NCBI GenBank assembly: GCA_030018505.1 | Contig: JASEHO010000001.1 | Location: 1-58,487 of the forward strand | Direction: 5' to 3' | Length of the DNA stretch: 58,487 nucleotides | Source of the DNA: a bacterium | Lineage (GTDB): Bacteria; UBA9089; UBA9088; JAGUXG01 | Part shown: positions 1 through 58,487 of the stretch, one piece after another | Layout: every line of letters starts with the position of its first letter | Numbering within the stretch: the first letter of the stretch is position 1 | Program-made: the position numbers and the translations under genes | The notes under the pieces: model-generated | Database searches by the model: none | Seen by the model: the letters and a program-made list of their open reading frames with translations, nothing else | What the model was told of the DNA's origin: nothing

Positions 1-315
1 TTAAGGGTTGCCTTAAATAGAAGGGATATAAAACCAGAAAATATTACCTTAAGAAAGAAGTTTGTGGATGATGAAGGTAAGATTGGGCCAAAAGGAAGGG
101 AATACGAGATAGACCTTTATGCCCATAATTCAGAGTCAATTGTCTTTGAGATAAAATCTTATGGTGAGCCAGATGATGTCTTGCGGTTTAATGACAAGGT
201 AGAGGTGGCAAAGATGAAATTTTCCATTATAAATCCACAAAAGATATTTATCACCTTGCAAAAAGGTAGTGAAATGGTTAATATTTGTAAAGGGCTTGGG
301 ATTAGCCTGGTTTGA
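1..315 (+). CDS. PD-(D/E)XK nuclease-fold protein, C-terminal part (5' end lies outside the window)
   Basis: Frame 1 is open from nt 1 (LRVALNRRDIKPEN...) to the stop at 313-315. EIDLYAH...IVFEIKSYGE gives a D...ExK pattern. Confidence 0.4.
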   Translation, partial: LRVALNRRDIKPENITLRKKFVDDEGKIGPKGREYEIDLYAHNSESIVFEIKSYGEPDDVLRFNDKVEVAKMKFSIINPQKIFITLQKGSEMVNICKGLGISLV

Positions 316-358
316 TGTGAATATGATTCAAATTTATAAAAATGGAGGTCTAAAGAAA

Positions 359-778
359 ATGAAGAGGTTTATTGGTTTTGTAGGGAGTTTAGGGGTTTTG
401 GTTTTAGGGATAGGATGGATGTCACAAGCCTTCGCAGATTTAAGCAAGAATGATATTGAAGAGATACGAAAGATTGTAAGGGAAGAGGTTCAAATTCAAA
501 TGCAATCCGTGAAGGAGGAGATACGGTCTGTAAAAGTAGAGATACAGTATGTAAACAAAAGGATAGATGACTTAACAAACCTTCTTTATGTTATCTTAGC
601 AGGAATGTTTGCCTTGGTAGGATTTGTTTTATGGGACAGAAGGACAGCCTTAGCCCCTGCGGTAAACAAAATGAAGGCATTAGAAGAAAGGGAAGGAAGG
701 CTTGAGAAGGCTTTGCTTGAGTTTGCCCAAAAAGAGGCAAGGCTTGCCGAGGCATTCAGGCACGCAGGAATTTTATAG
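359..778 (+). CDS. Membrane-anchored coiled-coil protein, function unknown
   Basis: ATG at 359 follows a GGAGG 10 nt upstream. It has a signal/TM segment (FIGFVGSLGVLVLGIGWM), a heptad-like EEIRKIVREEVQIQMQSVKEEIRSVKVEIQ stretch and a second TM (LLYVILAGMFALVGFVLW). Confidence 0.5.
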   Translation: MKRFIGFVGSLGVLVLGIGWMSQAFADLSKNDIEEIRKIVREEVQIQMQSVKEEIRSVKVEIQYVNKRIDDLTNLLYVILAGMFALVGFVLWDRRTALAPAVNKMKALEEREGRLEKALLEFAQKEARLAEAFRHAGIL

Positions 779-862
779 GCGAATAAAACAGAGGATTTTA
801 AAATATTATTTGAAAAGATAGATTATGCTTGTGGGCTTCTTAGCTTGTTTGTCTCCCTCTAA

Positions 863-891
863 TTGACTTTTGATGGAAAGGTAGATATAAT
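863..891 (+). promoter_or_regulatory. Sigma70-like promoter: TTGACT-N17-TATAAT, ending 6 nt before the GTG at 898
   Basis: -35 at 863-868 and -10 at 886-891, read directly from the sequence. No Shine-Dalgarno fits in the 6-nt gap. Confidence 0.45.
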
Positions 892-897
892 GAGTTT

Positions 898-1461
898 GTG
901 AAAAGAAAGGGCCAAAATAAAAGGACAAAAGATAAGAAATTCAACCAGTTAATATTTTTTATTTCTTACACTGCCTTATTTTTCCTTGGAATTCTTCTTT
1001 ATAAAAGCCTTCCTTTTTCTATCTGGAAGGTCTTTTTTCTTATTTTCCTTATAAGCACATTTGCCTTTCTCTTAAGCTCTCTTCTTAACCTAAACAAAGA
1101 TATTCCAAAGAGTATAAGCCTAATCCTGCTTTTCTTTATAACAGGCATTTATATTGCTGTTTATTCCTATCTTTCCATTATTCAATACAACGGCCTCTTC
1201 ACTGGACACTTTGATCTAGCTATCTTTGACCAGGCTATCTGGAACACTATTCACGGAAGGATTCTGGATACAACTATGCTTGATTACAATTTTCTTGGCG
1301 CGCATATGTCTCCTATTCTTATACTTCTTGCACCTTTCTATCCCTATACCAGAAGTGAAAAGTTAAAAGTTAAAAGTCAAAAGTCAAGAATCAGAGACAG
1401 GAGACAGAATATAGACGATAAACTATCAAGTATTGACATAAGGAAATTCCAAAGGGTATAA
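898..1461 (+). pseudogene. DUF2079-like membrane protein, N-terminal ~150 aa only (truncated)
   Basis: GHFDLAIFDQAIWNTIHGRILDTT...FLGAHMSPILILLAPFYP matches my memory of the DUF2079 signature. After about nt 1348 the ORF runs into low-complexity repeat sequence (SEKLKVKSQKSRIRDRRQ) and stops. Full-length family members are about 3x longer. Confidence 0.4.
1354..1408. repeat. AAAGT-rich low-complexity element, copy 1
   Basis: agtgaaaagttaaaagttaaaagtcaaaagtcaagaatcagagacaggagacag. It shares agtgaaaagtta[ag]aagt...caaga[ag]tc...tcaga with 5684-5727. Confidence 0.6.
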
Positions 1462-1462
1462 T
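1433..1462 (+). promoter_or_regulatory. Sigma70-like promoter: TTGACA-N18-TATAAT, ending 7 nt before the GTG at 1470
   Basis: -35 at 1433-1438 and -10 at 1457-1462. Confidence 0.45.
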
Positions 1463-1469
1463 CTGGGGT

Positions 1470-3270
1470 GTGAAGAAGAAAAAGAAGAAACAGGAATTAA
1501 CCGCGAATGAACACAAATGGGAAAATATTGAGGTTATTGTTGTTGCCGGGCTTCTTCTTTTATCTTTTATTTTAAGGCTCATCTATCTGGCTCACCTAAA
1601 GGCAAACGATCCTTACTTCTATCAACCTCAAGCAGGAACAGATATGCTTGATTATCACACCGCTGCTCATGCGGTATTAAATGGAACACTTCCAAATAGC
1701 CCCTATTATGCCGGCCCTTTTTACTACCATTTTCTTGCTCTAATCTACAGGATATTTGGAGCAGACCAATACATTATAAGGCTCATCCAAACAATGCTTG
1801 GCGTGGCAACATTCCTTCTTATCTACCTTATAGCTAAAAAGGTATTTAACAAACCTGTGGCTCTCATCTCCCTTTTTATCTCTGTCTTCTATAGTATCTT
1901 CTATATCTATAGAAGGGCTTCTTCTTATGGAAACATTGGTCTGTTTTCTAAATACATTATCAGTCTTCCTCCTTCTTAGAGTTGAGGAGAGGCCATCATA
2001 CAAAAACATAGCCCTGGCAGGGATTCCAATAGGCATATCTGCTCTCAGCAGGGGAATTATCCTCGTATTTGTGCCATTCATCCTCATTTGGATGGTTTTA
2101 ACTCTCAAACTTAAGCTCTCAACTTTCAAAAAGATTGGATTTCTCTGCCTAATTATTCTATTGACCATTTCTCCTGCAACAATTAGGAACTATCTTGTGT
2201 CTGGTAAGTTTGTTCTTATCTCAGCCAATGGGATAGTAGGAGTTTGGCTTGGAAACAATCCTTATAGTACAGCTGAGTACTCTTGTCCTCCTCCTTCCTA
2301 CACAGAGAAGATTACAAAGAGAGTAGAAGAAGAGGGAGAGAAGGTCTATTCCCAAGAAGTAATAAAGTTCATTAAAGAGAATCCCAAAGAGGTAGCGAAG
2401 CTCTATCTTGAAAAGTTCCTTTTTTTCTGGAGTAAAGAGGAGGTTGATAACAACATCAATACATCCCTTCAGAAGGGTTATTCCTTCATCTTCAAATTCC
2501 CTATTCTTCTTGGCTTTGGTTTTGTTGCACCCTTAGGTCTATATGGAATTATCCTTTCTCTAAGAAGAAGGGCGCTTTTGCTCTACCTCTTCATCTTTGC
2601 CTTTATGCTGTCTATGCTGCCTTTCTATATATTATCCAGGTATCGTATAGCCTTTGTGCCTATTCTCATAATCTTTGCTGCCTTTCCTATCTGGTGGTCA
2701 TACAAAAAAATAAAAGAAAAGAAGATACCCATCTTCCTTTCTTCCTTAATCTTACTCTTATTCGCAATCGTCTTTGTTTGCTCTCAATCTGTAATTGGTA
2801 AACTCTATCCCCTGTTTCATCATGAGAGTATAGTCTCTAAAAAAGGAGATAGGATTATTCTCAGAGATAACTCAGGCAAATGGCAGGGAGGGAATTTTAT
2901 AACCTTACTTCCAAACTCTTCTTGCAAGAAAGAGTTTCTCATAAAAGAAGACTCTTTAGGATTAAAGAGATGTTCTCTCTTCTTTAGTTATCAGGTAACA
3001 AAGCCTGGAACCCTTATTTTTGATATCAACGGAACAAAAGGACCTGCAAGTCTTAGCTCAACAGACCTGATGAATGTGGGTTCAATAAACCTTCCTCCAT
3101 CTACCTTCCATCAGGGTTACAATACCATCACTATTACCTCAGAAGATATTGAGATACTCATCCCGATTGACAGCTCATACACCTTTGGAAGGTCATATAT
3201 TGGAAAAAATGGACAGTGGGAGAGTCTAAAAAAAGGCGAGCTTATGGTTTGGCTGGAGGCCGTTGAATAA
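1470..3270 (+). pseudogene. GT-C fold (family 39, ArnT/PMT-like) membrane glycosyltransferase, split by a frameshift near 1906-1912
   Basis: ORF 1470-1979 (frame 3) reads ...LISLFISVFYSIFYIY. Frame 1 continues directly with EGLLLMETLVCFLNTLSVFLLLRVEERP... (ORF 1927-3270). Both parts are polytopic and together form one ArnT-like protein. Confidence 0.55.
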
Positions 3271-3279
3271 ACGGAAGGT

Positions 3280-3486
3280 GTAAGTGTTCAGGTAGTATTC
3301 GAAAAACCAGATTAGAGATTATACCAGATAAGGGGATAAATTCATTGCAAATTTAGCATTTATCATTTCAAATTTGGAATAACATCTCAGTCAATATATT
3401 TCTCTTTCAATGATAAATTTGCAATGCTAAATTTAAAATGAATTATCTTCCTTCGGACACTCCTAATGTATGGGCTGAACGGTTAC
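3280..3486. repeat. Hairpin (MITE/REP-like) element, GTAAC-terminus family, copy A
   Basis: Left end is gtaagtgttcaggtag. Right end ctgaacggttac is the reverse complement of gtaaccgttcag. Internal arms cattgcaaatttagcatttatcatttcaaattt / aaatttgcaatgctaaatttaaaatg are inverted. Confidence 0.75.
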
Positions 3487-4194
3487 CGGAAGGTTAGGAG
3501 AAAGGATTGGGTCGTCATAGCCCAGATCTACAAAAACCCCTTTTTTGGTAAGTGTAGGCAGGATAACAGAAAGCTGGGTCAATTTTTTATTAAGCTCTTT
3601 CTCTTTTGGCAAAACCGAAATCCAGGTATCTTCTATCAAAAAGAAGAGTCTATCTTTCTCTTTCCTTATCTGGTTTATTGGATATTTAGGTAGAAAGGCC
3701 TTTATCCTTTCTACAATAAGATATAGCTCTTGCACATCTATCTTATCACCATGTCTTTTTTTAGAATTGATATGAAGATAGGTAGTATGCGTCTCTTTGG
3801 TTGGAAAGACTACGCCATCTTTATCTACACAAAGACCTTCTCCTATCTGGGCAAAAGGCTTTCTCTCGGTAACAGAGATTATCAGCTTAGAAAGTGGTCT
3901 CTTTTTTATCTTCGCCTCAAGGAGCCTTACATCAGAAAGGAGAAACCTTCGCAGGCTATCTTTTTCTAACTTAAAAAGGTTTGGTCTATGATCTAAGCAG
4001 TTTTCTTTGCAGTAGCTATTAAAGAGGGAAAGTATCTTTTTCTTCTCAAGGTTTCCATCTGTTTCTACCTCTACCTTTCTTATCCGAAATATATCAGAGA
4101 GGATAAACTGCCTTCCTCCAAAAAAAATCAGTCCACAGACTAAAATAAAGAAAGCTACTTTCTTTATTCTTCTTTTATCTCTTTTGCTAATCAT
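3463..4194 (-). CDS. FtsQ/DivIB-like POTRA-domain membrane protein
   Basis: Short basic N-terminus (MISKRDKRRIKK), one TM (VAFFILVCGLIFFGG), then IFRIRKVEVETDGNLEKKKILSLF, which looks like POTRA. I use the first ATG (4194). The track start at 4299 is a TTG inside repeat 4211-4476. Confidence 0.45.
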   Translation of the reverse strand: MISKRDKRRIKKVAFFILVCGLIFFGGRQFILSDIFRIRKVEVETDGNLEKKKILSLFNSYCKENCLDHRPNLFKLEKDSLRRFLLSDVRLLEAKIKKRPLSKLIISVTERKPFAQIGEGLCVDKDGVVFPTKETHTTYLHINSKKRHGDKIDVQELYLIVERIKAFLPKYPINQIRKEKDRLFFLIEDTWISVLPKEKELNKKLTQLSVILPTLTKKGVFVDLGYDDPILSPNLPVTVQPIH

Positions 4195-4210
4195 TTTGCT
4201 TAAAACAAAA

Positions 4211-4476
4211 GTAACATTTAGCCACCTGAAGTAAAGATTAACAGAAGACCTTAGGGGATAGCAGATGAAAAGTATAGTATGTGGAGTTGATAACTTCAAT
4301 GATTATTCTGGTTCTGGATTTTTTAGAACTGCTGCTTGATTTCCAAGGTAAGGATTATTGAAATTATTTTTAAGAGAATGAAGTACAATGAAGGAAAAAG
4401 GAGCACCAGTAAAGAATTTGACTGATACTCTGGTGACTGGTGCACTCTTGGTTACTTCAGATGGCTAAAGTGTTAC
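4211..4476. repeat. Hairpin element with 24-nt inverted termini, same family
   Basis: gtaacatttagccacctgaagtaa (4211-4234) versus ttacttcagatggctaaagtgttac (4452-4476). These are reverse complements with 1 indel and 1 mismatch. The right arm recurs at 53877-53903. Confidence 0.65.
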
Positions 4477-4487
4477 CAACAAAAGAA

Positions 4488-4517
4488 TTGACACAACAAC
4501 CAGATTTTGCGTATCCT
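4488..4517 (+). promoter_or_regulatory. Sigma70-like promoter: TTGACA-N18-TATCCT, ending 7 nt before the ATG at 4525
   Basis: -35 at 4488-4493 and -10 at 4512-4517. This supports ATG 4525 over the TTG at 4507 as the start. Confidence 0.4.
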
Positions 4518-4524
4518 TACCACA

Positions 4525-5676
4525 ATGGATATTGAAGGATTGATGTGTCCATATTGTGCAGGAAGGCTGAAACCCTGGGATATTGAGTGGGGAGATGGCT
4601 TATTTGAGTGTTCCTGTAACCTCTGGCCATTCTTGTCTGGAATACTGGTTTTAAGAAGAGAAAAAGCCACAGAAAAGGCAACAAATCTGATAAAGAAGGG
4701 AAAGGCAAGGTCTGCGGCGTTTAATCTGCTAATGAAAGAGTCCTGGAGCCCATTCTTTGCCTGGACGGCTCTACATAAGATAAGTTTTTATAAGATAATG
4801 GGGCTCTGGGGTTTCAGGTTCTGGACAGAATACACAAGATATAGGTTTTCTGCCAGCTCATTCCTATCCTTTCTGCCATTAGTTTCAGCCCTCAAAGAAA
4901 GAAAGGGAAGCCTCTTAGACTTTGGCTGTGGCACAGGACACACAGCCTATATCCTGTCTAAGTGGATTGACCCAAAGAATCTCTTCCTTTGCGATAAAAA
5001 CTTCGCTAATCTCTATCTTGCCAAAAACTTTGCTAAAGAGGCAAGTTTCTTCTGCCTTGATGGAAACCTTCCCCTTCCATTCAAAGATAAGAGCTTCTCC
5101 TCTATCCTCTGCTCGGATTCTTTCCATTTTGTTGAGGCAAAGGCAGGCATAGCCTCTGAGTTTATGAGGGTATTAAATGAACAAGGAGCAATCTTTCTCT
5201 CTCATCTGCATAATAAAGGCAAGGAAAACCCAATCACAGGATACCCATTAGCCTTACAAGACTACCTCAGGGTCTTTAGCAAAATGGAAGGGCGAACATA
5301 CACGGAGCTTAAACTGAGAGAGTCTTTATCAAGTGGAAAGATAAACTTAAAAGATGCTGATGAGATCAAAAATAGTTCTGCCTTCTCTCTTATCCTCTCA
5401 AATACACCTGAAATCTTCAGGGAGTATGACACAAGCAAGATTTTTACAGAGAACCTGAAGAACCCAATTATCAATCCAATCTATAAGATAAAGAAGCTGA
5501 AGGCAGGCTATATTATCAAGAGGAAAAAATTGAGCAAACTTTACAGAAGAGAGTATCCTGAGGTGGAACAGTATATCAAAAAGGCTGGATTTATCTATAA
5601 GAAGGATGTGGTAGGCAGGAATGAAGCCCTATTACGAAGCCTAATTCTGATTGATGCCCCAGAGGGATATGTATAA
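4525..5676 (+). CDS. Class I SAM-dependent methyltransferase with an N-terminal zinc-ribbon (Trm112-like) segment
   Basis: CPYCAGRL...FECSCN cysteine pairs. LLDFGCGTGHTAYILS is SAM-binding motif I. Confidence 0.65.
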   Translation: MDIEGLMCPYCAGRLKPWDIEWGDGLFECSCNLWPFLSGILVLRREKATEKATNLIKKGKARSAAFNLLMKESWSPFFAWTALHKISFYKIMGLWGFRFWTEYTRYRFSASSFLSFLPLVSALKERKGSLLDFGCGTGHTAYILSKWIDPKNLFLCDKNFANLYLAKNFAKEASFFCLDGNLPLPFKDKSFSSILCSDSFHFVEAKAGIASEFMRVLNEQGAIFLSHLHNKGKENPITGYPLALQDYLRVFSKMEGRTYTELKLRESLSSGKINLKDADEIKNSSAFSLILSNTPEIFREYDTSKIFTENLKNPIINPIYKIKKLKAGYIIKRKKLSKLYRREYPEVEQYIKKAGFIYKKDVVGRNEALLRSLILIDAPEGYV

Positions 5677-5683
5677 AATGAAA

Positions 5684-5727
5684 AGTGAAAAGTTAGAAGT
5701 CAAGAGTCGGGAGTCAGAAATCAGAGG
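5684..5727. repeat. AAAGT-rich low-complexity element, copy 2
   Basis: agtgaaaagttagaagtcaagagtcgggagtcagaaatcagagg, similar to 1354-1408. Confidence 0.55.
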
Positions 5728-5846
5728 TAAAAGTAGATTTTAGACTAGAGTATATTGAAAAACTTTTAGCTAAGCTAAGAAAAAATTTATGGAATAGGCA
5801 TAGGGTCTGAAAGAGGCGTCTTGGTAAGTAGTTTGGAAAAGGTATT

Positions 5847-7427
5847 ATGAAGCAAGATTTATTGAATATTAAAGAAGCAAGCGTCTGGGCTACGGAATAT
5901 TTACAGAAAACCGTTACAACATCTAACATATCTTACCTTATTCAATATGGACGGATAAGGAAAATTGGCGATAACGGAACAACACAGGTTTCAAGGCAAG
6001 AGCTTATTGACTATTACAAATTCTACAACGGCAACCGTGAGTTTGCATGGAAGGACCAACTTGGTGAGAACTTAAATTGGGCTTTGTCATTTGACCAATA
6101 TAAGGAAGCGGAAACCACTAAACATGTCCATAGGCTCCACCCATATAAAGGGAAATTTATCCCTCAACTTGTAGAATACTTTCTGGATAGCCATACCGAT
6201 AATTTCAAGAAACAAACTTATTTCAAAAAAGGAGACATTGTTCTTGATCCATTCTCAGGCTGCGGAACAACAATGGTTCAGGCAAACGAACTTGGTCTGC
6301 ACGCTATTGGTATTGATATTTCTGCCTTTAACGCTTTAATTGGAAATTGTAAGATTATGAAATATGACCTTGTTGATGTTCAAGCCGAAATTAGTAGAAT
6401 AACAAAGGCACTTAAAGAATTCCTTGCTAACTCTCATACCATTGAATTTGAAGAAAAACTTTTGCAGGCACTTTATGACTTCAACAACAAATATTTTCCT
6501 GTTCCAGATTACAAATACAAACTCCAACGAGGAGAAATAAACGAAAATGAATACGGAACAGAAAAAGAGAAAGAATTTTTACCTATTTTCAACAAACTTG
6601 TTAAAGAATACAATATAAAGCTGAGACAGGATAAAACAGATACCTTTCTTGACAGGTGGTATTTACAAAATGTTAGGGATGAAATTCAATTTGTGTTCGA
6701 TGAAATCAAAAAAATTAAGAATATTGCTACGAAAAAAATCATTAGCATTATTTTGAGTAGAACCATCCGTTCCTGCAGAGCAACAACACATGCTGATCTG
6801 GCAACACTTATTGAACCAATTACAGCAATCTATTACTGTTCAAAGCATGGTAAGGTTTGCAAACCACTTTTTTCTATCCTTAAATGGTGGGGATCATACA
6901 CAAAAGATACTCTTGCGAGGCTTTATCAATTTGATAGATTACGCACTAAAACATTTCAGCTTTGCTTAACAGGTGATAGTAGAACCATCGATATATTTGA
7001 AGAGATTGAAAAAAGAAATCCATTGTTTGCAGAGTTAGCTCAAAGGCAAAAAATCAAGGGTATCTTTTCAAGTCCACCGTATGTTGGCTTAATTGATTAT
7101 CACGAACAACACGCTTATGCTTATGACCTCTATGGCTTTGAACGAAAAGACGAATTGGAGATTGGCCCTCTCTACAAAGGACAGAGCAGAGAAGCAAAAC
7201 AGAGTTACATACAAGGAATAACGGAAGTGCTTAACAACTGTAAAAAATATTTGGTTGACGATTACGATATTTTTCTTGTAGCAAATGATAAATATAATAT
7301 GTATCCGACAATTGCTGAAAATGCAGGGATGCAAATTGTTAAGCAATACAAACGACCAGTATTAAACCGCACCGAGAAAGATAAGGGTGCATATTCTGAA
7401 ACTATTTTTCATATGAGAAAGAGGTAA
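5847..7427 (+). CDS. Type II DNA methyltransferase (amino-MTase, SPPY type; N4-C or N6-A)
   Basis: Motif I is LDPFSGCGTTMVQANELGLHAIGIDIS. Motif IV, GIFSSPPYVGLIDY, lies downstream of it (order I then IV). An endonuclease gene follows directly. Confidence 0.75.
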   Translation: MKQDLLNIKEASVWATEYLQKTVTTSNISYLIQYGRIRKIGDNGTTQVSRQELIDYYKFYNGNREFAWKDQLGENLNWALSFDQYKEAETTKHVHRLHPYKGKFIPQLVEYFLDSHTDNFKKQTYFKKGDIVLDPFSGCGTTMVQANELGLHAIGIDISAFNALIGNCKIMKYDLVDVQAEISRITKALKEFLANSHTIEFEEKLLQALYDFNNKYFPVPDYKYKLQRGEINENEYGTEKEKEFLPIFNKLVKEYNIKLRQDKTDTFLDRWYLQNVRDEIQFVFDEIKKIKNIATKKIISIILSRTIRSCRATTHADLATLIEPITAIYYCSKHGKVCKPLFSILKWWGSYTKDTLARLYQFDRLRTKTFQLCLTGDSRTIDIFEEIEKRNPLFAELAQRQKIKGIFSSPPYVGLIDYHEQHAYAYDLYGFERKDELEIGPLYKGQSREAKQSYIQGITEVLNNCKKYLVDDYDIFLVANDKYNMYPTIAENAGMQIVKQYKRPVLNRTEKDKGAYSETIFHMRKR

Positions 7428-7519
7428 GCAATTGAAGAAAAAATCGGTAATTATATTGATTGGCGTGGAGCAGTAGAAAGTGCGTTATGGGAACTTCAAA
7501 GCTCTAAGGAGAAATAATT

Positions 7520-8293
7520 ATGGCCTTATCCGTGCAACAAATTCAAAATATTGAAAATGTTTTATGTAACAGTTTACGACATAAATTCAAAAATTACAAT
7601 CCAGAGCCTGCTTCAATGCCTTTCCATACAAGATTACTTGGTAAAGATAGAATGGCTTTATTTTCTTTCATACATTCTCTAAATACAAATTTCGGAACGA
7701 GTATTTTTGAACCTACTGCATTAACGCTTGCATCATCAACTTTTGCAAGTGCTGCTTCACACCAGATAGCAGGAACACAAATTTCATCAGAGGCACACAG
7801 AGTTATTCAAAACATAATGGACGGATTAACAACAGCCAATTTATCTCCCAATAAGCCAGGTGAAATTGACGCGATTAGAAAAGTTTGCAGACAAGGAGAA
7901 ATGAAAACCGTCAAGCTGACTAAAGTTGATATTAAACTTGTTGCTCACAACGGAATAATCTACTTCTTTGACCTCAAGACTGTAAAACCGAATACAGGCG
8001 GCTTCAAAGAATTTAAGCGGACACTTTTAGAATGGATTGCCGCAGTACTTGCAACAAATCCTACAGTAAATGTTCAATCACTCATTGCGATTCCTTACAA
8101 TCCTTATGAACCACAACCCTACAACCGCTGGACAATGCGGGGAATGTTAGACCTTACCAATGAATTGAAGGTAGCAGAAGAGTTTTGGGATTTTCTTGGT
8201 GGAGAAGGTGCCTATCAAGATTTGCTCAATATTTTTGAAAGTATAGGAATTGAGCTAAGGCCAGAGATTGATAATTATTTCAAACAATTATAG
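7520..8293 (+). CDS. Type II restriction endonuclease, TdeIII-like family
   Basis: At 257 aa, the segments MPFHTRLLGKDRMALFSFIHSLNTNFGTSIFEP ... FDLKTVKPN ... IAIPYNPYEP ... LKVAEEFWDFLGG match my memory of proteins annotated as TdeIII family. It sits just downstream of a methyltransferase. Family assignment is unverified. Confidence 0.55.
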   Translation: MALSVQQIQNIENVLCNSLRHKFKNYNPEPASMPFHTRLLGKDRMALFSFIHSLNTNFGTSIFEPTALTLASSTFASAASHQIAGTQISSEAHRVIQNIMDGLTTANLSPNKPGEIDAIRKVCRQGEMKTVKLTKVDIKLVAHNGIIYFFDLKTVKPNTGGFKEFKRTLLEWIAAVLATNPTVNVQSLIAIPYNPYEPQPYNRWTMRGMLDLTNELKVAEEFWDFLGGEGAYQDLLNIFESIGIELRPEIDNYFKQL

Positions 8294-8309
8294 CAAATAA
8301 ACCAAGGAA

Positions 8310-8364
8310 GGAGATAAATCATTTCAAATTTAGCAAAAGTAAATTTAACAAAAGTAAATTTACA
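8310..8364. repeat. Half-copy of the hairpin-element arm
   Basis: ggagataaatcatttcaaatttagca is the exact reverse complement of tgctaaatttgaaatgatttatctcc at 28037-28062. It is followed by aaagtaaattta repeats. Confidence 0.6.
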
Positions 8365-8378
8365 GGAAAAATATATAG

Positions 8379-11045
8379 ATGGAAAAGGCTTATGAACCAA
8401 AGGATATAGAGGCTAAATGGTATTCTTTCTGGGAAAAGGAGGGATATTTTGTCGCTGATAACCAGAGGGAGAGACCATACTCCATCGTTATTCCTCCACC
8501 AAATGTTACTGGCTCGCTTCACATAGGCCATGCCTTGAACAATACTATTCAAGATATTCTCATCAGATGGCGCAGGATGCAGGGATACAGTGTCCTCTGG
8601 GTTCCTGGCACAGACCACGCTGGCATAGCCACCCAGAATGTCGTGGAAAAAGAGCTTCTAAAGAAAAGCAAAACCCGTGAATCTCTGCAGAGAGAAGCCT
8701 TTGTGGAAATGGTCTGGCAGTGGAAGGAGGAGTATGGAGGAAAGATAATTGAGCAACTAAAGAGGCTTGGTTGTTCCTGTGATTGGTCAAAACTGCGGTT
8801 CACAATGGATGAGGGCTTATCAAGGGCAGTGAGGGAGGTCTTTGTCAGGCTTTATAAAGAGGGACTTATCTATCAAGGGGATTATATCATTAACTGGTGT
8901 CCAAGGTGCAAGACCGCCATCAGTGATATTGAGACAGATTATAGGCAAGAGACAGGCTACCTCTATCACCTCAAGTATCCAATCAAAGATTCAACTAAAT
9001 TTATTCTTGTAGCCACAACAAGACCCGAGACAATGCTTGGAGATACAGCCGTTGCTGTCAATCCAGAGGATGCGCGGTATAAAAACCTTATTGGAAAGGT
9101 AGCTATCTTGCCTATTCTTGGTAGGGAGATTCCTATCATTACCGATAGGTTTGTTGACCTTGAGTTTGGAACAGGCGCGGTAAAAGTGACGCCAGCCCAT
9201 GACGCAAATGACTTTGAGATTGGCAAAAGGCACTCTCTTCAATCCATCAATATCCTGAATCCTGATGCGACTATGAACGAAAATGCAGGTCATTACTCTG
9301 GGCTGGATAGATTTGCAGCCAGGGATCAGTTAGTAGAAGAGCTAAAAAATAAAGGGCTTGTGGAGAAGATAGAGGACTATCTCTATAACATAACCCGTTG
9401 CTATAGATGTCATACCATAATTGAGCCATACCTATCAAAGCAGTGGTTTGTAAAGATGAAACCCTTAGCAGAGCCAGCCATAGAGGCGGTAAAATTGGGC
9501 AGATGTCAATTTGTGCCAAAGTCCTGGGAGAAGACCTACTTTGAATGGATGGAGAATATCAAGGACTGGTGTATCTCCCGTCAGATATGGTGGGGGCACA
9601 GGATTCCTGTCTGGTATTGTAAGGATTGTGGAGAAAAGATTGTGGAGGTAAAAGACCCTGATAGGTGTTCCTGTGGTTCTTCCAGCATCTATCAGGATGA
9701 GGATGTCTTAGACACCTGGTTTTCTTCAAGCCTCTGGCCATTCTCAACAATGGGCTGGCCAGAAGAGACAGAAGACCTAAAGAAGTTCTATCCAACCTCT
9801 GTCCTCTCTACAGGGTTTGACATCATCTTCTTCTGGGTGGCAAGAATGATGATGATGGGTCTTAAGTTCAGGCAAGATGTGCCATTCCATCAAGTCTATA
9901 TCCATGGGCTTATCCGTTCGGAAGATGGGGCAAAGATGAGCAAGTCCTCTGGAAATATTATAGACCCTCTAATCATCATTGAAAAGTATGGTTGTGATAG
10001 CTTAAGGTTTACCCTGGCAGTCCTGTCAGGCTTGGGCAGGGATGTCATCCTCTCTGAGGAAAGGATAGAGGGCTACAGACACTTTATGAATAAGCTCTGG
10101 AATGCAGAGAGGTTTATCCTGATGAACCTTGAGGATTATGATGGAAAGGAGTATGAGCCAAAGACCCTTGGCCAGAGATGGATTGCCTCTTGTCTATCAA
10201 AGACGATAAAAGAACTTACTAACCATTTAGAGGAATTCTCCTTTAATTTAGCTACAGGTTGCACATATGAGTTTGTCTGGCACAAATACTGCGACTGGTA
10301 TTTAGAGATAGCTAAACTTGAATTGGCTGACCCGACTGAGAGAAAGAGGACACAGCATCTTTTGGTCAAGAGTTTGGATATGATTTTGAGGCTTCTTCAT
10401 CCCTTCATTCCATTCATTACTGAAGAGTTGTGGCAGAAACTTCCCAATAATTCTGGGTCTATTATGACTAAGGATTGGCCCATTGCGTTCTTCCCTGCGG
10501 ATACTAAGGCTGATGAAGAGATGGAGCTTATTCAGTCTATCATTGGTGGAATAAGGAATATTCGCTCAACATTTAAGATTCCGCCAAAGGAGAAATTAGA
10601 GGTTATGGTGAAATCAGATTCTGCTGCTCTCAAAAACTATGCCGAGTATATTATGGCTTTAGCAGGCCTTGCGACGATAACCATTAATCCGGAGACAAAA
10701 AGACCTCCTCAATCTGTTGTTTCTGTCTCCTCTGGGATAGAGGTTTATGTTCTGCTTTCTGGCTTGATAGATATTGATGAGGAGAAAAAAAGGATTACCA
10801 AAAGGCTATCTGAGGTAGAAGAGAAGCTGGAAAAGACAAAGAAGAAGATTGAAAACAGCGATTTCATCCAAAAAGCACCTCAAGAGGTGATAGAAAAGGA
10901 AAGAAAAAAGGAAGAAGATCTGATTGCAGAAAAAGAAAAGCTCATAGGCTTAACAGAGATGCTTATCTGGGAAAGGGAGAAAGGGGACGCAACCTTTTTA
11001 GAAAGGCCAAAAACTTTAATCAAATTATCAGAGCCAGGGCACTAG
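8379..11045 (+). CDS. valS: Valine--tRNA ligase
   Basis: PPPNVTGSLHIGHALN (HIGH motif), KMSKSSGN (KMSKS motif), and a C-terminal coiled coil. 888 aa. Confidence 0.95.
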   Translation: MEKAYEPKDIEAKWYSFWEKEGYFVADNQRERPYSIVIPPPNVTGSLHIGHALNNTIQDILIRWRRMQGYSVLWVPGTDHAGIATQNVVEKELLKKSKTRESLQREAFVEMVWQWKEEYGGKIIEQLKRLGCSCDWSKLRFTMDEGLSRAVREVFVRLYKEGLIYQGDYIINWCPRCKTAISDIETDYRQETGYLYHLKYPIKDSTKFILVATTRPETMLGDTAVAVNPEDARYKNLIGKVAILPILGREIPIITDRFVDLEFGTGAVKVTPAHDANDFEIGKRHSLQSINILNPDATMNENAGHYSGLDRFAARDQLVEELKNKGLVEKIEDYLYNITRCYRCHTIIEPYLSKQWFVKMKPLAEPAIEAVKLGRCQFVPKSWEKTYFEWMENIKDWCISRQIWWGHRIPVWYCKDCGEKIVEVKDPDRCSCGSSSIYQDEDVLDTWFSSSLWPFSTMGWPEETEDLKKFYPTSVLSTGFDIIFFWVARMMMMGLKFRQDVPFHQVYIHGLIRSEDGAKMSKSSGNIIDPLIIIEKYGCDSLRFTLAVLSGLGRDVILSEERIEGYRHFMNKLWNAERFILMNLEDYDGKEYEPKTLGQRWIASCLSKTIKELTNHLEEFSFNLATGCTYEFVWHKYCDWYLEIAKLELADPTERKRTQHLLVKSLDMILRLLHPFIPFITEELWQKLPNNSGSIMTKDWPIAFFPADTKADEEMELIQSIIGGIRNIRSTFKIPPKEKLEVMVKSDSAALKNYAEYIMALAGLATITINPETKRPPQSVVSVSSGIEVYVLLSGLIDIDEEKKRITKRLSEVEEKLEKTKKKIENSDFIQKAPQEVIEKERKKEEDLIAEKEKLIGLTEMLIWEREKGDATFLERPKTLIKLSEPGH

Positions 11046-11240
11046 AGGTATTACAAGTCAAAACAGATTTTGATTGCATTAAAAGAGAATTGAATGTAAA
11101 CTTATATCGTTTGGGCAGATAATAGTTCCTCTAAGGAAGAGAATTGGAGGAATAAATTGAGGCTTCTGGACTAATTATAGTAAGATTCTAAAATCATCCA
11201 GGAAGCTCCAAAAAGTTTAGTTTATAGTGCAAAAGTTTTA

Positions 11241-11312
11241 GGGGATGTGGCTCAATGGGAGAGCGCCTGCTTTGCACGCAGGAGGTTGGCGGTTCGACTC
11301 CGCTCATCTCCA
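11241..11312 (+). tRNA. tRNA-Ala (anticodon TGC)
   Basis: Cloverleaf folded by hand: acceptor GGGGATG/CATCTCC with G3:U70, anticodon loop TTTGCAC, T-loop GGTTCGACTCC. No encoded CCA. Confidence 0.9.
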
Positions 11313-11413
11313 TAAAATTATTGAAAAACTGTCTTAAAGGTTTTATCCCATATCTAACGAGGTTACAGTCTGAGAGTCAGCGGAATTTATCAAGCGGTTT
11401 TAAGACCAAAAGA

Positions 11414-13489
11414 TTACTTCATCTCTATTCCCTTATCTATCCCTATAATCTCCCACTCCGCTTCGGAAATGGTCACCTTATCTCCTACTCTTTTTGTAAA
11501 CAGGCTACAACCAATAGCCGTAAGATATGAAATAATCCCTTTGTCCGGGTCAGATTCCCAGGGGCCTAAAAGAGTATATTCCTTAATTACTCCTTCATTA
11601 AGAGATTTGAGTTTTACCTTTGTCCCTATATTCACCCTCTCTGTGGTAATATCCTCGGGACGAATCACCTTGATTTGAGCCAATTGTGCCCTTAATTTCA
11701 CTAATTTAGCATAAAGAAGCTTCTGCTGTTCCTTTGCCGATTTATATTCAAAGTTTTCTCGCAGATCACCATAGCTTCGTGCATGAGCTATCTCCTTAAT
11801 ATTTGCTGGAATTTGTGTTTCCATAATATGTGTCAGTTCCTGTCGCCTGGCATCTATATTTTCTTGAATTGCATAAAAGTGAATATGCTTATTCTCTTCT
11901 TTTTTAGGTCTGTTTCTTCTAAGTTCTTTTGTAGTCAAAGCCCGTATCTTATTCCTTTCAGTTGGCTTCAAACTACCACTTTGTAGTAAGGTCTCACAAA
12001 ATATATTGAGTTGCGTGGGGCTTAAATGGGTTCTTAATAGATTATCTTCTAATAAAAATGCCTTTATCTGATCTCGCAAGACCCTTGTTTCATTCTTCTC
12101 CAAAAGCTTAAGCAATGTTGACAAAAGCTCATATTCACTCAGATTAAGTTTTAGACCATTTCTAAAAGACTTTTTGCATACCAATAAAAATTTCTCTGGA
12201 TATTCTTGTGGCAACTGATAGAGTCTGGTGGTAATTACATCAAGTTTTTCTTGCTCTAATTCATCTATTATGGTCCCTAACAACCTTACGCCGGAGAGCG
12301 AAAAGAATAAAGATACATAGATTTCTGGCCAGATTTTTGCCAAAGCAGTTTTTATTATTTTGAGTGTCTGAAGTTGATATTTTGGTCTCTGTATTTTTGC
12401 GAGCAAATCAGGAAGATCTTCACAGGTTTTAATAATTGCCTCGCATTTTTCAGTAAAATCTTCATCTTTCATATCCTGAACGAATAGAAAAATCTCAATA
12501 GCGAGAGATGGGTTATTTGCCATTGATTGAGAGCCAAGCTCAAACAATGCCTCTAAAAACTGGCTTTTTACAGGAAATCCCTTTTCACAAGCCTCTTTGG
12601 CTAACTCCATTTTTTCCTGGGGCAAAGCCTTATCAAATCTTATGACAAGGTTATTTTCTGCTTCCTCTTGGTTGCACCATAGATAGGTTCTTGGATTTCC
12701 TCTAGAACTAACTCGTCCGTCCTTTGTCATTTCAAGGCTTATCTTATTCCACCAAGATAGCCATTCTTCTTCTGGGATAATACCCTGCAAGTACGACCTT
12801 ATCTTTTGCGGTGTTAATGGCTGGTTAATGCTTTTCAAGAGAAAAAGAATAAGTTCAATAGGAGCCATATTCTTCAGGCGGGTCATATCCGTCAGTTTTA
12901 CTACCAAAAAATGATTGGAATCTAATTTTGTCAATACCTCACAAGCTGCATCTATGCTCATTTCGTGTCTTTCCTTTTTCTCAAAATCAATCACCACCCT
13001 TTTCTTTTTTAATGGGTAGCAGTCTATTATTTTGCCAACGCCCCACTCAGGCCTATAAAAATATTGGCCGATATTAAAGTCCAGATAATGGTCAAATGTG
13101 GCTAAAATCTCAGCCAAGTCCTTCTTTTCCTTTATACCAGACGAAATAAGCTCTTCTTTTTGCGGATGGCCAGAAAGAAGCACTTGATAGCAATTAATAA
13201 GCTCTTGACGAAGATCAGTATCTTGCAGGTTAAAGAAAGCCGCTTTCTTGAGTATCTCTAAGACCTTATGAAAATCATTCTTCTTCTTAAAATGCTCAGT
13301 TAAGAAAAGGAGCAGGGTAGCCGCCCGTTCTTTTTCCTTATGTTTGCCTAACCAATCAGCTATAGAATAAAAAAGGACTAAATCCTCTGGCAATAATTCC
13401 ATTAGATTCAACCAGATATCTTCTATCTGTTCATACTCTTTGAGCTCCATTGCCTGTTTAAGTTTTTCTTTTAATTCTTGTATATTCAT
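11414..13489 (-). CDS. GreA/GreB-family transcript cleavage factor with a ~540-aa N-terminal extension
   Basis: The C-terminal ~150 aa include SYGDLRENFEYKSAKEQQ (acidic finger tip) and a GreA C-domain (VNIGTKVKL...YTLLGPWESDP...ISYLTAIGCSLFTKRVGDKV). The N-terminus is helical-repeat-like plus a CarD-like segment. Confidence 0.7.
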   Translation of the reverse strand: MNIQELKEKLKQAMELKEYEQIEDIWLNLMELLPEDLVLFYSIADWLGKHKEKERAATLLLFLTEHFKKKNDFHKVLEILKKAAFFNLQDTDLRQELINCYQVLLSGHPQKEELISSGIKEKKDLAEILATFDHYLDFNIGQYFYRPEWGVGKIIDCYPLKKKRVVIDFEKKERHEMSIDAACEVLTKLDSNHFLVVKLTDMTRLKNMAPIELILFLLKSINQPLTPQKIRSYLQGIIPEEEWLSWWNKISLEMTKDGRVSSRGNPRTYLWCNQEEAENNLVIRFDKALPQEKMELAKEACEKGFPVKSQFLEALFELGSQSMANNPSLAIEIFLFVQDMKDEDFTEKCEAIIKTCEDLPDLLAKIQRPKYQLQTLKIIKTALAKIWPEIYVSLFFSLSGVRLLGTIIDELEQEKLDVITTRLYQLPQEYPEKFLLVCKKSFRNGLKLNLSEYELLSTLLKLLEKNETRVLRDQIKAFLLEDNLLRTHLSPTQLNIFCETLLQSGSLKPTERNKIRALTTKELRRNRPKKEENKHIHFYAIQENIDARRQELTHIMETQIPANIKEIAHARSYGDLRENFEYKSAKEQQKLLYAKLVKLRAQLAQIKVIRPEDITTERVNIGTKVKLKSLNEGVIKEYTLLGPWESDPDKGIISYLTAIGCSLFTKRVGDKVTISEAEWEIIGIDKGIEMK

Positions 13490-13490
13490 T

Positions 13491-14453
13491 TTATCTCCTT
13501 AATTGATATTTAGATGTAGCCTGATGATGCTCTTCTAATGTGCGGGAAAACTTGTGCCTGCCATTGTTCATTGAGACAAAGTAGAGGTAATCGGAAGATG
13601 CAGGATATAGGGCGGCTTTGATGGAAGCAAGGCCTGGGTTGGCAATAGGTGTTGGAGGAAGCCCTCTGTATTTATAGGTGTTGTAAGGAGAGGCAATCTC
13701 TAAGTCTTGTTTCTTTAGATTGCCGTCAAAATCAGGCAACAAGGCATAGATTACAGTTGGACAGCTACAAAGGGGGATTCCAGCCTTTAAGCGATTATGA
13801 AAACAAGCAGAGATAAGGTGCTTCTCCTCTGTCTGGCCCGTCTCCTTTTCAATGATAGAGGCTAAGGTGAGTAATTGAGAGATAGAAAGAGTTGTTTGTT
13901 CTTGGGGAAGCGATTTATTTAGCTCAGAGACCATCATTTTAATTATCTCCTCGCAAGACGCACCCTTACTGATACAGTATGTTTCAGGGAATAGATAACC
14001 TTCTGCACTCTCTGCTTGGATACCTAAACTTTCAAGAAACCCTTTGTCTTTGACAAGAAAAAGAAACCTTTCTTTGTGAATAAAGCCTTTGGCTGATAAA
14101 AGATCTGCTATCTGAAAAAGATTATATCCTTCAGGAATAGTAAAGCAGGATTTTTCGCTTTCGCCCTTCTCCAAAATCTTGAGAATCTGGGCTGCGTTCA
14201 TTGAAGGAGAGAGCAGATACTCTCCTGCCTGAATCTTACGAGTAGCACCTTTTACATCAGCCAATAGCTCAAAGGAGAGCCCATCACGAATTAAACCTTC
14301 ATCTTTTAGTATTCTGGTAATCTCTATCAGAGCCATACCCTTCTTAATATCAACCCTCTTATTGGTAGTAGAAGACCTATCAACTGGAATATAGAGTTGA
14401 TACAAAACTAAAAGAGGCAAGACCAGAATGATAATCATTAATATTTTTTTCAT
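13491..14453 (-). CDS. mltG: Endolytic murein transglycosylase MltG (YceG family)
   Basis: N-terminal TM, then ...ASPYNTYKYRGLPPTPIANPG...YLYFVSMNNGRHKFSRTLEEH. The ATG at 14453 overlaps the upstream stop as ATGA. Confidence 0.85.
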   Translation of the reverse strand: MKKILMIIILVLPLLVLYQLYIPVDRSSTTNKRVDIKKGMALIEITRILKDEGLIRDGLSFELLADVKGATRKIQAGEYLLSPSMNAAQILKILEKGESEKSCFTIPEGYNLFQIADLLSAKGFIHKERFLFLVKDKGFLESLGIQAESAEGYLFPETYCISKGASCEEIIKMMVSELNKSLPQEQTTLSISQLLTLASIIEKETGQTEEKHLISACFHNRLKAGIPLCSCPTVIYALLPDFDGNLKKQDLEIASPYNTYKYRGLPPTPIANPGLASIKAALYPASSDYLYFVSMNNGRHKFSRTLEEHHQATSKYQLRR

Positions 14454-15511
14454 AGCTTTTTTACCACACAGCCCGGGAAGTAGAAGGAGAGTATCTCCTG
14501 ATAACTTGCACCTTGGCTTGCCATTCCTTTTGCTCCCCACTGGCACATTCCAATGCCGTGTCCCCAGCCTTTTCCAATGAGCTTTATTCCATTCCAGGTC
14601 TCTTCTATCTCAAAGTAGGTTGATTTTATTAGATTAGAGCCAAACATATTTCTGAAATCATTGGCGAGTATAGCCTTTCTTCCACCTTCATAATGGACAA
14701 TTATCTCCTTTGGTCTTCCTTTCCCTGTCCTTTCTACCCTAAAAACCCTGGAAATGCCAATCTTTTCAGCAATATTAGCATAGCTCAGATTGTATTGCCA
14801 ATTATAATGAGGAGAGGCATAGCAATATGGACAGACCTTAGATTTGAAGTAGGGTAAGCTAGGTCCCCAGACATCCCTTATATCTGAAATAAGACCACCA
14901 CAGCAGGCATGGTAATAAACAGGCGCAAGCTCTTCATTATAGCAAAGAACCTCGCTGCTTGTAGCAGAGCAGGCAAGTATAGCCACTTTATCCTCTGCCT
15001 CCATGCCTCCATAGACCTGGCAATGGACATCAGAGCAAAGATCAAAGCCTTCGGCCTTATGTTTTTGGTTGACTAAGGCAAATGTTCTGGCAAGCACAGC
15101 CTGAGCTTTTATTGCTTCAATAGGCCAGTCTGTAGAGATCTCCCTTTTTATTATGCCTGGAAGATAATCTTCAAGGTCAACTATGCTTATGACTAATAGC
15201 CCGCCTCCCTGCCTTCTAATCTCAAAATAGCCTCTATACCTTCTGTTTCCAATCTTGATGTAGCTATCCTGAAGCGGATAGACAAAGACCGGTCCTAAAA
15301 ACTCACCATAAGAAGAGGTTAATATTCCACCTGCAGTTGCTTTAAGCTCAATAGGAGCAGAATACCTTCTGCCAATTAGACTCTCACAGTCATAAAGCTC
15401 AAAGTATCTTGTGCCTGAAATATTAACAATAGAGGTTTGGGTAATCTTTACCCTTAATTCAAAGGAAAAGCCGAGATTTGCCAGGAAGAGGAGAAAAAGG
15501 GCTTTTCTCAC
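14450..15511 (-). CDS. SpoIID/LytB domain protein
   Basis: AQAVLARTFAL, CSDVHCQVYGG, YHACCGG and GHGIGMCQWGA motifs. Confidence 0.85.
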   Translation of the reverse strand: MRKALFLLFLANLGFSFELRVKITQTSIVNISGTRYFELYDCESLIGRRYSAPIELKATAGGILTSSYGEFLGPVFVYPLQDSYIKIGNRRYRGYFEIRRQGGGLLVISIVDLEDYLPGIIKREISTDWPIEAIKAQAVLARTFALVNQKHKAEGFDLCSDVHCQVYGGMEAEDKVAILACSATSSEVLCYNEELAPVYYHACCGGLISDIRDVWGPSLPYFKSKVCPYCYASPHYNWQYNLSYANIAEKIGISRVFRVERTGKGRPKEIIVHYEGGRKAILANDFRNMFGSNLIKSTYFEIEETWNGIKLIGKGWGHGIGMCQWGAKGMASQGASYQEILSFYFPGCVVKKL

Positions 15512-15513
15512 CT

Positions 15514-16818
15514 TTAGCCCGAAGGAATATTAAACCTAAAAGGTTGACCAGGAGGAGATGTGGGCATTGGAGAAACAGAAGGTTGTGTTGGAGCGCCTGT
15601 GGGACTTGAGGGAGTAGGAGGTGGCATACCTGCGGGTCTTGGAGAAAGTGGTGGCATACCTGCGGGTCTTGGAGAAAGTGGTGGCATACCTGCTGCGGGT
15701 CTTGGAGGAAGCGTCGATGTTGGACCAAAAGATGGTTTAGCTGTTGCCCCTGAAGTAGAACCCAATGTGCCACTTCCACCAAAGGCAGATTTATCAATAG
15801 CTCGCATGGCTGCATCATCCTTGGAAATCTTTCCTTTCATGACTAATGTCTTCAGGCATTGGTCCATAGACTGCATCCCTTCTTTTGCACCTGTTTGGAT
15901 GATGGACGGCATCTGATGGGTCTTTCCCTCGCGGATAAGATTCTTTATGGCTGAATTTGCCACCATAATCTCACAGGCACAAGCCCTTCCACGACCATCT
16001 ACAGTGGGAATAAGGATTTGTGAGACAACACCAACTAAGGCTTCTCCAAGCTGGGTTCTTATCTGCTGTTGCTGGTGTGGTGGAAAGACATCCACAATTC
16101 TATCTACGGTCTGAGATGCAGAGTTTGTATGCAGGGTGCCAAAGACGACATGACCTGTTTCTGCAGCAGTCAGAGCCATTTGAATTGTCTCTAAATCCCG
16201 CATTTCACCAACAAGAATAATATCAGGGTCCTCACGAAGCGCAGAGCGTAAGGCTATAGCAAAGGAGTTTGTATGTGGTCCAACCTCCCTTTGATTGACC
16301 AGACAGCCCTTGTTTTCATGGACAAACTCTATAGGGTCTTCTATAGTTAAAATATGGTCTTTTTTCTCTTGATTGAGTAGGTCTATCATAGCCGCTAATG
16401 TGGTTGACTTTCCTGAGCCTGTAGGTCCGGTAACTAAGATAAGTCCCTTCTTTGCCCGGGCAAGGTTGTTTAAGACTGAAGGAAGCTCTAACTCTTCAAT
16501 TGTTTTTATCTTTGTAGGAATGATTCTAAAGGCAGCACTCTCACCCCTTCTCTGATAAAAGACATTCACCCTGAACCTTCCAACCTCAGATAATTCAACA
16601 GCAAAGTCTATCTCATGGTGCTCCTCAAGCTGTGCTTTTCTATCATCACTTAAGACATCATAGACCATTTGATGAACCCTATCTTTTTCATATATTTGGT
16701 CATCTACAGGGATAAGCTCACCGTGGATACGGAGCAATGGGTAGGCACCTGAAGAGAGGTGCAGGTCTGAAGCACCCTTTTCTTTACACATCAAAAGAAG
16801 GTCTGAAATATCATGCAT
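15514..16818 (-). CDS. pilT: Type IV pilus retraction ATPase PilT with a Pro-rich C-terminal extension
   Basis: Walker A LVTGPTGSGKSTTLAAM, GEMRDLETI, AETGHVVFGTLHT. About 89 extra C-terminal residues follow the usual PilT end. Confidence 0.9.
   Translation of the reverse strand: MHDISDLLLMCKEKGASDLHLSSGAYPLLRIHGELIPVDDQIYEKDRVHQMVYDVLSDDRKAQLEEHHEIDFAVELSEVGRFRVNVFYQRRGESAAFRIIPTKIKTIEELELPSVLNNLARAKKGLILVTGPTGSGKSTTLAAMIDLLNQEKKDHILTIEDPIEFVHENKGCLVNQREVGPHTNSFAIALRSALREDPDIILVGEMRDLETIQMALTAAETGHVVFGTLHTNSASQTVDRIVDVFPPHQQQQIRTQLGEALVGVVSQILIPTVDGRGRACACEIMVANSAIKNLIREGKTHQMPSIIQTGAKEGMQSMDQCLKTLVMKGKISKDDAAMRAIDKSAFGGSGTLGSTSGATAKPSFGPTSTLPPRPAAGMPPLSPRPAGMPPLSPRPAGMPPPTPSSPTGAPTQPSVSPMPTSPPGQPFRFNIPSG
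15621..15713. repeat. 30-nt tandem repeat (2 exact copies plus 1 variant) inside the pilT 3' end
   Basis: gtggcatacctgcgggtcttggagaaagtg occurs at 15621-15650 and 15651-15680. A third copy carries a 3-nt insertion. It encodes PRPAGMPPLS x3. Confidence 0.9.
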
Positions 16819-16949
16819 TTGAATTCACCTTACGGATTTTCGTGATAAAAAGATATTGAAGTTAGCTAACTTTTGCAGAGATTAGCAACAACTACTATTA
16901 TATCTAATTTGCCATATTTTGTCCATTATCATTTTACAAAAAAAATAAA

Positions 16950-16979
16950 TTGACCAAAAAGCAAAGAGACTGGTATAAT
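16950..16979 (+). promoter_or_regulatory. Sigma70-like promoter: TTGACC-N18-TATAAT, ending 7 nt before the rpsF ATG
   Basis: -35 at 16950-16955, -10 at 16974-16979, ATG at 16987. The gap ccacagt has no Shine-Dalgarno. Confidence 0.55.
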
Positions 16980-16986
16980 CCACAGT

Positions 16987-17385
16987 ATGAATTTCTATGA
17001 TCTATTGATTGTGTTTGATGTAGGGGAAAAGAAAAGGGAGAAGGTTCTCAAAGGGATTAAGTCTGCTATTTCTGAAAAGGGTGGAGCTATTGAAAAGATT
17101 GAGGAATGGGGAACAAGAAGATTAGCTTATCCCATCAAGAAGAAAAATGATGGTTTCTACCTTATTCTAAGATTTACAGCACCACCAGATGTTATAAAGC
17201 CAATCGAGGATATTCTCAGGAGAGAAGAAGAGGTTTTGAGATTTCTTACCACAGGAAGAAAAAAGGCGTGGTCTTCTGAAGAAGAAGCTCGCGAACCAAA
17301 AGAAGAAAAGATTATAGAAGAGGAGGAAAAAGATGAGGGGATACTCAAAGGCGATAATAATGGGGAATCTGACCAAGGATCCTGA
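16987..17385 (+). CDS. rpsF: 30S ribosomal protein S6
   Basis: MNFYDLLIVFD...WGTRRLAYPIKKKNDGFYLILRF, with an acidic C-terminal tail. Confidence 0.9.
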   Translation: MNFYDLLIVFDVGEKKREKVLKGIKSAISEKGGAIEKIEEWGTRRLAYPIKKKNDGFYLILRFTAPPDVIKPIEDILRREEEVLRFLTTGRKKAWSSEEEAREPKEEKIIEEEEKDEGILKGDNNGESDQGS

Positions 17386-17731
17386 TCTGAGATACATTCC
17401 TTCAGGATCAGCTGTTGCCCATTTTACGGTAGCAGTAAATCGGACATACAAGGACTCGCAAGGTGAGACAAAGGAAGAGACAAGTTTTCTTCCAGTTGTT
17501 GTCTGGGGAAAGCAGGCAGAGAACTGCAATCAGTATCTGAAGAAGGGAAGACCTGTCTTTGTTGAAGGAGATCTGAGGCAAAGGTCATGGGAGGATAAAG
17601 AGGGACAGAAAAGGTCTATTGTTGAGATACATGCCTTTACTGTTCAATTTCTTGGCGGAAGACCAGAAGGGACAGGTGGCGGCACAGCAGAAGAACCACC
17701 CCTACCATCAGAAGAGGATATTCCGTTTTAA
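17333..17731 (+). CDS. ssb: Single-stranded DNA-binding protein
   Basis: OB-fold signature NLTKDPDLRY...VAVNRTY...FLPVVVWGKQAE...VFVEGDLRQRSWEDKEG, and a C-terminal EEDIPF tip. Confidence 0.9.
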   Translation: MRGYSKAIIMGNLTKDPDLRYIPSGSAVAHFTVAVNRTYKDSQGETKEETSFLPVVVWGKQAENCNQYLKKGRPVFVEGDLRQRSWEDKEGQKRSIVEIHAFTVQFLGGRPEGTGGGTAEEPPLPSEEDIPF

Positions 17732-17795
17732 GATGAGCTTATGTAAGTTGGTCAAAACAAGCAGGCCATTCCAATAGTAGATAGTTGATAGTGAA

Positions 17796-17843
17796 GTAAC
17801 TATTTACCTAACTTCCGTAAAAAGACTGAAAGACTCGAGTTCA
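17796..17843. repeat. 48-nt module of the hairpin-element family (identical to 20066-20113)
   Basis: gtaactatttacctaacttccgtaaaaagactgaaagactcgagttca is present identically at 20066-20113. A 6-nt variant lies at 53719-53766. Confidence 0.85.
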
Positions 17844-17867
17844 AATTTAACATTTCAAATTACCTGA

Positions 17868-18428
17868 TTACCATACTTCAAATGAGGAAAGAGCGGTCTT
17901 CATTTCAGAGAGGAATGCGTCTTGTGGTCTATAGCCTATTACCTTGTGAATCACATTGCCTTCTGGGCTTATAAAGAGAATGGTTGGAAGCCCGCGTACC
18001 TGAAATTTTTTGGCAAGTTCAGGCGTTTTTTCGCAGTCTATCTTTACTGACACAAGGCTCTTTGAAAGCAAGATTACCTCTTGATTCCTGAATGCTTCAG
18101 CCTCTAATTTTTTACACCAACTACACCAATCTGCTGTAAAGTGAACCATCAAAGGTTTATTCTCTGCCTTTGCTCTCTTTAGCCCATCTTCAAATACCAG
18201 CCATTCAATCTTAGCTTGCTTTCGAGGAGGTTCTGGTCTTTCTTTTGGATTTTCAATTCCCTCTAACTCCTCTGCTTGCTTCAGAATAGGCTCTGGCTTT
18301 GCTACTTGCTGCTCTGAGACAGACTCTGGTTTTACCGCTTGCTTCAGAACAGGCTCTTCTTTCTTTTCTGGCGCCTGCTTACATCCAATAAGGAGAGAGA
18401 GTATGTATACCAAAAACAACCTTTCCAT
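17868..18428 (-). CDS. Thioredoxin-fold lipoprotein (Thioredoxin_7-like, WCxWC)
   Basis: Lipobox LLIGC, a PE/K-rich linker, then KPLMVHFTADWCSWCKKLEAEAF. Confidence 0.7.
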   Translation of the reverse strand: MERLFLVYILSLLIGCKQAPEKKEEPVLKQAVKPESVSEQQVAKPEPILKQAEELEGIENPKERPEPPRKQAKIEWLVFEDGLKRAKAENKPLMVHFTADWCSWCKKLEAEAFRNQEVILLSKSLVSVKIDCEKTPELAKKFQVRGLPTILFISPEGNVIHKVIGYRPQDAFLSEMKTALSSFEVW

Positions 18429-18435
18429 TATTATA

Positions 18436-18465
18436 ATTATACAGTAATCTGACTCAATTTGCCAA
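18436..18465 (-). promoter_or_regulatory. Sigma70-like promoter (minus strand): TTGGCA-N18-TATAAT, ending 7 nt before the ATG at 18428
   Basis: The reverse complement reads ttggca aattgagtcagattactg tataat tataata ATG. Confidence 0.45.
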
Positions 18466-18488
18466 GTCTATCTTACTTTTCTTCTTGC

Positions 18489-18517
18489 TTGACGAATGAA
18501 ACCCAAATCCTTACACT
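18489..18517 (+). promoter_or_regulatory. Sigma70-like promoter: TTGACG-N17-TACACT, ending 7 nt before the cimA ATG
   Basis: -35 at 18489-18494, -10 at 18512-18517, ATG at 18525. Confidence 0.4.
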
Positions 18518-18524
18518 ATAGGCT

Positions 18525-20069
18525 ATGGTAGAGCTTTATGATACCACCTTGCGGGATGGGGCACAAACAGAGGGAATATCCTTCTCCCTTTTAGATAAGA
18601 TTGCTGTAGCTCTGGCGATTGACAGGCTTGGGATAAGATATATAGAGGGTGGGTGGCCTGGTTCAAACAAAAAGGACGATCAGTTTTTCTCTAAGATAAA
18701 GAAAGAGAATCTGTCTGCTGAGATAATAGCCTTTGGCTCAACAGCACATCCCAAGTATTCTGCCTCAGATGACCCAAATATCTCTGCTTTGCTCTCGGCA
18801 AAGACAAAGATTATTACTATCTTTGGAAAAACCTGGGACTTTCAAGTGAAGAAGGCACTCCGTATCTCCTTAGACGAAAACCTGAAGCTAATAGATGATT
18901 CTATCTCTTATCTTGTGTCAAAAGGAAAGAGGGTCTTCTTTGATGCTGAACACTTCTTTGATGGCTACAAAGCAAACCCTGCCTATGCTAAGAAGGCAAT
19001 AGAGACTGCGGTAAATGCTGGAGCAAGCGTGATTATTCTCTGCGATACCAATGGAGGCACACTCCCGCATCAGATTGAGGAGATAATTAGCGGATTAAAG
19101 GCAGGCTATCCTTTGGGTATCCACAGCCATAATGACTCAGAGCTTGCCTGTGCAAATACATTAGCAGGTATTCGTGCTGGCTGCACTCAGGTTCAAGGCA
19201 CAATCAATGGCTATGGCGAGAGATGCGGAAATGCCAACCTATGCTCCATCATTCCCTTGCTCAAGCTCAAATTAGGGATGGATGTTGTCTCAGATGACAG
19301 GCTCAAGTCTCTTACCGAAGTTTCAAGGCTTATCTCAGAGATAGCCAACATTGCTCCCAGACCCTTTCAGCCTTATGTAGGCAGTTCTGTCTTTGCCCAT
19401 AAAGCTGGTATTCATGCCTCTGCAGTGACAAAAGAACCAGCTACTTATGAGCATATAAAACCAGAGGATGTAGGAAACACAAGGAGAATCCTCATCTCAG
19501 AGCTGGCTGGCTCATCCTCTATCCTCCATAAAGCAGGGGAGCTGAAGATTGACCTCTCAAAGGATTCCAAAGAGACAAAAAGGATAATCAACGAAATAAA
19601 GAGGTTAGAGAATGAAGGGTATCATTTTGAATCAGCAGAGGCAAGTTTTGAGCTTCTCATAGACAAGGCTCTGGGTTTGTATAAATCCCCATTTACCTTA
19701 AAGAGCTTCAGGGTTATAGTGAGAAAGGAAGAGGGGAGGCTCATCTCAGAGGCGGTAGTGAAGGTTTGCACAGAAAAAGAGGAAAGTTATACTGTGGCTG
19801 AGGGTGATGGCCCAGTAAATGCCCTTGATTCTGCCATTCGTAAGGCATTGGAAAAGCACTATCCAGAGATTACCGGGATGCAGCTTATAGATTATAAGGT
19901 CAGGGTTTTGGATGCAAAGAAAGGCACAGCCGCCAGGGTCAGGGTTTTGATAGAATCTAAAGATAGGGAGGGCCACTTCGGAACTGTCGGTGTTTCAGAG
20001 AATATCATTGAGGCCTCCTGTGAAGCCATGCTTGATGCGATTGAGTATTTTTTGTTAAAAAGGAGGTAA
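18525..20069 (+). CDS. cimA: (R)-citramalate synthase (LeuA-family, CimA type)
   Basis: YDTTLRDGAQTEGISFS..DKI...YIEGGWPGSN.KD..FF, HSHNDSELA, GTINGYGERCGNANL, and C-terminal GDGPVNALD...RVLIES. This resembles the Geobacter-type CimA as I remember it. Confidence 0.8.
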   Translation: MVELYDTTLRDGAQTEGISFSLLDKIAVALAIDRLGIRYIEGGWPGSNKKDDQFFSKIKKENLSAEIIAFGSTAHPKYSASDDPNISALLSAKTKIITIFGKTWDFQVKKALRISLDENLKLIDDSISYLVSKGKRVFFDAEHFFDGYKANPAYAKKAIETAVNAGASVIILCDTNGGTLPHQIEEIISGLKAGYPLGIHSHNDSELACANTLAGIRAGCTQVQGTINGYGERCGNANLCSIIPLLKLKLGMDVVSDDRLKSLTEVSRLISEIANIAPRPFQPYVGSSVFAHKAGIHASAVTKEPATYEHIKPEDVGNTRRILISELAGSSSILHKAGELKIDLSKDSKETKRIINEIKRLENEGYHFESAEASFELLIDKALGLYKSPFTLKSFRVIVRKEEGRLISEAVVKVCTEKEESYTVAEGDGPVNALDSAIRKALEKHYPEITGMQLIDYKVRVLDAKKGTAARVRVLIESKDREGHFGTVGVSENIIEASCEAMLDAIEYFLLKRR

Positions 20070-20444
20070 CTATTTACCTAACTTCCGTAAAAAGACTGAA
20101 AGACTCGAGTTCACGGAGAATTCCATTGCAAATTGCAAATTTAGCATTTATCATTTCAAATTTGGAAGATATATGGAGTCCATTAATTAAGTTGACATAA
20201 AAAATGGAGGTGGTTCTTTTTATCGTTTTTCCTAATGATTTCTTTTTGGAAATTAGAAATTAGAAATTGGGGGGAAACAGATATAATTTTCTTCTCTTTT
20301 CCTAATTTCTATTTTCCAATTTCAAATTTCAATATGTCAAATTATTTATTAGATTGCATATAGTATCTTGAGTCGCTATATTTCTTTCCTTAAATTTGCT
20401 TTTGCTAAATTTGAAATGTTAAATTTGCTAGTGAATTTATCTCC
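20066..20444. repeat. Composite nested-palindrome element (hairpin family, largest copy)
   Basis: Starts with the 48-nt module. The outer arms ccattgcaaattgcaaatttagcatttatcatttcaaattt / aaatttgcttttgctaaatttgaaatgttaaatttgctagtg enclose a second palindrome, ggaaattagaaattagaaattgg / ttcctaatttctattttccaatttc. Confidence 0.75.
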
Positions 20445-20487
20445 TTAACCAGTGCTGGCAATGTGGCATTGACCGTCCAAGTAAGCT

Positions 20488-20718
20488 ATGAAATATACAC
20501 TACCTATATTATGGAAAAGGAAGCATGATGAGGAGATAAGAGAGGCAAAAAAGATGAGCCTGGCAGAGAAGTTTGATATTATGCTCCAGCTTAATATAGT
20601 AGGATTGGAGCTAATGGAGGTTAATAATAGAGAGAAAAAACTTAAATTCCATCAGGAAATCTTAAAGGTTAATCGGGAAAGACTAAAAGATTTCATAAAT
20701 GAGCAATTGAGAATATGA
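20488..20718 (+). CDS. Small hypothetical protein, possible partner of the downstream nucleotidyltransferase
   Basis: 76 aa and helical/charged. Its stop overlaps the next ATG (ATGA at 20715-20718). Confidence 0.4.
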   Translation: MKYTLPILWKRKHDEEIREAKKMSLAEKFDIMLQLNIVGLELMEVNNREKKLKFHQEILKVNRERLKDFINEQLRI

Positions 20719-21266
20719 AGACTGTATTAGAAGATGGACTGCTACGATTTATCTCCATCTTAGAGAGATTAAAGATAGATTATACCATTATTGGAGCAAT
20801 AGCCTCTGGCATATATGGACTTCCCCGAACAACCTATGATATAGATGTTATTCTTAAGATAGAGAAGATAAAGATCCCTTCTTTCTTAGAAGGGTTAAAA
20901 GATAACGGATTTAGGTTTGAGAGAGAAGATATCCTAAAAGATCTAAAAGATGGTTATCTTTCAGAGGTGCACTACCAGAACATAAGGATAGATATGCTTC
21001 TTCCTGTTTTGCCCTATTTTAAGGAGGTGATAAAAAGAGGGGTTATCTTTAATCTTTCTGGGAATTACTTGAAATTTGCCCAAGCAGAAGATGTGGTTAT
21101 ACTGAAGCTTCTTTCTAATAGAGAGAAGGACAGGGAAGATATACAGGCAATAAACCAGATACATACAGGGCTTGATATTGGTTATATCAAAGACTCTTTG
21201 TTGAAACTTGTTGGAGAAAAAGATAAATCATTTGAAGCATTTAAGCAGATATTTACAAAAAATTAA
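20715..21266 (+). CDS. Nucleotidyltransferase-fold protein (DUF2204/MNT-like)
   Basis: IGAIASGIYGLPRTTYDIDVIL fits the GxxxxGxxRxTxDxD pattern, and the C-terminus has AEDVVILKLLSNREKDREDI. Confidence 0.5.
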   Translation: MKTVLEDGLLRFISILERLKIDYTIIGAIASGIYGLPRTTYDIDVILKIEKIKIPSFLEGLKDNGFRFEREDILKDLKDGYLSEVHYQNIRIDMLLPVLPYFKEVIKRGVIFNLSGNYLKFAQAEDVVILKLLSNREKDREDIQAINQIHTGLDIGYIKDSLLKLVGEKDKSFEAFKQIFTKN

Positions 21267-21278
21267 GGAGGTAAAAGA

Positions 21279-22859
21279 ATGAAGGTATTGGTTTCAGATC
21301 CTCTTTCAGAGGATGGGTTAAAGATTTTGAAGGAGATAGAAGGGGCAGAGATTGCGACAAAAACAGGAATGTCTGAGGATGAGCTTATCCTGGCATTACA
21401 GGATGTAGAAGCTCTCATTGTCAGGAGTGAGACAAAGGTTACAAAAAGGGTTTTAGAAGAGGCAAAATCCTTGAGGGTGATTGGTCGGGCAGGTGTCGGC
21501 GTGGACAACATTGATATGAATGCAGCCACAAAGAAAGGGGTTATTGTTATGAATACCCCAGACTCAAACACCATATCTACAGCAGAGCTTACTTTGGCAA
21601 TGATGCTTGCCGTATCAAGGAATATTCCCCAGGGCTATCTATCCCTGAAGGAAGGCAAATGGGATAGAAAGAGGTTTGTTGGTTATGAGCTGAATGGCAA
21701 GTGTTTAGGTATAATTGGTTTGGGTAGGATTGGAAGGCAGGTAGCAGCAAGGGCACAGGCTTTTGGAATGAAGACTATAGGCTATGACCCGCTCATAAGC
21801 AAAGATGTCTGTGCGAAACTAAAGATTGAACTGGCTGAGCTTAAAGAGCTATTCGGTCTCTCTGATTACATTACTGTCCATACACCCCTATCCCCTGAGA
21901 CAAAGCATATCATCAGTGAAAAGGAGATAGAGATGATGAAGCAGGACGTGATAATTATCAACTGCGCCAGGGGTGGCATAATTGATGAGGAGGCTTTGCA
22001 CAAAGGCCTTGTTTCAGGAAAGGTAAGGGCAGCAGCCTTAGATGTCTTTGAAAAAGAGCCTCCATTTGACTCGCCTTTGTTATCTTGCGAAAACTGCATC
22101 TTTGTCCCACACCTTGGGGCATCAACCAAAGAGGCTCAGAAGAGCGTAGGCATAGAGATAGCCAATCAAATGAAGGAGGCACTTACTACAGGCGTGATGA
22201 GGAATACCGTCAACCTGCCCTACATAGACCCAGAGACAATGAAGGCTCTATCTCCATTCATTAAGCTATCAGACTCCCTTGGAAAGTTATCTGCTCAACT
22301 GATAAATGACAAGGTTACCTCTATAGAGATAGAGTATTCTGGGGAATTGGTTGGTCGCGACCTCTCCTTGCTTTCTACCACGATTGTTCGCTCTATCCTC
22401 TCTAATTTCCTTCATGAGGAGACAGTGAACTATGTCAATGCATTATCCTTTGCCAAAGAGATGGGCATAGAGCTCTCTTTTTCAGAAAGGCAAGCTAAGT
22501 TAGACTATAGCTCCTTGATTTCAGTCACTATTAAAGGTAAGGAGAAGAGGGTTGTAGCTGGAACAGTCTTTTCAGAAAAAAGCCCTCGTATTGTCCAGAT
22601 AGACAACTTTCAGCTTGAGCTTATCCCAGAAGGAAATCTTCTTATCTTAAACCAAACAGATGAGCCAGGGATAATCGGAAAAATAGGCACACTGTTAGGT
22701 TCAGCCAATATAAATATTGCCTCCCTGCAGTTAGCCCGAACAGAAAAGGGCGGCGATAGCCTTTCTGTTTGGAACATAGATAGTGCTATTTCTGAGGCTA
22801 TCTTGAAGGAGATAAGCCAAATGCCACAGATAAGAAGAGCATGGACTGTTGTTTTGTAA
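21279..22859 (+). CDS. serA: D-3-phosphoglycerate dehydrogenase (long form with ACT domain)
   Basis: GIIGLGRIGRQVA NAD-binding site, catalytic ...HLGAST.E, and a C-terminal ACT-like segment. 526 aa. Confidence 0.9.
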   Translation: MKVLVSDPLSEDGLKILKEIEGAEIATKTGMSEDELILALQDVEALIVRSETKVTKRVLEEAKSLRVIGRAGVGVDNIDMNAATKKGVIVMNTPDSNTISTAELTLAMMLAVSRNIPQGYLSLKEGKWDRKRFVGYELNGKCLGIIGLGRIGRQVAARAQAFGMKTIGYDPLISKDVCAKLKIELAELKELFGLSDYITVHTPLSPETKHIISEKEIEMMKQDVIIINCARGGIIDEEALHKGLVSGKVRAAALDVFEKEPPFDSPLLSCENCIFVPHLGASTKEAQKSVGIEIANQMKEALTTGVMRNTVNLPYIDPETMKALSPFIKLSDSLGKLSAQLINDKVTSIEIEYSGELVGRDLSLLSTTIVRSILSNFLHEETVNYVNALSFAKEMGIELSFSERQAKLDYSSLISVTIKGKEKRVVAGTVFSEKSPRIVQIDNFQLELIPEGNLLILNQTDEPGIIGKIGTLLGSANINIASLQLARTEKGGDSLSVWNIDSAISEAILKEISQMPQIRRAWTVVL

Positions 22860-23690
22860 ATGAAATTCAAATTAGGTTGCCATATATTAGACTTAGAAAA
22901 AAGAACTCATATTATGGGGATTCTCAATGTTACTCCAGATTCCTTCTCGGATGGAGGGCTATTCCTAGAGACAGAAGATGCTTACCGACACACCCTTCGT
23001 ATGCAGGAAGATGGGGCTGATATTATTGATATAGGAGGACAATCTACAAGACCAGGCTCTCTGCCAGTAAGCCCAGAGGAGGAGCTAAGAAGGGTTCTTC
23101 CAGTTATAGAGAAGCTGAAGAGATCTAACTTCAAGCTCCCAATCTCCATAGATACATACAGTGATAAGGTGGCAGAGGCTTGCTTAGAGATTGGCGTAGA
23201 GATGGTGAATGACATCTCAGGTCTTAGATTTTCGAAAAGGATGAGGGATGTTATTGCCAAATATTCTGCGGCTTGTCTCATTATGCACATCAAAGGAACC
23301 CCAAGAGATATGCAAGATAACCCGGCCTACCCTGACCTCTTTGGAGAGATTATAGACTATCTTAAAGACGGGATAAATCAGGCAGAAGAATCTGGAATCA
23401 GTGAGATAGTCATAGACCCAGGGATTGGATTTGGAAAAGACTTAGAGCATAATTTGCAAATAATCAATCACTTAGATAGATTTTGCGTTTTGAATAGGCC
23501 AATCTTAGTTGGCGTCTCCCGCAAATCCTTTATTGGAAAGGTATTAAACCTTCCAACTGAGGAAAGGTTAGAAGGGACATCTGCTGCTTGCGCTGTGGCT
23601 ATCTTAAGAGGCGCAAATATTGTCCGTGTCCATGATGTGAAGGAGATAAAGAGGGTTGTGGATATAGTTGATGCCATAAGACTACAATGA
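22860..23690 (+). CDS. folP: Dihydropteroate synthase
   Basis: MGILNVTPDSFSDGG, DIGGQSTRPG and DPGIGFGK motifs. Confidence 0.9.
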   Translation: MKFKLGCHILDLEKRTHIMGILNVTPDSFSDGGLFLETEDAYRHTLRMQEDGADIIDIGGQSTRPGSLPVSPEEELRRVLPVIEKLKRSNFKLPISIDTYSDKVAEACLEIGVEMVNDISGLRFSKRMRDVIAKYSAACLIMHIKGTPRDMQDNPAYPDLFGEIIDYLKDGINQAEESGISEIVIDPGIGFGKDLEHNLQIINHLDRFCVLNRPILVGVSRKSFIGKVLNLPTEERLEGTSAACAVAILRGANIVRVHDVKEIKRVVDIVDAIRLQ

Positions 23691-24409
23691 AACTTAAAGG
23701 CTGTCAAATAACAAAATTTTATGGAAAGAGAAGGGTTGTTAATGGTGTAGATGTTGAGGTTAGAGAGGGTGAGGTTGTGGGCTTGCTTGGTCCAAATGGA
23801 GCTGGAAAGACAACCACCTTCTATTGCATCACAGGCCTCATTAGTGCAAATTCTGGGGGAATATTCATTGATGATGAGGAGATAACAGACCTACCGATGT
23901 ATAGGAGGGCACAAAAAGGGATAGGCTATCTTCCTCAGGAGCCATCAGTCTTCTTAAAGCTCACAGTGAGAGAGAATATCCTGGCTATCTTAGAATTTAT
24001 TGAGAAGAATAAGAAGAAACAGAAAGAAAAGACAGAAGACCTCCTCTCTGAGTTTGGCTTAACTGCGCTTGCAAACCAGCTTGCTTACACCCTATCTGGA
24101 GGCGAAAGGAGAAGGCTTGAAATAGCCAGGGCTTTATCTGTCCAACCAAGGTTTATCCTCCTTGATGAGCCATTTTTAGGGGTTGACCCAATCAGGGTAG
24201 AGGAGATTCAGGAGATTATCAATAAATTGAAGGAAAAGGGGCTGGGTGTTCTGATAACAGACCATAATGTCAGAGAGACTCTGAGGATAACAGACAGGTC
24301 TTATATCATTGCCGATGGAAAGATTCTCATAGAAGGAACAGCTGATTTTTTGGTAGCCAACTCTGAGGCAAGAAGAATATACTTAGGGGAAAGATTTCGG
24401 CTGGACTAG
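23687..24409 (+). CDS. lptB: LPS export ABC transporter ATP-binding protein LptB
   Basis: GLLGPNGAGKTTTFY, LSGGERRRLEIARAL, LLDEPF. 240 aa. Confidence 0.85.
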   Translation: MKLKGCQITKFYGKRRVVNGVDVEVREGEVVGLLGPNGAGKTTTFYCITGLISANSGGIFIDDEEITDLPMYRRAQKGIGYLPQEPSVFLKLTVRENILAILEFIEKNKKKQKEKTEDLLSEFGLTALANQLAYTLSGGERRRLEIARALSVQPRFILLDEPFLGVDPIRVEEIQEIINKLKEKGLGVLITDHNVRETLRITDRSYIIADGKILIEGTADFLVANSEARRIYLGERFRLD

Positions 24410-24440
24410 AATCACTTACGAATAGTTAAAATGTATTAAG

Positions 24441-24530
24441 GGAGAGGTGCTGGAGTGGCCGAACAGGTACGCCTGGAAAGCGTATGATGGGGAAACTCGT
24501 CCGAGGGTTCGAATCCCTCCCTCTCCGCCA
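24441..24530 (+). tRNA. tRNA-Ser (anticodon GGA), CCA encoded
   Basis: Acceptor GGAGAGG/CCTCTCC, anticodon loop CTGGAAA, long variable arm TGATGGGGAAACTCGTC, T-loop GGTTCGAATCC, 3' GCCA. Confidence 0.9.
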
Positions 24531-24573
24531 ATTTACAATTTCAGCGTTTTTAAGGGTTGTTGCCTTGCCCTCG

Positions 24574-24605
24574 CTTGGACTGGCGAAATTTTTTGCGGCT
24601 GGCTT
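24574..24605. repeat. Left 32-nt inverted repeat bounding the R-M cassette
   Basis: cttggactggcgaaattttttgcggctggctt. Its reverse complement matches 27011-27042 at 29 of 32 positions, with a perfect 20-nt core (24580-24599 versus 27017-27036). Confidence 0.85.
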
Positions 24606-24645
24606 TTGATTTTTTTCTTGTCCCACCCTCTCCAGTGCGGAAAAG

Positions 24646-24837
24646 ATTAAGGAACTCCCTATAAAACGATTAAGAGAAAAACTGGGCTTGTCGCAGGAAA
24701 AACTGGCTCGGCTTGCCGATGTTTCCAATAATACGATAATCAATATTGAAGCAGGCAAGCAACAAAACCCGACTGTTGATACAATCAAGAAAATCGCAAA
24801 AGCGTTAAATGTTCCAATTGAGGACTTAATCAAATAA
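24646..24837 (+). CDS. XRE/Cro-family helix-turn-helix protein (candidate R-M controller C-protein), start codon unclear
   Basis: Frame 1 is open over 24610-24837: ...IKELPIKRLREKLGLSQEKLARLADVSNNTIINIEAGKQQNPTVDTIKKIAKALNVPIEDLIK*. No ATG or GTG lies upstream of the HTH, only ATT 24646, ATA 24661 and TTG 24688. It is missing from the ORF track for that reason. Confidence 0.5.
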   Translation: MKELPIKRLREKLGLSQEKLARLADVSNNTIINIEAGKQQNPTVDTIKKIAKALNVPIEDLIK

Positions 24838-24841
24838 ACCA

Positions 24842-25855
24842 ATGAAAGACAAAGCGTTAAAACATCGGGCACCGAGAAATAGAACTATCACATTGATCGA
24901 TAGCGATATTTCAAATTTTAAAAAACGGCTGATAAAAATAGGCAAACCCGTTTCGCTTGAAGAAATTGAGAACAAAACCATACATCAAGATATTTTTGAG
25001 GCATTAGATTATTTACCGGATAGTTTTGTTGATTTAGTTTTTGTTGATCCGCCCTATAATCTCAATAAAACTTTTAACCTTGCTTCGTTTAAGGAAATGG
25101 AGTCAGAAAAATATGAGCAATGGCTTGATTCTTGGGTTGTTAAACTTATTCGGATACTGAAGCCACACGCCTCTGTTTATATTTGCGGTGATTGGAAATC
25201 GTCAGGAGCAATTTTTAATGTAGCGAAAAAATATTTTAAAATACAAAATCGCATAACTTTTGAACGAGAAAAAGGACGAGGCGCAAAGAGCAATTGGAAA
25301 AATTGCTCCGAGGATATTTGGTTTTGTACACTTTCCGATAAATATCATTTCAATGTTGACGCAGTAAAAATGAAGCGTAAAGTTATAGCACCATACAAAG
25401 ACGAAAACGGAAAGCCGAAAGATTGGGAGGACGGCGACAATGGAAAGTATAGAATTACCCACCCGTCGAATGTTTGGACCGACATTACAATTCCGTTTTG
25501 GTCAATGCCGGAGAATACCGACCACCCAACACAAAAACCGGAAAAATTAGTCGCTAAAGTTATTTTGGCCAGCTCAAAACCAAATGATATTGTTTTTGAT
25601 CCGTTTCTCGGTTCGGGTACAACTTCGGTTGTCGCAAAAAAACTTGGTCGCCGGTATGTTGGGATAGAAATTGATGAGCATTATTGTTGTCTTGCTGAAA
25701 AACGGTTAGATATAACAGGAAACGAAAAAAACATACAGGGATACTCAGACGGCATATTTTGGGAACGCAATACACTTAACGAGCAAATGAACGGAAATGG
25801 AAAGGAAAATAAAGTTGAGTTATCAGAAAATTTATTTAATTCAAAATTATTATGA
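24842..25855 (+). CDS. Beta-class DNA amino-methyltransferase (DPPY; probably N6-adenine)
   Basis: Motif IV DLVFVDPPYNL precedes motif I FDPFLGSGTTSVVAKKLGRRYVGIEID, and HPTQKPEKL is present. Confidence 0.85.
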   Translation: MKDKALKHRAPRNRTITLIDSDISNFKKRLIKIGKPVSLEEIENKTIHQDIFEALDYLPDSFVDLVFVDPPYNLNKTFNLASFKEMESEKYEQWLDSWVVKLIRILKPHASVYICGDWKSSGAIFNVAKKYFKIQNRITFEREKGRGAKSNWKNCSEDIWFCTLSDKYHFNVDAVKMKRKVIAPYKDENGKPKDWEDGDNGKYRITHPSNVWTDITIPFWSMPENTDHPTQKPEKLVAKVILASSKPNDIVFDPFLGSGTTSVVAKKLGRRYVGIEIDEHYCCLAEKRLDITGNEKNIQGYSDGIFWERNTLNEQMNGNGKENKVELSENLFNSKLL

Positions 25856-27012
25856 TACATAAAGAAATTATTTCATTTATAAACTTCATAAAGTCTAAAG
25901 ACGGAATTGCCAACAAGACAAATCTGATTAGGGAAGTTCAAGAGAAATTCAAACTGACAAAAGACAGGTCGGTTTATTATTCAAAAAATTTTGCTGTTCG
26001 TTTCAATTTTTCAACTTCAACAAGTTTTTCAAATACCGTCATTTCTCTTTCTAACTTGCAAAAATACGACGACCAACCATTTATTGTTTGTTTAGTAACT
26101 CCAACAAAAAATATTTTATATCTGGCAAACTCAACCTTTTTGCATAAAGTTAGTCATAGTTCACAATTATTGAGAATTGATAATATTCGCGGCAGTATCA
26201 ATGGCCATGATATTGCAAAAAAGTTTTCGGATATAGACAATTTACCAGAAAATTTTGAAAAATTATTTAGCATTCATGCAGAATTAGGTTTTGACGGAAA
26301 TTTAGTCAGACTTGTTGAGGCAACAACAAATATTAGTCCGTCAGGGAAAAAATTTGTCGTAACCTCTACCGCTAAAGCGACGATTCAAGAAGCACCGCGG
26401 CGAGCAATGAATTTTGTGCAGTCAAAAGAATATACGCAATTGAAAGCAGAGTTAGACGCGAAAGTAGAAAAATACAAGAATGAAATTCTAATTGCTGGAT
26501 TTATCGAAAATGTAAATATAAGAGGGAGGGTCATTGAATATCTTATTGCTGGCGAAGATGAAAAATTAAGAAAAAGTTTGGTCAATGCCCTTCATGAACG
26601 CGGTAATGTAATTCCCGGATTTAAGACAAAAAATAGTCTTGCGGATTATATTCGCACATTTGATAAATTTAATACTGCTACCGATGTTAAAACAAAAATA
26701 ATGGTATTGAGTTCAAATCCAAAGGGCTACAATATAGATAAGTTATTGGAATTTTTAGCAACTGGAAAATCGGTGTTTATGTTTTATTTTATTGGTATAG
26801 AGCCAAACAAAATTGTAAATAAAATACTGACTTCCATGTTTCAAACAGACTTACTTAAATCAACCATATTGTTGAAACATTGGTCGGGTCGTAATTCCAG
26901 AGGCGTAACGCAATTTGAGGGAGGAATTATCCATAAACTAATTTTGTCGCCAAACAATAGAATTGATAATAGCGAAGGCAATAAATTTTTAGAAACATTG
27001 ATTGATTTGTAA
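25852..27012 (+). CDS. Hypothetical protein, candidate cognate type II restriction endonuclease
   Basis: 386 aa. Its ATG overlaps the methyltransferase stop (ATGA), and I recognise no family. A possible D...DxK site occurs at FDKFNTATDVKTK. The call rests on position only. Confidence 0.35.
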   Translation: MIHKEIISFINFIKSKDGIANKTNLIREVQEKFKLTKDRSVYYSKNFAVRFNFSTSTSFSNTVISLSNLQKYDDQPFIVCLVTPTKNILYLANSTFLHKVSHSSQLLRIDNIRGSINGHDIAKKFSDIDNLPENFEKLFSIHAELGFDGNLVRLVEATTNISPSGKKFVVTSTAKATIQEAPRRAMNFVQSKEYTQLKAELDAKVEKYKNEILIAGFIENVNIRGRVIEYLIAGEDEKLRKSLVNALHERGNVIPGFKTKNSLADYIRTFDKFNTATDVKTKIMVLSSNPKGYNIDKLLEFLATGKSVFMFYFIGIEPNKIVNKILTSMFQTDLLKSTILLKHWSGRNSRGVTQFEGGIIHKLILSPNNRIDNSEGNKFLETLIDL

Positions 27013-27042
27013 GCCCGCCGCAAAAAATTTCGCCAGCTCAAG
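27011..27042. repeat. Right 32-nt inverted repeat bounding the R-M cassette
   Basis: aagcccgccgcaaaaaatttcgccagctcaag. It overlaps the stop codon of the 386-aa ORF. Confidence 0.85.
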
Positions 27043-27089
27043 AGTTCAAAATTCGCAGTCCGGATTTTCGTGGAAAAAAAGTTCGGATT

Positions 27090-27857
27090 TTAACCAAAAG
27101 GCACCGTAGTTCTTATAGAAATTCCTCTTAGCCTCAGATAATCCTTTATCTCCATAATGCTATACTCGCCATAATGAAATATAGAGGCAGCCAGGCTGGC
27201 ATCTGCACCAGCTAAGAATGCCTGATACAAATGAAGCATCTCACCTGCACCACCTGAGGCAATCACCGGGATATTTATGGCGGAGGTAGTAGCCTTTATC
27301 AGAGCAAGGTCATAGCCGTTCTTTGTCCCATCTGCATCCATAGAGGTAAGGAGTATCTCACCTGCACCTAAATCTGCACCCTTTTTTGCCCATTCTATAG
27401 CATCAATTCCTGTAAGTTTTCTTCCACCATAAGTGTAAACCTTCCAACCTTCCCCATCCCTTTTGGCATCAATAGCCAGAACAATACATTGACTGCCGAA
27501 CCTCTTGGCAGACTCCTCTATGAGGCTTGGATTCTCTACAGCAGATGTATTTATTGAGCACCTATCCGCACCATGGCGCAGGAGCTCCTCAATATCAGAG
27601 AGCGTTCTTATTCCTCCTCCGACTGTGAGTGGAATAAAGACCTCTTCTGCGCATTTTTGGACAACATCAAGGATTATTTTTCTCTTTTGGTGAGAGGCGG
27701 TAATATCTAAGAGAACAATCTCATCTGCGCCAGATGTGTCATATACCTTGGCTTGCTCTACAGGATCCCCTGCATCTTTCAGGTCAACAAAGTTTATCCC
27801 CTTGACCACCCTTCCATCCTTTACATCAAGACAAGGAATAATTCTTTTGGCTAACAT
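27090..27857 (-). CDS. hisF: Imidazole glycerol phosphate synthase cyclase subunit HisF
   Basis: [20 protein letters not shown]..., ...VIASGGAG... Confidence 0.9.
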
Positions 27858-27897
27858 CTTATTATACCGAGATAAATTGAGTTTATATTCTTTAATC

Positions 27898-28095
27898 GTA
27901 AGCGTTCAGGTAGGTCCGAAAAATAGATTAAATTCATTGCAAATTGCAAATTTAGCATTTATCATTTCAAATTTTCAAAGATAGCATCTTGAGTCGCTAT
28001 ATTTCTTTCCTTAAATTTGAAATGCTAAATTTGAAATGCTAAATTTGAAATGATTTATCTCCGGACACCCCTAATGTATAGGCTTAAGCGGTTAC
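27898..28095. repeat. Hairpin (MITE/REP-like) element, copy E (archetype)
   Basis: gtaagcgttcaggtagg ... cttaagcggttac termini. The arms are cattgcaaattgcaaatttagcatttatcatttcaaatt / aaatttgaaatgct x3 (14-nt tandem at 28013-28054). It abuts the stop codon of the giant ORF. Confidence 0.8.
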
Positions 28096-31000
28096 CTAAA
28101 ACTTAAACTCAATACTGACATAGCTTCCATAGCCGATGTAATCCTTGCCATCAAGCACCCTGTCTTTGAAATATTCAAGATTTGCCCCGAGTGTTCCCTT
28201 GAGATTCTTCTGGACATTATAGGTTCCTGAGAGATTGAGCTTGAGATAGTCTGTATTCAGATCTTTTCTATCCTTTTGTCCAGGTATCTTCTTTGTTGTT
28301 CTCTTGAAGCTCATATTCAGCCCGCCATTTAAGACCAGCTTTCTTTCTAAGTCAATCTTCTTATTGGTGAATGGAACCCGCAAGAACCCTGGCTTTGTAA
28401 AGTCATAGGCAAAAGAAGAGCTGGGATCAATTGAGATGGAGTTTGTGACCACACCAAGCCTCTCTTCCAGCTTTGTGTAAGTAGTGCTAAGAATAGCCTT
28501 AGTCGTAAGTGGTCTCTGCCAGGTTGCCGACCATTCAAAATATGGGCTATGGGTGGTAGTTTTGTTCTGTTCCTCTGAAAGTGTATAGTTATGACTCCAG
28601 TCTATCTTATAATTTGCCTTTGCCTCAGAGGCCTTAAATTTATTAGTCAGGCATGGCTTTGCCGAGAGCAGATTAAGGGTATTGTTTATCTCCTGGCAGA
28701 TAGAGTCTGCTCTACTCAGGCTATTAGTCTCCTTCAGGGTGTAGGTGAACTTTGAGTTTGTGGTCATTGGTTTATAGAGAAACCAGTCAGAATTTATCCA
28801 AAACTTTCTTTCATTACTGGAGCTTGTCCTCTTTGCCAGCTTATATAAATCACCCTCTCCTCCCCTTCTTTTCCAGAGAAGCCCCTGATAGTAATCCTCG
28901 TAGATATTAGCCAAAGTTACCAGGGTTGCCTCATCAAAAGGAAGGTTGTCATATCCAGCATTAGCACCAAGAGAGAAACCGCAAGATGGGGTAAGACCAT
29001 AATTCTTCCAAGAGAGTTTAGAAAAGTTTTCTATTAAACTAAAGTATGTATCCATGTTTGCTGTCTTCTTCTCAGGCTCCCGGTTTGTCTTAAAGCAGTA
29101 GTTCTCGTTGAAATTAAACCTCTGGTCTATGTTTATGGAGTTGATGGAATTCAAGTATTTTACCTTTTTGAAGCGTGTCTTGTTTGGATAGAAAAAGCCC
29201 TTATTTAATTCAAGTTTAAGATTTCTATTGGTCAGCCTGAGGCTTGCATCTTCCTTCAACTTTGCTTCCTGTTGCGCCCCATAGAGCCTGCTCTCTGCTG
29301 AAAGCCACTCTCCTTTAACAATATTATAGGTTAAATTGTTTGCCTGATTACAGGAGCCTGTCCTCCAGGTATTCTTGGCTAAGTTAGATTTGCTCTCATT
29401 TTTTATATCTGTTATCTCATACTTATTGGTCAGGGATTTTATTGGAGAAAGGGTTATAATCAGCCCATTGCTTATCCCCTCAGTCTTTAGCCCTTCATTT
29501 GTTGTTGTTCCCAGGCAGTCTTTATAGACGACATCTTCATTACTCAAATTTAGCTTACCAGAATATTCAGAGGAGAAAGAGCTGCTTCCAAGAAACCTTT
29601 TTGAGATAGGAGATTTTGGATAGAATTTAAGGTTAAGCCCAAAAGCCCCATCAGTAGCCTCCCGCTCTTCTTGGGTAGTAGCAGAGCCTGTCCTCTCTGG
29701 ATACTTTAGTCTCCCTGTCCTTCTTCCTCCTCCAAAGGATATATTTGAACCTGCTAGATACTCTTTTGGAACAATCGTCAGAGTATTCTTTAAGCTATGG
29801 GAGGTAGCCTCTTCTTTTTTTGTCGTTGATGTGTCAAGGTAATTGCTGAATGTGCCATTCTTTTGGATGTAATCATAGTTTGTTGTTAGACCTATTGCCT
29901 TTGTTTTAGCTCCCTTCCAAAGCGTGTGTCCATAAGCCAAGCCTCCAGTTATTTCATGATTGACTAAGTCATTATTGTTTGCCTCATATTTGTAGCTGGC
30001 TTCATTCTTCTTCCAGGAGGAATAAAGGGTAGGAAAACCCTTATCTTTTATCTTATTTGGGTTAAAGCTCATCTTGACTAATTGATCTTTCTTTAGCATA
30101 TTCCCAAAGCTCTGATTACTCACCTCATCTACATTCTGAAAAGTAAGATTACCCTTCGACCTGTCATAGGTATAGGAAAGATCAGTCAAGGCTGGAATTC
30201 TGGTAATCTTTCCATCAAAATGCTCGGACTGGGTCTCTTCTCCAGAGGATGCTGGGCCAAGGGTACGAAAAGAACCAGACTTCTCGCTCCTATTCATATT
30301 GAAGCTACCCCACTTGTTGTTACCGCCAGATACAGAGAAGAAATAAGCCTCTCCATCTCTCTCTATAACCTCAGAGAGATGAAGCTCATTTATCCAGACC
30401 TCATCAGACTCCGCAGACTCTACCACGAACATAAGTTCCTTTACCATTCCTAAATTTGGACTACCCAAGATATAATATTGGTCTGTCTCTGTGCCTTTCT
30501 GCTTCTTTGCCAACATCTCCTTGAACCTTGCCAGGTCTAAAGTGATCAACTTCCATTGACTACTCAATGTTCCGCAAGTAAACTTGAAGTAGTTAGCGTT
30601 ATCCAAGCCAAATTGAAATGCCAAAGATGAGCTTCCAACAGAAGACTTTGCCCAAAATCTCAGTCTTCCATAGCTCCAATAGTTGTGAAATCTTCCTAAT
30701 TTTTTCCTGATGGAGAGTGTTGTGGCTGTGCTTGGCTCTATCTTTAGAAAAAGCAAGCCATCTTTTTCAATCTTCTCATTTTTGTGTAGATTCTTATATT
30801 CTTCTGTATCTTTTGGAAAGTCATAGTCTGCATCATCCTTGCTGTTCTTCCCCTCTAATATGGCTGTTCCTGTGCCTTTAAGAAACATAGGTTTCTCCCA
30901 GGAGGCACCGGTAATGGCTATCTGGTCTATATAAATGCTTCCGTTGTATGTAGCTCCTGCTTCTGTCTTAAACTTTAATCTTATATCCTTTATCACCTTC

Positions 31001-34000
31001 CAGAAATCTGTGCTTGTGCTTATATCAGTCAGGGGAATGCTGTAAAGCTTCCAGCCTTGAGCAGTATTTATTGTCTTTATGTAATATTTTTCATCGTTGA
31101 CCAATATTCCTGATAGATTTTGGTCTGTGTCAAGGATTCCATTGCCATTAAGGTCCTCTGTATCTAACTTACCATTGCTCTTTCCAACCTTTGTCAGAGT
31201 GCCAAAGGAAAACCCTATATCCTCCCCTGGATTGAGATAGCCATCCTTATTTATATCCTCTGTGTCTAAAATTCCATCATTATCAAAGTCTTCACTTGCT
31301 TTGCCTAAATCAATATACAGCTTGACTGTAGAAGAAGCAGGCGCATTTGCCCAAACCTGAAGATGGGAATACTCTGAAAGATCCTCTCCATCTTTTGAAA
31401 TAGACTGAACTTCTGATAGACTGCTATCTGTTCCAAGCTCAAGCTCAAAGCAGAGCATCTTCTGTTTATTTTGATCTTCATCCGAGCGATGACCCCCATC
31501 CTTATTGTATGGTCCAGCCCTCTCGGAAAATGGGGTTTGTTTGCCGCTGTCAGTATAAAATATCTTTCCCTCCCTTGATATACCTGAAAGTAGCCAACTA
31601 TCTTCATTTATTGCTATTGTTCTCTCTCCTTCTAAATCATCCATAGAGTCTATCATCCCATATCCATAGGTATTCGGATTCTGAGTTGACCTGGCCATCT
31701 CTGCTTCTACACTGAGGCTGTTTAATGGTAAAGAGCGGTCTCCTGCTCTTTCTTTCAAGAGATTGATAAGGTTCACCTTTGTATTTAGATCAAAGACCGA
31801 TAAGGATGTAGAGGGATGAGTTACTGAGGGCGCACCCTTTAGCCCAGCACCAGTCTCACCTATGAATGTAGAGCCGAGAGAGATATCTTTATGGGGCGCA
31901 TAGGTAAGCCTGCTTCCAAAGAGACTCTTTTGATAGACACCAAGGAAGGGCGCATATTCATAGTCTATGCGTATCTTGTCAGATTTGGCTATCTTTCGGT
32001 AAATGGTGAGATGACCTACCTCATAATCTAATCTATAATCTGGTTTTGATAGCCTGTTTCCATTCAGATAGACCCTTTCACTATCCGGGACAATGTTTAG
32101 CTCATTAAGGGTAAATAACATGCTCTCCCTCGGATAGTTGATATGAATAGAGTATTTTGAAGAAGGGCTTGTTTGCTTATAGCAATCAGGGTTGGATAGG
32201 GTTGGCAAGAGATTTGAAAACTGCGAGAGGATACCTGCGATAATAGTGTCTTCTATATAAAACCTGTTGGCATATTTAGCTCCAGTAGTGCCAAAGTCAA
32301 AGGGAAGGCGGTCAGGAAACTTGAGCATCCCTGAATCCTGGTCAATAAACTCCTTATCTATCTTTCCATACCCAGGTCTTTCGTTTCCATACTGGTCATA
32401 CCTGGTCTCTCTGTCAAGGCCAAAAAGCCGAACATAAGGTATCTCGTCTGTATCCTTTAAGCCATCGCCATCTGCATCATACCAGGATTTTCCATTTGCA
32501 TCCTTTATCTCTAAGGAAAAATTTGCCTCATCAGGGTTTATCTTTCCATAGCCAAGGCTATAGTAGCCCTTAATCTCAAAGAGATTATACCACTCAGGGT
32601 GGTTGGTCTCCTCTATTTTATCCTCTTTAATAATAAGATTTGTAGTCAGACTTCCCTTTCCATCAATAAAGGAGAGGCAAACAACATCATTATCCTTAAA
32701 TGAGTTTCTTATGGAGATTATGCCAGTGTTATAGTCTAATGTATAGTCATCGCCTGGATACTGAAGGTCAAACCAGCCTGTATGTGAGCCAGCATGATTA
32801 TAGGTATAGGCTGTAAACTGCTCTGCTGTATAATTGTTATCCCCTATCTGGTCGTCTATATAGACCTTGACTGAGCCAGGTTTTATTGGAAGATAGCCCT
32901 TTGCTTTGAGATATTCAATCCTGCCACCTTCTGTTGTTTCTGTGCCAAGAGGAATCTCTGCCAAAAGCTGATAGTATCTTCGGCTAATATAATTGGTGAC
33001 AGGAATATCTTTTAAGACTAAGCTTTGCGTTCCTGTCCATTCTTTGCTTCTTGACTCGCCTTTTTCTCTGCTGGCTATGGCTGTTAGACCCAATTTATTT
33101 TTCAGAAACTGGGCCTTGCCGTTTATCCCAAAACCTGACTTTTTATAGCTCACAAACCTTGTCCCGGGAATCTCTAATGCGACATCACCAAAGTTTACTT
33201 CCTGGATAACCTCCCCTTTCTCTCCTGCATACTTCACTTCAAAGGTCTTCTTTGGATCGGCAAGATCTGTGCTCTTATCAGAGTAATCTATGTTGACTGT
33301 TACCTTCTTCTTCACAACCCCTTTGATGCTTACATCAAGCTCCTGGGCTATATTCAGCTGATTAGAGGTTTTTCCCTTCTCTTTTGTGTTTAGATAGTTC
33401 TTGCCATTATAATCCATCTTGATAAACTTGCGACCCAAGACAGTAAGCTCTGACTCCTCTGGCAGTCTCCATTTTGCCCAGTCCCCAGGTGTAGTCTTTA
33501 ACTCCTGTAGATTGCTTGGTAGGTAAGCAAGGGTTTCTATCCTTTTTTCTGTCTCTTTTGTTCTTTCTGTGGCTTTTACTGTCAAGGCTTCCATAGATAT
33601 TGGTGGTCTAATTTCTGGCTCTTTAGGTGGTATTACCTCTGGTATCTTTGCAATCTCTACTTTTGGTGGTATTACCTTTGCCTTCTCTGGCTCTTTCGGT
33701 GGTTCTGCTTTTGCTTCTGGTTTTTCCTCTTTTTGATGAGCAAGCTCTAATTCTGGTTCAAGATCTTTCATCTCCTCTTTCTTTAAGGTTTCTCTTTCAA
33801 CTAAAAGTTTTTCTGCCTCTCGGACAAGCTCATTATCTACAGAAAATCTGTCTAATTCTTTTTCTATCTCCGCAGAAACTACCTTTTCCAAAGGAGGAAT
33901 CTCTACTCTTTCTGTTCTTAAGGGTGGAATCTCTGGCTGGGGTTCTTCGGCTGTTTTGGCAACCTTTTCTAAAGGAGGCTCTGGCAAGACTTCTTCCTTT

Positions 34001-34386
34001 TTCTCTTTTTCCAATTCGCTACGCAATTCCAAACTCTCCTTCTTGCTTTCTCCTTCTATCTCCTTCTTTACTTCAGAGAATGACGGGTAGGAGAAGCTCA
34101 AAGGAGGGGATGAAAGGCTATAAGATGGGACTGCTGGCAGGATGATAGTCTCTTTTTCTTCCTTTTGTTCAGAAGGAAATAGGCCGCCTCCATCGTTTCT
34201 CATAGAGAATAAAGGATTGGTCTTCTTTTGGACAGCCCTTTCTACCTGCTTTATAATCACCCTCTGCTCAGGAAGCAAGAAAAGCCCTTCATCTTTCGCC
34301 AAGCGTTTTTCTATGTCAGGAAGGAGCAAGGTTTCTGCAAAAACCAGGGTAGAGAAGAGACCAAGCAAAAAAAACTTTCTTTTCAT
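28096..34386 (-). CDS. Giant secreted outer-membrane protein (2096 aa), SprA (T9SS translocon)-like
   Basis: Signal peptide MKRKFFLLGLFSTLVFAE, a ~200-aa P/E/K-rich region, and the segment EVNFGDVALEIPGTRFVSYKKSGFGINGKAQFLKNKLGLTAIASREKGESRS, which recalls the SprA GNVSMPL...LFG.K..LQFG...T.V.S signature. It also has Dx[DN]xDG calcium-type repeats (DNDGILDTEDINKDGYLNPGED, DTEDLNGNGILDTDQN) and a beta-barrel-type C-terminus ...YVSIEFKF. The CDS is certain; the SprA call is tentative. Confidence 0.45.
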   Translation of the reverse strand: MKRKFFLLGLFSTLVFAETLLLPDIEKRLAKDEGLFLLPEQRVIIKQVERAVQKKTNPLFSMRNDGGGLFPSEQKEEKETIILPAVPSYSLSSPPLSFSYPSFSEVKKEIEGESKKESLELRSELEKEKKEEVLPEPPLEKVAKTAEEPQPEIPPLRTERVEIPPLEKVVSAEIEKELDRFSVDNELVREAEKLLVERETLKKEEMKDLEPELELAHQKEEKPEAKAEPPKEPEKAKVIPPKVEIAKIPEVIPPKEPEIRPPISMEALTVKATERTKETEKRIETLAYLPSNLQELKTTPGDWAKWRLPEESELTVLGRKFIKMDYNGKNYLNTKEKGKTSNQLNIAQELDVSIKGVVKKKVTVNIDYSDKSTDLADPKKTFEVKYAGEKGEVIQEVNFGDVALEIPGTRFVSYKKSGFGINGKAQFLKNKLGLTAIASREKGESRSKEWTGTQSLVLKDIPVTNYISRRYYQLLAEIPLGTETTEGGRIEYLKAKGYLPIKPGSVKVYIDDQIGDNNYTAEQFTAYTYNHAGSHTGWFDLQYPGDDYTLDYNTGIISIRNSFKDNDVVCLSFIDGKGSLTTNLIIKEDKIEETNHPEWYNLFEIKGYYSLGYGKINPDEANFSLEIKDANGKSWYDADGDGLKDTDEIPYVRLFGLDRETRYDQYGNERPGYGKIDKEFIDQDSGMLKFPDRLPFDFGTTGAKYANRFYIEDTIIAGILSQFSNLLPTLSNPDCYKQTSPSSKYSIHINYPRESMLFTLNELNIVPDSERVYLNGNRLSKPDYRLDYEVGHLTIYRKIAKSDKIRIDYEYAPFLGVYQKSLFGSRLTYAPHKDISLGSTFIGETGAGLKGAPSVTHPSTSLSVFDLNTKVNLINLLKERAGDRSLPLNSLSVEAEMARSTQNPNTYGYGMIDSMDDLEGERTIAINEDSWLLSGISREGKIFYTDSGKQTPFSERAGPYNKDGGHRSDEDQNKQKMLCFELELGTDSSLSEVQSISKDGEDLSEYSHLQVWANAPASSTVKLYIDLGKASEDFDNDGILDTEDINKDGYLNPGEDIGFSFGTLTKVGKSNGKLDTEDLNGNGILDTDQNLSGILVNDEKYYIKTINTAQGWKLYSIPLTDISTSTDFWKVIKDIRLKFKTEAGATYNGSIYIDQIAITGASWEKPMFLKGTGTAILEGKNSKDDADYDFPKDTEEYKNLHKNEKIEKDGLLFLKIEPSTATTLSIRKKLGRFHNYWSYGRLRFWAKSSVGSSSLAFQFGLDNANYFKFTCGTLSSQWKLITLDLARFKEMLAKKQKGTETDQYYILGSPNLGMVKELMFVVESAESDEVWINELHLSEVIERDGEAYFFSVSGGNNKWGSFNMNRSEKSGSFRTLGPASSGEETQSEHFDGKITRIPALTDLSYTYDRSKGNLTFQNVDEVSNQSFGNMLKKDQLVKMSFNPNKIKDKGFPTLYSSWKKNEASYKYEANNNDLVNHEITGGLAYGHTLWKGAKTKAIGLTTNYDYIQKNGTFSNYLDTSTTKKEEATSHSLKNTLTIVPKEYLAGSNISFGGGRRTGRLKYPERTGSATTQEEREATDGAFGLNLKFYPKSPISKRFLGSSSFSSEYSGKLNLSNEDVVYKDCLGTTTNEGLKTEGISNGLIITLSPIKSLTNKYEITDIKNESKSNLAKNTWRTGSCNQANNLTYNIVKGEWLSAESRLYGAQQEAKLKEDASLRLTNRNLKLELNKGFFYPNKTRFKKVKYLNSINSINIDQRFNFNENYCFKTNREPEKKTANMDTYFSLIENFSKLSWKNYGLTPSCGFSLGANAGYDNLPFDEATLVTLANIYEDYYQGLLWKRRGGEGDLYKLAKRTSSSNERKFWINSDWFLYKPMTTNSKFTYTLKETNSLSRADSICQEINNTLNLLSAKPCLTNKFKASEAKANYKIDWSHNYTLSEEQNKTTTHSPYFEWSATWQRPLTTKAILSTTYTKLEERLGVVTNSISIDPSSSFAYDFTKPGFLRVPFTNKKIDLERKLVLNGGLNMSFKRTTKKIPGQKDRKDLNTDYLKLNLSGTYNVQKNLKGTLGANLEYFKDRVLDGKDYIGYGSYVSIEFKF

Positions 34387-34397
34387 ATTTAAGATTC

Positions 34398-34590
34398 GTA
34401 ATTGTTCAGGTGGTGTAAGAAAAGGGGATATGGAGATTAAGGGGATATTTATTTTGGTAACTGGTTAATATGGTAACTGATGAATGGTAATTGGTAACTA
34501 TTTAACCAATTATCAATCACCCGTTATTTTACCATTTTCCATATTTCCCTTATCTCCTTATCCCCTTTTTTACGCTTCTGATGGATAACC
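34398..34590. repeat. Hairpin element, copy F (near-twin of 57760-57967)
   Basis: gtaattgttcaggtggtgtaagaaaaggggatatggagattaagggg...ggtaactggttaa...ttaaccaattatc...tttcccttatctcc...ttttttacgcttctgatggataacc. Confidence 0.85.
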
Positions 34591-34603
34591 CTAAGATTCA
34601 TCG

Positions 34604-34675
34604 CTGGGGCGGGAGGATTCGAACCTCCGAATGCAGGATCCAAATTCCTGTGACTTACCGCTTGTCGACGCCCCA
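34604..34675 (-). tRNA. tRNA-Gln (anticodon TTG)
   Basis: The reverse complement reads TGGGGCG TC GAC AAGCGGTAA GTC A CAGGA ATTTGGA TCCTG CATTC GGAGG TTCGAAT CCTCC CGCCCCA G. No encoded CCA. Confidence 0.85.
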
Positions 34676-34684
34676 TCAAAAATT

Positions 34685-34861
34685 AGCTTATGTAGCAGGT
34701 ATTAGTCAAAAGTTCCCATAAAACAAACATAAGGATTCAAGGGGTCGAATGATCAAGGATTCAAGTAAAATCATAAGGAATCCATCACTCGAACCCTCGA
34801 ATCCTTGAACCCTTTTACAAAAACATGAGAACTTTTGGTTAATAAGTGCTATAAAAGAGCT
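34685..34861. repeat. Large imperfect palindrome (hairpin element) between tRNA-Gln and the VIT/vWA gene
   Basis: agcttatgtagcaggtattagtcaaaagttcccataaaacaaacataaggattcaagg... mirrors ...ccttgaacccttttacaaaaacatgagaacttttggttaataagtgctataaaagagct. The start agcttatgta also occurs at 17746. Confidence 0.7.
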
Positions 34862-34862
34862 A

Positions 34863-36899
34863 CTACTCTACCACCTGATACCATTTTTCGTTATGCTTAA
34901 ATATTATATATTTACCAAGGCTCAATATCTTTCCCAGCCCTTTTTCCTTTGTCAGCTTAAAGTATTCATCGCTTAGCCACTTAATCTTCTCTGTCTCTTC
35001 GTTCTTATAGTCTATATCCTGCCAGATACTATTTTTTAAGATATATGTCCTACCTTCAATATATTTTACCCCAGCTACTGTTTTCGGGGCTGTTGTCTTT
35101 TCTTTCAAAGCCATCATCTCCTTAGCCATATGCACAGCCTTCTTGCCAACCTCTGCCTCTTTAAGCTCTCTGAATTTTGCCCTCTCCTCTTCTTCTGTCA
35201 CCAAAAATGATGTATATGGAGTGATAATTCCATATTCTTTGCTTAATGCTTTTATTTCAGAGATTAGCTCTTCGCTTTCTCCATACAGCCTTATCTGATC
35301 AAGAAGATAGCCTATCTTTCTTGTCGCCCATAGCCTGGGAATGAAAGGATGAGCATCAGCTTTCTCTGGAAAGACCAGTTCCTCCACAAACTCCTTCTTC
35401 TTTTCGGAAGCTAAGCCACTCATTGTTATTGTAGCTATGCCTGTTCCTTTATACCTTCCAAAGACAAGAAGCTGGCTATCAAAGAATAGGTCAGGCAGTT
35501 CCTTTGGATATAAATTGTTAGTCTCTACACCCTCTATGGAAAGAAGGATGGAGGATAAAGCAGGGTAAGCTATTTTATCATAAAATGAAGACAAAACTGC
35601 CTCAAGGTCTTCATCCTCTCTCACATAGACTGAAGCACCCTTGTTCTTCTGGGAAATAAGGTCCAAAAGATGGGTGTTGACATTATCTCCAAGACCAAAG
35701 ACAAAAATCCTATTATCCTTGTTCTTCTCTGAGACATTTTTGATAATAGCAGAGATATTCCTCTCCCCTGCTGTAGGTAGGCCATCAGTGAGAAAGATAA
35801 TAATATGTGGCTTTTTTGACTTCTCTTTTCTTATTCCAGTAAGGAGAGCCTCCTGAATGTTTGTTCCGCCCTCTGCTTGTAGATTCTTAATAAACCCTTC
35901 TGCCTCTTTTTTGGTTTTGTCGGATACCTTTACTAAGTCTTTACTGAAGGTCTCAACATCTGTGCTAAATCTGATAATATTGAACATATCTTGGGGATTC
36001 AGGCTATCAAGGCAATACTTCAAAGCCTCCTTTGCCTGAGCAATCTTCTTCCCCCTCATACTGCCAGATGTGTCTAAGATAAAGGTTATATCCTTTTGGA
36101 ATGTAGTCCTCTCTTGTTTTGGAGAAGCAAGCAGGAGAAAGAAGCCTTTCTCATCCTTTTTGTGACAAAGAACAGAGATAGAGACCTCTTCTTCTGCCAG
36201 GGTATAGTAAAGAACAAAATCTTGGTCAGGCAGGCTATTCTCTTCTTTATAAATTACAGCAACCCTATCTTCAGCCTCCCTTTTTACCTCTATCTTATGG
36301 GAGGGAGAATAGACGGATTTTATAGGGCTCTTTGATTCTATCTTCACCTTTATTTCAATATCCCTGATGGCTTTTCCTGTATATTTTTCTATATCTAAGG
36401 GATACCTATATTTCACCACCTTTCCTTCTTTCTTTAAGACCTCTTCATATTTTAATCCAATCTGTTTCTTCCTGAGGGCTGGGATAGGATAAACCCTGCA
36501 CTTAAAGAGGTTTCTGCCTATATACTCTAAAAGCCCTGGATCTTTCATTCTGCGGACAATATCCTCATAGATTTTCCTGGCTTCATCTTTGTCCAGAATC
36601 TGTCCGATGAGCTTTTTCTCCTCAAAAAATAAAGAAAATTCTGAGATAGCAGACTCCTCTGGGAGGGGAAAGAGGTATGTCCCTTCAATATCGTATGGAT
36701 AGGGGTTAATGAATGCCTGGTCTATAGAGGTAGAAGCCAACTGCTCCTTTATCTGGACATTCACATAGTGGTAATCTACGGCCAGAGCTGGTTGTTGAGG
36801 AATATCTGGTTTGGGCGGTCTTGGGATGATAATACCATCAGCCCAGGAGAGGGTAAGTAGCAGACAATAGGTAATGGGTAGCAAGAAAATCTTCTTCAT
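34863..36899 (-). CDS. Secreted VIT + von Willebrand factor A domain protein
   Basis: Signal peptide, a VIT-like N-terminus (YHYVNVQIKEQLASTSIDQAFINPYPYDIEGTYLFPLP), and vWA MIDAS ITFILDTSGSMRG. Confidence 0.8.
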   Translation of the reverse strand: MKKIFLLPITYCLLLTLSWADGIIIPRPPKPDIPQQPALAVDYHYVNVQIKEQLASTSIDQAFINPYPYDIEGTYLFPLPEESAISEFSLFFEEKKLIGQILDKDEARKIYEDIVRRMKDPGLLEYIGRNLFKCRVYPIPALRKKQIGLKYEEVLKKEGKVVKYRYPLDIEKYTGKAIRDIEIKVKIESKSPIKSVYSPSHKIEVKREAEDRVAVIYKEENSLPDQDFVLYYTLAEEEVSISVLCHKKDEKGFFLLLASPKQERTTFQKDITFILDTSGSMRGKKIAQAKEALKYCLDSLNPQDMFNIIRFSTDVETFSKDLVKVSDKTKKEAEGFIKNLQAEGGTNIQEALLTGIRKEKSKKPHIIIFLTDGLPTAGERNISAIIKNVSEKNKDNRIFVFGLGDNVNTHLLDLISQKNKGASVYVREDEDLEAVLSSFYDKIAYPALSSILLSIEGVETNNLYPKELPDLFFDSQLLVFGRYKGTGIATITMSGLASEKKKEFVEELVFPEKADAHPFIPRLWATRKIGYLLDQIRLYGESEELISEIKALSKEYGIITPYTSFLVTEEEERAKFRELKEAEVGKKAVHMAKEMMALKEKTTAPKTVAGVKYIEGRTYILKNSIWQDIDYKNEETEKIKWLSDEYFKLTKEKGLGKILSLGKYIIFKHNEKWYQVVE

Positions 36900-38638
36900 T
36901 TCAACTTATATATAGCAATATCAGGGTTAAGAATGCTCCAGGGATAGTCTTTCTCGTTCTCGTTCTTAAATTTGATTCCAAAGATAGAAGGGGGTTTATC
37001 AAACCTTTTTATCTCCTGATATTGAGAGTTTATGATTGTCTTAAGCCCTTCAGGGACTTGATGAACATTTCTTGCCCAAACAAAATATTGAGGCAAGTTG
37101 TTATCTAAATCTTTTTCTCCCCACCATTTATCCTTTTCCCACCACCTGATTTTATACTTAAATGGGTTTACCAAAGGAGCAGCAAATGGAGTAGGCTGAT
37201 TACAGTATCCGATACTTGCACCTTCCTCTATATTGGCCATCATCCATTTTCCAGATACAAGCCTTATATCCTCCTCAACAAACAATCTATCACAAGCCAA
37301 GGAATATGTAAAAGTGTAGGCTGAAACAGCCAAAAGAATGGCTAATGTAACCCATCGGATTATCCTTTTCTTCTCTAATCCAGTTCCTATAACCCTTGCT
37401 CCCAAGAGTATTAAAAAAGGCAGGAGCCATAGCCCATAGTGGATGTAATTATATGAAGTTGCACTGATGTAAAGATACCCAGGAAAGATAAAGGATAGAA
37501 GTAAGATGTCCTTCTTTTCTCTTTTATACAAGGAAAAGAGGAAACCTGCAGTTATGACAATGAGCAATGGCCATCCACAGCCTGCTGATAAGCTTGCCTT
37601 AAAATAGTAAAAGCAATGTTCAATGGTAAGATTAAAAGGAAGGCATCTTGACAGAAACTTGAACTCATTGACAGCTTTATCTATAGAGACCAAAATGTAT
37701 GGGTTGACAAGCAAATATGATACTATCAAGGCAATTATGGATAAAAATATCCTCTTTTCAAAGATGGAAAGAATTGCTATTCTTCGCTGAGAGACCCGTT
37801 TGATTAGATGGGCTATTAGTATAGTAAGAAAGATAGACCCAAATGGAATCAAGGTTCCACAAGCTATGCCAGTAAAGATGCCAGAAAGGATATAATTAGA
37901 ATACTTATCAGAGTCCAAAATCTTAACAGCATAATAAAATGCAAGGAGATAAAAAGGCAGATTAAAGACATAAGGCTTCATATAGTGGCTGAAAATAGGT
38001 ATTGCTGGCGTAAGACTTAAAAAAAGCGCGGCTATTAAACCAACATTTTTATTATAAAGCAAGGAGCCAAGCAGATAGAATATGTATATAGCTAAAACTC
38101 CCATTAATGCTCCTATCAACCGACCCATAATAAAGATTTTTCCCATTTCGGAAGGATTAAGAAAATAGTATGAGGTATCAGGAGATATGGTGAGAAGATT
38201 AAGGACTGAGGCTATTTTAAGAGATATGGCTACAGAATAGATGTATAATCCTCCATAACTAAAATAATTGGGATTGAAGTCTAAGTTTTTTGGATTCATA
38301 TTTCCCAAAGCAACCAGAGGAACATGTTCATCAGGATAGTAAGAGCGAAGAAGGAAGGAACGAAGAGAGCCTATAAGATATTTAGACATCTTCCTCTCTT
38401 TTGAATCAACTACTACATCATAATAATCCTCCTGAATATTAGTAGGGACACCAAAATATTTTGTTTTAGCATAGATCTCATCTCTGGTCTCCTTCATTAT
38501 CGCCGATAGATCTTTTATCTCTTGCTCATTAGAGAAGAGCAATTTTAGACGCTCCTTACTTGGAATCCCTCCCCATATTCCATAAGTATTTAAGAATAAG
38601 GAGACCAAACAAATAGCTGCTAAACAAATTTTTTTCAT
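36896..38638 (-). CDS. GT-C fold (ArnT/PMT-like) polytopic membrane glycosyltransferase
   Basis: More than 10 predicted TM helices, a YYPDEHVP acidic loop motif, and a ~100-aa C-terminal soluble domain. 4-nt overlaps on both sides. Confidence 0.55.
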   Translation of the reverse strand: MKKICLAAICLVSLFLNTYGIWGGIPSKERLKLLFSNEQEIKDLSAIMKETRDEIYAKTKYFGVPTNIQEDYYDVVVDSKERKMSKYLIGSLRSFLLRSYYPDEHVPLVALGNMNPKNLDFNPNYFSYGGLYIYSVAISLKIASVLNLLTISPDTSYYFLNPSEMGKIFIMGRLIGALMGVLAIYIFYLLGSLLYNKNVGLIAALFLSLTPAIPIFSHYMKPYVFNLPFYLLAFYYAVKILDSDKYSNYILSGIFTGIACGTLIPFGSIFLTILIAHLIKRVSQRRIAILSIFEKRIFLSIIALIVSYLLVNPYILVSIDKAVNEFKFLSRCLPFNLTIEHCFYYFKASLSAGCGWPLLIVITAGFLFSLYKREKKDILLLSFIFPGYLYISATSYNYIHYGLWLLPFLILLGARVIGTGLEKKRIIRWVTLAILLAVSAYTFTYSLACDRLFVEEDIRLVSGKWMMANIEEGASIGYCNQPTPFAAPLVNPFKYKIRWWEKDKWWGEKDLDNNLPQYFVWARNVHQVPEGLKTIINSQYQEIKRFDKPPSIFGIKFKNENEKDYPWSILNPDIAIYKLK

Positions 38639-38997
38639 ATATCCTCCCTATCTTTTAATCTCTCTTTTAAGAGACTAATCTCTTGCACTAACAAAACAAT
38701 CATCTTGTGATTACGATTTGACTTAAGCACCAGCCTGTAAAGATAAATGAATATTATTAAGAAAAGCAAACCAAAGAATACAAAAAATAGATATCCAACG
38801 CCAATCAATGCTGCAAGTACTACTGCAATCTTCGGAAAGAAGACAAAAATAGTTGGAACAATAGCCACTGTTGACAAAAGTAACAGATCATATAAATCTA
38901 TATCATTTTTGACAGCTTTTCTTATAATAAGGAATAGATAGAGTACCAAGAAGAGCAGGATAAAAATAGTTGTCTGAAGCGTTGGTTGGTATGTCAT
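38635..38997 (-). CDS. Small membrane protein (DUF2304-like), commonly paired with GT2 enzymes
   Basis: 120 aa with 3-4 TM helices and a basic/coiled C-terminus. Overlapping start and stop codons indicate translational coupling. Confidence 0.4.
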   Translation of the reverse strand: MTYQPTLQTTIFILLFLVLYLFLIIRKAVKNDIDLYDLLLLSTVAIVPTIFVFFPKIAVVLAALIGVGYLFFVFFGLLFLIIFIYLYRLVLKSNRNHKMIVLLVQEISLLKERLKDREDI

Positions 38998-39704
38998 AGT
39001 CGCATCAACCTTCCCAAACGCATAAGAATTATATAGCCAATAACCCTTAACATATAGGTCAATTTCTTCCTTCCTGTAATTGAACTGTTTCCATATTTTC
39101 GTAAGTTCATCGTTACTGGCACCTCTTGAACACTGAGCCCAGATTCTAATGCCTTTGCTACTGCGATTGGCTCTGGAAAGTCCTCATGGTAGTCTTTTGA
39201 AAATATATCCATAGCTTTTCTGTCCATTAATCTCAATCCGCTTGTTGGGTCTGTAATCTTCGTTCCATATAACCATTTTATAGCAGTGCCAATAAGATTA
39301 ATCCCTAATCTTCGTGCCCAGGTTGAACGAAAACCCTCTTCTTTGATAAATCTTGAGCCTATAACTAAATTAGCTGAAGATTTCTTGTAGTTTTCTATCA
39401 GAAGACGAGTCTGATCGGGTGGATGTTGACCATCACCATCCACCTGGATGCATAGATCATAATTCTTCTCCCTGGCATACTTTATGCCAGTTTGAACAGC
39501 ACCTCCAATACCCAGGTTAGTTATTAATCTAATACAGGAAGAAAGATGAGAGGCTATAGTATATGTTTCATCGCAAGAACCATCATCTATCACTATGGTA
39601 TCATAACCTTCTTTTAATCCCCTGATTTCTTCCAGGAGTTTACCAATATTTGAGGCTTCATTAAAACAAGGAATCACCAATAAGATACTTAATTTATCTT
39701 CCAC
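38994..39704 (-). CDS. Family 2 glycosyltransferase (polyprenyl-phosphate sugar synthase, ArnC/DPM1-like)
   Basis: LLVIPCFNEASNI...TIVIDDGSCDET...QVDGDGQH. GTG start. Confidence 0.75.
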   Translation of the reverse strand: MEDKLSILLVIPCFNEASNIGKLLEEIRGLKEGYDTIVIDDGSCDETYTIASHLSSCIRLITNLGIGGAVQTGIKYAREKNYDLCIQVDGDGQHPPDQTRLLIENYKKSSANLVIGSRFIKEEGFRSTWARRLGINLIGTAIKWLYGTKITDPTSGLRLMDRKAMDIFSKDYHEDFPEPIAVAKALESGLSVQEVPVTMNLRKYGNSSITGRKKLTYMLRVIGYIILMRLGRLMRL

Positions 39705-39712
39705 AATCCTTA

Positions 39713-39741
39713 ATTTTACAGCAAGTTTAAGAAACTTGCAA
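39713..39741 (-). promoter_or_regulatory. Sigma70-like promoter (minus strand): TTGCAA-N17-TAAAAT, ending 8 nt before the GTG at 39704
   Basis: The reverse complement reads ttgcaa gtttcttaaacttgctg taaaat taaggatt GTG. Confidence 0.35.
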
Positions 39742-39773
39742 GTTTATTACTTTATGCCGAAAAAGAAATTGGC

Positions 39774-41291
39774 TCACCAAAATCGGTATACATATTTTTT
39801 TAATAGTCCTTGCAAACGATATTTTAATAATAACCAATAGATAAAGAGTATCCTCCGTGGTAGATTCTCCACCTTAGTGCGTGGCATTCCAACCAATGCC
39901 CTTATTGCGGAAAGCCAAAGGTCTCCTCCCTTTTTAAGCTTTTCAAAAAGGAATACTTTAATCAGTTCACAGCGTCTGGCTTCCAATCTTTTCCAACCAA
40001 TTCGTCCTTTCGGACTAAAGCTTATTAAAGCATTCTGGGAAGTAAACTCAATGCTCTTTTGTTTATAGAGAGAGCTTCCAGCTAATGGAGCTATGATAAA
40101 AACAGCTACCTCGTCAAGCCCTTTTCGTATTAACGAATACAGATAATCACAGGAAAGATTATGATCTTCTTCGGATTCTGTGGGATGACCAACCAAAAAG
40201 CAGGCTTGCGTATAGATTCCATGTTTACGACAGGATTCTACTAACAATTCACCATGGCTATGGGAAAAACTTTTTCCTATAGCCTTGAGCACCTTTTTGC
40301 TCCCTGATTCAGGGCTGATAGAGATATATCTACAGCCTGCTTTGGCATAGAGAGGCACTTTATCAAGTTTTATGGTTTCAGCCTTAGTGCCACTCACAAA
40401 ATAAAAATATACCCCAGCCTTCTTCTCTATCAATAGATTACATATATCATTCCATTGGGAGGTATTTGCAGTTGGATTAAGGTCTTCAATCTGAAAATGA
40501 TAGACAGAGAATAGGTTACGAAGTTCAATCATCTCATTTACCACCTCCTCTGGTTCTCTTGGTCGCCATCGCCTAATGTTTGTCTCTGGAATTACACAAA
40601 AATCACAAGAAAAGGGACAGCCGCGTGAAGTCAACATAGGAAAAAACCGATTTGTCTTGGGACCGTGAGAGTAAGGAATAGACCAATAATTTTTTAGAGG
40701 AAAGAGTTCCCATGCTGGTATAGGATAACTCGGTTTCATATTGAACTTACGATTTACCTTCCTCTCAGACAAATTTGGCGCGAGAATATTCTCGCAAGGC
40801 TCGCCTTTTGGATCTTTGAGAAAGGCAATAATCTCATTCCAATTCCAATACACCTCTCCACATAACAAGGCATTTGCACCAGCATCAAAGAACTCTTCGG
40901 CAGAATAATCAAGGGCATACCCTGTAACTGCTTGTGAGTTTTCTAATATAGCAATAGTTGCATGAGGTTTATGTTTTTTAATCGCCGTGGCAATAGAGAG
41001 AATCTCCTTATGTGACATATAGGAGAGGGCATATACTATAACTATATCAGCATCAACTACTTCCTGCGTTCTAATAAAATGCTGAAATGGTCTTCCTTGA
41101 AGATAATAATCATCTCTTTCTTCAAGAGTTGTTGGAGAGCTACCAAATAGGTCTATTACTGACACCTTTTCTCCTCGAAGTTTCAAAAAAGCTGCCAGCA
41201 CTGCCATTTCTATTGGCCAATATGGAATGCCTGAACCCAAGAAGTCACCTTTTTGCACAGCAATTCTTGGAGATACCAATGTGATGTGCAT
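39774..41291 (-). CDS. B12-binding-domain radical SAM enzyme
   Basis: LTSRGCPFSCDFCVIP (CxxxCxxC motif) after an N-terminal cobalamin-binding-like Rossmann domain. The ATG at 41291 lies 2 nt after the upstream stop. Confidence 0.8.
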   Translation of the reverse strand: MHITLVSPRIAVQKGDFLGSGIPYWPIEMAVLAAFLKLRGEKVSVIDLFGSSPTTLEERDDYYLQGRPFQHFIRTQEVVDADIVIVYALSYMSHKEILSIATAIKKHKPHATIAILENSQAVTGYALDYSAEEFFDAGANALLCGEVYWNWNEIIAFLKDPKGEPCENILAPNLSERKVNRKFNMKPSYPIPAWELFPLKNYWSIPYSHGPKTNRFFPMLTSRGCPFSCDFCVIPETNIRRWRPREPEEVVNEMIELRNLFSVYHFQIEDLNPTANTSQWNDICNLLIEKKAGVYFYFVSGTKAETIKLDKVPLYAKAGCRYISISPESGSKKVLKAIGKSFSHSHGELLVESCRKHGIYTQACFLVGHPTESEEDHNLSCDYLYSLIRKGLDEVAVFIIAPLAGSSLYKQKSIEFTSQNALISFSPKGRIGWKRLEARRCELIKVFLFEKLKKGGDLWLSAIRALVGMPRTKVENLPRRILFIYWLLLKYRLQGLLKKYVYRFW

Positions 41292-41292
41292 A

Positions 41293-42714
41293 TCAATCAA
41301 GCACAGGATAATAGCTTGTCCTTTTCCTTTCTTCTTTCCACATAATATCGGCATCACCTTCCTTGCGGTTGATTAGCCATCTAGCCATTCCATAGCCTAT
41401 ATCCATAGCATCAAGGGTACCAATATAGCTAAAGCTACCCTGACGACCTATGGTTCTAAAATTTTTAAATTGATCTAAGTAATCCAATATCTCTGATAAG
41501 ATTGGGGAAAAACCGGTCCAAAAGACAGGATATGATAGAGGCAGGCGAATGACACGCTGATCAATAATTGAAAAACCATCATACCCCATATCAGCCAATC
41601 CTTTCTTTGTAGAAGCAATAAGCTCTTCATCTGAAAGTTTGTTCATTGGTCTGGTAGGATTGCTCATAATCTCGCAACAGACGATGCTACCATTTGGTGT
41701 CATCCCTGGGTCAAACGACTCTTGTTCGCTCAGCCTGTGAAAGATAATTTCCGAATCTGGTATAAATACCCAAGAATCATCTAAGAGGCTTTGCTTGTCT
41801 ATCTTGAAGAATATCATAATAAGGTCATTAAGTTGAATACCTTTCTTTATCTTCTCTGCTGTGGTAGAATTGATCCCATTTCCCATAAGCTTCGGAATCT
41901 CTTGTAAAGGAAGGGTCGAGACGACAACATCATCTTTATCAAGAATAATCTCCTCTTCCTTTTTAGTAATTCGGTCTTTATACCGAATTCTTTTGATTAT
42001 GCTATCCTCAGCGATTATGGCAAAAACCTCCTTGTTTACCAAAAACCTTCCTTGATTTTGGGACTTAGACAGGATAGCCTCCCATACCCTTTGGAGTCCA
42101 CCTTTAGGATAGTAAAACTCAAGGGCTTCAAATTTACTTGCAGTGCGGATTTTTAAGGTTTTAACAATTACCTCAAATAAAGATGGTGTCTGGACTCTGC
42201 TTTTTGAAAGACTTACATCTAATTTTGTAGGGTCCCCCCAGAGCTTCAAAGCAATAGGCTTAAATAGTGTTTCATAAATGCCCTGGCCAAGACGAGCTTT
42301 CAAATCTTTCTCAAAGGTTAATTCAGTATTTTCCTTCTTTAAGTGAATGCGGGCAATAATCAAATCAAAGATTTTCCCTAAAAACCCTATTGGTCCATAG
42401 ATACTAATAAGCGAAAAAGGAGACGGCGGATACGGCAAAAAATGCTTTTTTATATATATACTGCTTTTCTTTGGTCTAACCAACCAATCATTGCTTTTTA
42501 AAAGGTTCTTAACCCGAGCCATTAGAGGCTTGTTTAAGGAAAATATCTTGTGAGGACCAAGGTCATGGAAGCCGTGATTATCCCATTTTAGGGTTTGAGA
42601 AAGCCCACCAACCTCAGGCTCTTTTTCAATGACAACAAAGGGAATCTTTGAGTCTAAAAGCCCATCGGAAAGTGCAAGTGCAGTTGGTCCCCCTCCTAAT
42701 ATGTATATGGTCAT
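41293..42714 (-). CDS. FAD/NAD(P)-binding oxidoreductase (amine oxidase / desaturase / UDP-galactopyranose mutase-like)
   Basis: The N-terminal IYILGGGPTALALS...VVIEKEPEVGGLS is a dinucleotide-binding motif. Confidence 0.65.
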   Translation of the reverse strand: MTIYILGGGPTALALSDGLLDSKIPFVVIEKEPEVGGLSQTLKWDNHGFHDLGPHKIFSLNKPLMARVKNLLKSNDWLVRPKKSSIYIKKHFLPYPPSPFSLISIYGPIGFLGKIFDLIIARIHLKKENTELTFEKDLKARLGQGIYETLFKPIALKLWGDPTKLDVSLSKSRVQTPSLFEVIVKTLKIRTASKFEALEFYYPKGGLQRVWEAILSKSQNQGRFLVNKEVFAIIAEDSIIKRIRYKDRITKKEEEIILDKDDVVVSTLPLQEIPKLMGNGINSTTAEKIKKGIQLNDLIMIFFKIDKQSLLDDSWVFIPDSEIIFHRLSEQESFDPGMTPNGSIVCCEIMSNPTRPMNKLSDEELIASTKKGLADMGYDGFSIIDQRVIRLPLSYPVFWTGFSPILSEILDYLDQFKNFRTIGRQGSFSYIGTLDAMDIGYGMARWLINRKEGDADIMWKEERKRTSYYPVLD

Positions 42715-42755
42715 TATTTCTTAGCTATCTAACCTATTTTTAGTTTTGTCCATAT

Positions 42756-42785
42756 TTGACAGGTCTAAAAAATAGTTGGTATAAT
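42756..42785 (+). promoter_or_regulatory. Orphan consensus promoter, TTGACA-N18-TATAAT, on the plus strand with no plus-strand gene downstream
   Basis: -35 at 42756-42761 and -10 at 42780-42785. It points antisense into the methyltransferase gene at 42826-43719. Confidence 0.35.
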
Positions 42786-42825
42786 CGCCGAAAAACAAAG
42801 ATAATATCGCGAAATTTTTCCCTAA

Positions 42826-43719
42826 TTATTCTAATCTTGCAATAGCTGTTGTTTGGCTTGCATAGTATGGAATTGGAATCTGTTGAATAAACTTTGGTGT
42901 CCGCCTTTTCAAAAATTTGCTAAGCGGTATTTTGTAATGGATGGCCATATCTTCTAAGTATCCAAATTCCAATATCTGCCAGTATTTTTGAAAGCAAAAG
43001 ACTTCAAAACCTGTGTAGTTACAAATCTTCTTAATAGTCTCTTGCGTGAAATAGTGTAAATGGACAGAGAGTAACCACCAAAATCTCTTACCAGCAATCT
43101 TTGCCATTAAAGTTCCTATATCCGGGTAGTTGATAAGTAAGATGCCACCTGGTTTTATTAAGGCTCGTATCTTAAGAAGACTGTTTTTTGGGTCTGTCAG
43201 ATGTTCAAGGACATCCCAAAGGCAGACCATATCAAAGCTCTCTTTAGGAAAAGGATGGTTATCTATCGTGCCTTGCTCAATCTTAAGATTCCGTCTCTTT
43301 CCTTCATTAACAAGAAAGAGGGAGGGTTCTAACCCTATAGCTACATATCCAAATCTCTCTGCCGCTTCTAAGAATGCACCTCCTGCTGTCCCGATATCCA
43401 GAACTTTTGCACCCTTAGGTGGAATAACCTTGCTTAATGGCTTCAAAGCCCTATAAAAACTATTGACCCGCATTTGATATTGGCTGTCGTGTCCAGCTTC
43501 CATAGAGCTTGTATAACCTTCTAATATAACCTTTTCAGGAAACCTCGGATTTTCATAGATCATTTCGCAATCTTTACAGGTAACTAATCTTTGGGTCCCT
43601 TGAATACCCGAGGCAGCACCATAGAGCTTAACAGGGTCATCCACATCTACCCAAGGCTCATATAAAACCTTTGAATGCTCAGAGGAACATATAGGACAAG
43701 GAATATATTCTTTTTTCAC
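42826..43719 (-). CDS. Class I SAM-dependent methyltransferase with an N-terminal zinc ribbon
   Basis: CPICSS...CKDCEM, then [11 protein letters not shown] (motif I). Confidence 0.7.
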
Positions 43720-44693
43720 TTTTCACCATTCTCAAGCCCTTTTACCCTTTTTATCAGTTCAGGAAGCTGGTTAATAGAGGCAATAAGCCTTTTTTCTTTT
43801 TGATGGTCCTTGGCTGGAAAGCCAGATACGACTTTTCCATCCCCTATATTCTTTGTCACCACAGCCCTGGCTGCAATCTTCACATTCTTTCCTATCTTTA
43901 TGTGATCTGATATGCCAACCTGACCAGCAATTATAGTATTGTCTCCAATCTGGACAGAGCCTGATATTCCTACCTGAGCAACAATAACGCAGTTCTTTCC
44001 GATTACGCAATTATGGGCTATCTGGACTAAGTTGTCTATCTTTGTGCCTGCACCAATCACTGTAGAGCCTGTAGTTCCGCAGTCAATAGTTGTGTTTGCC
44101 CCTATCTCAACCTCATCTTCTATCACAACATTTCCTTGGTGAGGAACCTTCACATTCTCGCCGTTATGCTGAAGATACCCAAAGCCATCACTGCCTATCA
44201 CCACGCCACTATGGACAATCACACCCTTTCCTATCCTTGCCCTTTTTATCACTACCTGTGGATAGATTATCGTGCCTTTGTCAATAGAGACATCCTTTCC
44301 TATATAAACATTGGGATAAATGATGACCTTATCTCCTATCCTTGCGCCGTCCTCTATAACTGACCCTGCACCAATAGCCACATCCTTTCCGAGCACTGCC
44401 TTTCCTATCACAGCCAATTTATGAATTCCAGAGGGATGGTTTGTCCTGGCAAACTCTGAAAGTAGTTTACAGAAACTTAATTTAGGGTTTTGGACGATAA
44501 TATAGGGTAGGCCGCTGGGATTAACCCCATCTTTTACCAGAATAGCACTTGCCTTTGCTTCCTTCTTTCCGTTTGTAGCAAAGGTAATATCCCCAGCCTC
44601 TGCTTCATCAAGCCCGGCTACACCTGTTATCTCAATATCTGGGTCTCCAAAAAGCCTTCCTTCAACAATTTCAGCTACCTTACTTAGTTTCAT
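43716..44693 (-). CDS. lpxD: UDP-3-O-acylglucosamine N-acyltransferase
   Basis: Left-handed beta-helix hexapeptide repeats, plus [22 protein letters not shown]. Confidence 0.9.
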
Positions 44694-45177
44694 CCTTTTT
44701 GGGATTTACCCTCTCTATTATCTCGTCTGTAATCTCGCTGGTTGGGGTTCCATAAATAACACTGTTTTTATCTAAGATAAGGTCTATTCCCTTCTCTTTA
44801 GCTAAAACCTCAATTGCCTCATATATCTTTTTGTTTATTTCTGCCTCTAATTTTGTTCTTTTTTCCTCTAATGAAGATAAGGCAGATTGACGAGATTTTT
44901 CTAACTTTTCCAGCTTGACCTTGATGGTTGCTTCCTTTCTCCTTCTTGCCTCTTCTGAGAGGGGCTTGGTTAGCTCTTCCCTCATAGCCAATATCTCTTC
45001 CTCAGCCACCTTTAGTTCAGTCTGCTTCTGCTCTACCTCCTTATTTAGAGCCTCACTGGCATTCCTTGTCTCCGGGTGGCTACTAAAGACCTTTTGGCTA
45101 TCTATGAAGGCAATATTCATCCCACATGCTGGAAGCCCGAGCAGCATTACCCACAATAATGCTTTAGATACTTTCAT
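44680..45177 (-). CDS. skp: OmpH/Skp periplasmic chaperone
   Basis: Signal peptide, [10 protein letters not shown], a long coiled coil, and a position upstream of lpxD. Confidence 0.8.
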
Positions 45178-45692
45178 TTTTTACCTCCTATCTTTATAAT
45201 TTTATCTCTCACCTCATCAATGGTAAGGCTTGATGTATCAACAACATAGTCTGCTGACTCTTCATACAGCCAGGTTCTTCTTCTCAGCAGATTCTCTATC
45301 CTCTCAAGAGGATTAGAAACATTAACTAATGGTCTTGTTGAGTCATCCTTTATTCTATTATATATTACTGAGGGTGTTGTTTTCAAATAAAATATCAAAC
45401 CATTCCTTTTTAGATTAAAAATGTTCTCTGGATTTAACACAACACCCCCACCTGTTGAGATTATCCAGCCCCTTCTCTCAGAAAGACTTTCTATCACTTC
45501 TATCTCTTTGTCTCTGAAATAGCTCTCTCCATCCTCCTCAAAGATTTGAGATATTGGTCTTTTTTCTTCTGCCTCAATGACCCCATCGCTGTCAACATAA
45601 GGAAGGTTTAGCTTCATGGAAAGGGCTTTTCCAACAGATGTCTTTCCTGAACCCATAAAACCGATGAGAACAATGTTTTTTACCATAGACAT
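45174..45692 (-). CDS. aroK: Shikimate kinase
   Basis: IVLIGFMGSGKTSVGKALS, plus ISTGGGVV. Confidence 0.9.
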   Translation of the reverse strand: MSMVKNIVLIGFMGSGKTSVGKALSMKLNLPYVDSDGVIEAEEKRPISQIFEEDGESYFRDKEIEVIESLSERRGWIISTGGGVVLNPENIFNLKRNGLIFYLKTTPSVIYNRIKDDSTRPLVNVSNPLERIENLLRRRTWLYEESADYVVDTSSLTIDEVRDKIIKIGGKK

Positions 45693-46207
45693 TTGACCTT
45701 TTTTTTCTCGCCTTTAATCTTATCCCTGTAATAGAGAAACCCCTGCTTTTTTCCAAGCTCATACAGCTCCTTTGTTATCTCTACATCATATTCGCAATAC
45801 TCAAGAAGCTTATCAATCTTTCCCTCTCTATACCATTTAATGGCATCCAGACCACTTCCCTTTTTACCCTTTCCTAAATTCTCCAAAGCCAAATGATCAA
45901 GGCTTAACCTAAAGCCCAACTCCTTCTGTAATTCTCTCATTAAGTCAAGGGTGGGAAGGCTGAATAGGTCCTTTTCTGTGTATGGCTTCAAAACATAATA
46001 GTCAAACCCTAAGATGTTAAAACCAATGACAAGTGAAGCAGAGAATAAATTTTCTATCAGCTCTTGAACCTGGTTATCTCTAAAATGAATGAACCTATTC
46101 TCCTCTTCTGAAAAGGCAGCAGCACAAGAGACGACAAGATCCTCTTTTTTCCCACCTGTCTCCTGAAAGCTCTTCTTTGTCTCTACATCAAAAAATACTC
46201 TACCCAT
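45680..46207 (-). CDS. DEDD-type 3'-5' exonuclease (RNase H-like fold, PolB-exo/YprB-like)
   Basis: Exo I FFDVET, Exo II GFNILGFDYYVL, Exo III YCEYDVEITKELY. The ATG at 46207 (MGRVFFDVET) is preferred over the track start. Confidence 0.6.
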   Translation of the reverse strand: MGRVFFDVETKKSFQETGGKKEDLVVSCAAAFSEEENRFIHFRDNQVQELIENLFSASLVIGFNILGFDYYVLKPYTEKDLFSLPTLDLMRELQKELGFRLSLDHLALENLGKGKKGSGLDAIKWYREGKIDKLLEYCEYDVEITKELYELGKKQGFLYYRDKIKGEKKKVKCLW

Positions 46208-46321
46208 AAACTGTAATTTCCAATATTTCGCCCCCTTTGAGCTATATTGGTTATTGTAAGTCAAAATTATCTTAAAATACCTCTTTATTTCTTTTACTAT
46301 GTTTTATAAAACAATAAGGCG

Positions 46322-49300
46322 TTATATGTTAACTTCTTTGCCACATCTTTTCTCCTTTAATTTCTCCTCTATTACTTTTGCCAATTTGGGATAGCGGCGG
46401 AAATACCAGTTCTCTACCTCTTTGGTGTCGTCTTCGTTCAGGTTGTACATCTGATAGACCAGCTTGTCTATCTCTATTTGCTCGTTGGTCATGTAGTCGT
46501 AGCGGAGGTTTTGCTTTTGCTTGGTGATGATTTGGGAGATGAGGATTTTTAATCTATTTAGGTTTGTCAGCAAAAGAATCTTTTTAACATCTTCTATTCC
46601 ATAATTCACTGTGTGATTAATAAATATTCTGGATAAATAGCGGGTTAGCTTAGAACATAACAGGCCCAACACTTCTTCTATGTCATGTGCAATGTTGAGA
46701 ATATCAGAACTACCATGATCAAAAGGTCCTTCGTAATTTAATCTGAAGGTAGGACAATATATGCCAGCCCAAGAAAAGCTTATCCCCTTCCTGAAATAAA
46801 AATCAGCGTTCTGGAATCTGGAGCACAATTTATTAGATCCCCTGCCGTCTCTCTCCACAATCGTTAGGGTCTTCATCCTCCTGACCGCCTCTTCTGACCA
46901 ATCGATAAAGTAATCCGTCGGCACATAGTAATTAGGCAGCCAGCCTTCTTCGATGTCAGAGGCACCTCCCTTGTCGTAAGGCACAAAATATCTCCTGCCA
47001 AAATATCGCTCAGGGTCTTTGCCCCTTTCCTTGCAAATCCCTTTTTCAATAACCCGTTTCCTCAATTCCTCATCATTGACAATCCTTTCCAGATCATCTT
47101 CAGTTAAAACCAGATCAAAATCCACCATTGGATAGTTCTTGCCAACGCCCTTAATCCGTTCCCTTGATTGTCTCAGATAGTAATCATTATCACCTGTTGC
47201 CAACCCCTGTTTCACCTCAGCCACATCCCCAAGCTTCACCAGCTCCAGCTCCTTGCCATTAAACTCCACCAGATAGGTATCTGGCTCTTTATCTACCTCT
47301 CCCAGTTCAAACTCTCTATGCTTCTTATTCCCCACATCCCGCATCAAGCCAAAGAGCTTTGGTGAGGCAATGAAGAATGAATGATTGGAAAAGCGGGTGA
47401 TAAGCTTCTGTCTGTAAGCAAAGATAGCCATATCTCTATCAGACCAAATTGTATCACCATCCTTTGACTCATCAAAGCCCTTGTGTTCCATCAGTAGCTC
47501 AAAGGCAGCCTCTACATCTCCTTTTTCAATAGACAGCGGTGAGAAATCCGCAGCTAATATCCAGTTATTTCCACCTTCTTCGGGTTTAAATCGTTTAATA
47601 AAGGAGTAAACCCCAGGATTGACTGTGGCGGCAAAGGTATCATTTGGCACAGAGATTAGGTATTGAACATCAGTTTGACTTAACAACTGGTCGCGTAATT
47701 CCTTGTGAGTTCGGATAGTCTGCCAGGTGTCAGACATAATGAAGGAGAGTGTGCCACCTGGTCGAAGTATCTTCAAGGCAAGAGAGGTAAACAGACCATA
47801 GCTATCTTTGCTTCCCAGCCTAAACTCATCCTTGACTGTTGTGGGCACCTTCACCCCATAGGGCGGGTTGCCGATAACAATATCAAACCCTTCCTTCATC
47901 GATATAATCTCAAAGAAATCCAGCCCCCAGTTAAAGAGATTGCAAAGGCTATCGACATTATTCAAATGCCCCTGCAACTTTTGTATCTCTTTTTTAATTA
48001 TCTCCTTAAAAGGCAATTCCGCCTGACTTTTATATTCCGCAAATAGTTCCAGTTGACTCTCTAATCGAGCCAATTCCTGTTCTGCTTCCTTTATTTTCAT
48101 CCTGAAGAACCATCTGACCAAATCTTTCTTTGCCCTCTCTATCTTAACCTTCGCCTTATCCTTGGCCTCTTTGGTAGGTAACTCCTCGTAATCTCTTTTG
48201 AGCTTTACGAAATTATCCAGCAAATCAGCGCCTTGCGTATCTAATTTAACCTTCTTTTCTATATCAAAGGGATAATCACCAACCTTTGATATTAGGCTGT
48301 CCCCTTCAATGATATGGAAGTCAAGGTTAGGAAGTGGTGGAATATCCTTAATATCCTCTACCTCTAAATCAACTATCAGAGAAAGCCACAATCGCAGGTT
48401 AGCCAGATTGACCGCCCTTCTTTGAATATCCACGCCATAGATATTATTCTCAATAATCTGGCGCTTCAGGTGATAGCGGTAATCCTTCTGTTCTGTTTTT
48501 TGGAGTGCATTGACCATGTCAATGCATGCATCGTCACGGACGATGCACTCCATATTAGAATCAATCGCCTTAACAATCTCCACCATCTTGAGCAAAATCC
48601 CCACAGCAAAAGCCCCAGAGCCAACCCCAGGGTCAACAATCTTGACCTTTAATAATGCCTCTCTTATTCCAGTCAGTTCATCTTCTGCAAAACCATCCAC
48701 ATCTAAATTAAACACCAGTCTTCTTAGCAGATTTTTGTTTATATTATTAGCGGATAAATAATTTAGAAGGGAGTGCTTAACCATAAAAGCCACAATAAAC
48801 TTAGGGGTGTAATAGCTCCCTGTGCTCCGTCTGGGATCAGGAATATCTTTAAACTCCTGATGTTCAAGGTTCAAAATCAACTGCTCAAAGATAGTTCCCA
48901 GCATCTCAGGGTCAATAGCCACTTCCTGCTCAAATTCGGTATCCTCACGAACAGTAAAATTATATCGTTCTAACAGGTCGGAAAATATAACCTTAAAAAT
49001 CTCATTGGGTATGATGACCTCTTCCTCTGTATCCTCATACTCAAACAAGCCGCCGTTTAAGAAAGGGATATTGTTAAATCGACCGTTGCTATACTTGGGA
49101 TTAGAGAGTTTTTTAAAGACTGGTATCAAAAACTCCTGGTAATAATTTACCTTGTCTTTTAGGCATAACTTAAGATTATCATAAAGATAATAGGGGTTTT
49201 CATTCAGTAGCCTCTTCTTCTGAATATAGTAGAGGAAAAAGAGACGGTTAAAGAGATTTTGGGTAAATAAATCTGCCTTCTCCTGGGTTATCTTATTTGT

Positions 49301-49870
49301 CCTTTTAACCTCATCCCGAAGTAGCTTGTAATAGTGAACAAAGTCTCGATAAAAATCTCTGGTAACTGCCTCTACATCAAAGGCCTGGTTACATCTATTA
49401 TGGATAACCAAAGGGGAATCAGAATCAGATACCTCTAACAGGGCTATTCTTTCTGCGGCAGTTCTGAGCCGTTCGGTCTTTCCAACAACAATCCTTCTAA
49501 ATGGCCGTATTTTTCTTTCGAGCTTTTGCTTTTCTAGTTCAATATATTTTAGACTGGTAAAATGCCACTCTGAGAAATCCGGGCTGGTAAAAACAACTAA
49601 GGAATGAGAATAACGGTTTGCAATCTGATTAAATATTTCGCGTTCATCTCCCTTTAGAAGACGCTTTATCCGACACAGGATAATCTTAAACTCACCTAAC
49701 TCAGCAATGATCTTCAGGTCTTCAACTTGTGGTTGATATTTAGGGGTGAGCACTTCAAGAATATTTTGCCTGCTCATCTCGAAGTCAAGCTCTTCTATAA
49801 AGAGTCTGGCGAGATCGGCTTCGGTATTCAAAGCCTCAAGTAATTCTCTGATGCGTTTCGAATCAGCCAT
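46322..49870 (-). CDS. Eco57I/PglX-like gamma-class N6-adenine DNA methyltransferase with a C-terminal target-recognition domain
   Basis: STGSYYTPKFIV (motif X), VDPGVGSGAF (motif I, nt 48608-48634), VIGNPPYG (motif IV, NPPY at nt 47858-47869), and a TRD-type KLGDVAEVKQGLATGDNDYYL. The N-terminal module reads ...FRRIVVGKTERLRTAAERIALL...FDVEAVTRDFYRDF. Confidence 0.85.
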   Translation of the reverse strand: MADSKRIRELLEALNTEADLARLFIEELDFEMSRQNILEVLTPKYQPQVEDLKIIAELGEFKIILCRIKRLLKGDEREIFNQIANRYSHSLVVFTSPDFSEWHFTSLKYIELEKQKLERKIRPFRRIVVGKTERLRTAAERIALLEVSDSDSPLVIHNRCNQAFDVEAVTRDFYRDFVHYYKLLRDEVKRTNKITQEKADLFTQNLFNRLFFLYYIQKKRLLNENPYYLYDNLKLCLKDKVNYYQEFLIPVFKKLSNPKYSNGRFNNIPFLNGGLFEYEDTEEEVIIPNEIFKVIFSDLLERYNFTVREDTEFEQEVAIDPEMLGTIFEQLILNLEHQEFKDIPDPRRSTGSYYTPKFIVAFMVKHSLLNYLSANNINKNLLRRLVFNLDVDGFAEDELTGIREALLKVKIVDPGVGSGAFAVGILLKMVEIVKAIDSNMECIVRDDACIDMVNALQKTEQKDYRYHLKRQIIENNIYGVDIQRRAVNLANLRLWLSLIVDLEVEDIKDIPPLPNLDFHIIEGDSLISKVGDYPFDIEKKVKLDTQGADLLDNFVKLKRDYEELPTKEAKDKAKVKIERAKKDLVRWFFRMKIKEAEQELARLESQLELFAEYKSQAELPFKEIIKKEIQKLQGHLNNVDSLCNLFNWGLDFFEIISMKEGFDIVIGNPPYGVKVPTTVKDEFRLGSKDSYGLFTSLALKILRPGGTLSFIMSDTWQTIRTHKELRDQLLSQTDVQYLISVPNDTFAATVNPGVYSFIKRFKPEEGGNNWILAADFSPLSIEKGDVEAAFELLMEHKGFDESKDGDTIWSDRDMAIFAYRQKLITRFSNHSFFIASPKLFGLMRDVGNKKHREFELGEVDKEPDTYLVEFNGKELELVKLGDVAEVKQGLATGDNDYYLRQSRERIKGVGKNYPMVDFDLVLTEDDLERIVNDEELRKRVIEKGICKERGKDPERYFGRRYFVPYDKGGASDIEEGWLPNYYVPTDYFIDWSEEAVRRMKTLTIVERDGRGSNKLCSRFQNADFYFRKGISFSWAGIYCPTFRLNYEGPFDHGSSDILNIAHDIEEVLGLLCSKLTRYLSRIFINHTVNYGIEDVKKILLLTNLNRLKILISQIITKQKQNLRYDYMTNEQIEIDKLVYQMYNLNEDDTKEVENWYFRRYPKLAKVIEEKLKEKRCGKEVNI

Positions 49871-50468
49871 TTATTAAACCCTCCACATTTGCTTCTTCAA
49901 TTAACTTAACGCCATCCCTTAGATATCCAACATTCAAATGGTGTTTTAGGAGATAAACTATCTTCTCTTTCTGAAGGCACTTTTCGTATAAAGCTTCCAG
50001 GTGCCCACCGGGATTGATGTAAAGAAATAAATAACAGTCTATCAACTTTAATATCAATTTATCCCTGACCTGTACTCTCTTAATCGAGATACATTTTTGT
50101 TTCAGGTATGGCGAAATTACCAGTAGATTGCCTTCATTGTATGGCTTTTCAAGATAATCTGGCAAGCTAAAGCTTTTGATACCCTTAGCCAGAAAATAGA
50201 TTATTTGAGCACAAGCAGAGGTATTTTGAGCCTTGTAGTTTTTTAACATCCTTTTCTCCATAACCGACTGCCAGCCACCAGCCAGGACTATAGGTAGTGA
50301 TAGCATTCTCAAGAAAAGCTCATTTGCCTGATGATAAATACTTAAAGGAATCTCTCTTGAGCAAAACACTGCCACTGTACTTTTTTTAAGCAATTCTATC
50401 TTGCCTGAATAATAGAAATCATTCTGTTTAATTCCTTCCATAGTGAATCTCACATTCAAAATGCTCAA
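49863..50468 (-). CDS. DprA/Smf-like Rossmann (SLOG-type) protein
   Basis: STVAVFCSRE...PIVLAGGWQSVMEKRML...LLVISPY...VQVRDKLILKLIDCYLFLYINPGG follows the layout of the DprA core (AIVGSR / SGLA.GID / LLSE.P / F..RNR.I..L....vvvEa...SG). The TTG start at 50468 has AGGA 9 nt upstream; an alternative ATG lies at 50441. Its stop overlaps the methyltransferase ATG by 8 nt (ATGGCTGA). Confidence 0.55.
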   Translation of the reverse strand: MSILNVRFTMEGIKQNDFYYSGKIELLKKSTVAVFCSREIPLSIYHQANELFLRMLSLPIVLAGGWQSVMEKRMLKNYKAQNTSACAQIIYFLAKGIKSFSLPDYLEKPYNEGNLLVISPYLKQKCISIKRVQVRDKLILKLIDCYLFLYINPGGHLEALYEKCLQKEKIVYLLKHHLNVGYLRDGVKLIEEANVEGLING

Positions 50469-50492
50469 AAAGCAAATTCCTATCAGTTCAGC

Positions 50493-53400
50493 TTAAACCA
50501 AAATCTCCCCACAAATAAATTCTATTGACTCAACTTTTGAGGGAGACTTAAACCTATTGACAATTTCACCTAACTTCTCTTTATTATAGATATTGACCAG
50601 TTCGTTGAAATACTCTTCTTCTGAGTATTTTTGTTTATTTAGTCTTTTCAGGACTGGGACTAAGTGATAAGGAAAATATTCATTCAGGGCAGCATCTATC
50701 TTCTCAGCATTTTCAATAAAATCTTGAGTTTCTGCATCAGAAATAAGTTCCTGAAGCCTCCTCTTTGTTCTTCTAACCTCAGGATGAACTCGCTCTTTAA
50801 TCTCACCTTTTTCAAGTGATGCTTTAGTAAAAGCTTTTAACTCATTTAAGTCATTAAAGTATCTCTCCTTATCTTTCCCTGTAACTGCTTTTTCAGGACA
50901 GTGTCTTTCGCATCGAATCTCATTAATTACTTTTGAAAAGTCGTCAATAATAGTCCCATCCGGTTGTTTTATTAATAAGTTAGCTCGGCAACCACTTCGG
51001 AAAAAAGCATAAGTGCCCTTACTTCCCACACCTTCTTTTGCTGAGCGAAGTCCTAATTGCATCTTCTTTATCAGAGAAAGGTACTCAGGGTTATCCTTTT
51101 CAATTTGTCTGATAATATTCTCTGCCTCTTCAAAGCTAAATTCAACATCCCCTTGTTTCTCAAGCTCGTCAATATCCTTTTTATCATAAATGGTGTACAT
51201 TGCCTCTTGATTAAGCTGCTCATCTTCCTCTAATATCTGACTATCCTCACCGATATATGAATGGATTTCCTCAATCCTTCTTTGCAAATGGTCTTTCAGA
51301 TTAATCTCCTTTTCTACTTCATCAACAGGCAAAAAGTTTCTCACCAAAATAACATCAGCCTTTGAGCCAATCCTATCCACCCTTCCAGCGCGTTGTATCA
51401 GTCTAACAGGATTCCAATGAAGGTCATAATTTATTACTGCACTGCAATCCTGCAAATTATGTCCTTCTCCTAAGACATCTGTAGCAACCATAATATCAAT
51501 TCTTTCCTGACCATCGTAGTCATTGGCCTCTGGAGAAAATGCTTGAATCTTTCTTAATATATTCTTTGTATCACCTGTGGCATAATCTACCAGTTCAAAG
51601 CTCTTTGTCAATTTATCCTTCAAGTAGTTAACCGTATCTGCATATTCACTGAAGATTAAAATCTTCTCTTTTTTATCCTGGTATTTAATTTCCTCGATAA
51701 TCTCTCTAAGTCGTTCCAGTTTTTTATCATCGTCTTCAGGTATGGTATTCAGGTCTTTGGACACTTTTTCAAAAATATCTATGTCATGTTTCAAGTCCTT
51801 TTTTAATTTAGCAATATCAAAATCCTCCGCCTTATAATCTTTGGCTAATTCTTCTATTCCATCCAATAGACCATTAAGGTCACAACGGTACATCCTTTCC
51901 TGTATCTTTTCTCCAGCCGGCACTATCCCTTTTTTCTCAACTACTGTTTTGAACTTCATATAAATCCCAAGAAGGTTTTTAATGGTCATCCTGAAGGCAA
52001 ATATGGAGCTTTCCAGCCTTTTGAAAAGATTTATCTTGTGAAACACCTTCAGAGTACCTACAACACCTTTTAAGTCTGTATATGGCTTTTGATTCTTTTT
52101 ATCATCAAGCACATACTTCCACAGATTATAGCGAGCATAAGTCAGACTACTTAATAATCCTCTAATCTGTTTATAGAGGTTATGGTAAGTATCGTTGATG
52201 TTGTAAGTGATGGTCTTCAAATCTCTTTCAGGGAATTCAATCTCAAATTCATCCTGGCCTTTATAAAATTGCTTGATATGGTTTCTTGTTCTTCTAATCA
52301 GGATATGCTTTAGCAATTCTTTGATAGGGAATTTACCTTCCTCTGCTTTTTTAAATAGGTTCCTTAGATGAGCCTCTCCCACTGGAAAGATATTTTCTTC
52401 ACTTTGAGCAAAGAGCTTTATCTGGTTATAGATATTCCAGAGAGAGGTGTTTTGTGGGGTAGCGGTCATCAGGATAACCTGCTTGTTTATCAGGAAAGGT
52501 TGGAGTTCTTGATACATTTTAGCCTTACTGTTTCTGAAATGGTGACTTTCATCAATCAAGACTACATCTCTACCCTCATATTTCTTCAAGATACTTTCTT
52601 TATTATAACTTCCTTTATATAGCATCCCGCGAGAGATAATCTGCAAATCAATCTTGAACTTCTCGCCAAATTTTTCCCACATCTCAACCAGCCCCGGAGG
52701 AGAAATAACCAGAGCACGCTTATTTAACTGACGCAAAAGCCCTGCTCCAATAAAGGTTTTTCCCAGACCAACCACATCACTAATAAACACACCGTTATAC
52801 TCATTCAACCATTGATATGCCTGCATAATGGCTACCTTCTGAAAAGAATAGAGCGGCGGCATATCATCCCAATTCCAGATGGTTGAGGTATGTTTTTCAA
52901 GATTGCCCTTAACTAAATGATAAAGGGTAAGGATGTAAATATCATAAGGGTTGACTGTCTTTAATGCCCAGGACTCTTCAATCTTTGAGGTTAATTCCTG
53001 CTCAAAATCAATCGCCTCCTCCCAGAGCTTATCAAACCAGTCATTCATCTCTTCAAAGTTTTTTTGACCCCTGACATAGGTGTTCAGTTCAGTATTGTGG
53101 TGAAATCCGCTTATGGTAAGGTTGCTTGAGCCAATAATCCCAATTCCTTCGGCGGCTGAAGCCCTGGCCACATCATCCTTATGCTTAAAGATATACGCCT
53201 TGGCATGAAGCGGGTGTTTGGTGTAAAGTTTGATTTTTATCTTTCTACTTTTTATCAACTTACAAAGTCGGCGTAGTTTATCTTCCTTGTCTAATGAATG
53301 AGGAAGGGCGGCGATATTTGAACCAACAGCATTACCTATGGTTGTTTTTATCTTCTCCTTTTCAGATTTACGCTGGATTTCAACATCTTCTTTCAGTTCT

Positions 53401-53630
53401 TCTTCGCTGGCAATATTTTCTGCTAAGAATTCAATAGCATCTTTACTCAGAGTGCCAGCCAGAATTTTAGCATTTTCAAGCTCCCCTAATCTCTCGGCAA
53501 TCTGGTAGAGTCCGGAGGGATAGAGGTAACCCACTGCAAACTTTACCTCTTTTGCTCCACTAAGCCGGTCGTTAATCTCGTCCTTTAAGTATTTCTTTCT
53601 ATTGTCAATGATGTCTGAATAATCACCCAT
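50493..53630 (-). CDS. PLD (HKD) nuclease domain fused to an SNF2-family helicase/translocase
   Basis: HKD-type LHAKAYIF...GIIGSSNLT (aa 142-170, nt 53121-53207). SNF2 motifs: DVVGLGKT (I, GLGKT at nt 52755-52769), DESHHFRN (II), LMTATPQNT (III), QRAGRVDRIGS (VI). AAGGAG lies 7 nt before the ATG. Confidence 0.85.
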   Translation of the reverse strand: MGDYSDIIDNRKKYLKDEINDRLSGAKEVKFAVGYLYPSGLYQIAERLGELENAKILAGTLSKDAIEFLAENIASEEELKEDVEIQRKSEKEKIKTTIGNAVGSNIAALPHSLDKEDKLRRLCKLIKSRKIKIKLYTKHPLHAKAYIFKHKDDVARASAAEGIGIIGSSNLTISGFHHNTELNTYVRGQKNFEEMNDWFDKLWEEAIDFEQELTSKIEESWALKTVNPYDIYILTLYHLVKGNLEKHTSTIWNWDDMPPLYSFQKVAIMQAYQWLNEYNGVFISDVVGLGKTFIGAGLLRQLNKRALVISPPGLVEMWEKFGEKFKIDLQIISRGMLYKGSYNKESILKKYEGRDVVLIDESHHFRNSKAKMYQELQPFLINKQVILMTATPQNTSLWNIYNQIKLFAQSEENIFPVGEAHLRNLFKKAEEGKFPIKELLKHILIRRTRNHIKQFYKGQDEFEIEFPERDLKTITYNINDTYHNLYKQIRGLLSSLTYARYNLWKYVLDDKKNQKPYTDLKGVVGTLKVFHKINLFKRLESSIFAFRMTIKNLLGIYMKFKTVVEKKGIVPAGEKIQERMYRCDLNGLLDGIEELAKDYKAEDFDIAKLKKDLKHDIDIFEKVSKDLNTIPEDDDKKLERLREIIEEIKYQDKKEKILIFSEYADTVNYLKDKLTKSFELVDYATGDTKNILRKIQAFSPEANDYDGQERIDIMVATDVLGEGHNLQDCSAVINYDLHWNPVRLIQRAGRVDRIGSKADVILVRNFLPVDEVEKEINLKDHLQRRIEEIHSYIGEDSQILEEDEQLNQEAMYTIYDKKDIDELEKQGDVEFSFEEAENIIRQIEKDNPEYLSLIKKMQLGLRSAKEGVGSKGTYAFFRSGCRANLLIKQPDGTIIDDFSKVINEIRCERHCPEKAVTGKDKERYFNDLNELKAFTKASLEKGEIKERVHPEVRRTKRRLQELISDAETQDFIENAEKIDAALNEYFPYHLVPVLKRLNKQKYSEEEYFNELVNIYNKEKLGEIVNRFKSPSKVESIEFICGEILV

Positions 53631-53718
53631 GCACCTTCATCTCCTTATCATATTCCGTAATCCTCTTCTGATTTCCTCCTCACCTGGCAATTTAGCCTTA
53701 TATTCTGCTACAAATATC

Positions 53719-53903
53719 GTAACTATTTACCTAACTGAAGCAAAAAGACTGAAAGACTCGAGTTCACGGAGAATTTCACTAGCAAATTTAACAAAAGCAA
53801 ATTGATTATTTTAATTTGTAATGCTAAATGCTAAATTTGCAATTTGCTAGTGATCTTCTGTGCCCTCTGGTTAATCTTTACTTCAGATGGCTAAAGTGTT
53901 ATC
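53719..53903. repeat. Hairpin element, copy H
   Basis: gtaactatttacctaactgaagcaaaaagactgaaagactcgagttcacggagaatttcactagcaaattt ... aaatttgcaatttgctagtg ... ttacttcagatggctaaagtgttatc. The right end overlaps the pyrE stop. Confidence 0.75.
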
Positions 53904-54447
53904 ATAACCCTAAATCTTCTCGTGTAAAGATAGAGATAAAGTTATAGCCTTTTTCAGCAAACCTCTCTTTTGCACCCTCCAGCCTATCAACTATGGCGAT
54001 CACCTTTATTACTTTGCAACTGGCTTTTTCAACCTCAGAAATAGCCTTTTCTATAGAACCTCCTGTAGTAACAACATCATCCACAATCACCACCCTGGAG
54101 CCTTCTTTAATGGGACCCTCAATAAGCTTCATCATTCCATGTTTTTTGGGACTATTTCTAACAATAAAGGCTGGAATAGGAAAACCCTCTTTATAGCTTA
54201 TAGCAGCGACTGCTGAGACAATTGGGTCAGCGCCTATGGTCAGACCCCCAATCCCATCAACATTATCTTTCTTTAGCAATTCTATAATAATCTTTGCTAC
54301 CAGAAATGCCCCTTCAGGGTCTAAGGTTACCAGCTTTCCATCTATATAATAATGGCTTTTGCGACCAGAGGACAACTCTGCCGCCACCTTTTTAAGGGCT
54401 TTATCTTTGAGTATCTTCAATAACCTGCTTTTTTCTTTTTCTAACAT
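53902..54447 (-). CDS. pyrE: Orotate phosphoribosyltransferase
   Basis: PRPP-binding site VVIVDDVVTTGGS. The ATG at 54447 (MLEKEKSRLL) is preferred. Confidence 0.85.
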   Translation of the reverse strand: MLEKEKSRLLKILKDKALKKVAAELSSGRKSHYYIDGKLVTLDPEGAFLVAKIIIELLKKDNVDGIGGLTIGADPIVSAVAAISYKEGFPIPAFIVRNSPKKHGMMKLIEGPIKEGSRVVIVDDVVTTGGSIEKAISEVEKASCKVIKVIAIVDRLEGAKERFAEKGYNFISIFTREDLGL

Positions 54448-54541
54448 CACTATAAAATATACCAAAACTATAATTTCGGTTTTCAAAAACCGAACAATTT
54501 AAAATTTTGGCTCTTCTTTCGATTAATGGATAGTAATTATC

Positions 54542-54616
54542 TGGCTCCGCGGGCTGGATTCGAACCAGCAACCTAATGGTTAACAGCCATCCACTCTACC
54601 GTTGAGCTACCGCGGA
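54542..54616 (-). tRNA. tRNA-Asn (anticodon GTT), CCA encoded
   Basis: The reverse complement reads TCCGCGG TA GCTC AACGGTA GAGT G GATGG CTGTTAA CCATT AGGTT GCTGG TTCGAAT CCAGC CCGCGGA G CCA. Confidence 0.9.
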
Positions 54617-54629
54617 ATTTTATATTTAC

Positions 54630-55403
54630 CTATCTCTTCCAGAAGGCTTCACCCTTCTTCCACAAATAATTCAGATGCTCCATATCCCTTAAGGTATCCA
54701 TGCACTCCCAGTTACCTGAATGTTCATAGACCATAAGCTCACCCGAAGTAGCCAATTTTTCTAAAACATCCTTTTCAAGGTCGCAATTGGGGTCTTCTGT
54801 AAGATGGTCAAAAACTTTTCTGTTAAAAACAAAGAAGCCTCCATTTATAAGCCCTTCTGACACCTGCGGCTTTTCTGAGAAAGAGACTACTCTTCCATCC
54901 TTAGCTTTTATCTCTCCAAATCGAGATGGAGGTCTTACACCTGTAACTGTCGCCATCTTTTTATGGCAGTTATGAAAAGAAAGGAGTTTTTTTAAGTCTA
55001 TGTCTGCAACACCGTCCCCATAAGTGAGCATAAAGGTTTCATCTGGTATATACCCTTCAACCTGTTTTATCCTTGCCCCTTTTAGGGTATCCTCTCCTGT
55101 ATCAACCAGAGTAATTCTCCAGCCTGTCTCTTTATGTTTGTTATGAAGTTCTATCTTACTAAGCCCACCCAATTCTATAGTGAAATCTTGAGCCATTACC
55201 TCGTAATTGAGAAAAAAATTTTTTATCAGGTTCTTCTTATATCCAAGGGCTAAGATGAAGTCACAAAACCCAAAGCGGCTATAGATCTTCATAATATGCC
55301 AGAGGATTGGCCTACCCCCTATTTCCACCATAGGCTTTGGTTTTGTCTCTGTCTCCTCTTTGAGCCTGACCCCTTTTCCTCCACAAAGCAAGACTACTTT
55401 CAT
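54630..55403 (-). CDS. rfbF: Glucose-1-phosphate cytidylyltransferase
   Basis: MKVVLLCGGKGVRLKEETETKPKPMVEIGGRPILWHIMKIY. 257 aa. Confidence 0.85.
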   Translation of the reverse strand: MKVVLLCGGKGVRLKEETETKPKPMVEIGGRPILWHIMKIYSRFGFCDFILALGYKKNLIKNFFLNYEVMAQDFTIELGGLSKIELHNKHKETGWRITLVDTGEDTLKGARIKQVEGYIPDETFMLTYGDGVADIDLKKLLSFHNCHKKMATVTGVRPPSRFGEIKAKDGRVVSFSEKPQVSEGLINGGFFVFNRKVFDHLTEDPNCDLEKDVLEKLATSGELMVYEHSGNWECMDTLRDMEHLNYLWKKGEAFWKR

Positions 55404-55425
55404 TTAGAAGGGTAAAGTGAAAGAA

Positions 55426-56382
55426 TTACGAAAGGCTTAAAAGCGAGGCTATCTTGTCTGCAGTAGGCTTTGTCATCTCTTTTATTCTGGCAAGCATCTC
55501 TTTATTCTCTGGTCTTATCCTTGGAACAATCGCCTCAATCTTTTCTGCGGTAGTAAATGTATCCCATGAGACAGAAAGAAGGGGAATCTTTTTTCTCTCA
55601 GCCTTTTCAATTACGCTAATGGATGGCACAATATCTCCGGTAATAACTACGCAGGATGTTGGGGTAGATAAGGCAGATATAATAATATCCTCTCTATCTC
55701 CACCAGTGATGACACACTTATTTTTCTCCTGCAAGAAATATTTATTTGCATGCTCTACAGTCATAGCCCCAACCAAAATATTCTCAATTGCCTTTTCTAA
55801 ACCATCGTCTCCAGCAAGAATAGTGGCATAAAGCTCTTCGGCAATCTGTCTGGCAGAGAGGGTAGATAGACTACTTTCATAGGGAATCGCCCCTAAAAAC
55901 CCTTCTTTTTTTAGGTCTGACGCATCTGCCTTATTTAGCACTATCCCTAAAAGGCTGCTGTTCAGTCTCTCTGAAAAGAATGCCGCTTCATCCTCCCAAC
56001 CATCATCTTTTTCTATCAAAAGGAGGATTTTTCCTTCCAAAAGATGGGCAATATGTAAAGCAGAAAACCCCTTTTTATAGCCATAAAATATGTCTGATTC
56101 AACAGCCGTAATACTTTTGCCTTTGCTCACCTTCTTAAAGGCAGATTTTATCTTTTCCCCTGTCATATCTTCTTCCTGGCTTAAGCAAATCTCTGTTTCA
56201 GAAAAAGGAAGCTCCATGACCTTCTTTATTATTCTGGCATCTTCATCTATGCCTCTTTTACCCCAAACCTTCTTTATAAAAAGAGGCTTAAAATAGGAAA
56301 CATCTTGTAGGTTTAGAGCCATTCCCACTGATAATAGCGTCCTTCCACACCTATTTCTTCCAGCAATGATTATTGGTTTCAT
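55426..56382 (-). CDS. DRTGG-domain protein (phosphotransacetylase N-terminal-like)
   Basis: N-terminal P-loop-like IIAGRNRCGRT, plus CVITGGDREDIIISAL...VVITGD (DRTGG signature). Confidence 0.55.
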   Translation of the reverse strand: MKPIIIAGRNRCGRTLLSVGMALNLQDVSYFKPLFIKKVWGKRGIDEDARIIKKVMELPFSETEICLSQEEDMTGEKIKSAFKKVSKGKSITAVESDIFYGYKKGFSALHIAHLLEGKILLLIEKDDGWEDEAAFFSERLNSSLLGIVLNKADASDLKKEGFLGAIPYESSLSTLSARQIAEELYATILAGDDGLEKAIENILVGAMTVEHANKYFLQEKNKCVITGGDREDIIISALSTPTSCVVITGDIVPSISVIEKAERKKIPLLSVSWDTFTTAEKIEAIVPRIRPENKEMLARIKEMTKPTADKIASLLSLS

Positions 56383-56391
56383 AGAACAATT

Positions 56392-56421
56392 ATTTTATCA
56401 TTCTATCTTCGTTTCTGTCAA
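56392..56421 (-). promoter_or_regulatory. Sigma70-like promoter (minus strand): TTGACA-N18-TAAAAT, ending 9 nt before the ATG at 56382
   Basis: The reverse complement reads ttgaca gaaacgaagatagaatga taaaat aattgttct ATG. Confidence 0.4.
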
Positions 56422-56450
56422 TAGATAATTTCATTTAGAATAGATACTTC

Positions 56451-56480
56451 TTGACCAACACTTCTATCCTGTGATATAAT
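56451..56480 (+). promoter_or_regulatory. Sigma70-like promoter: TTGACC-N18-TATAAT, with a 17-nt leader carrying AAGGAGG
   Basis: -35 at 56451-56456, -10 at 56475-56480, SD at 56487-56493, ATG at 56498. Confidence 0.5.
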
Positions 56481-56497
56481 TCCAAAAAGGAGGAAAA

Positions 56498-56962
56498 ATG
56501 GAAACAGAAATAGAAGAGTTAATGGTGATTGCTCAAGCCGTATGCGAAAAGGTTATAGGGCTTATGGGAATTGAAGGCTATGTTACGGCAAAAAGGGCTG
56601 ATAACGATATTTTAGTAGAGATTAGTGGAGAGGATATTGGCATGCTTATTGGAAGAGAAGGGAAAACCCTTGATTCTCTCCAGTTTATCATCGGTCTAAT
56701 CTGTGCCAGAAAAAGCTCAAAGAAGAAAAGGGTTATCCTTGATATTGCAGGTTACAGAAAGAGGCAGATGGATAGACTGATGGACTTAGCAAAAAGAGCG
56801 GCTGATGAAGCCTCTACTACAAAATCTGAGGTGGCTCTGGAACCAATGCCTGCATATCAACGATATGCCATTCATTCTCTCCTTCAGGAAGATAAAAGGG
56901 TGACGACGCTGAGCCAGGGTGAAGGGGAAGAGAGGCAGATAGTGGTCATCCCTAATGAATAG
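56498..56962 (+). CDS. KH + R3H RNA-binding protein (Jag/KhpB-like, lacking the Jag_N domain)
   Basis: GMLIGREGKTLDSLQFI (KH GxxG motif) and MPAYQRYAIHSLL (R3H). Confidence 0.7.
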   Translation: METEIEELMVIAQAVCEKVIGLMGIEGYVTAKRADNDILVEISGEDIGMLIGREGKTLDSLQFIIGLICARKSSKKKRVILDIAGYRKRQMDRLMDLAKRAADEASTTKSEVALEPMPAYQRYAIHSLLQEDKRVTTLSQGEGEERQIVVIPNE

Positions 56963-57755
56963 TGTTGATATAGGCAATATAAAGGTAGGAGAATGTCCTA
57001 TTCTGATTGCAGGGCCTTGTGTGATTGAAAACCTGGATATCACCTACCAAACAGCGTCCTTTCTTTCTGAGATAACAACTCAGCTAAACATCCCCTTTAT
57101 CTTCAAATGCTCTTATGACAAGGCAAATCGCTCATCAATAGGCTCTTTTAGGGGGCCTGGTCTGGTAGAAGGGCTGAAGGTTCTTTCCCAGATAAAGAAG
57201 GACTTAAATCTTCCTATCACCACAGATGTTCATTGCCGAGAAGATGTAGATGAAGTAGCAGAAGTTGCTGACCTTATCCAAATCCCAGCCTTTTTGTGCA
57301 GACAGACAGACTTGATAATTGAGTCTGCAAAGAAAAAGCCAATAAACATCAAGAAGGGTCAGTTTCTCTCCCCTTATGATATGAAATATGTTGTTGAAAA
57401 GGCAGAGTCTGTTAACGGCAGACTCCTTATTACAGAAAGAGGAACCTCCTTTGGCTATAACAACCTGATTGTTGATTTCAGAGCCTTTCCCATTATGAGA
57501 GGCTTTGGTTGGCCTGTTATCTTTGATGCTACTCATTCTGTGGCTTATCCTGGTGGCGCTGAATCTGGCGGAGATAGAAGCTTTGTGCCTTATCTTGTGA
57601 GAGCGGCTATTGCCTGCGGAGCAAATGGTCTTTTTATGGAGGTTCATCCTCAGCCCGAAAAAGCCCTATCCGATGGACACAATATGGTAAGGCTCTCTGA
57701 GGTAGAAGGCATACTGCAAGAAGCAAAGAACATATATTCTGCTTTCAGTCCATAA
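56955..57755 (+). CDS. kdsA: 3-deoxy-8-phosphooctulonate synthase
   Basis: LIAGPCVIE, FKCSYDKANRSS, DATHSV. Confidence 0.9.
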   Translation: MNSVDIGNIKVGECPILIAGPCVIENLDITYQTASFLSEITTQLNIPFIFKCSYDKANRSSIGSFRGPGLVEGLKVLSQIKKDLNLPITTDVHCREDVDEVAEVADLIQIPAFLCRQTDLIIESAKKKPINIKKGQFLSPYDMKYVVEKAESVNGRLLITERGTSFGYNNLIVDFRAFPIMRGFGWPVIFDATHSVAYPGGAESGGDRSFVPYLVRAAIACGANGLFMEVHPQPEKALSDGHNMVRLSEVEGILQEAKNIYSAFSP

Positions 57756-57759
57756 AAGG

Positions 57760-57967
57760 GTAACCGTTCAGGTGGTGTAAGAAAAGGGGATATGGAGATT
57801 AAGGGGATAGGGATAAGGGGATATTTATTTTGGTAACTGGTTAAATGGTAACTGATGAATGGTAATTGGTAACTATTTAACCAATTATCAATCACCCGTT
57901 ATTTTACCATCTCCATATTTCCCTTATCTCCTTTTTTACACTTCTGATGGATAACCTAAACGGTTAC
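57760..57967. repeat. Hairpin element, copy G (near-twin of 34398-34590)
   Basis: gtaaccgttcaggtggtgtaagaaaaggggatatggagattaagggg...ttttttacacttctgatggataacctaaacggttac. It differs from copy F by an extra ~12-nt block and a few substitutions. Confidence 0.85.
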
Positions 57968-57976
57968 ATAAAAGGT

Positions 57977-58399
57977 TTATTTGAACCTAATTATCTCTGG
58001 GCCAGATAGGAGAGTCTCTTTTGAATAGAGAAGATTCGGCGAGAAGGTAGCAAGCTCATAATCTTTGGACATCTTAAGGGCATCCTTTGGACAGGCTTCA
58101 ACGCAAAATCCGCAAAAAATACACCTTTTTATGTCAAGTTCGTATGTAAGAACCCTCTTTTGATATTTTTCATCAGAAGATGCCGTTATTTTAATGGCAT
58201 TTGATGGACAGTATCTTGCACAGAGGCAGCAAGCTACACAATCTTCTAAATTCTCCTCATTAAGGACAAATCTATGACTACCTCTAAATCTATCTGGGGG
58301 TTCTCTTCTCTGGGTTGGATATTGAATGGTGACAGCTTTTGTCCATAGGTGGAAAAATGTGATACAAAGACCCCTGACCAATTCAAACATTGCCTTCAT
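57977..58399 (-). CDS. nuoI: NADH-quinone oxidoreductase subunit I (2x[4Fe-4S] ferredoxin)
   Basis: CVACCLCARYCP and CIFCGFCVEACP. Confidence 0.85.
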   Translation of the reverse strand: MKAMFELVRGLCITFFHLWTKAVTIQYPTQRREPPDRFRGSHRFVLNEENLEDCVACCLCARYCPSNAIKITASSDEKYQKRVLTYELDIKRCIFCGFCVEACPKDALKMSKDYELATFSPNLLYSKETLLSGPEIIRFK

Positions 58400-58432
58400 A
58401 TTAAAATTATAGAGAGAAGCCCTTTTTTATGC

Positions 58433-58487
58433 GTTGGATATTGAATGGTGACAGCTTTTGTCCATAGGTGGAAAAATGTGATACAAA
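58433..58487. repeat. 55-nt exact direct duplicate of 58314-58368, at the window end
   Basis: gttggatattgaatggtgacagcttttgtccataggtggaaaaatgtgatacaaa occurs twice, 119 nt apart. The second copy ends exactly at the last base. Confidence 0.9.

Follow-up and report, generated by a model that had tools for sequence, protein, structure and literature searches.

Restriction-modification (R-M) is the main known defence of CPR bacteria (Patescibacteria), and the transfer of R-M systems among such tiny genomes is poorly understood. Several kinds of described system bear on the locus examined here. Elements that depend on large serine recombinases (LSRs) and carry defence cargo include the SCC/SCCmec-type cassettes with their Ccr recombinases, the Vibrio PLEs and serine-integrase prophages; the attachment (att) sites of LSRs normally need only ~50 bp. 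Integron cassettes are delimited by attC sites, which are 57-141 nt long and directly repeated. Type II R-M systems controlled by C proteins include the PvuII, EcoRV, Esp1396I and Kpn2I types. LSR-based integrative elements with defence cargo are treated in two papers (PMC11470126, PMC6002521). Furuta, Abe and Kobayashi (NAR 38:2428, 2010; PMC2853133) reported R-M units flanked by long inverted repeats, for which mobilisation in trans was proposed; these were single cases with 8-bp target duplications, and the tRNA-integrated R-M units of the same study had tyrosine-type integrases and direct repeats.

The locus lies in a 58,487-nt stretch of bacterial DNA (contig JASEHO010000001.1; here called the window). 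Its positions 24531-27105 probably derive from a small integrative element and are stranded without an integrase. The copy is a non-CPR member of a family of elements with long inverted arms, rather than a transposon defined by terminal inverted repeats (TIRs) and target-site duplications. Relatives are denoted below by locus (L) or genome (G) numbers. The features of the locus are:

24441..24530, + strand: host tRNA-Ser(GGA), found by ARAGORN; its 3' end (..CTCCGCCA) is the putative integration point and attB-derived half of attL
24531..24573, + strand: segment S, putative antisense remnant of the last ~15 LSR codons and P' half of attL, assigned by position and similarity
24562..24605, + strand: left inverted-repeat arm, innermost 44-nt core only; 91% identity to arm positions 258-301
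24606..24660, + strand: leader of ~55 nt (..GCGGAAAAGATTAAGGAACTCCCT); leaders 84-96% identical stand by the core in ~25 loci
24646..24837, + strand: HTH_XRE ORF, controller-protein-like and 5'-truncated; Pfam HTH_3 E 5e-20, PADLOC Control_protein E 2e-11
24842..25855, + strand: beta-class N6_N4 DNA methyltransferase (MTase), 337 aa, with DPPY motif; Pfam N6_N4_Mtase E 7e-45, PADLOC MTase_II E 2e-70
25852..27012, + strand: predicted Type II restriction endonuclease (REase), 386 aa; PADLOC REase_II PDLC03461, E 2.3e-149
27011..27042, - strand: right inverted-repeat arm, 32 nt from the inner end of the core, 94% identical to arm positions 270-301
27041..27105, - strand: outermost ~64 nt of the long arm (GGTGCCTTTTGGTTAAAATCCGAAC..; arm positions 1-64), putative P half of attR
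27090..27857, - strand: host hisF, whose residues 1-250 align with orthologues

A sequence-only reading had described this block as a minimal R-M unit between terminal inverted repeats, possibly mobilised in trans, and much of its anatomy holds. A repeat search recovers the two 32-nt arms (24574-24605 and 27011-27042), which are complementary at 29 of 32 positions (91%) and share a perfect 20-nt core; the left one begins 44 nt past the end of the tRNA gene, as had been claimed. Gene calls confirm that the arms bracket exactly three co-oriented genes, for the HTH protein, the MTase and the 386-aa REase. The AT-richness that had been judged by eye is real, with a GC content of 0.30-0.37 within the block versus 0.42-0.45 in the flanks, and marks the block as foreign. 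Neither the ORFs of the window nor profile searches gave a transposase or integrase inside the block, again as claimed; the mobilising enzyme is not encoded in the window copy. An 18-nt core of the repeats occurs at only two sites in the window, where 0.04 are expected by chance, and at the same two sites only across the whole 1.60-Mb, 88%-complete assembly. An abundant intergenic repeat of the host genome (REP/MITE) was rejected on the basis of these two copies, and because pieces of the arm were found in only two (G008 and G013) of the 24 other genomes of the phylum.

What changes is the extent and nature of the unit. Homology places the start of the left arm at 24562 rather than 24574, and on the right the repeat-derived sequence runs on to 27105, into the end of hisF. 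The 32-nt repeats are mere inner tips of ~300-nt arms, and the notion of a minimal unit with terminal repeats falls with this. The earlier interpretation thus survives in part: a mobile R-M cassette, horizontally acquired at a tRNA integration site and bounded by genuine boundaries, is supported, while the TIR mechanism is not.

The cassette is, by its gene content, a Type II R-M system, with an MTase and an adjacent predicted cognate REase both present. The Pfam N6_N4_Mtase match covers profile positions 1-221 of 221, and the modification is probably N6-adenine methylation. The MTase stop overlaps the REase start (ATGA). The REase, which had been read as a partner of unknown kind, is a recognisable Type II endonuclease: its residues 5-384 match positions 3-382 of 384 in PDLC03461, a REBASE-derived PADLOC model, and hence its full length. 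This is the sole model that recognises it, and Pfam, NCBIfam and PDB sequences gave no match. Homologues of the REase were found at 31 loci, in every one of which an MTase is adjacent. The two ORFs show no interruption, and R-M activity is probably retained.

The controller-like gene has fared differently. Its frame is open from 24610, and no ATG, GTG or TTG precedes helix 1; the only start candidates are ATT at 24646 and ATA at 24661, the latter lying 7 nt past AAGGA. Homology to the intact gene of L003, which has an ATG and 7 more codons, begins exactly at 24661. L052, L099 and L046 have a promoter/operator stretch of ~100 nt behind the leader that is absent from this copy, and no C-box was identified in the window. 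As judged from the sequence, then, the HTH domain is intact, and the gene lacks a promoter, an operator region and a canonical start codon; classical C-box autoregulation is therefore unlikely for this copy, although translation from ATA or ATT is possible. The same R-M system occurs in L099 with a different 5' half of the HTH gene (84.7% identity from 24765 onward), and in L003 without a left arm.

The predicted true ends of the element lie outside the 32-nt repeats, at 24531, directly past the CCA of the tRNA, and at ~27105. The tRNA-Ser(GGA) is taken as a host gene because genomes elsewhere in the phylum have it at 88-95% identity. Behind it, segment S is fused straight to the repeat core at a common 9-mer, GCCT(C/T)GCCC. 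By our own count, it is ~70% identical to the segment at the same position behind tRNA-Ser(GCT) in L060, which in turn matches the genuine LSR tail of L109 at 87% identity across 70 nt. Set directly against the window, that tail aligns at 71% identity across 66 nt (E 6e-5), in a stretch that is partly conserved tRNA antisense. The similarity of segment S to an LSR tail is thus modest, and its assignment leans partly on position and on the L060 intermediate. On the right, the 32-nt arm begins within the REase stop codon, and positions 27041-27105 match arm positions 1-64 at 95% identity (E 1.9e-22). The outer arm end is joined straight to the core, so that ~205 nt of the middle of the right arm are missing. 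The last 5 codons of hisF (VPFG) and its stop are encoded by this outer arm end. At the boundary GGCACCG/, the arms of L109, L067 and L115 likewise give way to unrelated host DNA, to within ~2 nt of the same position.

Taken together, the two junctions conceptually recombine into the attP of relatives, giving an attL/attR/attP triad at the level of sequence. The left junction reads tRNA..CCGCCA/ATTTACA..GCCC-core and the right one ..AAAAGGCACC/gtag; the joined form ..AAAAGGCACC/GCCA/ATTTTCA..GCCC is present in L109, L088, L095 and L117, and an analogous form in L102, L119, L090 and G008. One observation runs counter to this: the attR of the window reads GGCACCGT, where other loci have GGCACCGC. 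In addition, no stop codon would lie close to the end of hisF in the reconstructed empty site, and the locus may therefore have been rearranged further. Actual empty sites were sought in related genomes, and none was found. Two of the same genus (G001, G002) have neither a hisF orthologue nor a matching tRNA locus; in genomes of the same order, hisF and tRNA-Ser are on different contigs and lptB is not beside the tRNA, synteny being lost at this level. An exact-protein look-up of LptB in other assemblies gave no match.

The repeats belong to a widespread and apparently undescribed family of small mobile elements that appear to be inserted beside tRNA genes by a serine integrase. The family is found on ~55 public contigs, mostly from Patescibacteria; sequences 83-100% identical to core and leader were recovered from 16 genome and 41 metagenome contigs, and inverted pairs 2.5-4 kb apart are seen in ~17 contigs. 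The window repeats make up only the inner end of a conserved arm, ~290-300 nt long and rich in hairpins. Where contigs allowed long arms to be measured, these are 305 nt in L056 (98-100% identical), 286 nt in L102 (100%) and ~300 nt in L109, on a contig of 560 kb; the two arms of L070 are also 100% identical. The ~55-nt leader always follows one arm, ahead of the first cassette gene, which is then usually an HTH gene. Methyltransferases are present in 37 loci, and other cargo includes TaqI- and TdeIII-type endonucleases, a CBASS cyclase, an AAA_15 ATPase and a membrane DedA/PAP2-like protein. The same repeats bracket unrelated cassettes in many genomes, in keeping with the earlier suggestion that they are cassette boundaries, and arms of elements with unrelated cargo are 90-100% identical. 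In G008, an arm copy persists without any cassette. Internally deleted arms that retain their inner and outer ends occur in the window, L065, L098 and L099. Folding of the arms gives stable structures with several hairpins (-91 kcal/mol consensus), in which 9 pairs are supported by compensatory changes.

Other identities for the arms were considered and rejected. Only the tRNA reaches the Rfam gathering score, and all arm matches (RNAI, leu/phe leader, a miRNA) stay far below it and were discarded; ARAGORN finds no tRNA inside the arms. A phage or plasmid origin was set aside because blastn of the arm against 50,697 phage and 72,556 plasmid records, the core pattern in IMG/VR, and tblastn of the REase against plasmids all gave no match.

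The mobility gene linked to the family encodes an LSR with Resolvase, Recombinase and Zn_ribbon_recom domains. In L102, L109, L088, L117, L114, L115 and L119 it lies immediately beyond the leader-side arm, and in L086 ~5 kb from the arm, bringing the relatives with a linked LSR to 8. In 5 relatives, the 3' tail of the LSR gene overlaps a convergent tRNA gene (Asp, Ala, Ser or Pro), and in G008 the LSR adjoins a tRNA-Ser-like gene. An inverted copy of the LSR tail abuts the outer end of the arm (134 nt at 100% in L109, 132 nt at 96% in L102). Insertion points are the 3' ends of tRNA or tmRNA genes, at a fixed nucleotide. Among the clustered flanking ORFs of ~37 loci, no transposase was found, the LSR being the only recurrent mobility gene, and no tyrosine integrase was seen beside any arm copy. 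At E<=1e-10, no LSR homologue was detected in the window or in its own assembly; since the latter is 88% complete, an LSR could sit in the missing part. The presence of the LSR in relatives and its absence here make the window copy a derivative rather than an autonomous member.

The following course of events would account for these observations. In an intact element, the order is tRNA, LSR with a tRNA-overlapping 3' tail, inverted tail copy, ~300-nt arm, ~55-nt leader, HTH gene, a variable and mostly Type II R-M cassette, inverted arm and host DNA. The outer arm end and the LSR tail would together form attP, which the LSR would recombine with a tRNA gene at its 3' end, producing attL (tRNA joined to tail) and attR (arm end joined to host). 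Since identical arms carry unrelated cargo, the long, near-identical inverted arms mark an exchangeable cargo compartment; their part in exchange itself is proposed, and their ~300-nt length exceeds the usual requirement of an LSR att site. At the window locus, such an element, or a cassette-only derivative of it, would have integrated at tRNA-Ser(GGA). Deletion between two GCCTCGCCC repeats may then have cost the element its LSR and the greater part of the left arm, leaving the tRNA followed by a 43-nt tail remnant and the 44-nt core. Other losses would have taken the middle of the right arm and, from the controller gene, the start codon together with the promoter and operators; in what order these deletions happened is conjectural.

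Several other explanations compete with this one. The most familiar is a non-autonomous DNA transposon, that is, a mobile insertion cassette or a pair of MITE-like arms, the TIRs of which would be moved in trans by a DDE-type transposase. Inverted terminal repeats of 29/32 in the window and up to 305 nt in relatives, with no enzyme inside, have the appearance of such an element; the R-M units in long inverted repeats with 8-bp duplications offer a documented precedent (Furuta et al. 2010, PMC2853133), and deleted arms (window, L065, L098, L099) keep both ends. The junctions argue otherwise. Inspection of the 32-nt ends (..GCCCTCG/ and /AGTTCAA), of the homology-defined ends (..CCGCCA/ and /GTAGTTC) and of the outer boundaries in L056, L102 and L109 gave no target-site duplication. 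None of ~57 copies was seen to adjoin a transposase, the enzyme linked to intact relatives being an LSR (in 8); insertion at a fixed nucleotide of tRNA/tmRNA 3' ends is typical of site-specific recombination, and the genome holds two repeat copies only. A transposon is therefore very improbable. Tn7-like ends were also considered, given that the arm ends start with TGTGGG/TGGTGG, and were rejected: no Tns gene is present and the junctions fit the LSR att triad. Even less credit is due to the proposal that the repeats have no role in mobility and act as bidirectional terminators or insulators, shielding a toxic REase from tRNA-Ser and hisF read-through. The core does hold a hairpin followed by a T-run that incoming transcription would meet on both sides, and the full arms fold stably with compensatory pairs, as noted above; but the stem has just 5 bp, including a G-T pair, and the count of terminator-like structures (2) does not exceed that in shuffles (2.2). 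The same arms also surround the non-R-M cargo (DedA/PAP2-like protein, CBASS cyclase), persist in G008 without a cassette and show sharp recombination junctions with tRNAs and LSR tails.

Homologous recombination deserves more weight, although it too is unlikely as the whole account. Here, the arms would serve as portable homology, with the R-M genes arriving by double crossover or gene conversion within the arms of an element already resident at tRNA-Ser, perhaps following DNA uptake, rather than through a new integrase event; the repeats would be handles by which cassettes are swapped. The high identity of arms around unrelated cargo favours this, as does the greater similarity of arms within an element (L056, L070, L102) than between elements, which suggests conversion; breakpoints fall in shared modules, at mid-HTH 24765 relative to L099 and at the leader/HTH junction 24661 relative to L003. 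However, such a process explains cargo turnover and not the first arrival at the tRNA, so that it complements the integrative-element explanation; the present window arms (32-44 nt and 64 nt) would be a poor substrate, and a donor/recipient pair was not observed. A more ambitious extension, for now tentative and rather doubtful, is that the ~300-nt arms form a cassette-exchange platform that crosses phyla. Each outer arm end would be one half of a serine-integrase attP, so that an inverted attP stood at each outer edge of the cargo compartment, with the near-identical arms as homology handles; two inverted attP would allow cargo to be swapped, flipped or delivered without the integrase. If true, this would give the ultra-small CPR bacteria an equivalent of the integron based on a serine recombinase, and the window copy would show integrase-less cassettes landing and persisting in an unrelated Gram-negative lineage.

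As a probable stranded derivative of an LSR element, the locus ties a simple R-M cassette to a vehicle, consisting of a serine integrase for tRNA 3' ends and a cargo bay between structured inverted arms; the defence systems found between identical arms are of many kinds. The window copy places the cargo module of this vehicle outside the CPR, in a lineage with LPS-transport and outer-membrane genes and a similar subsurface habitat, and suggests how decay can give an element of this kind the look of a minimal R-M transposon. LSRs with short attB at tRNA ends and naturally paired attP could be candidate tools for cassette exchange, and the arms provide a sequence handle for finding defence cargo in metagenomes.

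In the literature searched, no published account was found of an LSR element that combines a tRNA-end target, an attP overlapping the integrase tail, a spare tail copy and paired ~300-nt inverted arms, and the family shares features with each of the systems introduced above. Like known LSR elements, it has a Resolvase, Recombinase and zinc-ribbon enzyme in the relatives, sharp attL/attR, small size, anti-phage cargo and integrase-less derivatives. Unlike them, it targets tRNA/tmRNA 3' ends with an attP that overlaps the integrase's own 3' tail, and has an inverted spare copy of that tail and two ~300-nt hairpin-rich inverted arms around the cargo. The units of Furuta and colleagues resemble the window locus in being compact Type II R-M systems beside a tRNA gene, with imperfect inverted repeats unique in the genome; here, in contrast, no duplication is present, the repeats recur throughout a family whose cargo is exchangeable, and a serine recombinase is the linked enzyme. 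The order of a small HTH_XRE gene, a beta-class MTase and an REase, and the match of the HTH protein to PADLOC control-protein models, are those of C-protein R-M systems, from which the window differs by its HTH gene without canonical start codon, promoter or operator region. Integron cassettes share the promoter-proximal position of the array, swappable cassettes, structured and partly palindromic boundaries, and frequent defence cargo. An attC identity was nevertheless rejected, since there is no IntI and no tyrosine integrase beside the copies, and the boundaries are ~300 nt long and form inverted pairs; unlike integron cassettes, those of the arm family carry their own regulator and promoter.

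The stretch 24531–27105 is best read, from sequence comparison, as an integrase-less and partly eroded member of a family of elements bounded by paired inverted repeats (arms), fixed between tRNA-Ser and hisF. Its boundary features in the window are as follows.

End at 24530: tRNA-Ser(GGA).
24562–24605: left arm remnant, the innermost 44 nt only.
24574–24605 and 27011–27042: inverted arms, 32 nt each, complementary at 29 of 32 positions, with a perfect 20-nt core.

The sequence-only reading had described these repeats accurately. It had also placed three genes between them and judged the block AT-richer than its flanks, and both points are borne out: the three genes are co-oriented, and the GC content between the arms is 0.30–0.37, against 0.42–0.45 in lptB and hisF. 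With an 18-nt core probe (up to three mismatches), 0.04 sites would be expected by chance in the window; the two arms are the only ones found there, and also the only ones in the whole assembly (1.60 Mb, 227 contigs, 88% complete).

The left arm together with the adjoining ~55 nt (24560–24661) shares 83–88% identity with locus L046 of G008, a genome from the same phylum, and with loci from a Patescibacteria (L052) and a Saccharibacteria MAG (L056). In the latter two, a second, inverted copy lies ~3 kb off and encloses different genes. Pattern scans found the core in 16 genome and 41 metagenome contigs. CPR lineages account for 12 of the 16 named contigs (Saccharibacteria, Niyogi-, Gribaldo- and Vogelbacteria, ‘Patescibacteria group’), and another, L060, is from a Dehalococcoidia MAG. 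A 46-nt core is 100% identical across many of the contigs. The full length of the arms is visible only where contigs extend far enough: 305 nt at 98% identity in L056, 286 nt at 100% in L102 and about 300 nt in L109, within a 560-kb contig. An arm is also where many of the short contigs break off, which is the expected effect of such a repeat on assembly. The outer ends of the arms are of two types, GGTGCCTTTTGGTTAAAATCCG.. and TGTGGGATATTCTAAAC.., and an alignment of 20 arms gives a multi-hairpin fold (consensus energy −91 kcal/mol, 70 pairs) in which nine pairs show compensatory changes; pair 104–188, for example, is AU in eight sequences and CG in seven. No Rfam family was matched by the arms. 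In L066 (Niyogibacteria), an arm is in two parts, with 3 kb between its outermost 62 nt (1245–1306) and its inner 102 nt (4274–4375), and L089 is split likewise; this seems to reflect either a ~3-kb insertion within the arm or nested cassettes.

What the arms enclose varies. A conserved leader of ~55 nt always follows one arm, and in most paired cassettes (22 loci) it is followed by a small, inward-reading HTH gene. Beta-class methyltransferases occur among the cargo at 37 loci, with partners that include TaqI- and TdeIII-type endonucleases. A fusion of LexA, S24 peptidase and N6_N4 methyltransferase (483–508 aa) recurs in L067, L081, L068, L070, L090, L092, L102, L116 and L119, accompanied by a 77-aa Cys/His-rich protein (no Pfam match) or by a small, putatively GIY-YIG-like protein. 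A methylase fused to an SOS-type autocleaving repressor is unusual; it may couple methylation to DNA damage. Further cargo comprises a SMODS/AGS_C CBASS cyclase, an AAA_15 ATPase, a SEC-C protein and a DedA/PAP2-like membrane protein. In L079, L095, L104 and L091, the CBASS-type cyclase and a ~170-aa partner replace the R-M genes. Two small proteins in other cassettes (L058, L059) look TIR-like by eye only. Unrelated cargo is flanked by arms at least 90% identical to each other, and in L099 the R-M genes of the window recur with another 5′ half of the HTH gene in front of them (84.7% identity over 24765–27042), which indicates that the arms mark the limits of an exchangeable compartment.

In the window, this compartment holds a Type II R-M cassette. 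Gene 1 encodes an HTH_XRE domain (Pfam HTH_3, E 5e-20; PADLOC R-M ‘control protein’, E 2e-11), and gene 2 a beta-class N6_N4 methyltransferase with a DPPY motif (E 7e-45). Gene 3 has no match in Pfam, NCBIfam or PDB. It matches the PADLOC Type II REase model PDLC03461 end to end (E 2.3e-149), and the methyltransferase adjoins its homologues in all 31 loci where these occur; it is therefore an endonuclease, so that the cassette was correctly recognised earlier but its third gene is not the unknown partner it was taken for. The methyltransferase and endonuclease frames are intact and overlap by ATGA, which makes an active R-M system plausible. The promoter, the operators and the start codon of the controller gene are gone, with no ATG, GTG or TTG ahead of helix 1, and expression control is therefore probably altered. 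A 94.6%-identical cassette (L003, a 2.7-kb contig binned as Acetofilamentum, although binning of such short contigs is uncertain) has a normal ATG and seven extra codons in its HTH gene, and window homology begins exactly at 24661. Translation might still start at the ATA at 24661, 7 nt past AAGGA.

ORFs outside the arms were clustered to find linked mobility genes. The only recurrent one is a large serine recombinase (LSR; Resolvase, Recombinase and Zn_ribbon_recom domains), present in L102, L109, L088, L114, L115, L117, L119 and L086. Where close, it lies immediately outside the leader-side arm and is transcribed away from it. Its 3′ end enters a convergent tRNA gene (Asp, Ala, Ser or Pro) in L109, L102, L115 and L086, and apparently also meets one in G008. 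The LSR frames of L109 (8695–10245), L102 (7998–9740) and L115 (5115–6956) have no stop of their own ahead of the tRNA. Antisense translation of the tRNA T-arm yields the last ~10 residues (..NWR VVWDSNP and similar), which predicts a different C-terminus in the excised element than in the integrated one. An inverted copy of the LSR tail abuts the outer end of the arm in L109 (134 nt, 100% identical), and L102 has one of 132 nt at 96%.

In the window and in L060, L068 and L094, a short left arm immediately follows a tRNA or tmRNA gene. In L060, the segment after tRNA-Ser(GCT) is 87% identical to the L109 LSR tail over 70 nt; window 24531–24573 occupies the same position at a modest ~70% identity to that segment. 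The L109 tail itself matches the window at 71% over 66 nt (E 6e-5), in a stretch that is partly tRNA antisense. A 148-aa ORF on the minus strand (24426–24872) runs antisense across the HTH gene, leader, core, tail remnant and tRNA-Ser, and is most likely no gene but a vestige of the integrase tail frame. The junctions compare as follows (joins marked by a slash).

Window, left: tRNA..CCGCCA/ATTTACA..GTTGCCTTGCCC-core
Window, right: ..AACCAAAAGGCACC/gtag
L109, L088, L095, L117: ..AACCAAAAGGCACC/GCCA/ATTTTCA..GTTGCCTCGCCC

The third arrangement is the joined, attP-like form. In L109, L067 and L115, moreover, the boundary between the outer end of the arm and unrelated host DNA falls at the same nucleotide, give or take ~2 nt. 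Both observations are what attP × attB integration at a tRNA 3′ end predicts, and the crossover would be of GC type, beside the CCA. The relatives are too distant for a comparison of synteny at the locus, and no empty site was seen among them.

The inverted repeats had earlier been taken as termini of a unit possibly mobilised in trans. Such a transposon is very unlikely, as there is no target duplication, no copy has a transposase nearby, and insertion occurs at a fixed nucleotide of the tRNA end. That the repeats are purely regulatory terminators, the other suggestion made for them, is the least probable reading: their hairpin signal is no better than in shuffled sequences, the same arms surround non-R-M cargo, and in G008 arms persist without a cassette. 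Arrival of the cassette by homologous exchange within the arms is unlikely, and would complement tRNA-directed integration rather than exclude it. The arms may carry attP half-sites, may provide homology handles for cassette exchange and possibly act as transcriptional insulators; the data are compatible with each of these roles.

Erosion of the window copy is evident on both sides. On the right, the 32-nt core is fused straight onto the outermost ~64 nt of a long arm (27041–27105 equals arm positions 1–64 at 95% identity, E 1.9e-22), and ~205 nt of arm interior are gone. The final five codons (VPFG) and the stop of hisF (27090–27107) come from this outer piece; HisF aligns to orthologues up to residue 250 only. 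If the flanks are joined conceptually, hisF lacks a stop for ~30 codons and reads antisense through tRNA-Ser, so either the original terminus of hisF is unclear or further DNA has disappeared. On the left, the tail remnant is fused to the core at GCCT(C/T)GCCC in both the window and L060, and the same 9-mer terminates the long arm; deletion between such short direct repeats could account for the loss of the integrase and of most of the arm. No LSR homologue was found in the window's own assembly (88% complete). A cassette-less remnant in the same phylum lacks both HTH gene and cargo:

L046 (G008:C36), within 138–770: an arm in inverted orientation whose outer end runs into a tail-like segment, followed by the core, the leader and a promoter/operator region of HTH type.

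Immediately upstream of this remnant, and separate from it, lies a nested palindrome of 170 nt (138–307).

Defence cargo is already known from serine-recombinase islands such as SCC-type elements and PLEs. Furuta et al. (2010, PMC2853133) described single R-M units bounded by long inverted repeats with 8-bp duplications, and also R-M genes combined with a tyrosine integrase in tRNA genes. In the full-text literature searched, no account was found of LSR elements in CPR bacteria that target tRNA genes, have a duplicated tail and enclose swappable defence cassettes between paired ~300-nt arms. To this family the window contributes a decayed copy outside the CPR, in a subsurface lineage.

Follow-up and report, generated by a model that had tools for sequence, protein, structure and literature searches.

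The 58,487-nucleotide stretch of DNA analysed here (the window) carries a series of short repeats beside its genes, among them the focal copy F, which separates the stop of a 2096-aa ORF from the hisF start, and the question is what kind of element these repeats are and how they came to occupy these positions. The original prediction was of a dense family of hairpin-forming, "MITE/REP-like" elements with ten copies or fragments. When all ten stretches were read with their flanks and the window was compared with itself, the repeats were confirmed at the predicted coordinates, with the one correction that copy G ends at 34591 and not at 34590. Eight of the ten stretches fall into two related families, with an element size of 185-380 bp and ends that start GTAA(C/G); of the other two, C is a single arm and H a separate palindrome (Table 1). 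We propose that the window elements are probably (about 85% by our estimate) non-coding MITEs of the IS66 type, carrying the TIRs of single-ORF IS66 members. The TIRs and 8-bp target duplications bear out the MITE half of the predicted label, while the REP-like half was not upheld.

Table 1. Coordinates of the candidate MITE copies, their fragments and target duplications, and associated features in the window.
Feature	Class	Coordinates	Strand	Ends, core or sequence	Folding and other evidence
Copy F (focal)	family-1b MITE, 198 bp	27898..28095	+	left GTAAGCGTTCAGGTAGG; right, degenerate, GGCTTAAGCGGTTAC; core type AAATTTGCAA	MFE -46.7, z -3.4
Copy A	family-1b MITE, 207 bp	3280..3486	+	ends GTAAGTGTTCAGGTAG ... 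CTGAACGGTTAC	z -3.1
Copy A target duplication	8 bp	left 3272..3279, right 3487-3494	.	CGGAAGGT	perfect
Copy G	family-1a MITE, 194 bp	34398..34591	+	left end GTAATTGTTCAGGTGG; core GGGGATATGGAGAT	MFE -72.2, z -7.5
Copy G target duplication	8 bp	34390-34397, 34592-34599		TAAGATTC	perfect
Copy J	family-1a MITE, 208 bp	57760..57967	+	ends GTAACCGTTCAGGTGG ... TAAACGGTTAC	MFE -82.9, z -8.1
Copy J target duplication	8 bp	57752-57759, 57968-57975		ATAAAAGG	perfect
Copy B	family-2 MITE, 266 bp	4211..4476	.	ends GTAACATTTAGCCACCTGAAG ... CTTCAGATGGCTAAAGTGTTAC; interior unique	z -5.0
Copy I	family-2 MITE, 185 bp	53719..53903	.	ends GTAACTATTTACCTAACTGAAG ... CTTCAGATGGCTAAAGTGTTATC; AAATTTGCAA-type core	z -6.1
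Piece E	one-ended composite	20066..20444	.	family-2 left end	window self-comparison, fold
Fragment D	family-2 left end	17796..17843	.		non-folding, z +1.3
Fragment C	single arm of family-1b core	8310..8364	.	no terminus	no hairpin, z -1.9
Element H	separate palindrome, 177 bp	34685..34861	.	core GGATTCAAGG; ends AGCTTATGTAGCAGG...	z -8.4
FtsQ-like gene	C-terminal 7 codons (VTVQPIH*) encoded by MITE A	3463..4194	-		

Family 1, with ends GTAASCGTTCAGGT, comprises the copies at 3280, 27898, 34398 and 57760 (A, F, G and J). These start GTAA[GCT][CT]GTTCAGG and finish in CTGAACGGTTAC or variants of it, the family's left end being written as GTAA[GC]CGTTCAGGT[AG]G and its right end as ...CTGAACGGTTAC, with approximately 11 extra bases on the right that separate the CTGAAC block from the subterminal repeat. 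Two subfamilies, both of them found more than once in the window and again in relatives, could be told apart: 1a (G and J), with GTGTAAGAAAAGG subtermini and a GGGGATAT/GGAGAT core, and 1b (A and F), with GTGTCCGAA subtermini and a AAATTTGCAA core. Family 2, with ends GTAACTATTTACC and GTAACACTTTAGCC (the second end is written GTAACACTTTAGCCATCTGAAG...), comprises the copies at 4211 and 53719 (B and I) together with the one-ended pieces at 17796 and 20066 (D and E). Left and right termini alike follow the general form GTAA[GC]NGTTYAG. At no more than one mismatch, the motif GTAASNGTTYAG was found nine times in the window versus 2.7 expected, and seven of the nine occurrences are ends of listed copies. 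This supports the predicted sharing of GTAA-type termini, from which C and H must be excepted. The TTCAG boxes that had been noted as a second shared feature are present near the ends, but TTCAGGTGG and CTTCTGATGG belong to the left and right terminal repeats themselves. Copies are further joined by identical blocks of 31-66 nt (34470-34535, for example, equals 57845-57910), and one 31-mer is common to 3345, 20133 and 27944.

The remaining stretches are less complete. At its left end piece E matches fragment D (17796) without a difference over 48 nt; E has a AAATTTGCAA core whose loop holds an insert of approximately 190 bp (~20166-20358) with a hairpin of its own, and it is without a right terminus. 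The stretch at 20066-20444 can therefore be kept as a family copy for its left terminus only, and 17796-17843 likewise has a family-2 left end but is one-ended and does not fold. Fragment C contains a 26-nt perfect reverse complement of 28037-28062. Because its ends (AGCTTATGTAGCAGG...) are different and a GTAA terminus is absent, H was placed outside both families; it has no visible duplication and no relatives of note, with two weak matches to its core in relatives. Predicted hairpins run end to end in 3280-3486, 4211-4476, 27898-28095, 34398-34591, 53719-53903 and 57760-57967, as well as in 34685-34861, with z-scores of -3.1 to -8.4 when H is included and -3.1 to -8.1 for the complete family copies. 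The claim of hairpin-forming palindromes therefore stands for these six copies and for H, but not for C and D. A search of the window against Rfam at the gathering score returned four tRNAs only, and no copy corresponded to a known RNA family. Element length is 185-379 bp in the window and 111-372 bp in relatives. With two families and several subfamilies, the elements take up approximately 3% of the 58-kb stretch, or about one copy per 6.5 kb.

A search for target-site duplications had been suggested along with the prediction, and it was successful. Perfect 8-bp duplications flank three of the four family-1 window copies (A, G and J), and the flanks of copy B, AAACAAAA and CAACAAAA, match at seven of eight bases. 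Duplications were also sought for F, I and H, and none were found: the flanks of copy F (CTTTAATC versus CTAAAACT) are identical at four of eight positions, so that no target duplication has been kept, and copy I has likewise kept none. A 7-bp deletion spanning the right end of copy I would, speculatively, account for this loss. For copy G, the defect at the right end is well supported as a 10-bp deletion within the right repeat that retained the final C.

The same footprint was found in relatives. In a scan of one genome per species with GTAASCGTTCAGGTRGTGT, at least 104 stretches carried the 19-nt terminus; among the matches listed, approximately 90 lie in some ten uncultured MAGs, which include JAHIZN01, JAZDOR01, JBFMDD01, JASEGY01, JASEHU01, JBDRHR01 and SBAY01, and many of them lie at contig ends. 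Complete family-1 copies among the matches listed (n = 48) are flanked by a perfect 8-bp duplication in 29 cases and by one with a single mismatch in a further six, versus 0 of 48 with two or fewer mismatches when the right flank was shifted by 4 nt as a control. Family-2 copies in relatives are likewise flanked by 8-bp duplications. The 42 different targets have a mean G+C content of 25%, versus 39% for the window, and form a loose palindrome, vAAwwTTb, in which the final position is A in only 2%. JAZDOR01, whose methyltransferase gene (locus L095) is 88% identical in nucleotides to that of the window, has many copies of both families. Exact matches to the 19-nt terminus in Porphyromonadaceae, Lentisphaeria, Flavobacterium, Hymenobacter, Iningainema and one Blastocatellia MAG have unrelated neighbours and were set aside as probably due to chance, and a blastn search of plasmids with both terminus types gave chance-level matches only (E >= 0.7).

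Close relatives of the FtsQ-like gene allowed the site of copy A to be read without the element. A contig from the Hainich groundwater metagenome (L196), with 91% nucleotide identity in this gene, has no element at the copy A site and reads ...ATCCTCCG then TTTGAAGAATAG (...ATCCTCCG|TTTGAAG...), whereas the corresponding stretch of the window is ACCTTCCG, copy A, ACCTTCCG again and TTTATTC; the upstream stop and the start codon in L196 are only 2 nt apart. A second relative (L197, 84% identity) is also without copy A. Its own elements are a family-2 copy 20 nt past the stop and, in the gap that separates the upstream stop from the start codon, a family-1a copy; L196 is empty at both of these sites. 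Three insertion sites therefore vary among three close relatives, and this presence and absence at 84-91% identity indicates, from the aligned sequences, that insertion is more recent than the divergence of these relatives. Insertion of copy A displaced the final nine codons of the FtsQ-like gene: the C-terminus reads ...SPNLPFIQRPPAKP at the reconstructed empty site and ...SPNLPVTVQPIH at present, with the final seven residues read from the MITE. In the closest relative of the kdsA-like gene (L113, 84% nucleotide identity) homology stops exactly at 57760, where copy J begins; L113 has a different gene downstream, however, and is therefore not a clean empty site, nor is JAZDOR01 for copy B, as both flanks differ. 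An exact-protein look-up for strain variants of KdsA and HisF found neither protein on record. Among public sequencing runs, none was found to contain the window.

The predicted insertion at gene ends has statistical support as well. In the window, the ten stretches occupy three convergent, six tandem and one divergent context, and all but one adjoin a 3' end. The contacts with stop codons that had been described proved correct in position: the cimA-like ORF stops at a TAA inside GTAAC (20067-20069), the TAG of the 2096-aa ORF (28096-28098) adjoins the GGTTAC of copy F and follows a C-terminus, ...SIEFKF, that looks native, and the pyrE TGA (53902-53904) shares the last 2 nt of copy I. The stop codon of the kdsA-like gene, in addition, lies within the copy J duplication. 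The divergent spacer that separates the FtsQ-like gene from the methyltransferase gene contains copy B, and copy G is flanked by the start of the giant ORF on one side and by the tRNA-Gln 3' end on the other. Reconstruction of the empty site for 41 duplication-flanked copies placed none of them within a long ORF; 15 are in tandem spacers, six in convergent spacers and one in a divergent spacer. In 13 of the 15 tandem spacers the distance from the target centre to the upstream stop is shorter than that to the downstream start, with a median of approximately 8 nt from the stop, and the bias towards gene ends is therefore real. It may reflect the choice of AT-rich targets near stops or, equally, the removal by selection of insertions that fall in promoters, ribosome-binding sites or coding sequence.

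Such positions could also be explained if the host had adopted the elements as gene-end RNA structures, either as stabilising or attenuating hairpins or as unconventional terminators, which would be why they persist past stops. The concentration of insertions at roughly 0-15 nt past stops in those 13 tandem pairs, the great stability of the predicted hairpins and the retention of the decayed, immobile copies F, G and I are in keeping with this explanation. On the other hand, no copy has a G+C-rich stem followed by a T-tract, copies B and G adjoin gene starts, and the positional bias is accounted for equally well by selection against promoter and coding insertions. We consider this explanation unlikely, although a role as mRNA-end hairpins is possible on the predicted folds. 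A broader version, in which the MITEs are more than parasites and form a genome-wide set of modules kept by the host, their hairpins defining or protecting the 3' ends of mRNAs or insulating adjacent genes, and in which they rewrite C-termini and donate stops through the TAA in the GTAA tip, appears similarly doubtful. The suggestion that the copies "probably also act as terminators" was not borne out, as none combines a G+C-rich stem with a T-run. Canonical Rho-independent terminators were looked for in three scans, whose sites all lie outside the copies, and terminator-like sites are no commoner in the window than in shuffled sequence.

The assignment of these MITEs to IS66 rests on full-length elements that share their ends. 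In a Blastocatellia MAG (L071, 4803-6395), a 1593-bp element has the same 19-nt terminus as a perfect inverted repeat, GTAACCGTTCAGGTGGTGTG, and is flanked by a 9-bp target duplication. Its single ORF of 492 aa matches Pfam DDE_Tnp_IS66 (PF03050; 1.4e-34), DUF6444 and zf-IS66, and scores 285.6 bits against NCBIfam NF033517, "IS66 family transposase" (cut-off 180). The 19-nt terminus also adjoins remnants of IS66 transposases at four Poribacteria loci and one Chloroflexota locus. The nearest annotated plasmid relative is on plasmid pB of Chroococcidiopsis sp. CCNUC1 (L194), where an annotated IS66 element of 1585 bp with one transposase has ends GTAACCGTTCAAGG / GTAATTGTTCACGG, a looser match, and an 8-bp duplication, GTGAAAAC. 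Single-ORF members of IS66 with a length of 1.35-1.9 kb make up the ISBst12 group of ISfinder. The full-length elements with the shared terminus belong to other phyla, and the stretch that they have in common with the MITEs is only approximately 19-20 nt. For IS66 itself, inverted repeats that begin GTAAGCG and 8-bp direct repeats have been reported (PMC11946415), and the repeats GTAAGCGTCCGG... and GTAACCGTCCGGGCA have been given (PMC12888890).

As predicted, the window holds no transposase: none was found when 40 window ORFs were compared with Pfam or by tblastn with an IS66 transposase. The same tblastn search gave no match in approximately 0.5 Mb of related MAG loci, and relatives of the L071 transposase were sought in the genome contigs, where only L071 itself was recovered. 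That no cognate transposase was found in the searched loci of the lineage, and that full-length IS66 elements are identical to the MITEs over no more than some 19-20 terminal bases, would also fit MITEs of another DDE family with 8-bp duplications, such as ISL3, IS256 or IS1595, the IS66 likeness then being a coincidence. We regard this as very unlikely. The other families that make 8-bp duplications are known for ends that begin GG... and not GTAA. The 19-nt pattern, moreover, recovered a complete IS66 element with both ends identical, and IS66 transposase remnants lie beside the terminus in three further MAG groups. A start of GTAAGCG or GTAACCG is, in addition, the published IS66 signature (PMC11946415, PMC12888890). 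Assignment as IS66-derived MITEs is thus based on agreement at every point that could be tested, namely the ends, the duplications, the small size without a transposase gene, the full-length IS66 elements with such ends in other phyla and the presence or absence of copies at orthologous sites.

A transposase of the IS200/IS605 TnpA or REP-associated tyrosine type had been put forward as one option for the partner of these repeats, which would make them palindromes of the REP/BIME or IS200/IS605 kind moved by a HUH/Y1 enzyme (RAYT or TnpA). The elements do form hairpins, are intergenic and numerous and often lie past gene ends, and a few core-only hairpins without GTAA ends were found after stop codons in relatives (L004 and L006). 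However, Y1/HUH transposition gives no duplication and needs no TIRs, and most intact copies have 8-bp duplications, which are the footprint of a DDE enzyme; the ends match IS66-family DDE elements, the elements (150-270 bp) are far larger than REPs of 20-40 nt, and there is no Y1 transposase in the window. IS200/IS605 palindrome-associated elements would be expected to lack a duplication and to have a fixed tetra- or pentanucleotide 5' of the insertion, but variable AT-rich targets were found. The duplications exclude both the REP/RAYT and the IS200/IS605 systems as we read them, and the explanation as a whole is highly improbable. A further possibility, of low likelihood, is that the palindromic short-repeat cores (AAATTTGCAA, GGGGATAT and GGTAAT) are a separate and smaller mobile or self-expanding layer that crosses the MITE families. 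That the termini match by chance and that the copies are unrelated AT-rich, low-complexity spacers has next to no likelihood, for although the interiors are of low complexity and differ between copies, C and D are short fragments and H is without the shared termini, the nine terminus matches versus 2.7 expected are paired around hairpins, exact blocks of 31-66 nt recur between copies, and full-length relatives with duplications number in the dozens in other genomes.

For IS66-derived MITEs, the following course of events would apply. A DDE transposase of the IS66 family, encoded at another place in the genome or brought in by a visiting element, would bind the approximately 20-bp GTAA(G/C)CGTTCAGGT... 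ends and move the element into an AT-rich 8-bp target (loosely vAAwwTTb), duplicating the 8 bp. Since the remainder of the element is a long imperfect palindrome, a transcribed copy, or the DNA when single-stranded, would fold end to end. Insertions that survive would be those in spacers, mostly a few bases past stops, the likeliest reason being that these are the least harmful, and some that fell in final codons would now supply C-terminal residues or a stop codon. The repeats, their predicted folds, the 8-bp duplications, the termini identical to those of IS66-family elements, the empty site in an orthologous position and the 3'-end bias are shown by the sequences, whereas the transposase responsible in this organism, any present-day movement and any effect on transcripts are inferred.

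The host belongs to an uncultured groundwater or subsurface lineage in which the MITEs are very abundant, recurring in approximately ten uncultured MAG species. Short-read assemblies are broken by them, as the many related copies at contig ends indicate. Gene calling is confused as well, through false ORF extensions and through C-termini and stop codons encoded by MITEs. In groundwater and subsurface metagenomes, the copies are useful markers with which populations can be studied at the level of strains. IS66-type transposition is poorly known in mechanism, and the combination of a 3'-end bias with an AT-rich, loosely palindromic target offers a simple system in which target choice can be separated from selection. 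Although bacterial MITEs are familiar, IS66-derived families have hardly been described, and we found no description of one in the literature searched.

Among known systems, the single-ORF IS66 members are closest to the window elements, with GTAA(C/G)CGTTCAGGT... repeats (19 nt identical with the L071 element), a target duplication of 8-9 bp and an AT-rich target. They differ in that the window elements are 185-380 bp long, have no transposase gene and have interiors that are unrelated short-repeat palindromes, and in that the approximately 11 extra bases are found only on family-1 right ends of the MITEs. Classical IS66 elements with tnpA-tnpB-tnpC, such as IS66 and ISPa75, are alike in having repeats that begin GTAAGCG or GTAACCG and 8-bp direct repeats (PMC11946415, PMC12888890). 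In contrast to the window elements, they are 2-3 kb long with three genes, and the repeats diverge after approximately 9 nt (GTAAGCGTCCGG... versus GTAAGCGTTCAGG...). Correia, RUP and ERIC are bacterial MITEs, as is MITEPsy1 described below; like the window elements, bacterial MITEs are short and non-coding, with TIRs that match those of an IS, duplications, a high copy number, intergenic positions and occasional changes to gene 3' ends. Those described differ in their IS families of origin (IS5, IS630 and others) and in the length of their duplications (2-4 bp). MITEPsy1 is from Pseudomonas syringae (PMC3189936). REP and BIME sequences share with the window elements intergenic hairpins past gene ends and a high copy number, but REPs are 20-40 nt long, owe their movement to RAYT tyrosine/HUH transposases and have neither TIRs nor duplications. 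In this company, the window elements are mechanistically ordinary MITEs that are unusually dense and diversified, a known sort of element in a new host lineage.

Palindrome H may be a different, rarer element from the IS66-type MITEs of families 1 and 2. It folds with an MFE of -59.7 (z -8.4) and lies between a tRNA-Gln and a VIT/VWA gene, on the side of that gene's stop codon. Its termini read AGCTTATGTAGCAGG... and are without the GTAA tip, no target duplication is visible at the palindrome, and in the related MAGs there were just two matches to its core, both weak. The insert carried in the loop of element E, a one-ended family-2 composite, is another small element, nested in E. Its own hairpin is formed by GGAAATTAGAAATTAGAAATTGG ... 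CCTAATTTCTATTTTCCAATTTC, and by comparison with L002 the insert falls between GGAAGATA and GTATC.

Positions in the window of the palindrome, the insert and other features
Feature	Position	Description
Palindrome H	34685-34861	177 bp; near-perfect; GGATTCAAGG core
Insert in loop of element E	20166-20358	~190 bp; own hairpin
One-armed low-complexity blocks	1353-1416 and 5676-5745	AAAGTGAAAAGTTAAAAGTC...AGAATCAGAG
Direct repeat	58303-58368 and 58422-58487	66 nt; 94% identical; 119 nt apart
Module 1	5847-8293	DNA methylase and TdeIII-type endonuclease
Module 2	24574-27042	methylase cassette adjoining tRNA-Ser
Module 3	46322-53630	Eco57I-like 1182-aa enzyme, then PLD-helicase protein
Giant ORF	28096-34386	2096 aa; minus strand

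Hairpin cores of the AAATTTGCAA type were also found immediately past stop codons in two loci of the near relative JAZDOR01 (JAZDOR010000151.1 and JAZDOR010000024.1). GTAA termini are absent at these cores, which are either MITEs that have lost both ends or an independent smaller hairpin element.

Each of the two one-armed blocks sits at or shortly past a gene end. The first separates ORFs (DUF2079 and PMT_2 fragments) that resemble pieces of a single membrane glycosyltransferase-like gene, and after it comes a promoter match, a perfect TTGACA-18-TATAAT, at 1433-1462. The direct repeat, located at the end of the window, shares sequence with the 5' portion of a ferredoxin-like ORF on the minus strand (57977-58399). 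It may mark where a tandem paralogue begins, or belong to a further repeat family that the window edge truncates. The 58 kb contain three or more modules of a restriction-modification or defence-like kind, the second of which is bordered by 32-nt inverted repeats (24574-24605 and 27011-27042) that are 91% complementary.

The giant ORF had no Pfam match at E values up to 0.001. Its N-terminus is of the MKRKFF type, and its C-terminus, ...YVSIEFKF, resembles an outer-membrane beta-barrel signal. A gap of 11 nt separates its start codon from the upstream family-1 MITE copy G, which leaves the ORF with no obvious ribosome-binding site. The target of copy G is the 8-mer TAAGATTC (34390-34397), and an identical 8-mer directly adjoins a family-2 terminus in the related metagenome contig L197, at about 3706-3715. 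This fits a target preference common to both families.

Follow-up and report, generated by a model that had tools for sequence, protein, structure and literature searches.

MANTIS (Gao_RL, BREX-related type 2) consists of a Swi2/Snf2 effector with an N-terminal HKD motif, a PglX-like methylase, an AAA+ loader and a DUF3780 protein (PMC12839542; bioRxiv 10.64898/2026.09.23.753747). The effector is a PLD-SF2 dimer, modification and restriction are both directed by the PglX-like methylase, and methylation needs a small protein (bioRxiv 10.64898/2026.09.23.753747). MANTIS is the closest characterised system to the three genes described here (the trio), which were found in a window of bacterial DNA (the whole stretch analysed, 58,487 nucleotides) and which appear to be a pared-down and as yet unnamed relative of the known methylation-based anti-phage systems (MANTIS/BREX-related, DISARM). 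The original prediction for this locus chose its relatives among other systems and left MANTIS out. As in MANTIS, an N-terminal HKD/PLD domain is fused to a Swi2/Snf2-type SF2 ATPase, a PglX-like N6-adenine methylase is predicted to carry the specificity, and the methylase has a small additional protein linked to it. However, the trio has neither the DUF499 AAA+ loader (MtsA) nor the DUF3780 protein (MtsB), and its small protein adopts the Rossmann fold of DprA, while MtsB is without structural relatives.

Other systems share parts of this design. Class 1 DISARM (DrmA, DrmB, DrmC, DrmD, DrmMI) has, like the trio, a PLD nuclease, a SNF2 helicase and a large N6-adenine methylase, but the trio is without DrmA (YprA-like helicase) and DrmB (DUF1998), which define DISARM, and its PLD domain and SNF2 motor share one polypeptide, where DISARM has a separate DrmC. 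The SNF2-plus-methylase pair is common to the trio, BREX (BrxHII in type 3) and ARMADA (YprA + BrxHII-like + PglX-like) (PMC12458937), and the methylase is homologous to PglX/BrxX of BREX. In the window, however, the pair stands alone, without PglZ, BrxC, BrxA/B/L and the YprA-like helicase, and a nuclease is part of the helicase protein. Type III (EcoP15I) and Type ISP (LlaGI) enzymes follow the same logic: a methylase with a recognition domain provides the specificity and an SF2 ATPase-nuclease restricts unmodified DNA via ATP-driven long-range communication. They differ in that the motor of the trio is Swi2/Snf2 and not Res or RecG-like, its nuclease is a metal-independent PLD and not PD-(D/E)xK or Mrr, its methylase is of the gamma-class Eco57I type and not a Mod protein, and there are two or three polypeptides instead of the single one of Type ISP. 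In SauUSI and CglI/NgoAVII a PLD nuclease is likewise coupled to an SF2 ATPase, a dimer probably being needed per active site. But SauUSI, a Type IV enzyme, reads modified DNA by itself and lacks a partner methylase, CglI has nuclease and helicase on separate proteins and a C5 methylase, and the motor of the trio is closer to Swi2/Snf2 remodellers and RapA.

The three genes are co-directional and closely packed (Table 1). Their coordinates and strand were recovered as originally predicted, and so was the 8-nt overlap of the DprA-like stop with the methylase ATG (ATGGCTGA, 49863-49870). An alternative start of the DprA-like gene is TTG at 50468 (50468..49863, minus strand, 201 aa), which would leave 24 nt after the helicase stop; since the database relatives of the small protein begin at the ATG at 50441 (MEGIKQ, 192 aa), the gap is taken to be 51 nt. 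The flanks, too, are as described before: on one side genes for an RNase_H-like exonuclease, aroK, skp/OmpH and lpxD, and on the other pyrE and tRNA-Asn (54542-54616), the PRTase gene adjoining the trio being a genuine pyrE (TIGR00336, above cut-off). The surroundings are made up of housekeeping genes and not of a defence island.

Table 1. Features of the trio locus and its upstream spacer (positions in the window).
Feature	Coordinates	Strand	Basis or length
HKD(PLD)-Swi2/Snf2 nuclease-translocase gene, predicted restriction subunit	50493..53630	-	ORF, 1045 aa
Single HKD half-site (H142, K144 ... G167-S-S-N170), PLD nuclease domain ~residues 1-210	53121..53207	-	family alignment
Swi2/Snf2 ATPase core, ~residues 255-780: GLGK291, DESH360-363, TATPQN, QRxGRxxR746-753	51291..52868	-	Pfam, motifs, family alignments
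C-terminal region of nuclease-helicase, ~residues 830-1045	50496..51143	-	AF2 secondary structure
DprA-fold (SLOG superfamily) small protein gene, clade-specific third component	49863..50441	-	192 aa from ATG
Eco57I/PglX-type gamma-class N6-adenine DNA methyltransferase gene	46322..49870	-	ORF, 1182 aa
AT-rich nested inverted repeat; candidate promoter/operator and/or pyrE terminator	53770..53859	.	RNA fold z = -5.6

The first gene had been read as an HKD/PLD nuclease joined to a SNF2 motor, and Pfam (PLDc_2, SNF2-rel_dom and Helicase_C) and the motifs agree with this: HAKAYIF (142-148), GSSN (167-170), GLGKT (288-292), DESH (360-363), TATPQN (389-394) and QRAGRVDRIG (746-755). The HKD half-site (H142, K144, GSSN) is invariant in 60 members of the family, and invariant in the homologues are also K291, DES360-362 and Q746/R747/R750 (invariance of catalytic residues was judged across 47-60 homologues in the helicase and methylase families). 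Each chain has a single HKD motif, and therefore a dimer would be needed to build one active site, as is established for BfiI, SauUSI and MtsD (bioRxiv 10.64898/2026.09.23.753747). The C-terminal region (a small beta-sheet and a helical bundle) has no Pfam match, and its conservation (C907, Y1015, C1040) does not extend beyond the family. The best PADLOC match of the protein is an unnamed cluster, 'C3a139 HKD+Snf2' (6.7e-68, residues 6-855), followed by DrmD (1.8e-36), whereas the likeness to PLD_Helicase and HmaA extends over the helicase lobes only (~1e-25 versus 7e-68 for 'HKD+Snf2'). In Foldseek searches the AF2 model has Swi2/Snf2 remodellers and RapA as top matches, and SauUSI aligns with it over 892 columns.

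In the methylase, Pfam recognises Eco57I (9e-28) and N6_Mtase. The motifs YYTP (353-356), DPGVGSGAF (413-421) and NPPY (668-671) are intact, as expected from its original assignment to Eco57I/PglX-like N6-adenine methyltransferases with a recognition domain, and YTP, DPxxGSG and NPPY vary little or not at all across the family alignments. An N-terminal helical domain precedes the catalytic motifs and a variable C-terminal target-recognition domain follows them; residues 750-1050 are gap-rich and hypervariable in the family alignment, as expected of a predicted specificity domain. PADLOC scores are 2.8e-46 for REase_MTase_IIG, 2.7e-32 for PglX and 2.8e-27 for DrmMI, and the family profile matches in the PDB CamA (1e-52), BseCI, PglX (8c45, 1e-29), BrxX (9ewz, 2e-25) and MmeI (5e-19). 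The family alignments contain no conserved nuclease motif, the N-terminal D51/E60/K62 not being conserved, and for this reason the methylase is not a complete Type IIG enzyme. The predicted nuclease activity is therefore placed on the helicase protein and not on the methylase.

The small protein scores below the Pfam DprA threshold (12.7 versus 29.6 bits). Its original designation as a DprA-like Rossmann protein is nevertheless supported by the AlphaFold2 model (pLDDT 90.7), for which Foldseek finds as best matches the Rossmann domains of DprA (5mll/3uqz/4ljr, TM 0.73, E 3e-10) and, among defence proteins, ShosA (8zva, E 5e-9). The only PADLOC match is PsyrA (4.9e-4); nearer outgroup proteins match PsyrA with 1.5e-22 and ShosA with 9e-7. 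The protein is a Rossmann domain alone, without SAM, winged-helix and PRTase domains. The family comprises 54 clusters at 90% identity (41 representatives at E<=1e-30), and its invariant residues (S28, GGWQS55-59, E62, FLAKG83-87, S110, R126, G146, N170) sit in the model right after the beta-strands of the Rossmann sheet, in a crevice that is the usual position of a predicted ligand or DNA-binding site. DprA/Smf, ShosA and PsyrA have the same Rossmann (SLOG) fold with conserved residues in the same crevice, but ShosA and PsyrA are longer and have extra domains. No ShosT or PsyrT toxin was found near the DprA-like gene.

Neither PADLOC nor NCBIfam models assign the trio to a named system, and all NCBIfam scores are far below cut-off (for example 149 versus 610 bits for DrmD and 131 versus 500 bits for BREX-1 PglX). 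Pfam scans of the window's larger ORFs found no DUF499/MtsA, DUF3780/MtsB, YprA/DrmA, DUF1998/DrmB, PglZ or BrxC, and none of these recurs as a neighbour in more than 80 related loci; the cores of DISARM (DrmA/B) and BREX (PglZ/BrxC/BrxL) had rightly been described as absent.

In 59 of 80 loci from GTDB species a homologous methylase (roughly 500-1600 aa) lies beside the nuclease-helicase relative, without exception in the same orientation. Either gene may come first, the two genes often overlap or are less than 50 nt apart, and no other partner recurs in the 80 loci. The pair, which a 2023 paper (PMC9881135) had already mentioned briefly in a table, spans bacteria and archaea and is also found on plasmids of Thermococcus and Pelobacter, carriage of the family being patchy across phyla. 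From these comparisons the conserved core is two genes, not three, and the nuclease-helicase and methylase pair appears to be a functional unit. There are, however, a few solitary nuclease-helicase genes with no methylase within 10 kb on each side (loci L006, L012 and L017), and L083 is another solitary member of the family.

The DprA-like gene is confined to the clade closest to the window and absent from most of the wider family. It adjoins the methylase and/or the nuclease-helicase gene in the window and in loci L001-L003, L085-L088, L093-L095, L097-L099 and L102-L104. The trio loci come from several phyla, the cyclic order never departs from helicase > DprA-like > methylase, and in most of them the DprA-like stop and the methylase start overlap by 4-35 nt. 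The three proteins have sister pairs in common and correlated divergence (Spearman 0.55-0.72), and within its clade the DprA-like gene is co-inherited with the other two. In L087 and L094 it comes after the helicase and no methylase lies downstream; in L002, L093, L099 and L102 the helicase is 3-6 kb away from it, behind inserted genes. Of the trio as a conserved neighbourhood across phyla, the recurrence in several phyla stands, but the DprA-like gene is the add-on of one clade. In Cloacimonadota a trio locus lies inside the cell-division (dcw) cluster, several genomes have toxin-antitoxin and kinase defence genes embedded within the operon, and L103 is a decayed copy in one population.

By analogy, it is quite likely that the locus encodes a restriction-modification-like defence with nuclease-motor and methylase-specificity on separate proteins. 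The domain content is observed; the mechanistic steps are drawn from the analogy. The methylase would use its variable C-terminal domain to recognise a short DNA site, probably an asymmetric one, and would modify adenine at N6, thereby marking host DNA as self. On unmethylated DNA the site-bound methylase would recruit or license the HKD-Swi2/Snf2 protein, which would dimerise so that two HKD half-sites make up one PLD active site, translocate along double-stranded DNA driven by ATP and then cut. The outcome would be a Type III/MANTIS-like restriction without an AAA+ loader. It should be noted, however, that the MANTIS methylase cannot bind DNA without its loader, so that a loader-free version may work differently, and that the solitary nuclease-helicases (L006, L012, L017) suggest that the effector may act by itself. 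The DprA-like protein could be a methylase cofactor, an assignment that we make tentatively: it would most likely bind DNA (single-stranded or double-stranded) and work with the methylase, helping to load or stimulate it and so setting the balance between modification and restriction, and would take over part of the job of MtsA/MtsB in MANTIS. DprA from H. pylori makes physical contact with DNA methyltransferases and stimulates them, while restriction enzymes are blocked by it (PMC3597690). Since most of the wider family is without the gene, the basic mechanism must be able to run without the protein.

Gene order is no guide to whether the DprA-like protein is the partner of the methylase or of the helicase. 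On the same core machine the protein could be an antitoxin-like brake or sensor on the nuclease-helicase, as are ShosA and PsyrA, which an invader's single-stranded DNA or RecA filaments would titrate off the HKD-Swi2/Snf2 protein. ShosA neutralises its toxin only with single-stranded DNA binding and RecA binding (PMC12961424), PsyrA is the DprA-like antitoxin of a RecQ-helicase toxin, the structural and PADLOC matches given above point to both, and in the window, L087 and L094 the DprA-like gene comes directly after the helicase gene. We consider this role rather unlikely, since most loci couple the gene translationally to the methylase, with the helicase 3-6 kb off (L002, L093, L099, L102), many pair-only relatives keep the same nuclease-helicase without such a brake, and ShosA and PsyrA have their additional domains.

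Correlated divergence of the three proteins and same-strand pairing in bacteria and archaea, in both orders and with overlapping or abutting frames, leave little probability that two independent neighbours are involved, namely a solitary or Type IIG-like methylase and a SauUSI-like ATP-dependent nuclease, perhaps targeting modified DNA, with an unrelated DprA-like gene. The solitary family members, the self-sufficiency of SauUSI, a PLD-helicase and structural neighbour, and the Type IIG models as best PADLOC score of the methylase are consistent with such independence, but the methylase is not a complete Type IIG enzyme, and a nuclease for modified DNA beside an m6A methylase would be self-harming. 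A module without a role in defence, serving for example gene regulation or, as canonical DprA, the processing of transformation DNA, would fit the housekeeping surroundings in the window, the dcw cluster in Cloacimonadota and a fold best known from transformation. It is nevertheless very improbable in view of the intact PLD nuclease fused to a translocase, the hypervariable recognition domain, the patchy carriage including plasmids, the defence genes inside the operon in several genomes, the decayed copy and the absence from the small protein of the SAM and winged-helix domains of canonical DprA. Homology of helicase and methylase to DrmD/DrmMI, BrxHII/PglX, HmaA and the PLD_Helicase model could also mean that the locus is a fragment of a named system (MANTIS/BREX-related type 2, DISARM class 1, ARMADA, BREX), the other genes being elsewhere or lost. 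To this we give almost no probability, as the hallmark genes are found neither in the window's larger ORFs nor as recurrent neighbours, every NCBIfam equivalog score is far under cut-off, and the compact arrangement is widespread and conserved in its own right. On balance and by analogy, the best explanation overall thus seems to be a compact restriction-modification-like defence module that has the Swi2/Snf2 helicase and PglX-like methylase pair as its basis.

The block had also been thought to be an inserted island with a hairpin at its 5' flank. The hairpin is real: its two arms of 19 nt show 89% complementarity, and it sits in the 271 nt that separate pyrE from the nuclease-helicase gene. 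The case for an island is weak because an integrase was not found, there is no clear compositional break at the block, and pyrE stands between the block and tRNA-Asn. The 13-mer AATTTGCTAGTGA and the TAAATTTGCT repeats of the hairpin are found again at 20390-20434, upstream of another ORF, and because of this recurrence a promoter, operator or terminator seems a better reading of the hairpin than an insertion scar.

The minus-strand operon encodes a 1045-aa nuclease-helicase, in which an HKD domain of the phospholipase D (PLD) type is joined to a Swi2/Snf2 motor, a small protein with the fold of DprA, and a 1182-aa N6-adenine methylase of the Eco57I/PglX type with a C-terminal target-recognition domain (TRD). 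It is best described as a minimal, unnamed, restriction-like member of the systems that combine an SNF2 helicase with a PglX-like methylase, closest to MANTIS, and the DprA-fold third subunit of one clade is previously undescribed. The three ORFs lie where the original prediction had placed them, all the motifs quoted there were found in the proteins, and the TGA of the small gene overlaps the ATG of the methylase in ATGGCTGA by the 8 nt claimed. Read from its ATG (MEGIKQ...), the small protein is 192 aa long, which matches the start of its relatives and leaves 51 nt (24 nt with the TTG) between the helicase stop and the small gene.

Positions of the operon genes and of other features in the window
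Feature	Position	Strand	Basis or remark
nuclease-helicase	53630..50493	-	ORF
DprA-like small gene	50468..49863 (TTG) or from ATG 50441	-	ORF; starts of relatives
methylase	49870..46322	-	ORF
pyrE	53902-54486		TIGR00336, 148 bits (cut-off 106.8)
repeats in the hairpin arms	53776-53859		AT-rich repeats
recurrence of the hairpin repeats	20390-20434		about 80-120 nt ahead of an ORF with its start near 20512
second DNA methylase, 526 aa	5847-7427	+	N6_N4_Mtase
257-aa ORF	7520-8293		ORF
691-aa protein	11414-13489	-	GreA/GreB domains
2096-aa ORF	28096-34386	-	ORF
VIT-VWA protein	34863-36899		
PMT_2-type glycosyltransferase	36896-38638		

Pfam assigns PLDc_2, SNF2-rel_dom and Helicase_C to the nuclease-helicase, together with a partial ResIII match (5e-8, residues 327-393). 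Across an alignment of 60 sequences a single HKD half-site (H142, K144, G167-S-S-N170) is invariant, as are the Walker A K291, DES360-362, TATP389-392 and Q746/R747/R750/R753. The PLD active sites of BfiI and SauUSI are formed by dimers. Since each chain of the nuclease-helicase carries only one HKD motif, a dimer would be needed for one PLD active site, and a dimer is seen in the cryo-EM structure of MtsD, the PLD-SF2 effector of MANTIS (bioRxiv 10.64898/2026.09.23.753747). The AlphaFold2 model (mean pLDDT 77) is structurally closest to Swi2/Snf2 remodellers and RapA (E about 1e-16), and the PLD-helicase restriction enzyme SauUSI aligns to it over 892 columns (E 8.5e-14, rank 35). A search of the PDB by sequence alone returned generic SNF2 cores only, and viral collections held no full-length phage copy. 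The top PADLOC model is "C3a139, HKD+Snf2" (6.7e-68, residues 6-855), a cluster without a system name that goes back to a 2018 survey of the neighbours of type III CRISPR loci (PMC6546367). Further PADLOC matches, to DrmD (1.8e-36) and BrxHI/II, concern mainly the helicase lobes, and those to HmaA (1.5e-26) and PLD_Helicase (5.5e-25) cover only the C-terminal helicase lobes.

The methylase matches Eco57I (9e-28) and N6_Mtase of Pfam. YTP354-356, D413/G417-S-G419 and NPPY668-671 vary little or not at all among 47 full-length homologues, and residues 750-1050 show many gaps and little conservation, as expected for a target-recognition domain. The closest PDB matches of the family profile are CamA (1e-52) and BseCI, over the C-terminal methylase half and the TRD, followed by PglX (8c45, 1e-29), BrxX (9ewz, 2e-25) and MmeI (5e-19); it is with the TRDs of CamA, BseCI and MmeI that the C-terminal half of the methylase aligns. 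PADLOC ranks Type IIG models best (2.8e-46), ahead of PglX (2.7e-32) and DrmMI (2.8e-27), the latter being a PADLOC match only. A hidden MmeI-like nuclease (D51-x8-E60-x-K62) was considered and rejected: neither the 47 homologues nor the clade with all three genes conserve any of the three residues, so that the methylase is, like PglX, without a conserved nuclease. The HKD domain of the nuclease-helicase is the operon's only predicted nuclease. In the otherwise complete trio of locus L001 (the handles L001 to L105 denote loci in other genomes or contigs with relatives of the three genes) the methylase (10665-13154) has only 829 aa, with a full N-terminus and a short C-terminal recognition part, and may be a truncated or frameshifted copy.

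With respect to the named systems, the locus had been predicted to be unclassified and to lack the cores of DISARM and BREX, and the models and ORFs scanned bear this out. A Pfam scan of 10 flanking ORFs and 13 others of the window, mostly the largest, revealed neither DrmA (YprA-like) nor DrmB (DUF1998), which are also missing from the recurrent neighbours, and neither PglZ nor BrxC/PglY, which are likewise missing from the related loci. The DUF499 AAA+ ATPase (MtsA of MANTIS) is absent from the scanned ORFs, with no third large gene recurring in 80 related loci, and DUF3780 (MtsB) has no Pfam match in the only small gene of the locus, the one with the DprA fold. Neither DUF499 nor DUF3780 turned up in the related loci. 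All NCBIfam equivalog scores are far below cut-off, for example 148.8 bits for DrmD (cut-off 610), 15.1 for DrmC_I (cut-off 133) and 131.2 for BREX_1_MTaseX against the methylase (cut-off 500), although in the last case homology is still clear at the profile level.

The pair of an SNF2 helicase and a PglX-like methylase is shared by the locus with DISARM class 1, ARMADA, BREX type 3 and MANTIS, of which it forms the common heart; in ARMADA, for example, a BrxHII-like SNF2 helicase forms the pair with a PglX-like methylase, and a YprA-like helicase joins them (PMC12458937). The fusion of HKD to the helicase is likewise found in MANTIS. BREX-related systems are centred on DUF499 (Rakesh and Krishnan, PMC12839542), and their type 2 comprises the DUF499 AAA+ protein, DUF3780, an N6-methylase and a helicase with HKD in place of the N-terminal TUDOR (PMC12839542), thus sharing with the locus the HKD-Swi2/Snf2 helicase and the N6-adenine methylase. 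This type 2 is the MANTIS system (Gao_RL) characterised by Shaw et al., in which asymmetric sites of 6 bp are hemimethylated by MtsC. This methylase steers restriction as well as methylation but needs the loader MtsA and the small protein MtsB, and the effector is the dimeric MtsD, restriction being strongest with inverted sites (bioRxiv 10.64898/2026.09.23.753747). That MtsB might be a SLOG/DprA-like relative of the small protein was considered and dismissed, MtsB having no structural relatives (bioRxiv 10.64898/2026.09.23.753747). With the Type IIG/IIL enzymes MmeI and Eco57I the methylase has the gamma-class motifs and the C-terminal TRD in common, but not a conserved PD-(D/E)xK. Type III enzymes consist of a Mod methylase and a Res subunit, which is an SF2 helicase with a PD-(D/E)xK nuclease, whereas the locus has a PLD nuclease, a Swi2/Snf2 motor and an Eco57I-type methylase; the likeness is functional only. 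The cleavage reaction of MANTIS has not been reconstituted in vitro, and a loader-free version of two or three genes would offer the simplest test of how methylase and effector are coupled.

The two-gene core of nuclease-helicase and methylase is widespread and has been overlooked. A scan of one genome per GTDB species with the nuclease-helicase alignment gave at least 600 candidate stretches, of which all but two were confirmed (598), and 80 loci were retained. A same-strand homologue of the window methylase is present in 59 of these 80, in both gene orders and in roughly equal numbers; usually the two genes overlap or are less than 50 nt apart, and sometimes 1-6 kb of variable genes lie between them. 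All-against-all clustering of the 1104 neighbouring genes of the 80 loci gave no other recurrent partner family. The 20 loci without a methylase are mostly on short contigs, only L006, L012, L017 and L066 having at least 4 kb on both sides. In the first three of these an intact nuclease-helicase (about 10000-13350) has unrelated neighbours, about 10 kb of sequence on either side being without a methylase gene, and in L066 it is split into two ORFs. A HEPN-nucleotidyltransferase protein is encoded just upstream of the solitary nuclease-helicase of L006, and L083, L053 and L058 have about 10 kb of flank on the upstream side only. The pair occurs in hundreds of bacterial and archaeal species and also on Thermococcus profundus and Pelobacter propionicus plasmids, where its genes bear no more than the labels "helicase-related protein" and "DNA methyltransferase"; because of such generic annotation it is probably undercounted by defence-finding tools. 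The two-gene form is present in the cultured Pelobacter propionicus (plasmid pPRO1, PPRO_RS18265/18260), Chlorogloeopsis fritschii PCC 6912, Gillisia sp. JM1, Algoriphagus lutimaris and Paraclostridium bifermentans. In the literature searched, the coverage of which is incomplete, there was no paper naming or testing the pair or mentioning a DprA-like partner, and the only earlier mention found is a table of Milman et al. (2023), in which for two programmed-inversion loci a "Type II restriction-modification" CDS is listed beside a "phospholipase D + SNF helicase" CDS (PMC9881135).

A DprA-like gene was not found in any of the 80 nuclease-helicase loci, even with a broad profile at E<=1; it accompanies close relatives of the window's nuclease-helicase (59-85% identity). 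An archaeal clade of nuclease-helicases, at about 47% identity, is intermediate. The order helicase, DprA-like gene, methylase of the window becomes DprA-like gene, methylase, helicase in L001 and L098, with genes inserted before the helicase in L002, L093, L097, L099 and L102-L104. In L087 the methylase is followed by inserts, the helicase and the DprA-like gene, in L094 the helicase is followed by the DprA-like gene, and in L003, L085, L086, L088 and L095 the contig ends after DprA-like gene and methylase. Every one of these orders is a rotation of the cycle helicase, DprA-like gene, methylase. Orphan copies of the DprA-like gene are present in L004 and L096/L091, and eight "longest contig" lengths that the match lists of the nuclease-helicase share with those of the DprA-like protein suggest that the two genes are on common contigs. 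Poribacteria, Desantisbacteria, Thermodesulfobacteriota, Thermodesulfovibrionales, Cloacimonas and Marinimicrobia are among the source names of the matches. When seven complete trios are compared, all three proteins, of which the small one evolves fastest, group into the same sister pairs, with a correlation between their pairwise identities (Spearman 0.55-0.72), from which it follows that the trio is inherited as a unit. Conservation of the trio as a neighbourhood, the check suggested in the original prediction, is thus seen in part: the pair is widespread and the trio recurs, but the DprA-like gene is limited to one clade. The trio elaborates, within a single clade, on a system of two genes. 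It should be mentioned here that L105 (279-9414) has a more distant helicase-methylase pair in this order, behind which lie a phage-type integrase gene and a DprA-like fragment of 137 aa; in no other locus seen does a recombinase adjoin the pair.

With the Pfam DprA family (PF02481) the small protein scores 12.7 bits, below the gathering threshold of 29.6. In Foldseek its model (22 homologues, pLDDT 90.7) best matches the DprA Rossmann domains 5mll, 3uqz and 4ljr (TM 0.73, E 3e-10), which bears out the predicted DprA-like Rossmann protein of about 200 aa, and then the DprA-like antitoxin ShosA (8zva, E 5e-9) and, more remotely, MCP/LOG/YpsA of the SLOG superfamily. One Rossmann domain fills the 192 aa, the SAM and winged-helix domains of canonical DprA being absent. 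The PADLOC model of PsyrA matches weakly (4.9e-4), and a PDB search by sequence alone was uninformative. The family comprises 54 clusters at 90% identity, and of 1.84 billion representatives 41 match at E<=1e-30; PF02481 matches are carried by some of its members and by all nearer outgroups, and outside it are ordinary short PF02481 proteins, some of them with an HTH fusion. The invariant residues (S28, G55-G-W-Q-S59, E62, F83-L-A-K-G87, S110, R126, G146 and N170) map in the model immediately after beta-strands and would thus mark the usual binding crevice of such folds. IMG/VR contained no relatives of the gene, and a viral structure library gave weak matches only. A cognate toxin, either a ShosT phosphoribosyltransferase (PRTase) or a PsyrT RecQ helicase, is not present beside the DprA-like gene. 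The PRTase gene upstream of the operon was considered for a ShosT-like role and discarded, for it is a bona fide pyrE and is missing from the other trio loci.

The split restriction-like machine originally proposed, with nuclease and motor on one protein, methylase and specificity on another and a DprA-like third part, is right in outline as judged by domain content. Directly observed are the domains of the proteins, catalytic motifs that are intact, a recognition region that is hypervariable, and the conserved co-directional pairing and co-inheritance. By analogy with Type III, ISP enzymes, SauUSI and MANTIS, the methylase would mark host DNA and read unmodified sites, and would recruit or license the HKD-Swi2/Snf2 dimer, which would then translocate along double-stranded DNA and cut via one composite PLD site. 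The three-gene form is a small, testable system for the control of nuclease motors by a methylase.

What the DprA-fold protein contributes can be read in several ways. That it is a cofactor of the methylase is possible, if short of probable, and is slightly favoured here, because in most loci its gene is translationally coupled to that of the methylase even where the helicase is kilobases away, because a small protein is required for methylation in MANTIS, and because there is the precedent of DprA from H. pylori, which binds and stimulates methyltransferases and blocks restriction enzymes (PMC3597690). It is rather unlikely that the protein is instead an antitoxin-like brake or a single-stranded-DNA sensor for the nuclease-helicase, for which speak its structural likeness to ShosA and the PsyrA match, the fact that ShosA works via binding of single-stranded DNA and RecA (PMC12961424), the neutralisation of a helicase toxin by PsyrA, and three loci in which the small gene directly follows the helicase gene. 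Gene order alone cannot separate a methylase cofactor from a brake or sensor. As their partner, the DprA-fold protein would add a new kind of accessory subunit to restriction-modification and would tie in with the methyltransferase-stimulating DprA and with the antitoxins ShosA and PsyrA.

More improbable still is a dedicated sensor of single-stranded DNA that switches a methylation-based restriction machine between methylating and cutting. If this were true, modes of entry or replication (transformation or conjugation intermediates, phage recombination, replication forks) would be told apart, the system would replace the AAA+ checkpoint of BREX and MANTIS by one that needs no loader, and a DNA-binding protein of the competence type would for the first time have been recruited as core subunit of a restriction system.

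The operon seems to be a docking site for further defence genes. In one trio subclade a 670-aa Ser/Thr kinase and a 214-aa protein are encoded between methylase and nuclease-helicase (L002:6350-9010, L087:2801-5462, L093:4080-6742). The kinase best matches mad6 of the MADS system in PADLOC (1e-62) and also PD-T4-6, and the 214-aa protein has no match in Pfam or PADLOC; in L097 (12117-15770) a 1217-aa kinase-TPR protein is encoded just downstream. These kinase inserts are reminiscent of PglW in BREX type 2. An AbiE-type pair (DUF6577 and AbiEii) occupies the same slot in Cloacimonadota loci and on the Thermococcus profundus plasmid (L099:6052-8004, L102:13055-14859, L100:5352-6981), and also follows the orphan DprA-like gene of L004 (10974-12697). 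MJ0235/TumE is found there in L002, and small toxin-antitoxin-like pairs in other loci.

The block is flanked, as originally described, on one side by an RNase_H-like exonuclease gene, aroK, skp and lpxD, and on the other by pyrE, tRNA-Asn and a glucose-1-phosphate cytidylyltransferase gene. The hairpin taken as the sign of an inserted island is real: its arms contain the exact 13-mer AATTTGCTAGTGA and TAAATTTGCT-type repeats. A tRNA-linked integrative island is nevertheless unsupported, since the flanks have no integrase, tRNA-Asn is separated from the block by pyrE, and GC content shows no clear break, that of the block (0.36-0.44) overlapping that of the flanks. As AATTTGCTAGTGA and TAAATTTGCT recur in a second intergenic region besides the one upstream of the operon, the AT-rich motif may serve the organism as a promoter or operator; TAAATTTG would fit TAnnTTTG, the -7 element that Bacteroidota-type promoters have. 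Mobility is better argued from the differing insertion sites in other genomes, namely between yajQ and hisD in L001, in L099 and L102-L104 inside the dcw (cell-division/cell-wall) cluster, with murG on one side and murC on the other, and adjoining gcvP in L098. The Cloacimonadota population to which L099 and L102-L104 belong (17 contigs) carries the whole system at this place in the dcw cluster (about 9000-18000 in L102); a short methylase and a nuclease-helicase in two ORFs suggest that L103 is a decaying copy.

The source of the window, to which the protein entry QME07_00220 belongs, is a bacterial metagenome-assembled genome. Elsewhere in the window the 2096-aa ORF, without a Pfam match at E<=0.001, adjoins the genes for the VIT-VWA protein and the PMT_2-type glycosyltransferase. 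In the 691-aa protein the GreA/GreB domains are confined to the final 150 residues, the N-terminal stretch having no Pfam match at the threshold used. The second DNA methylase, followed by the 257-aa ORF, may be part of another restriction-modification system.
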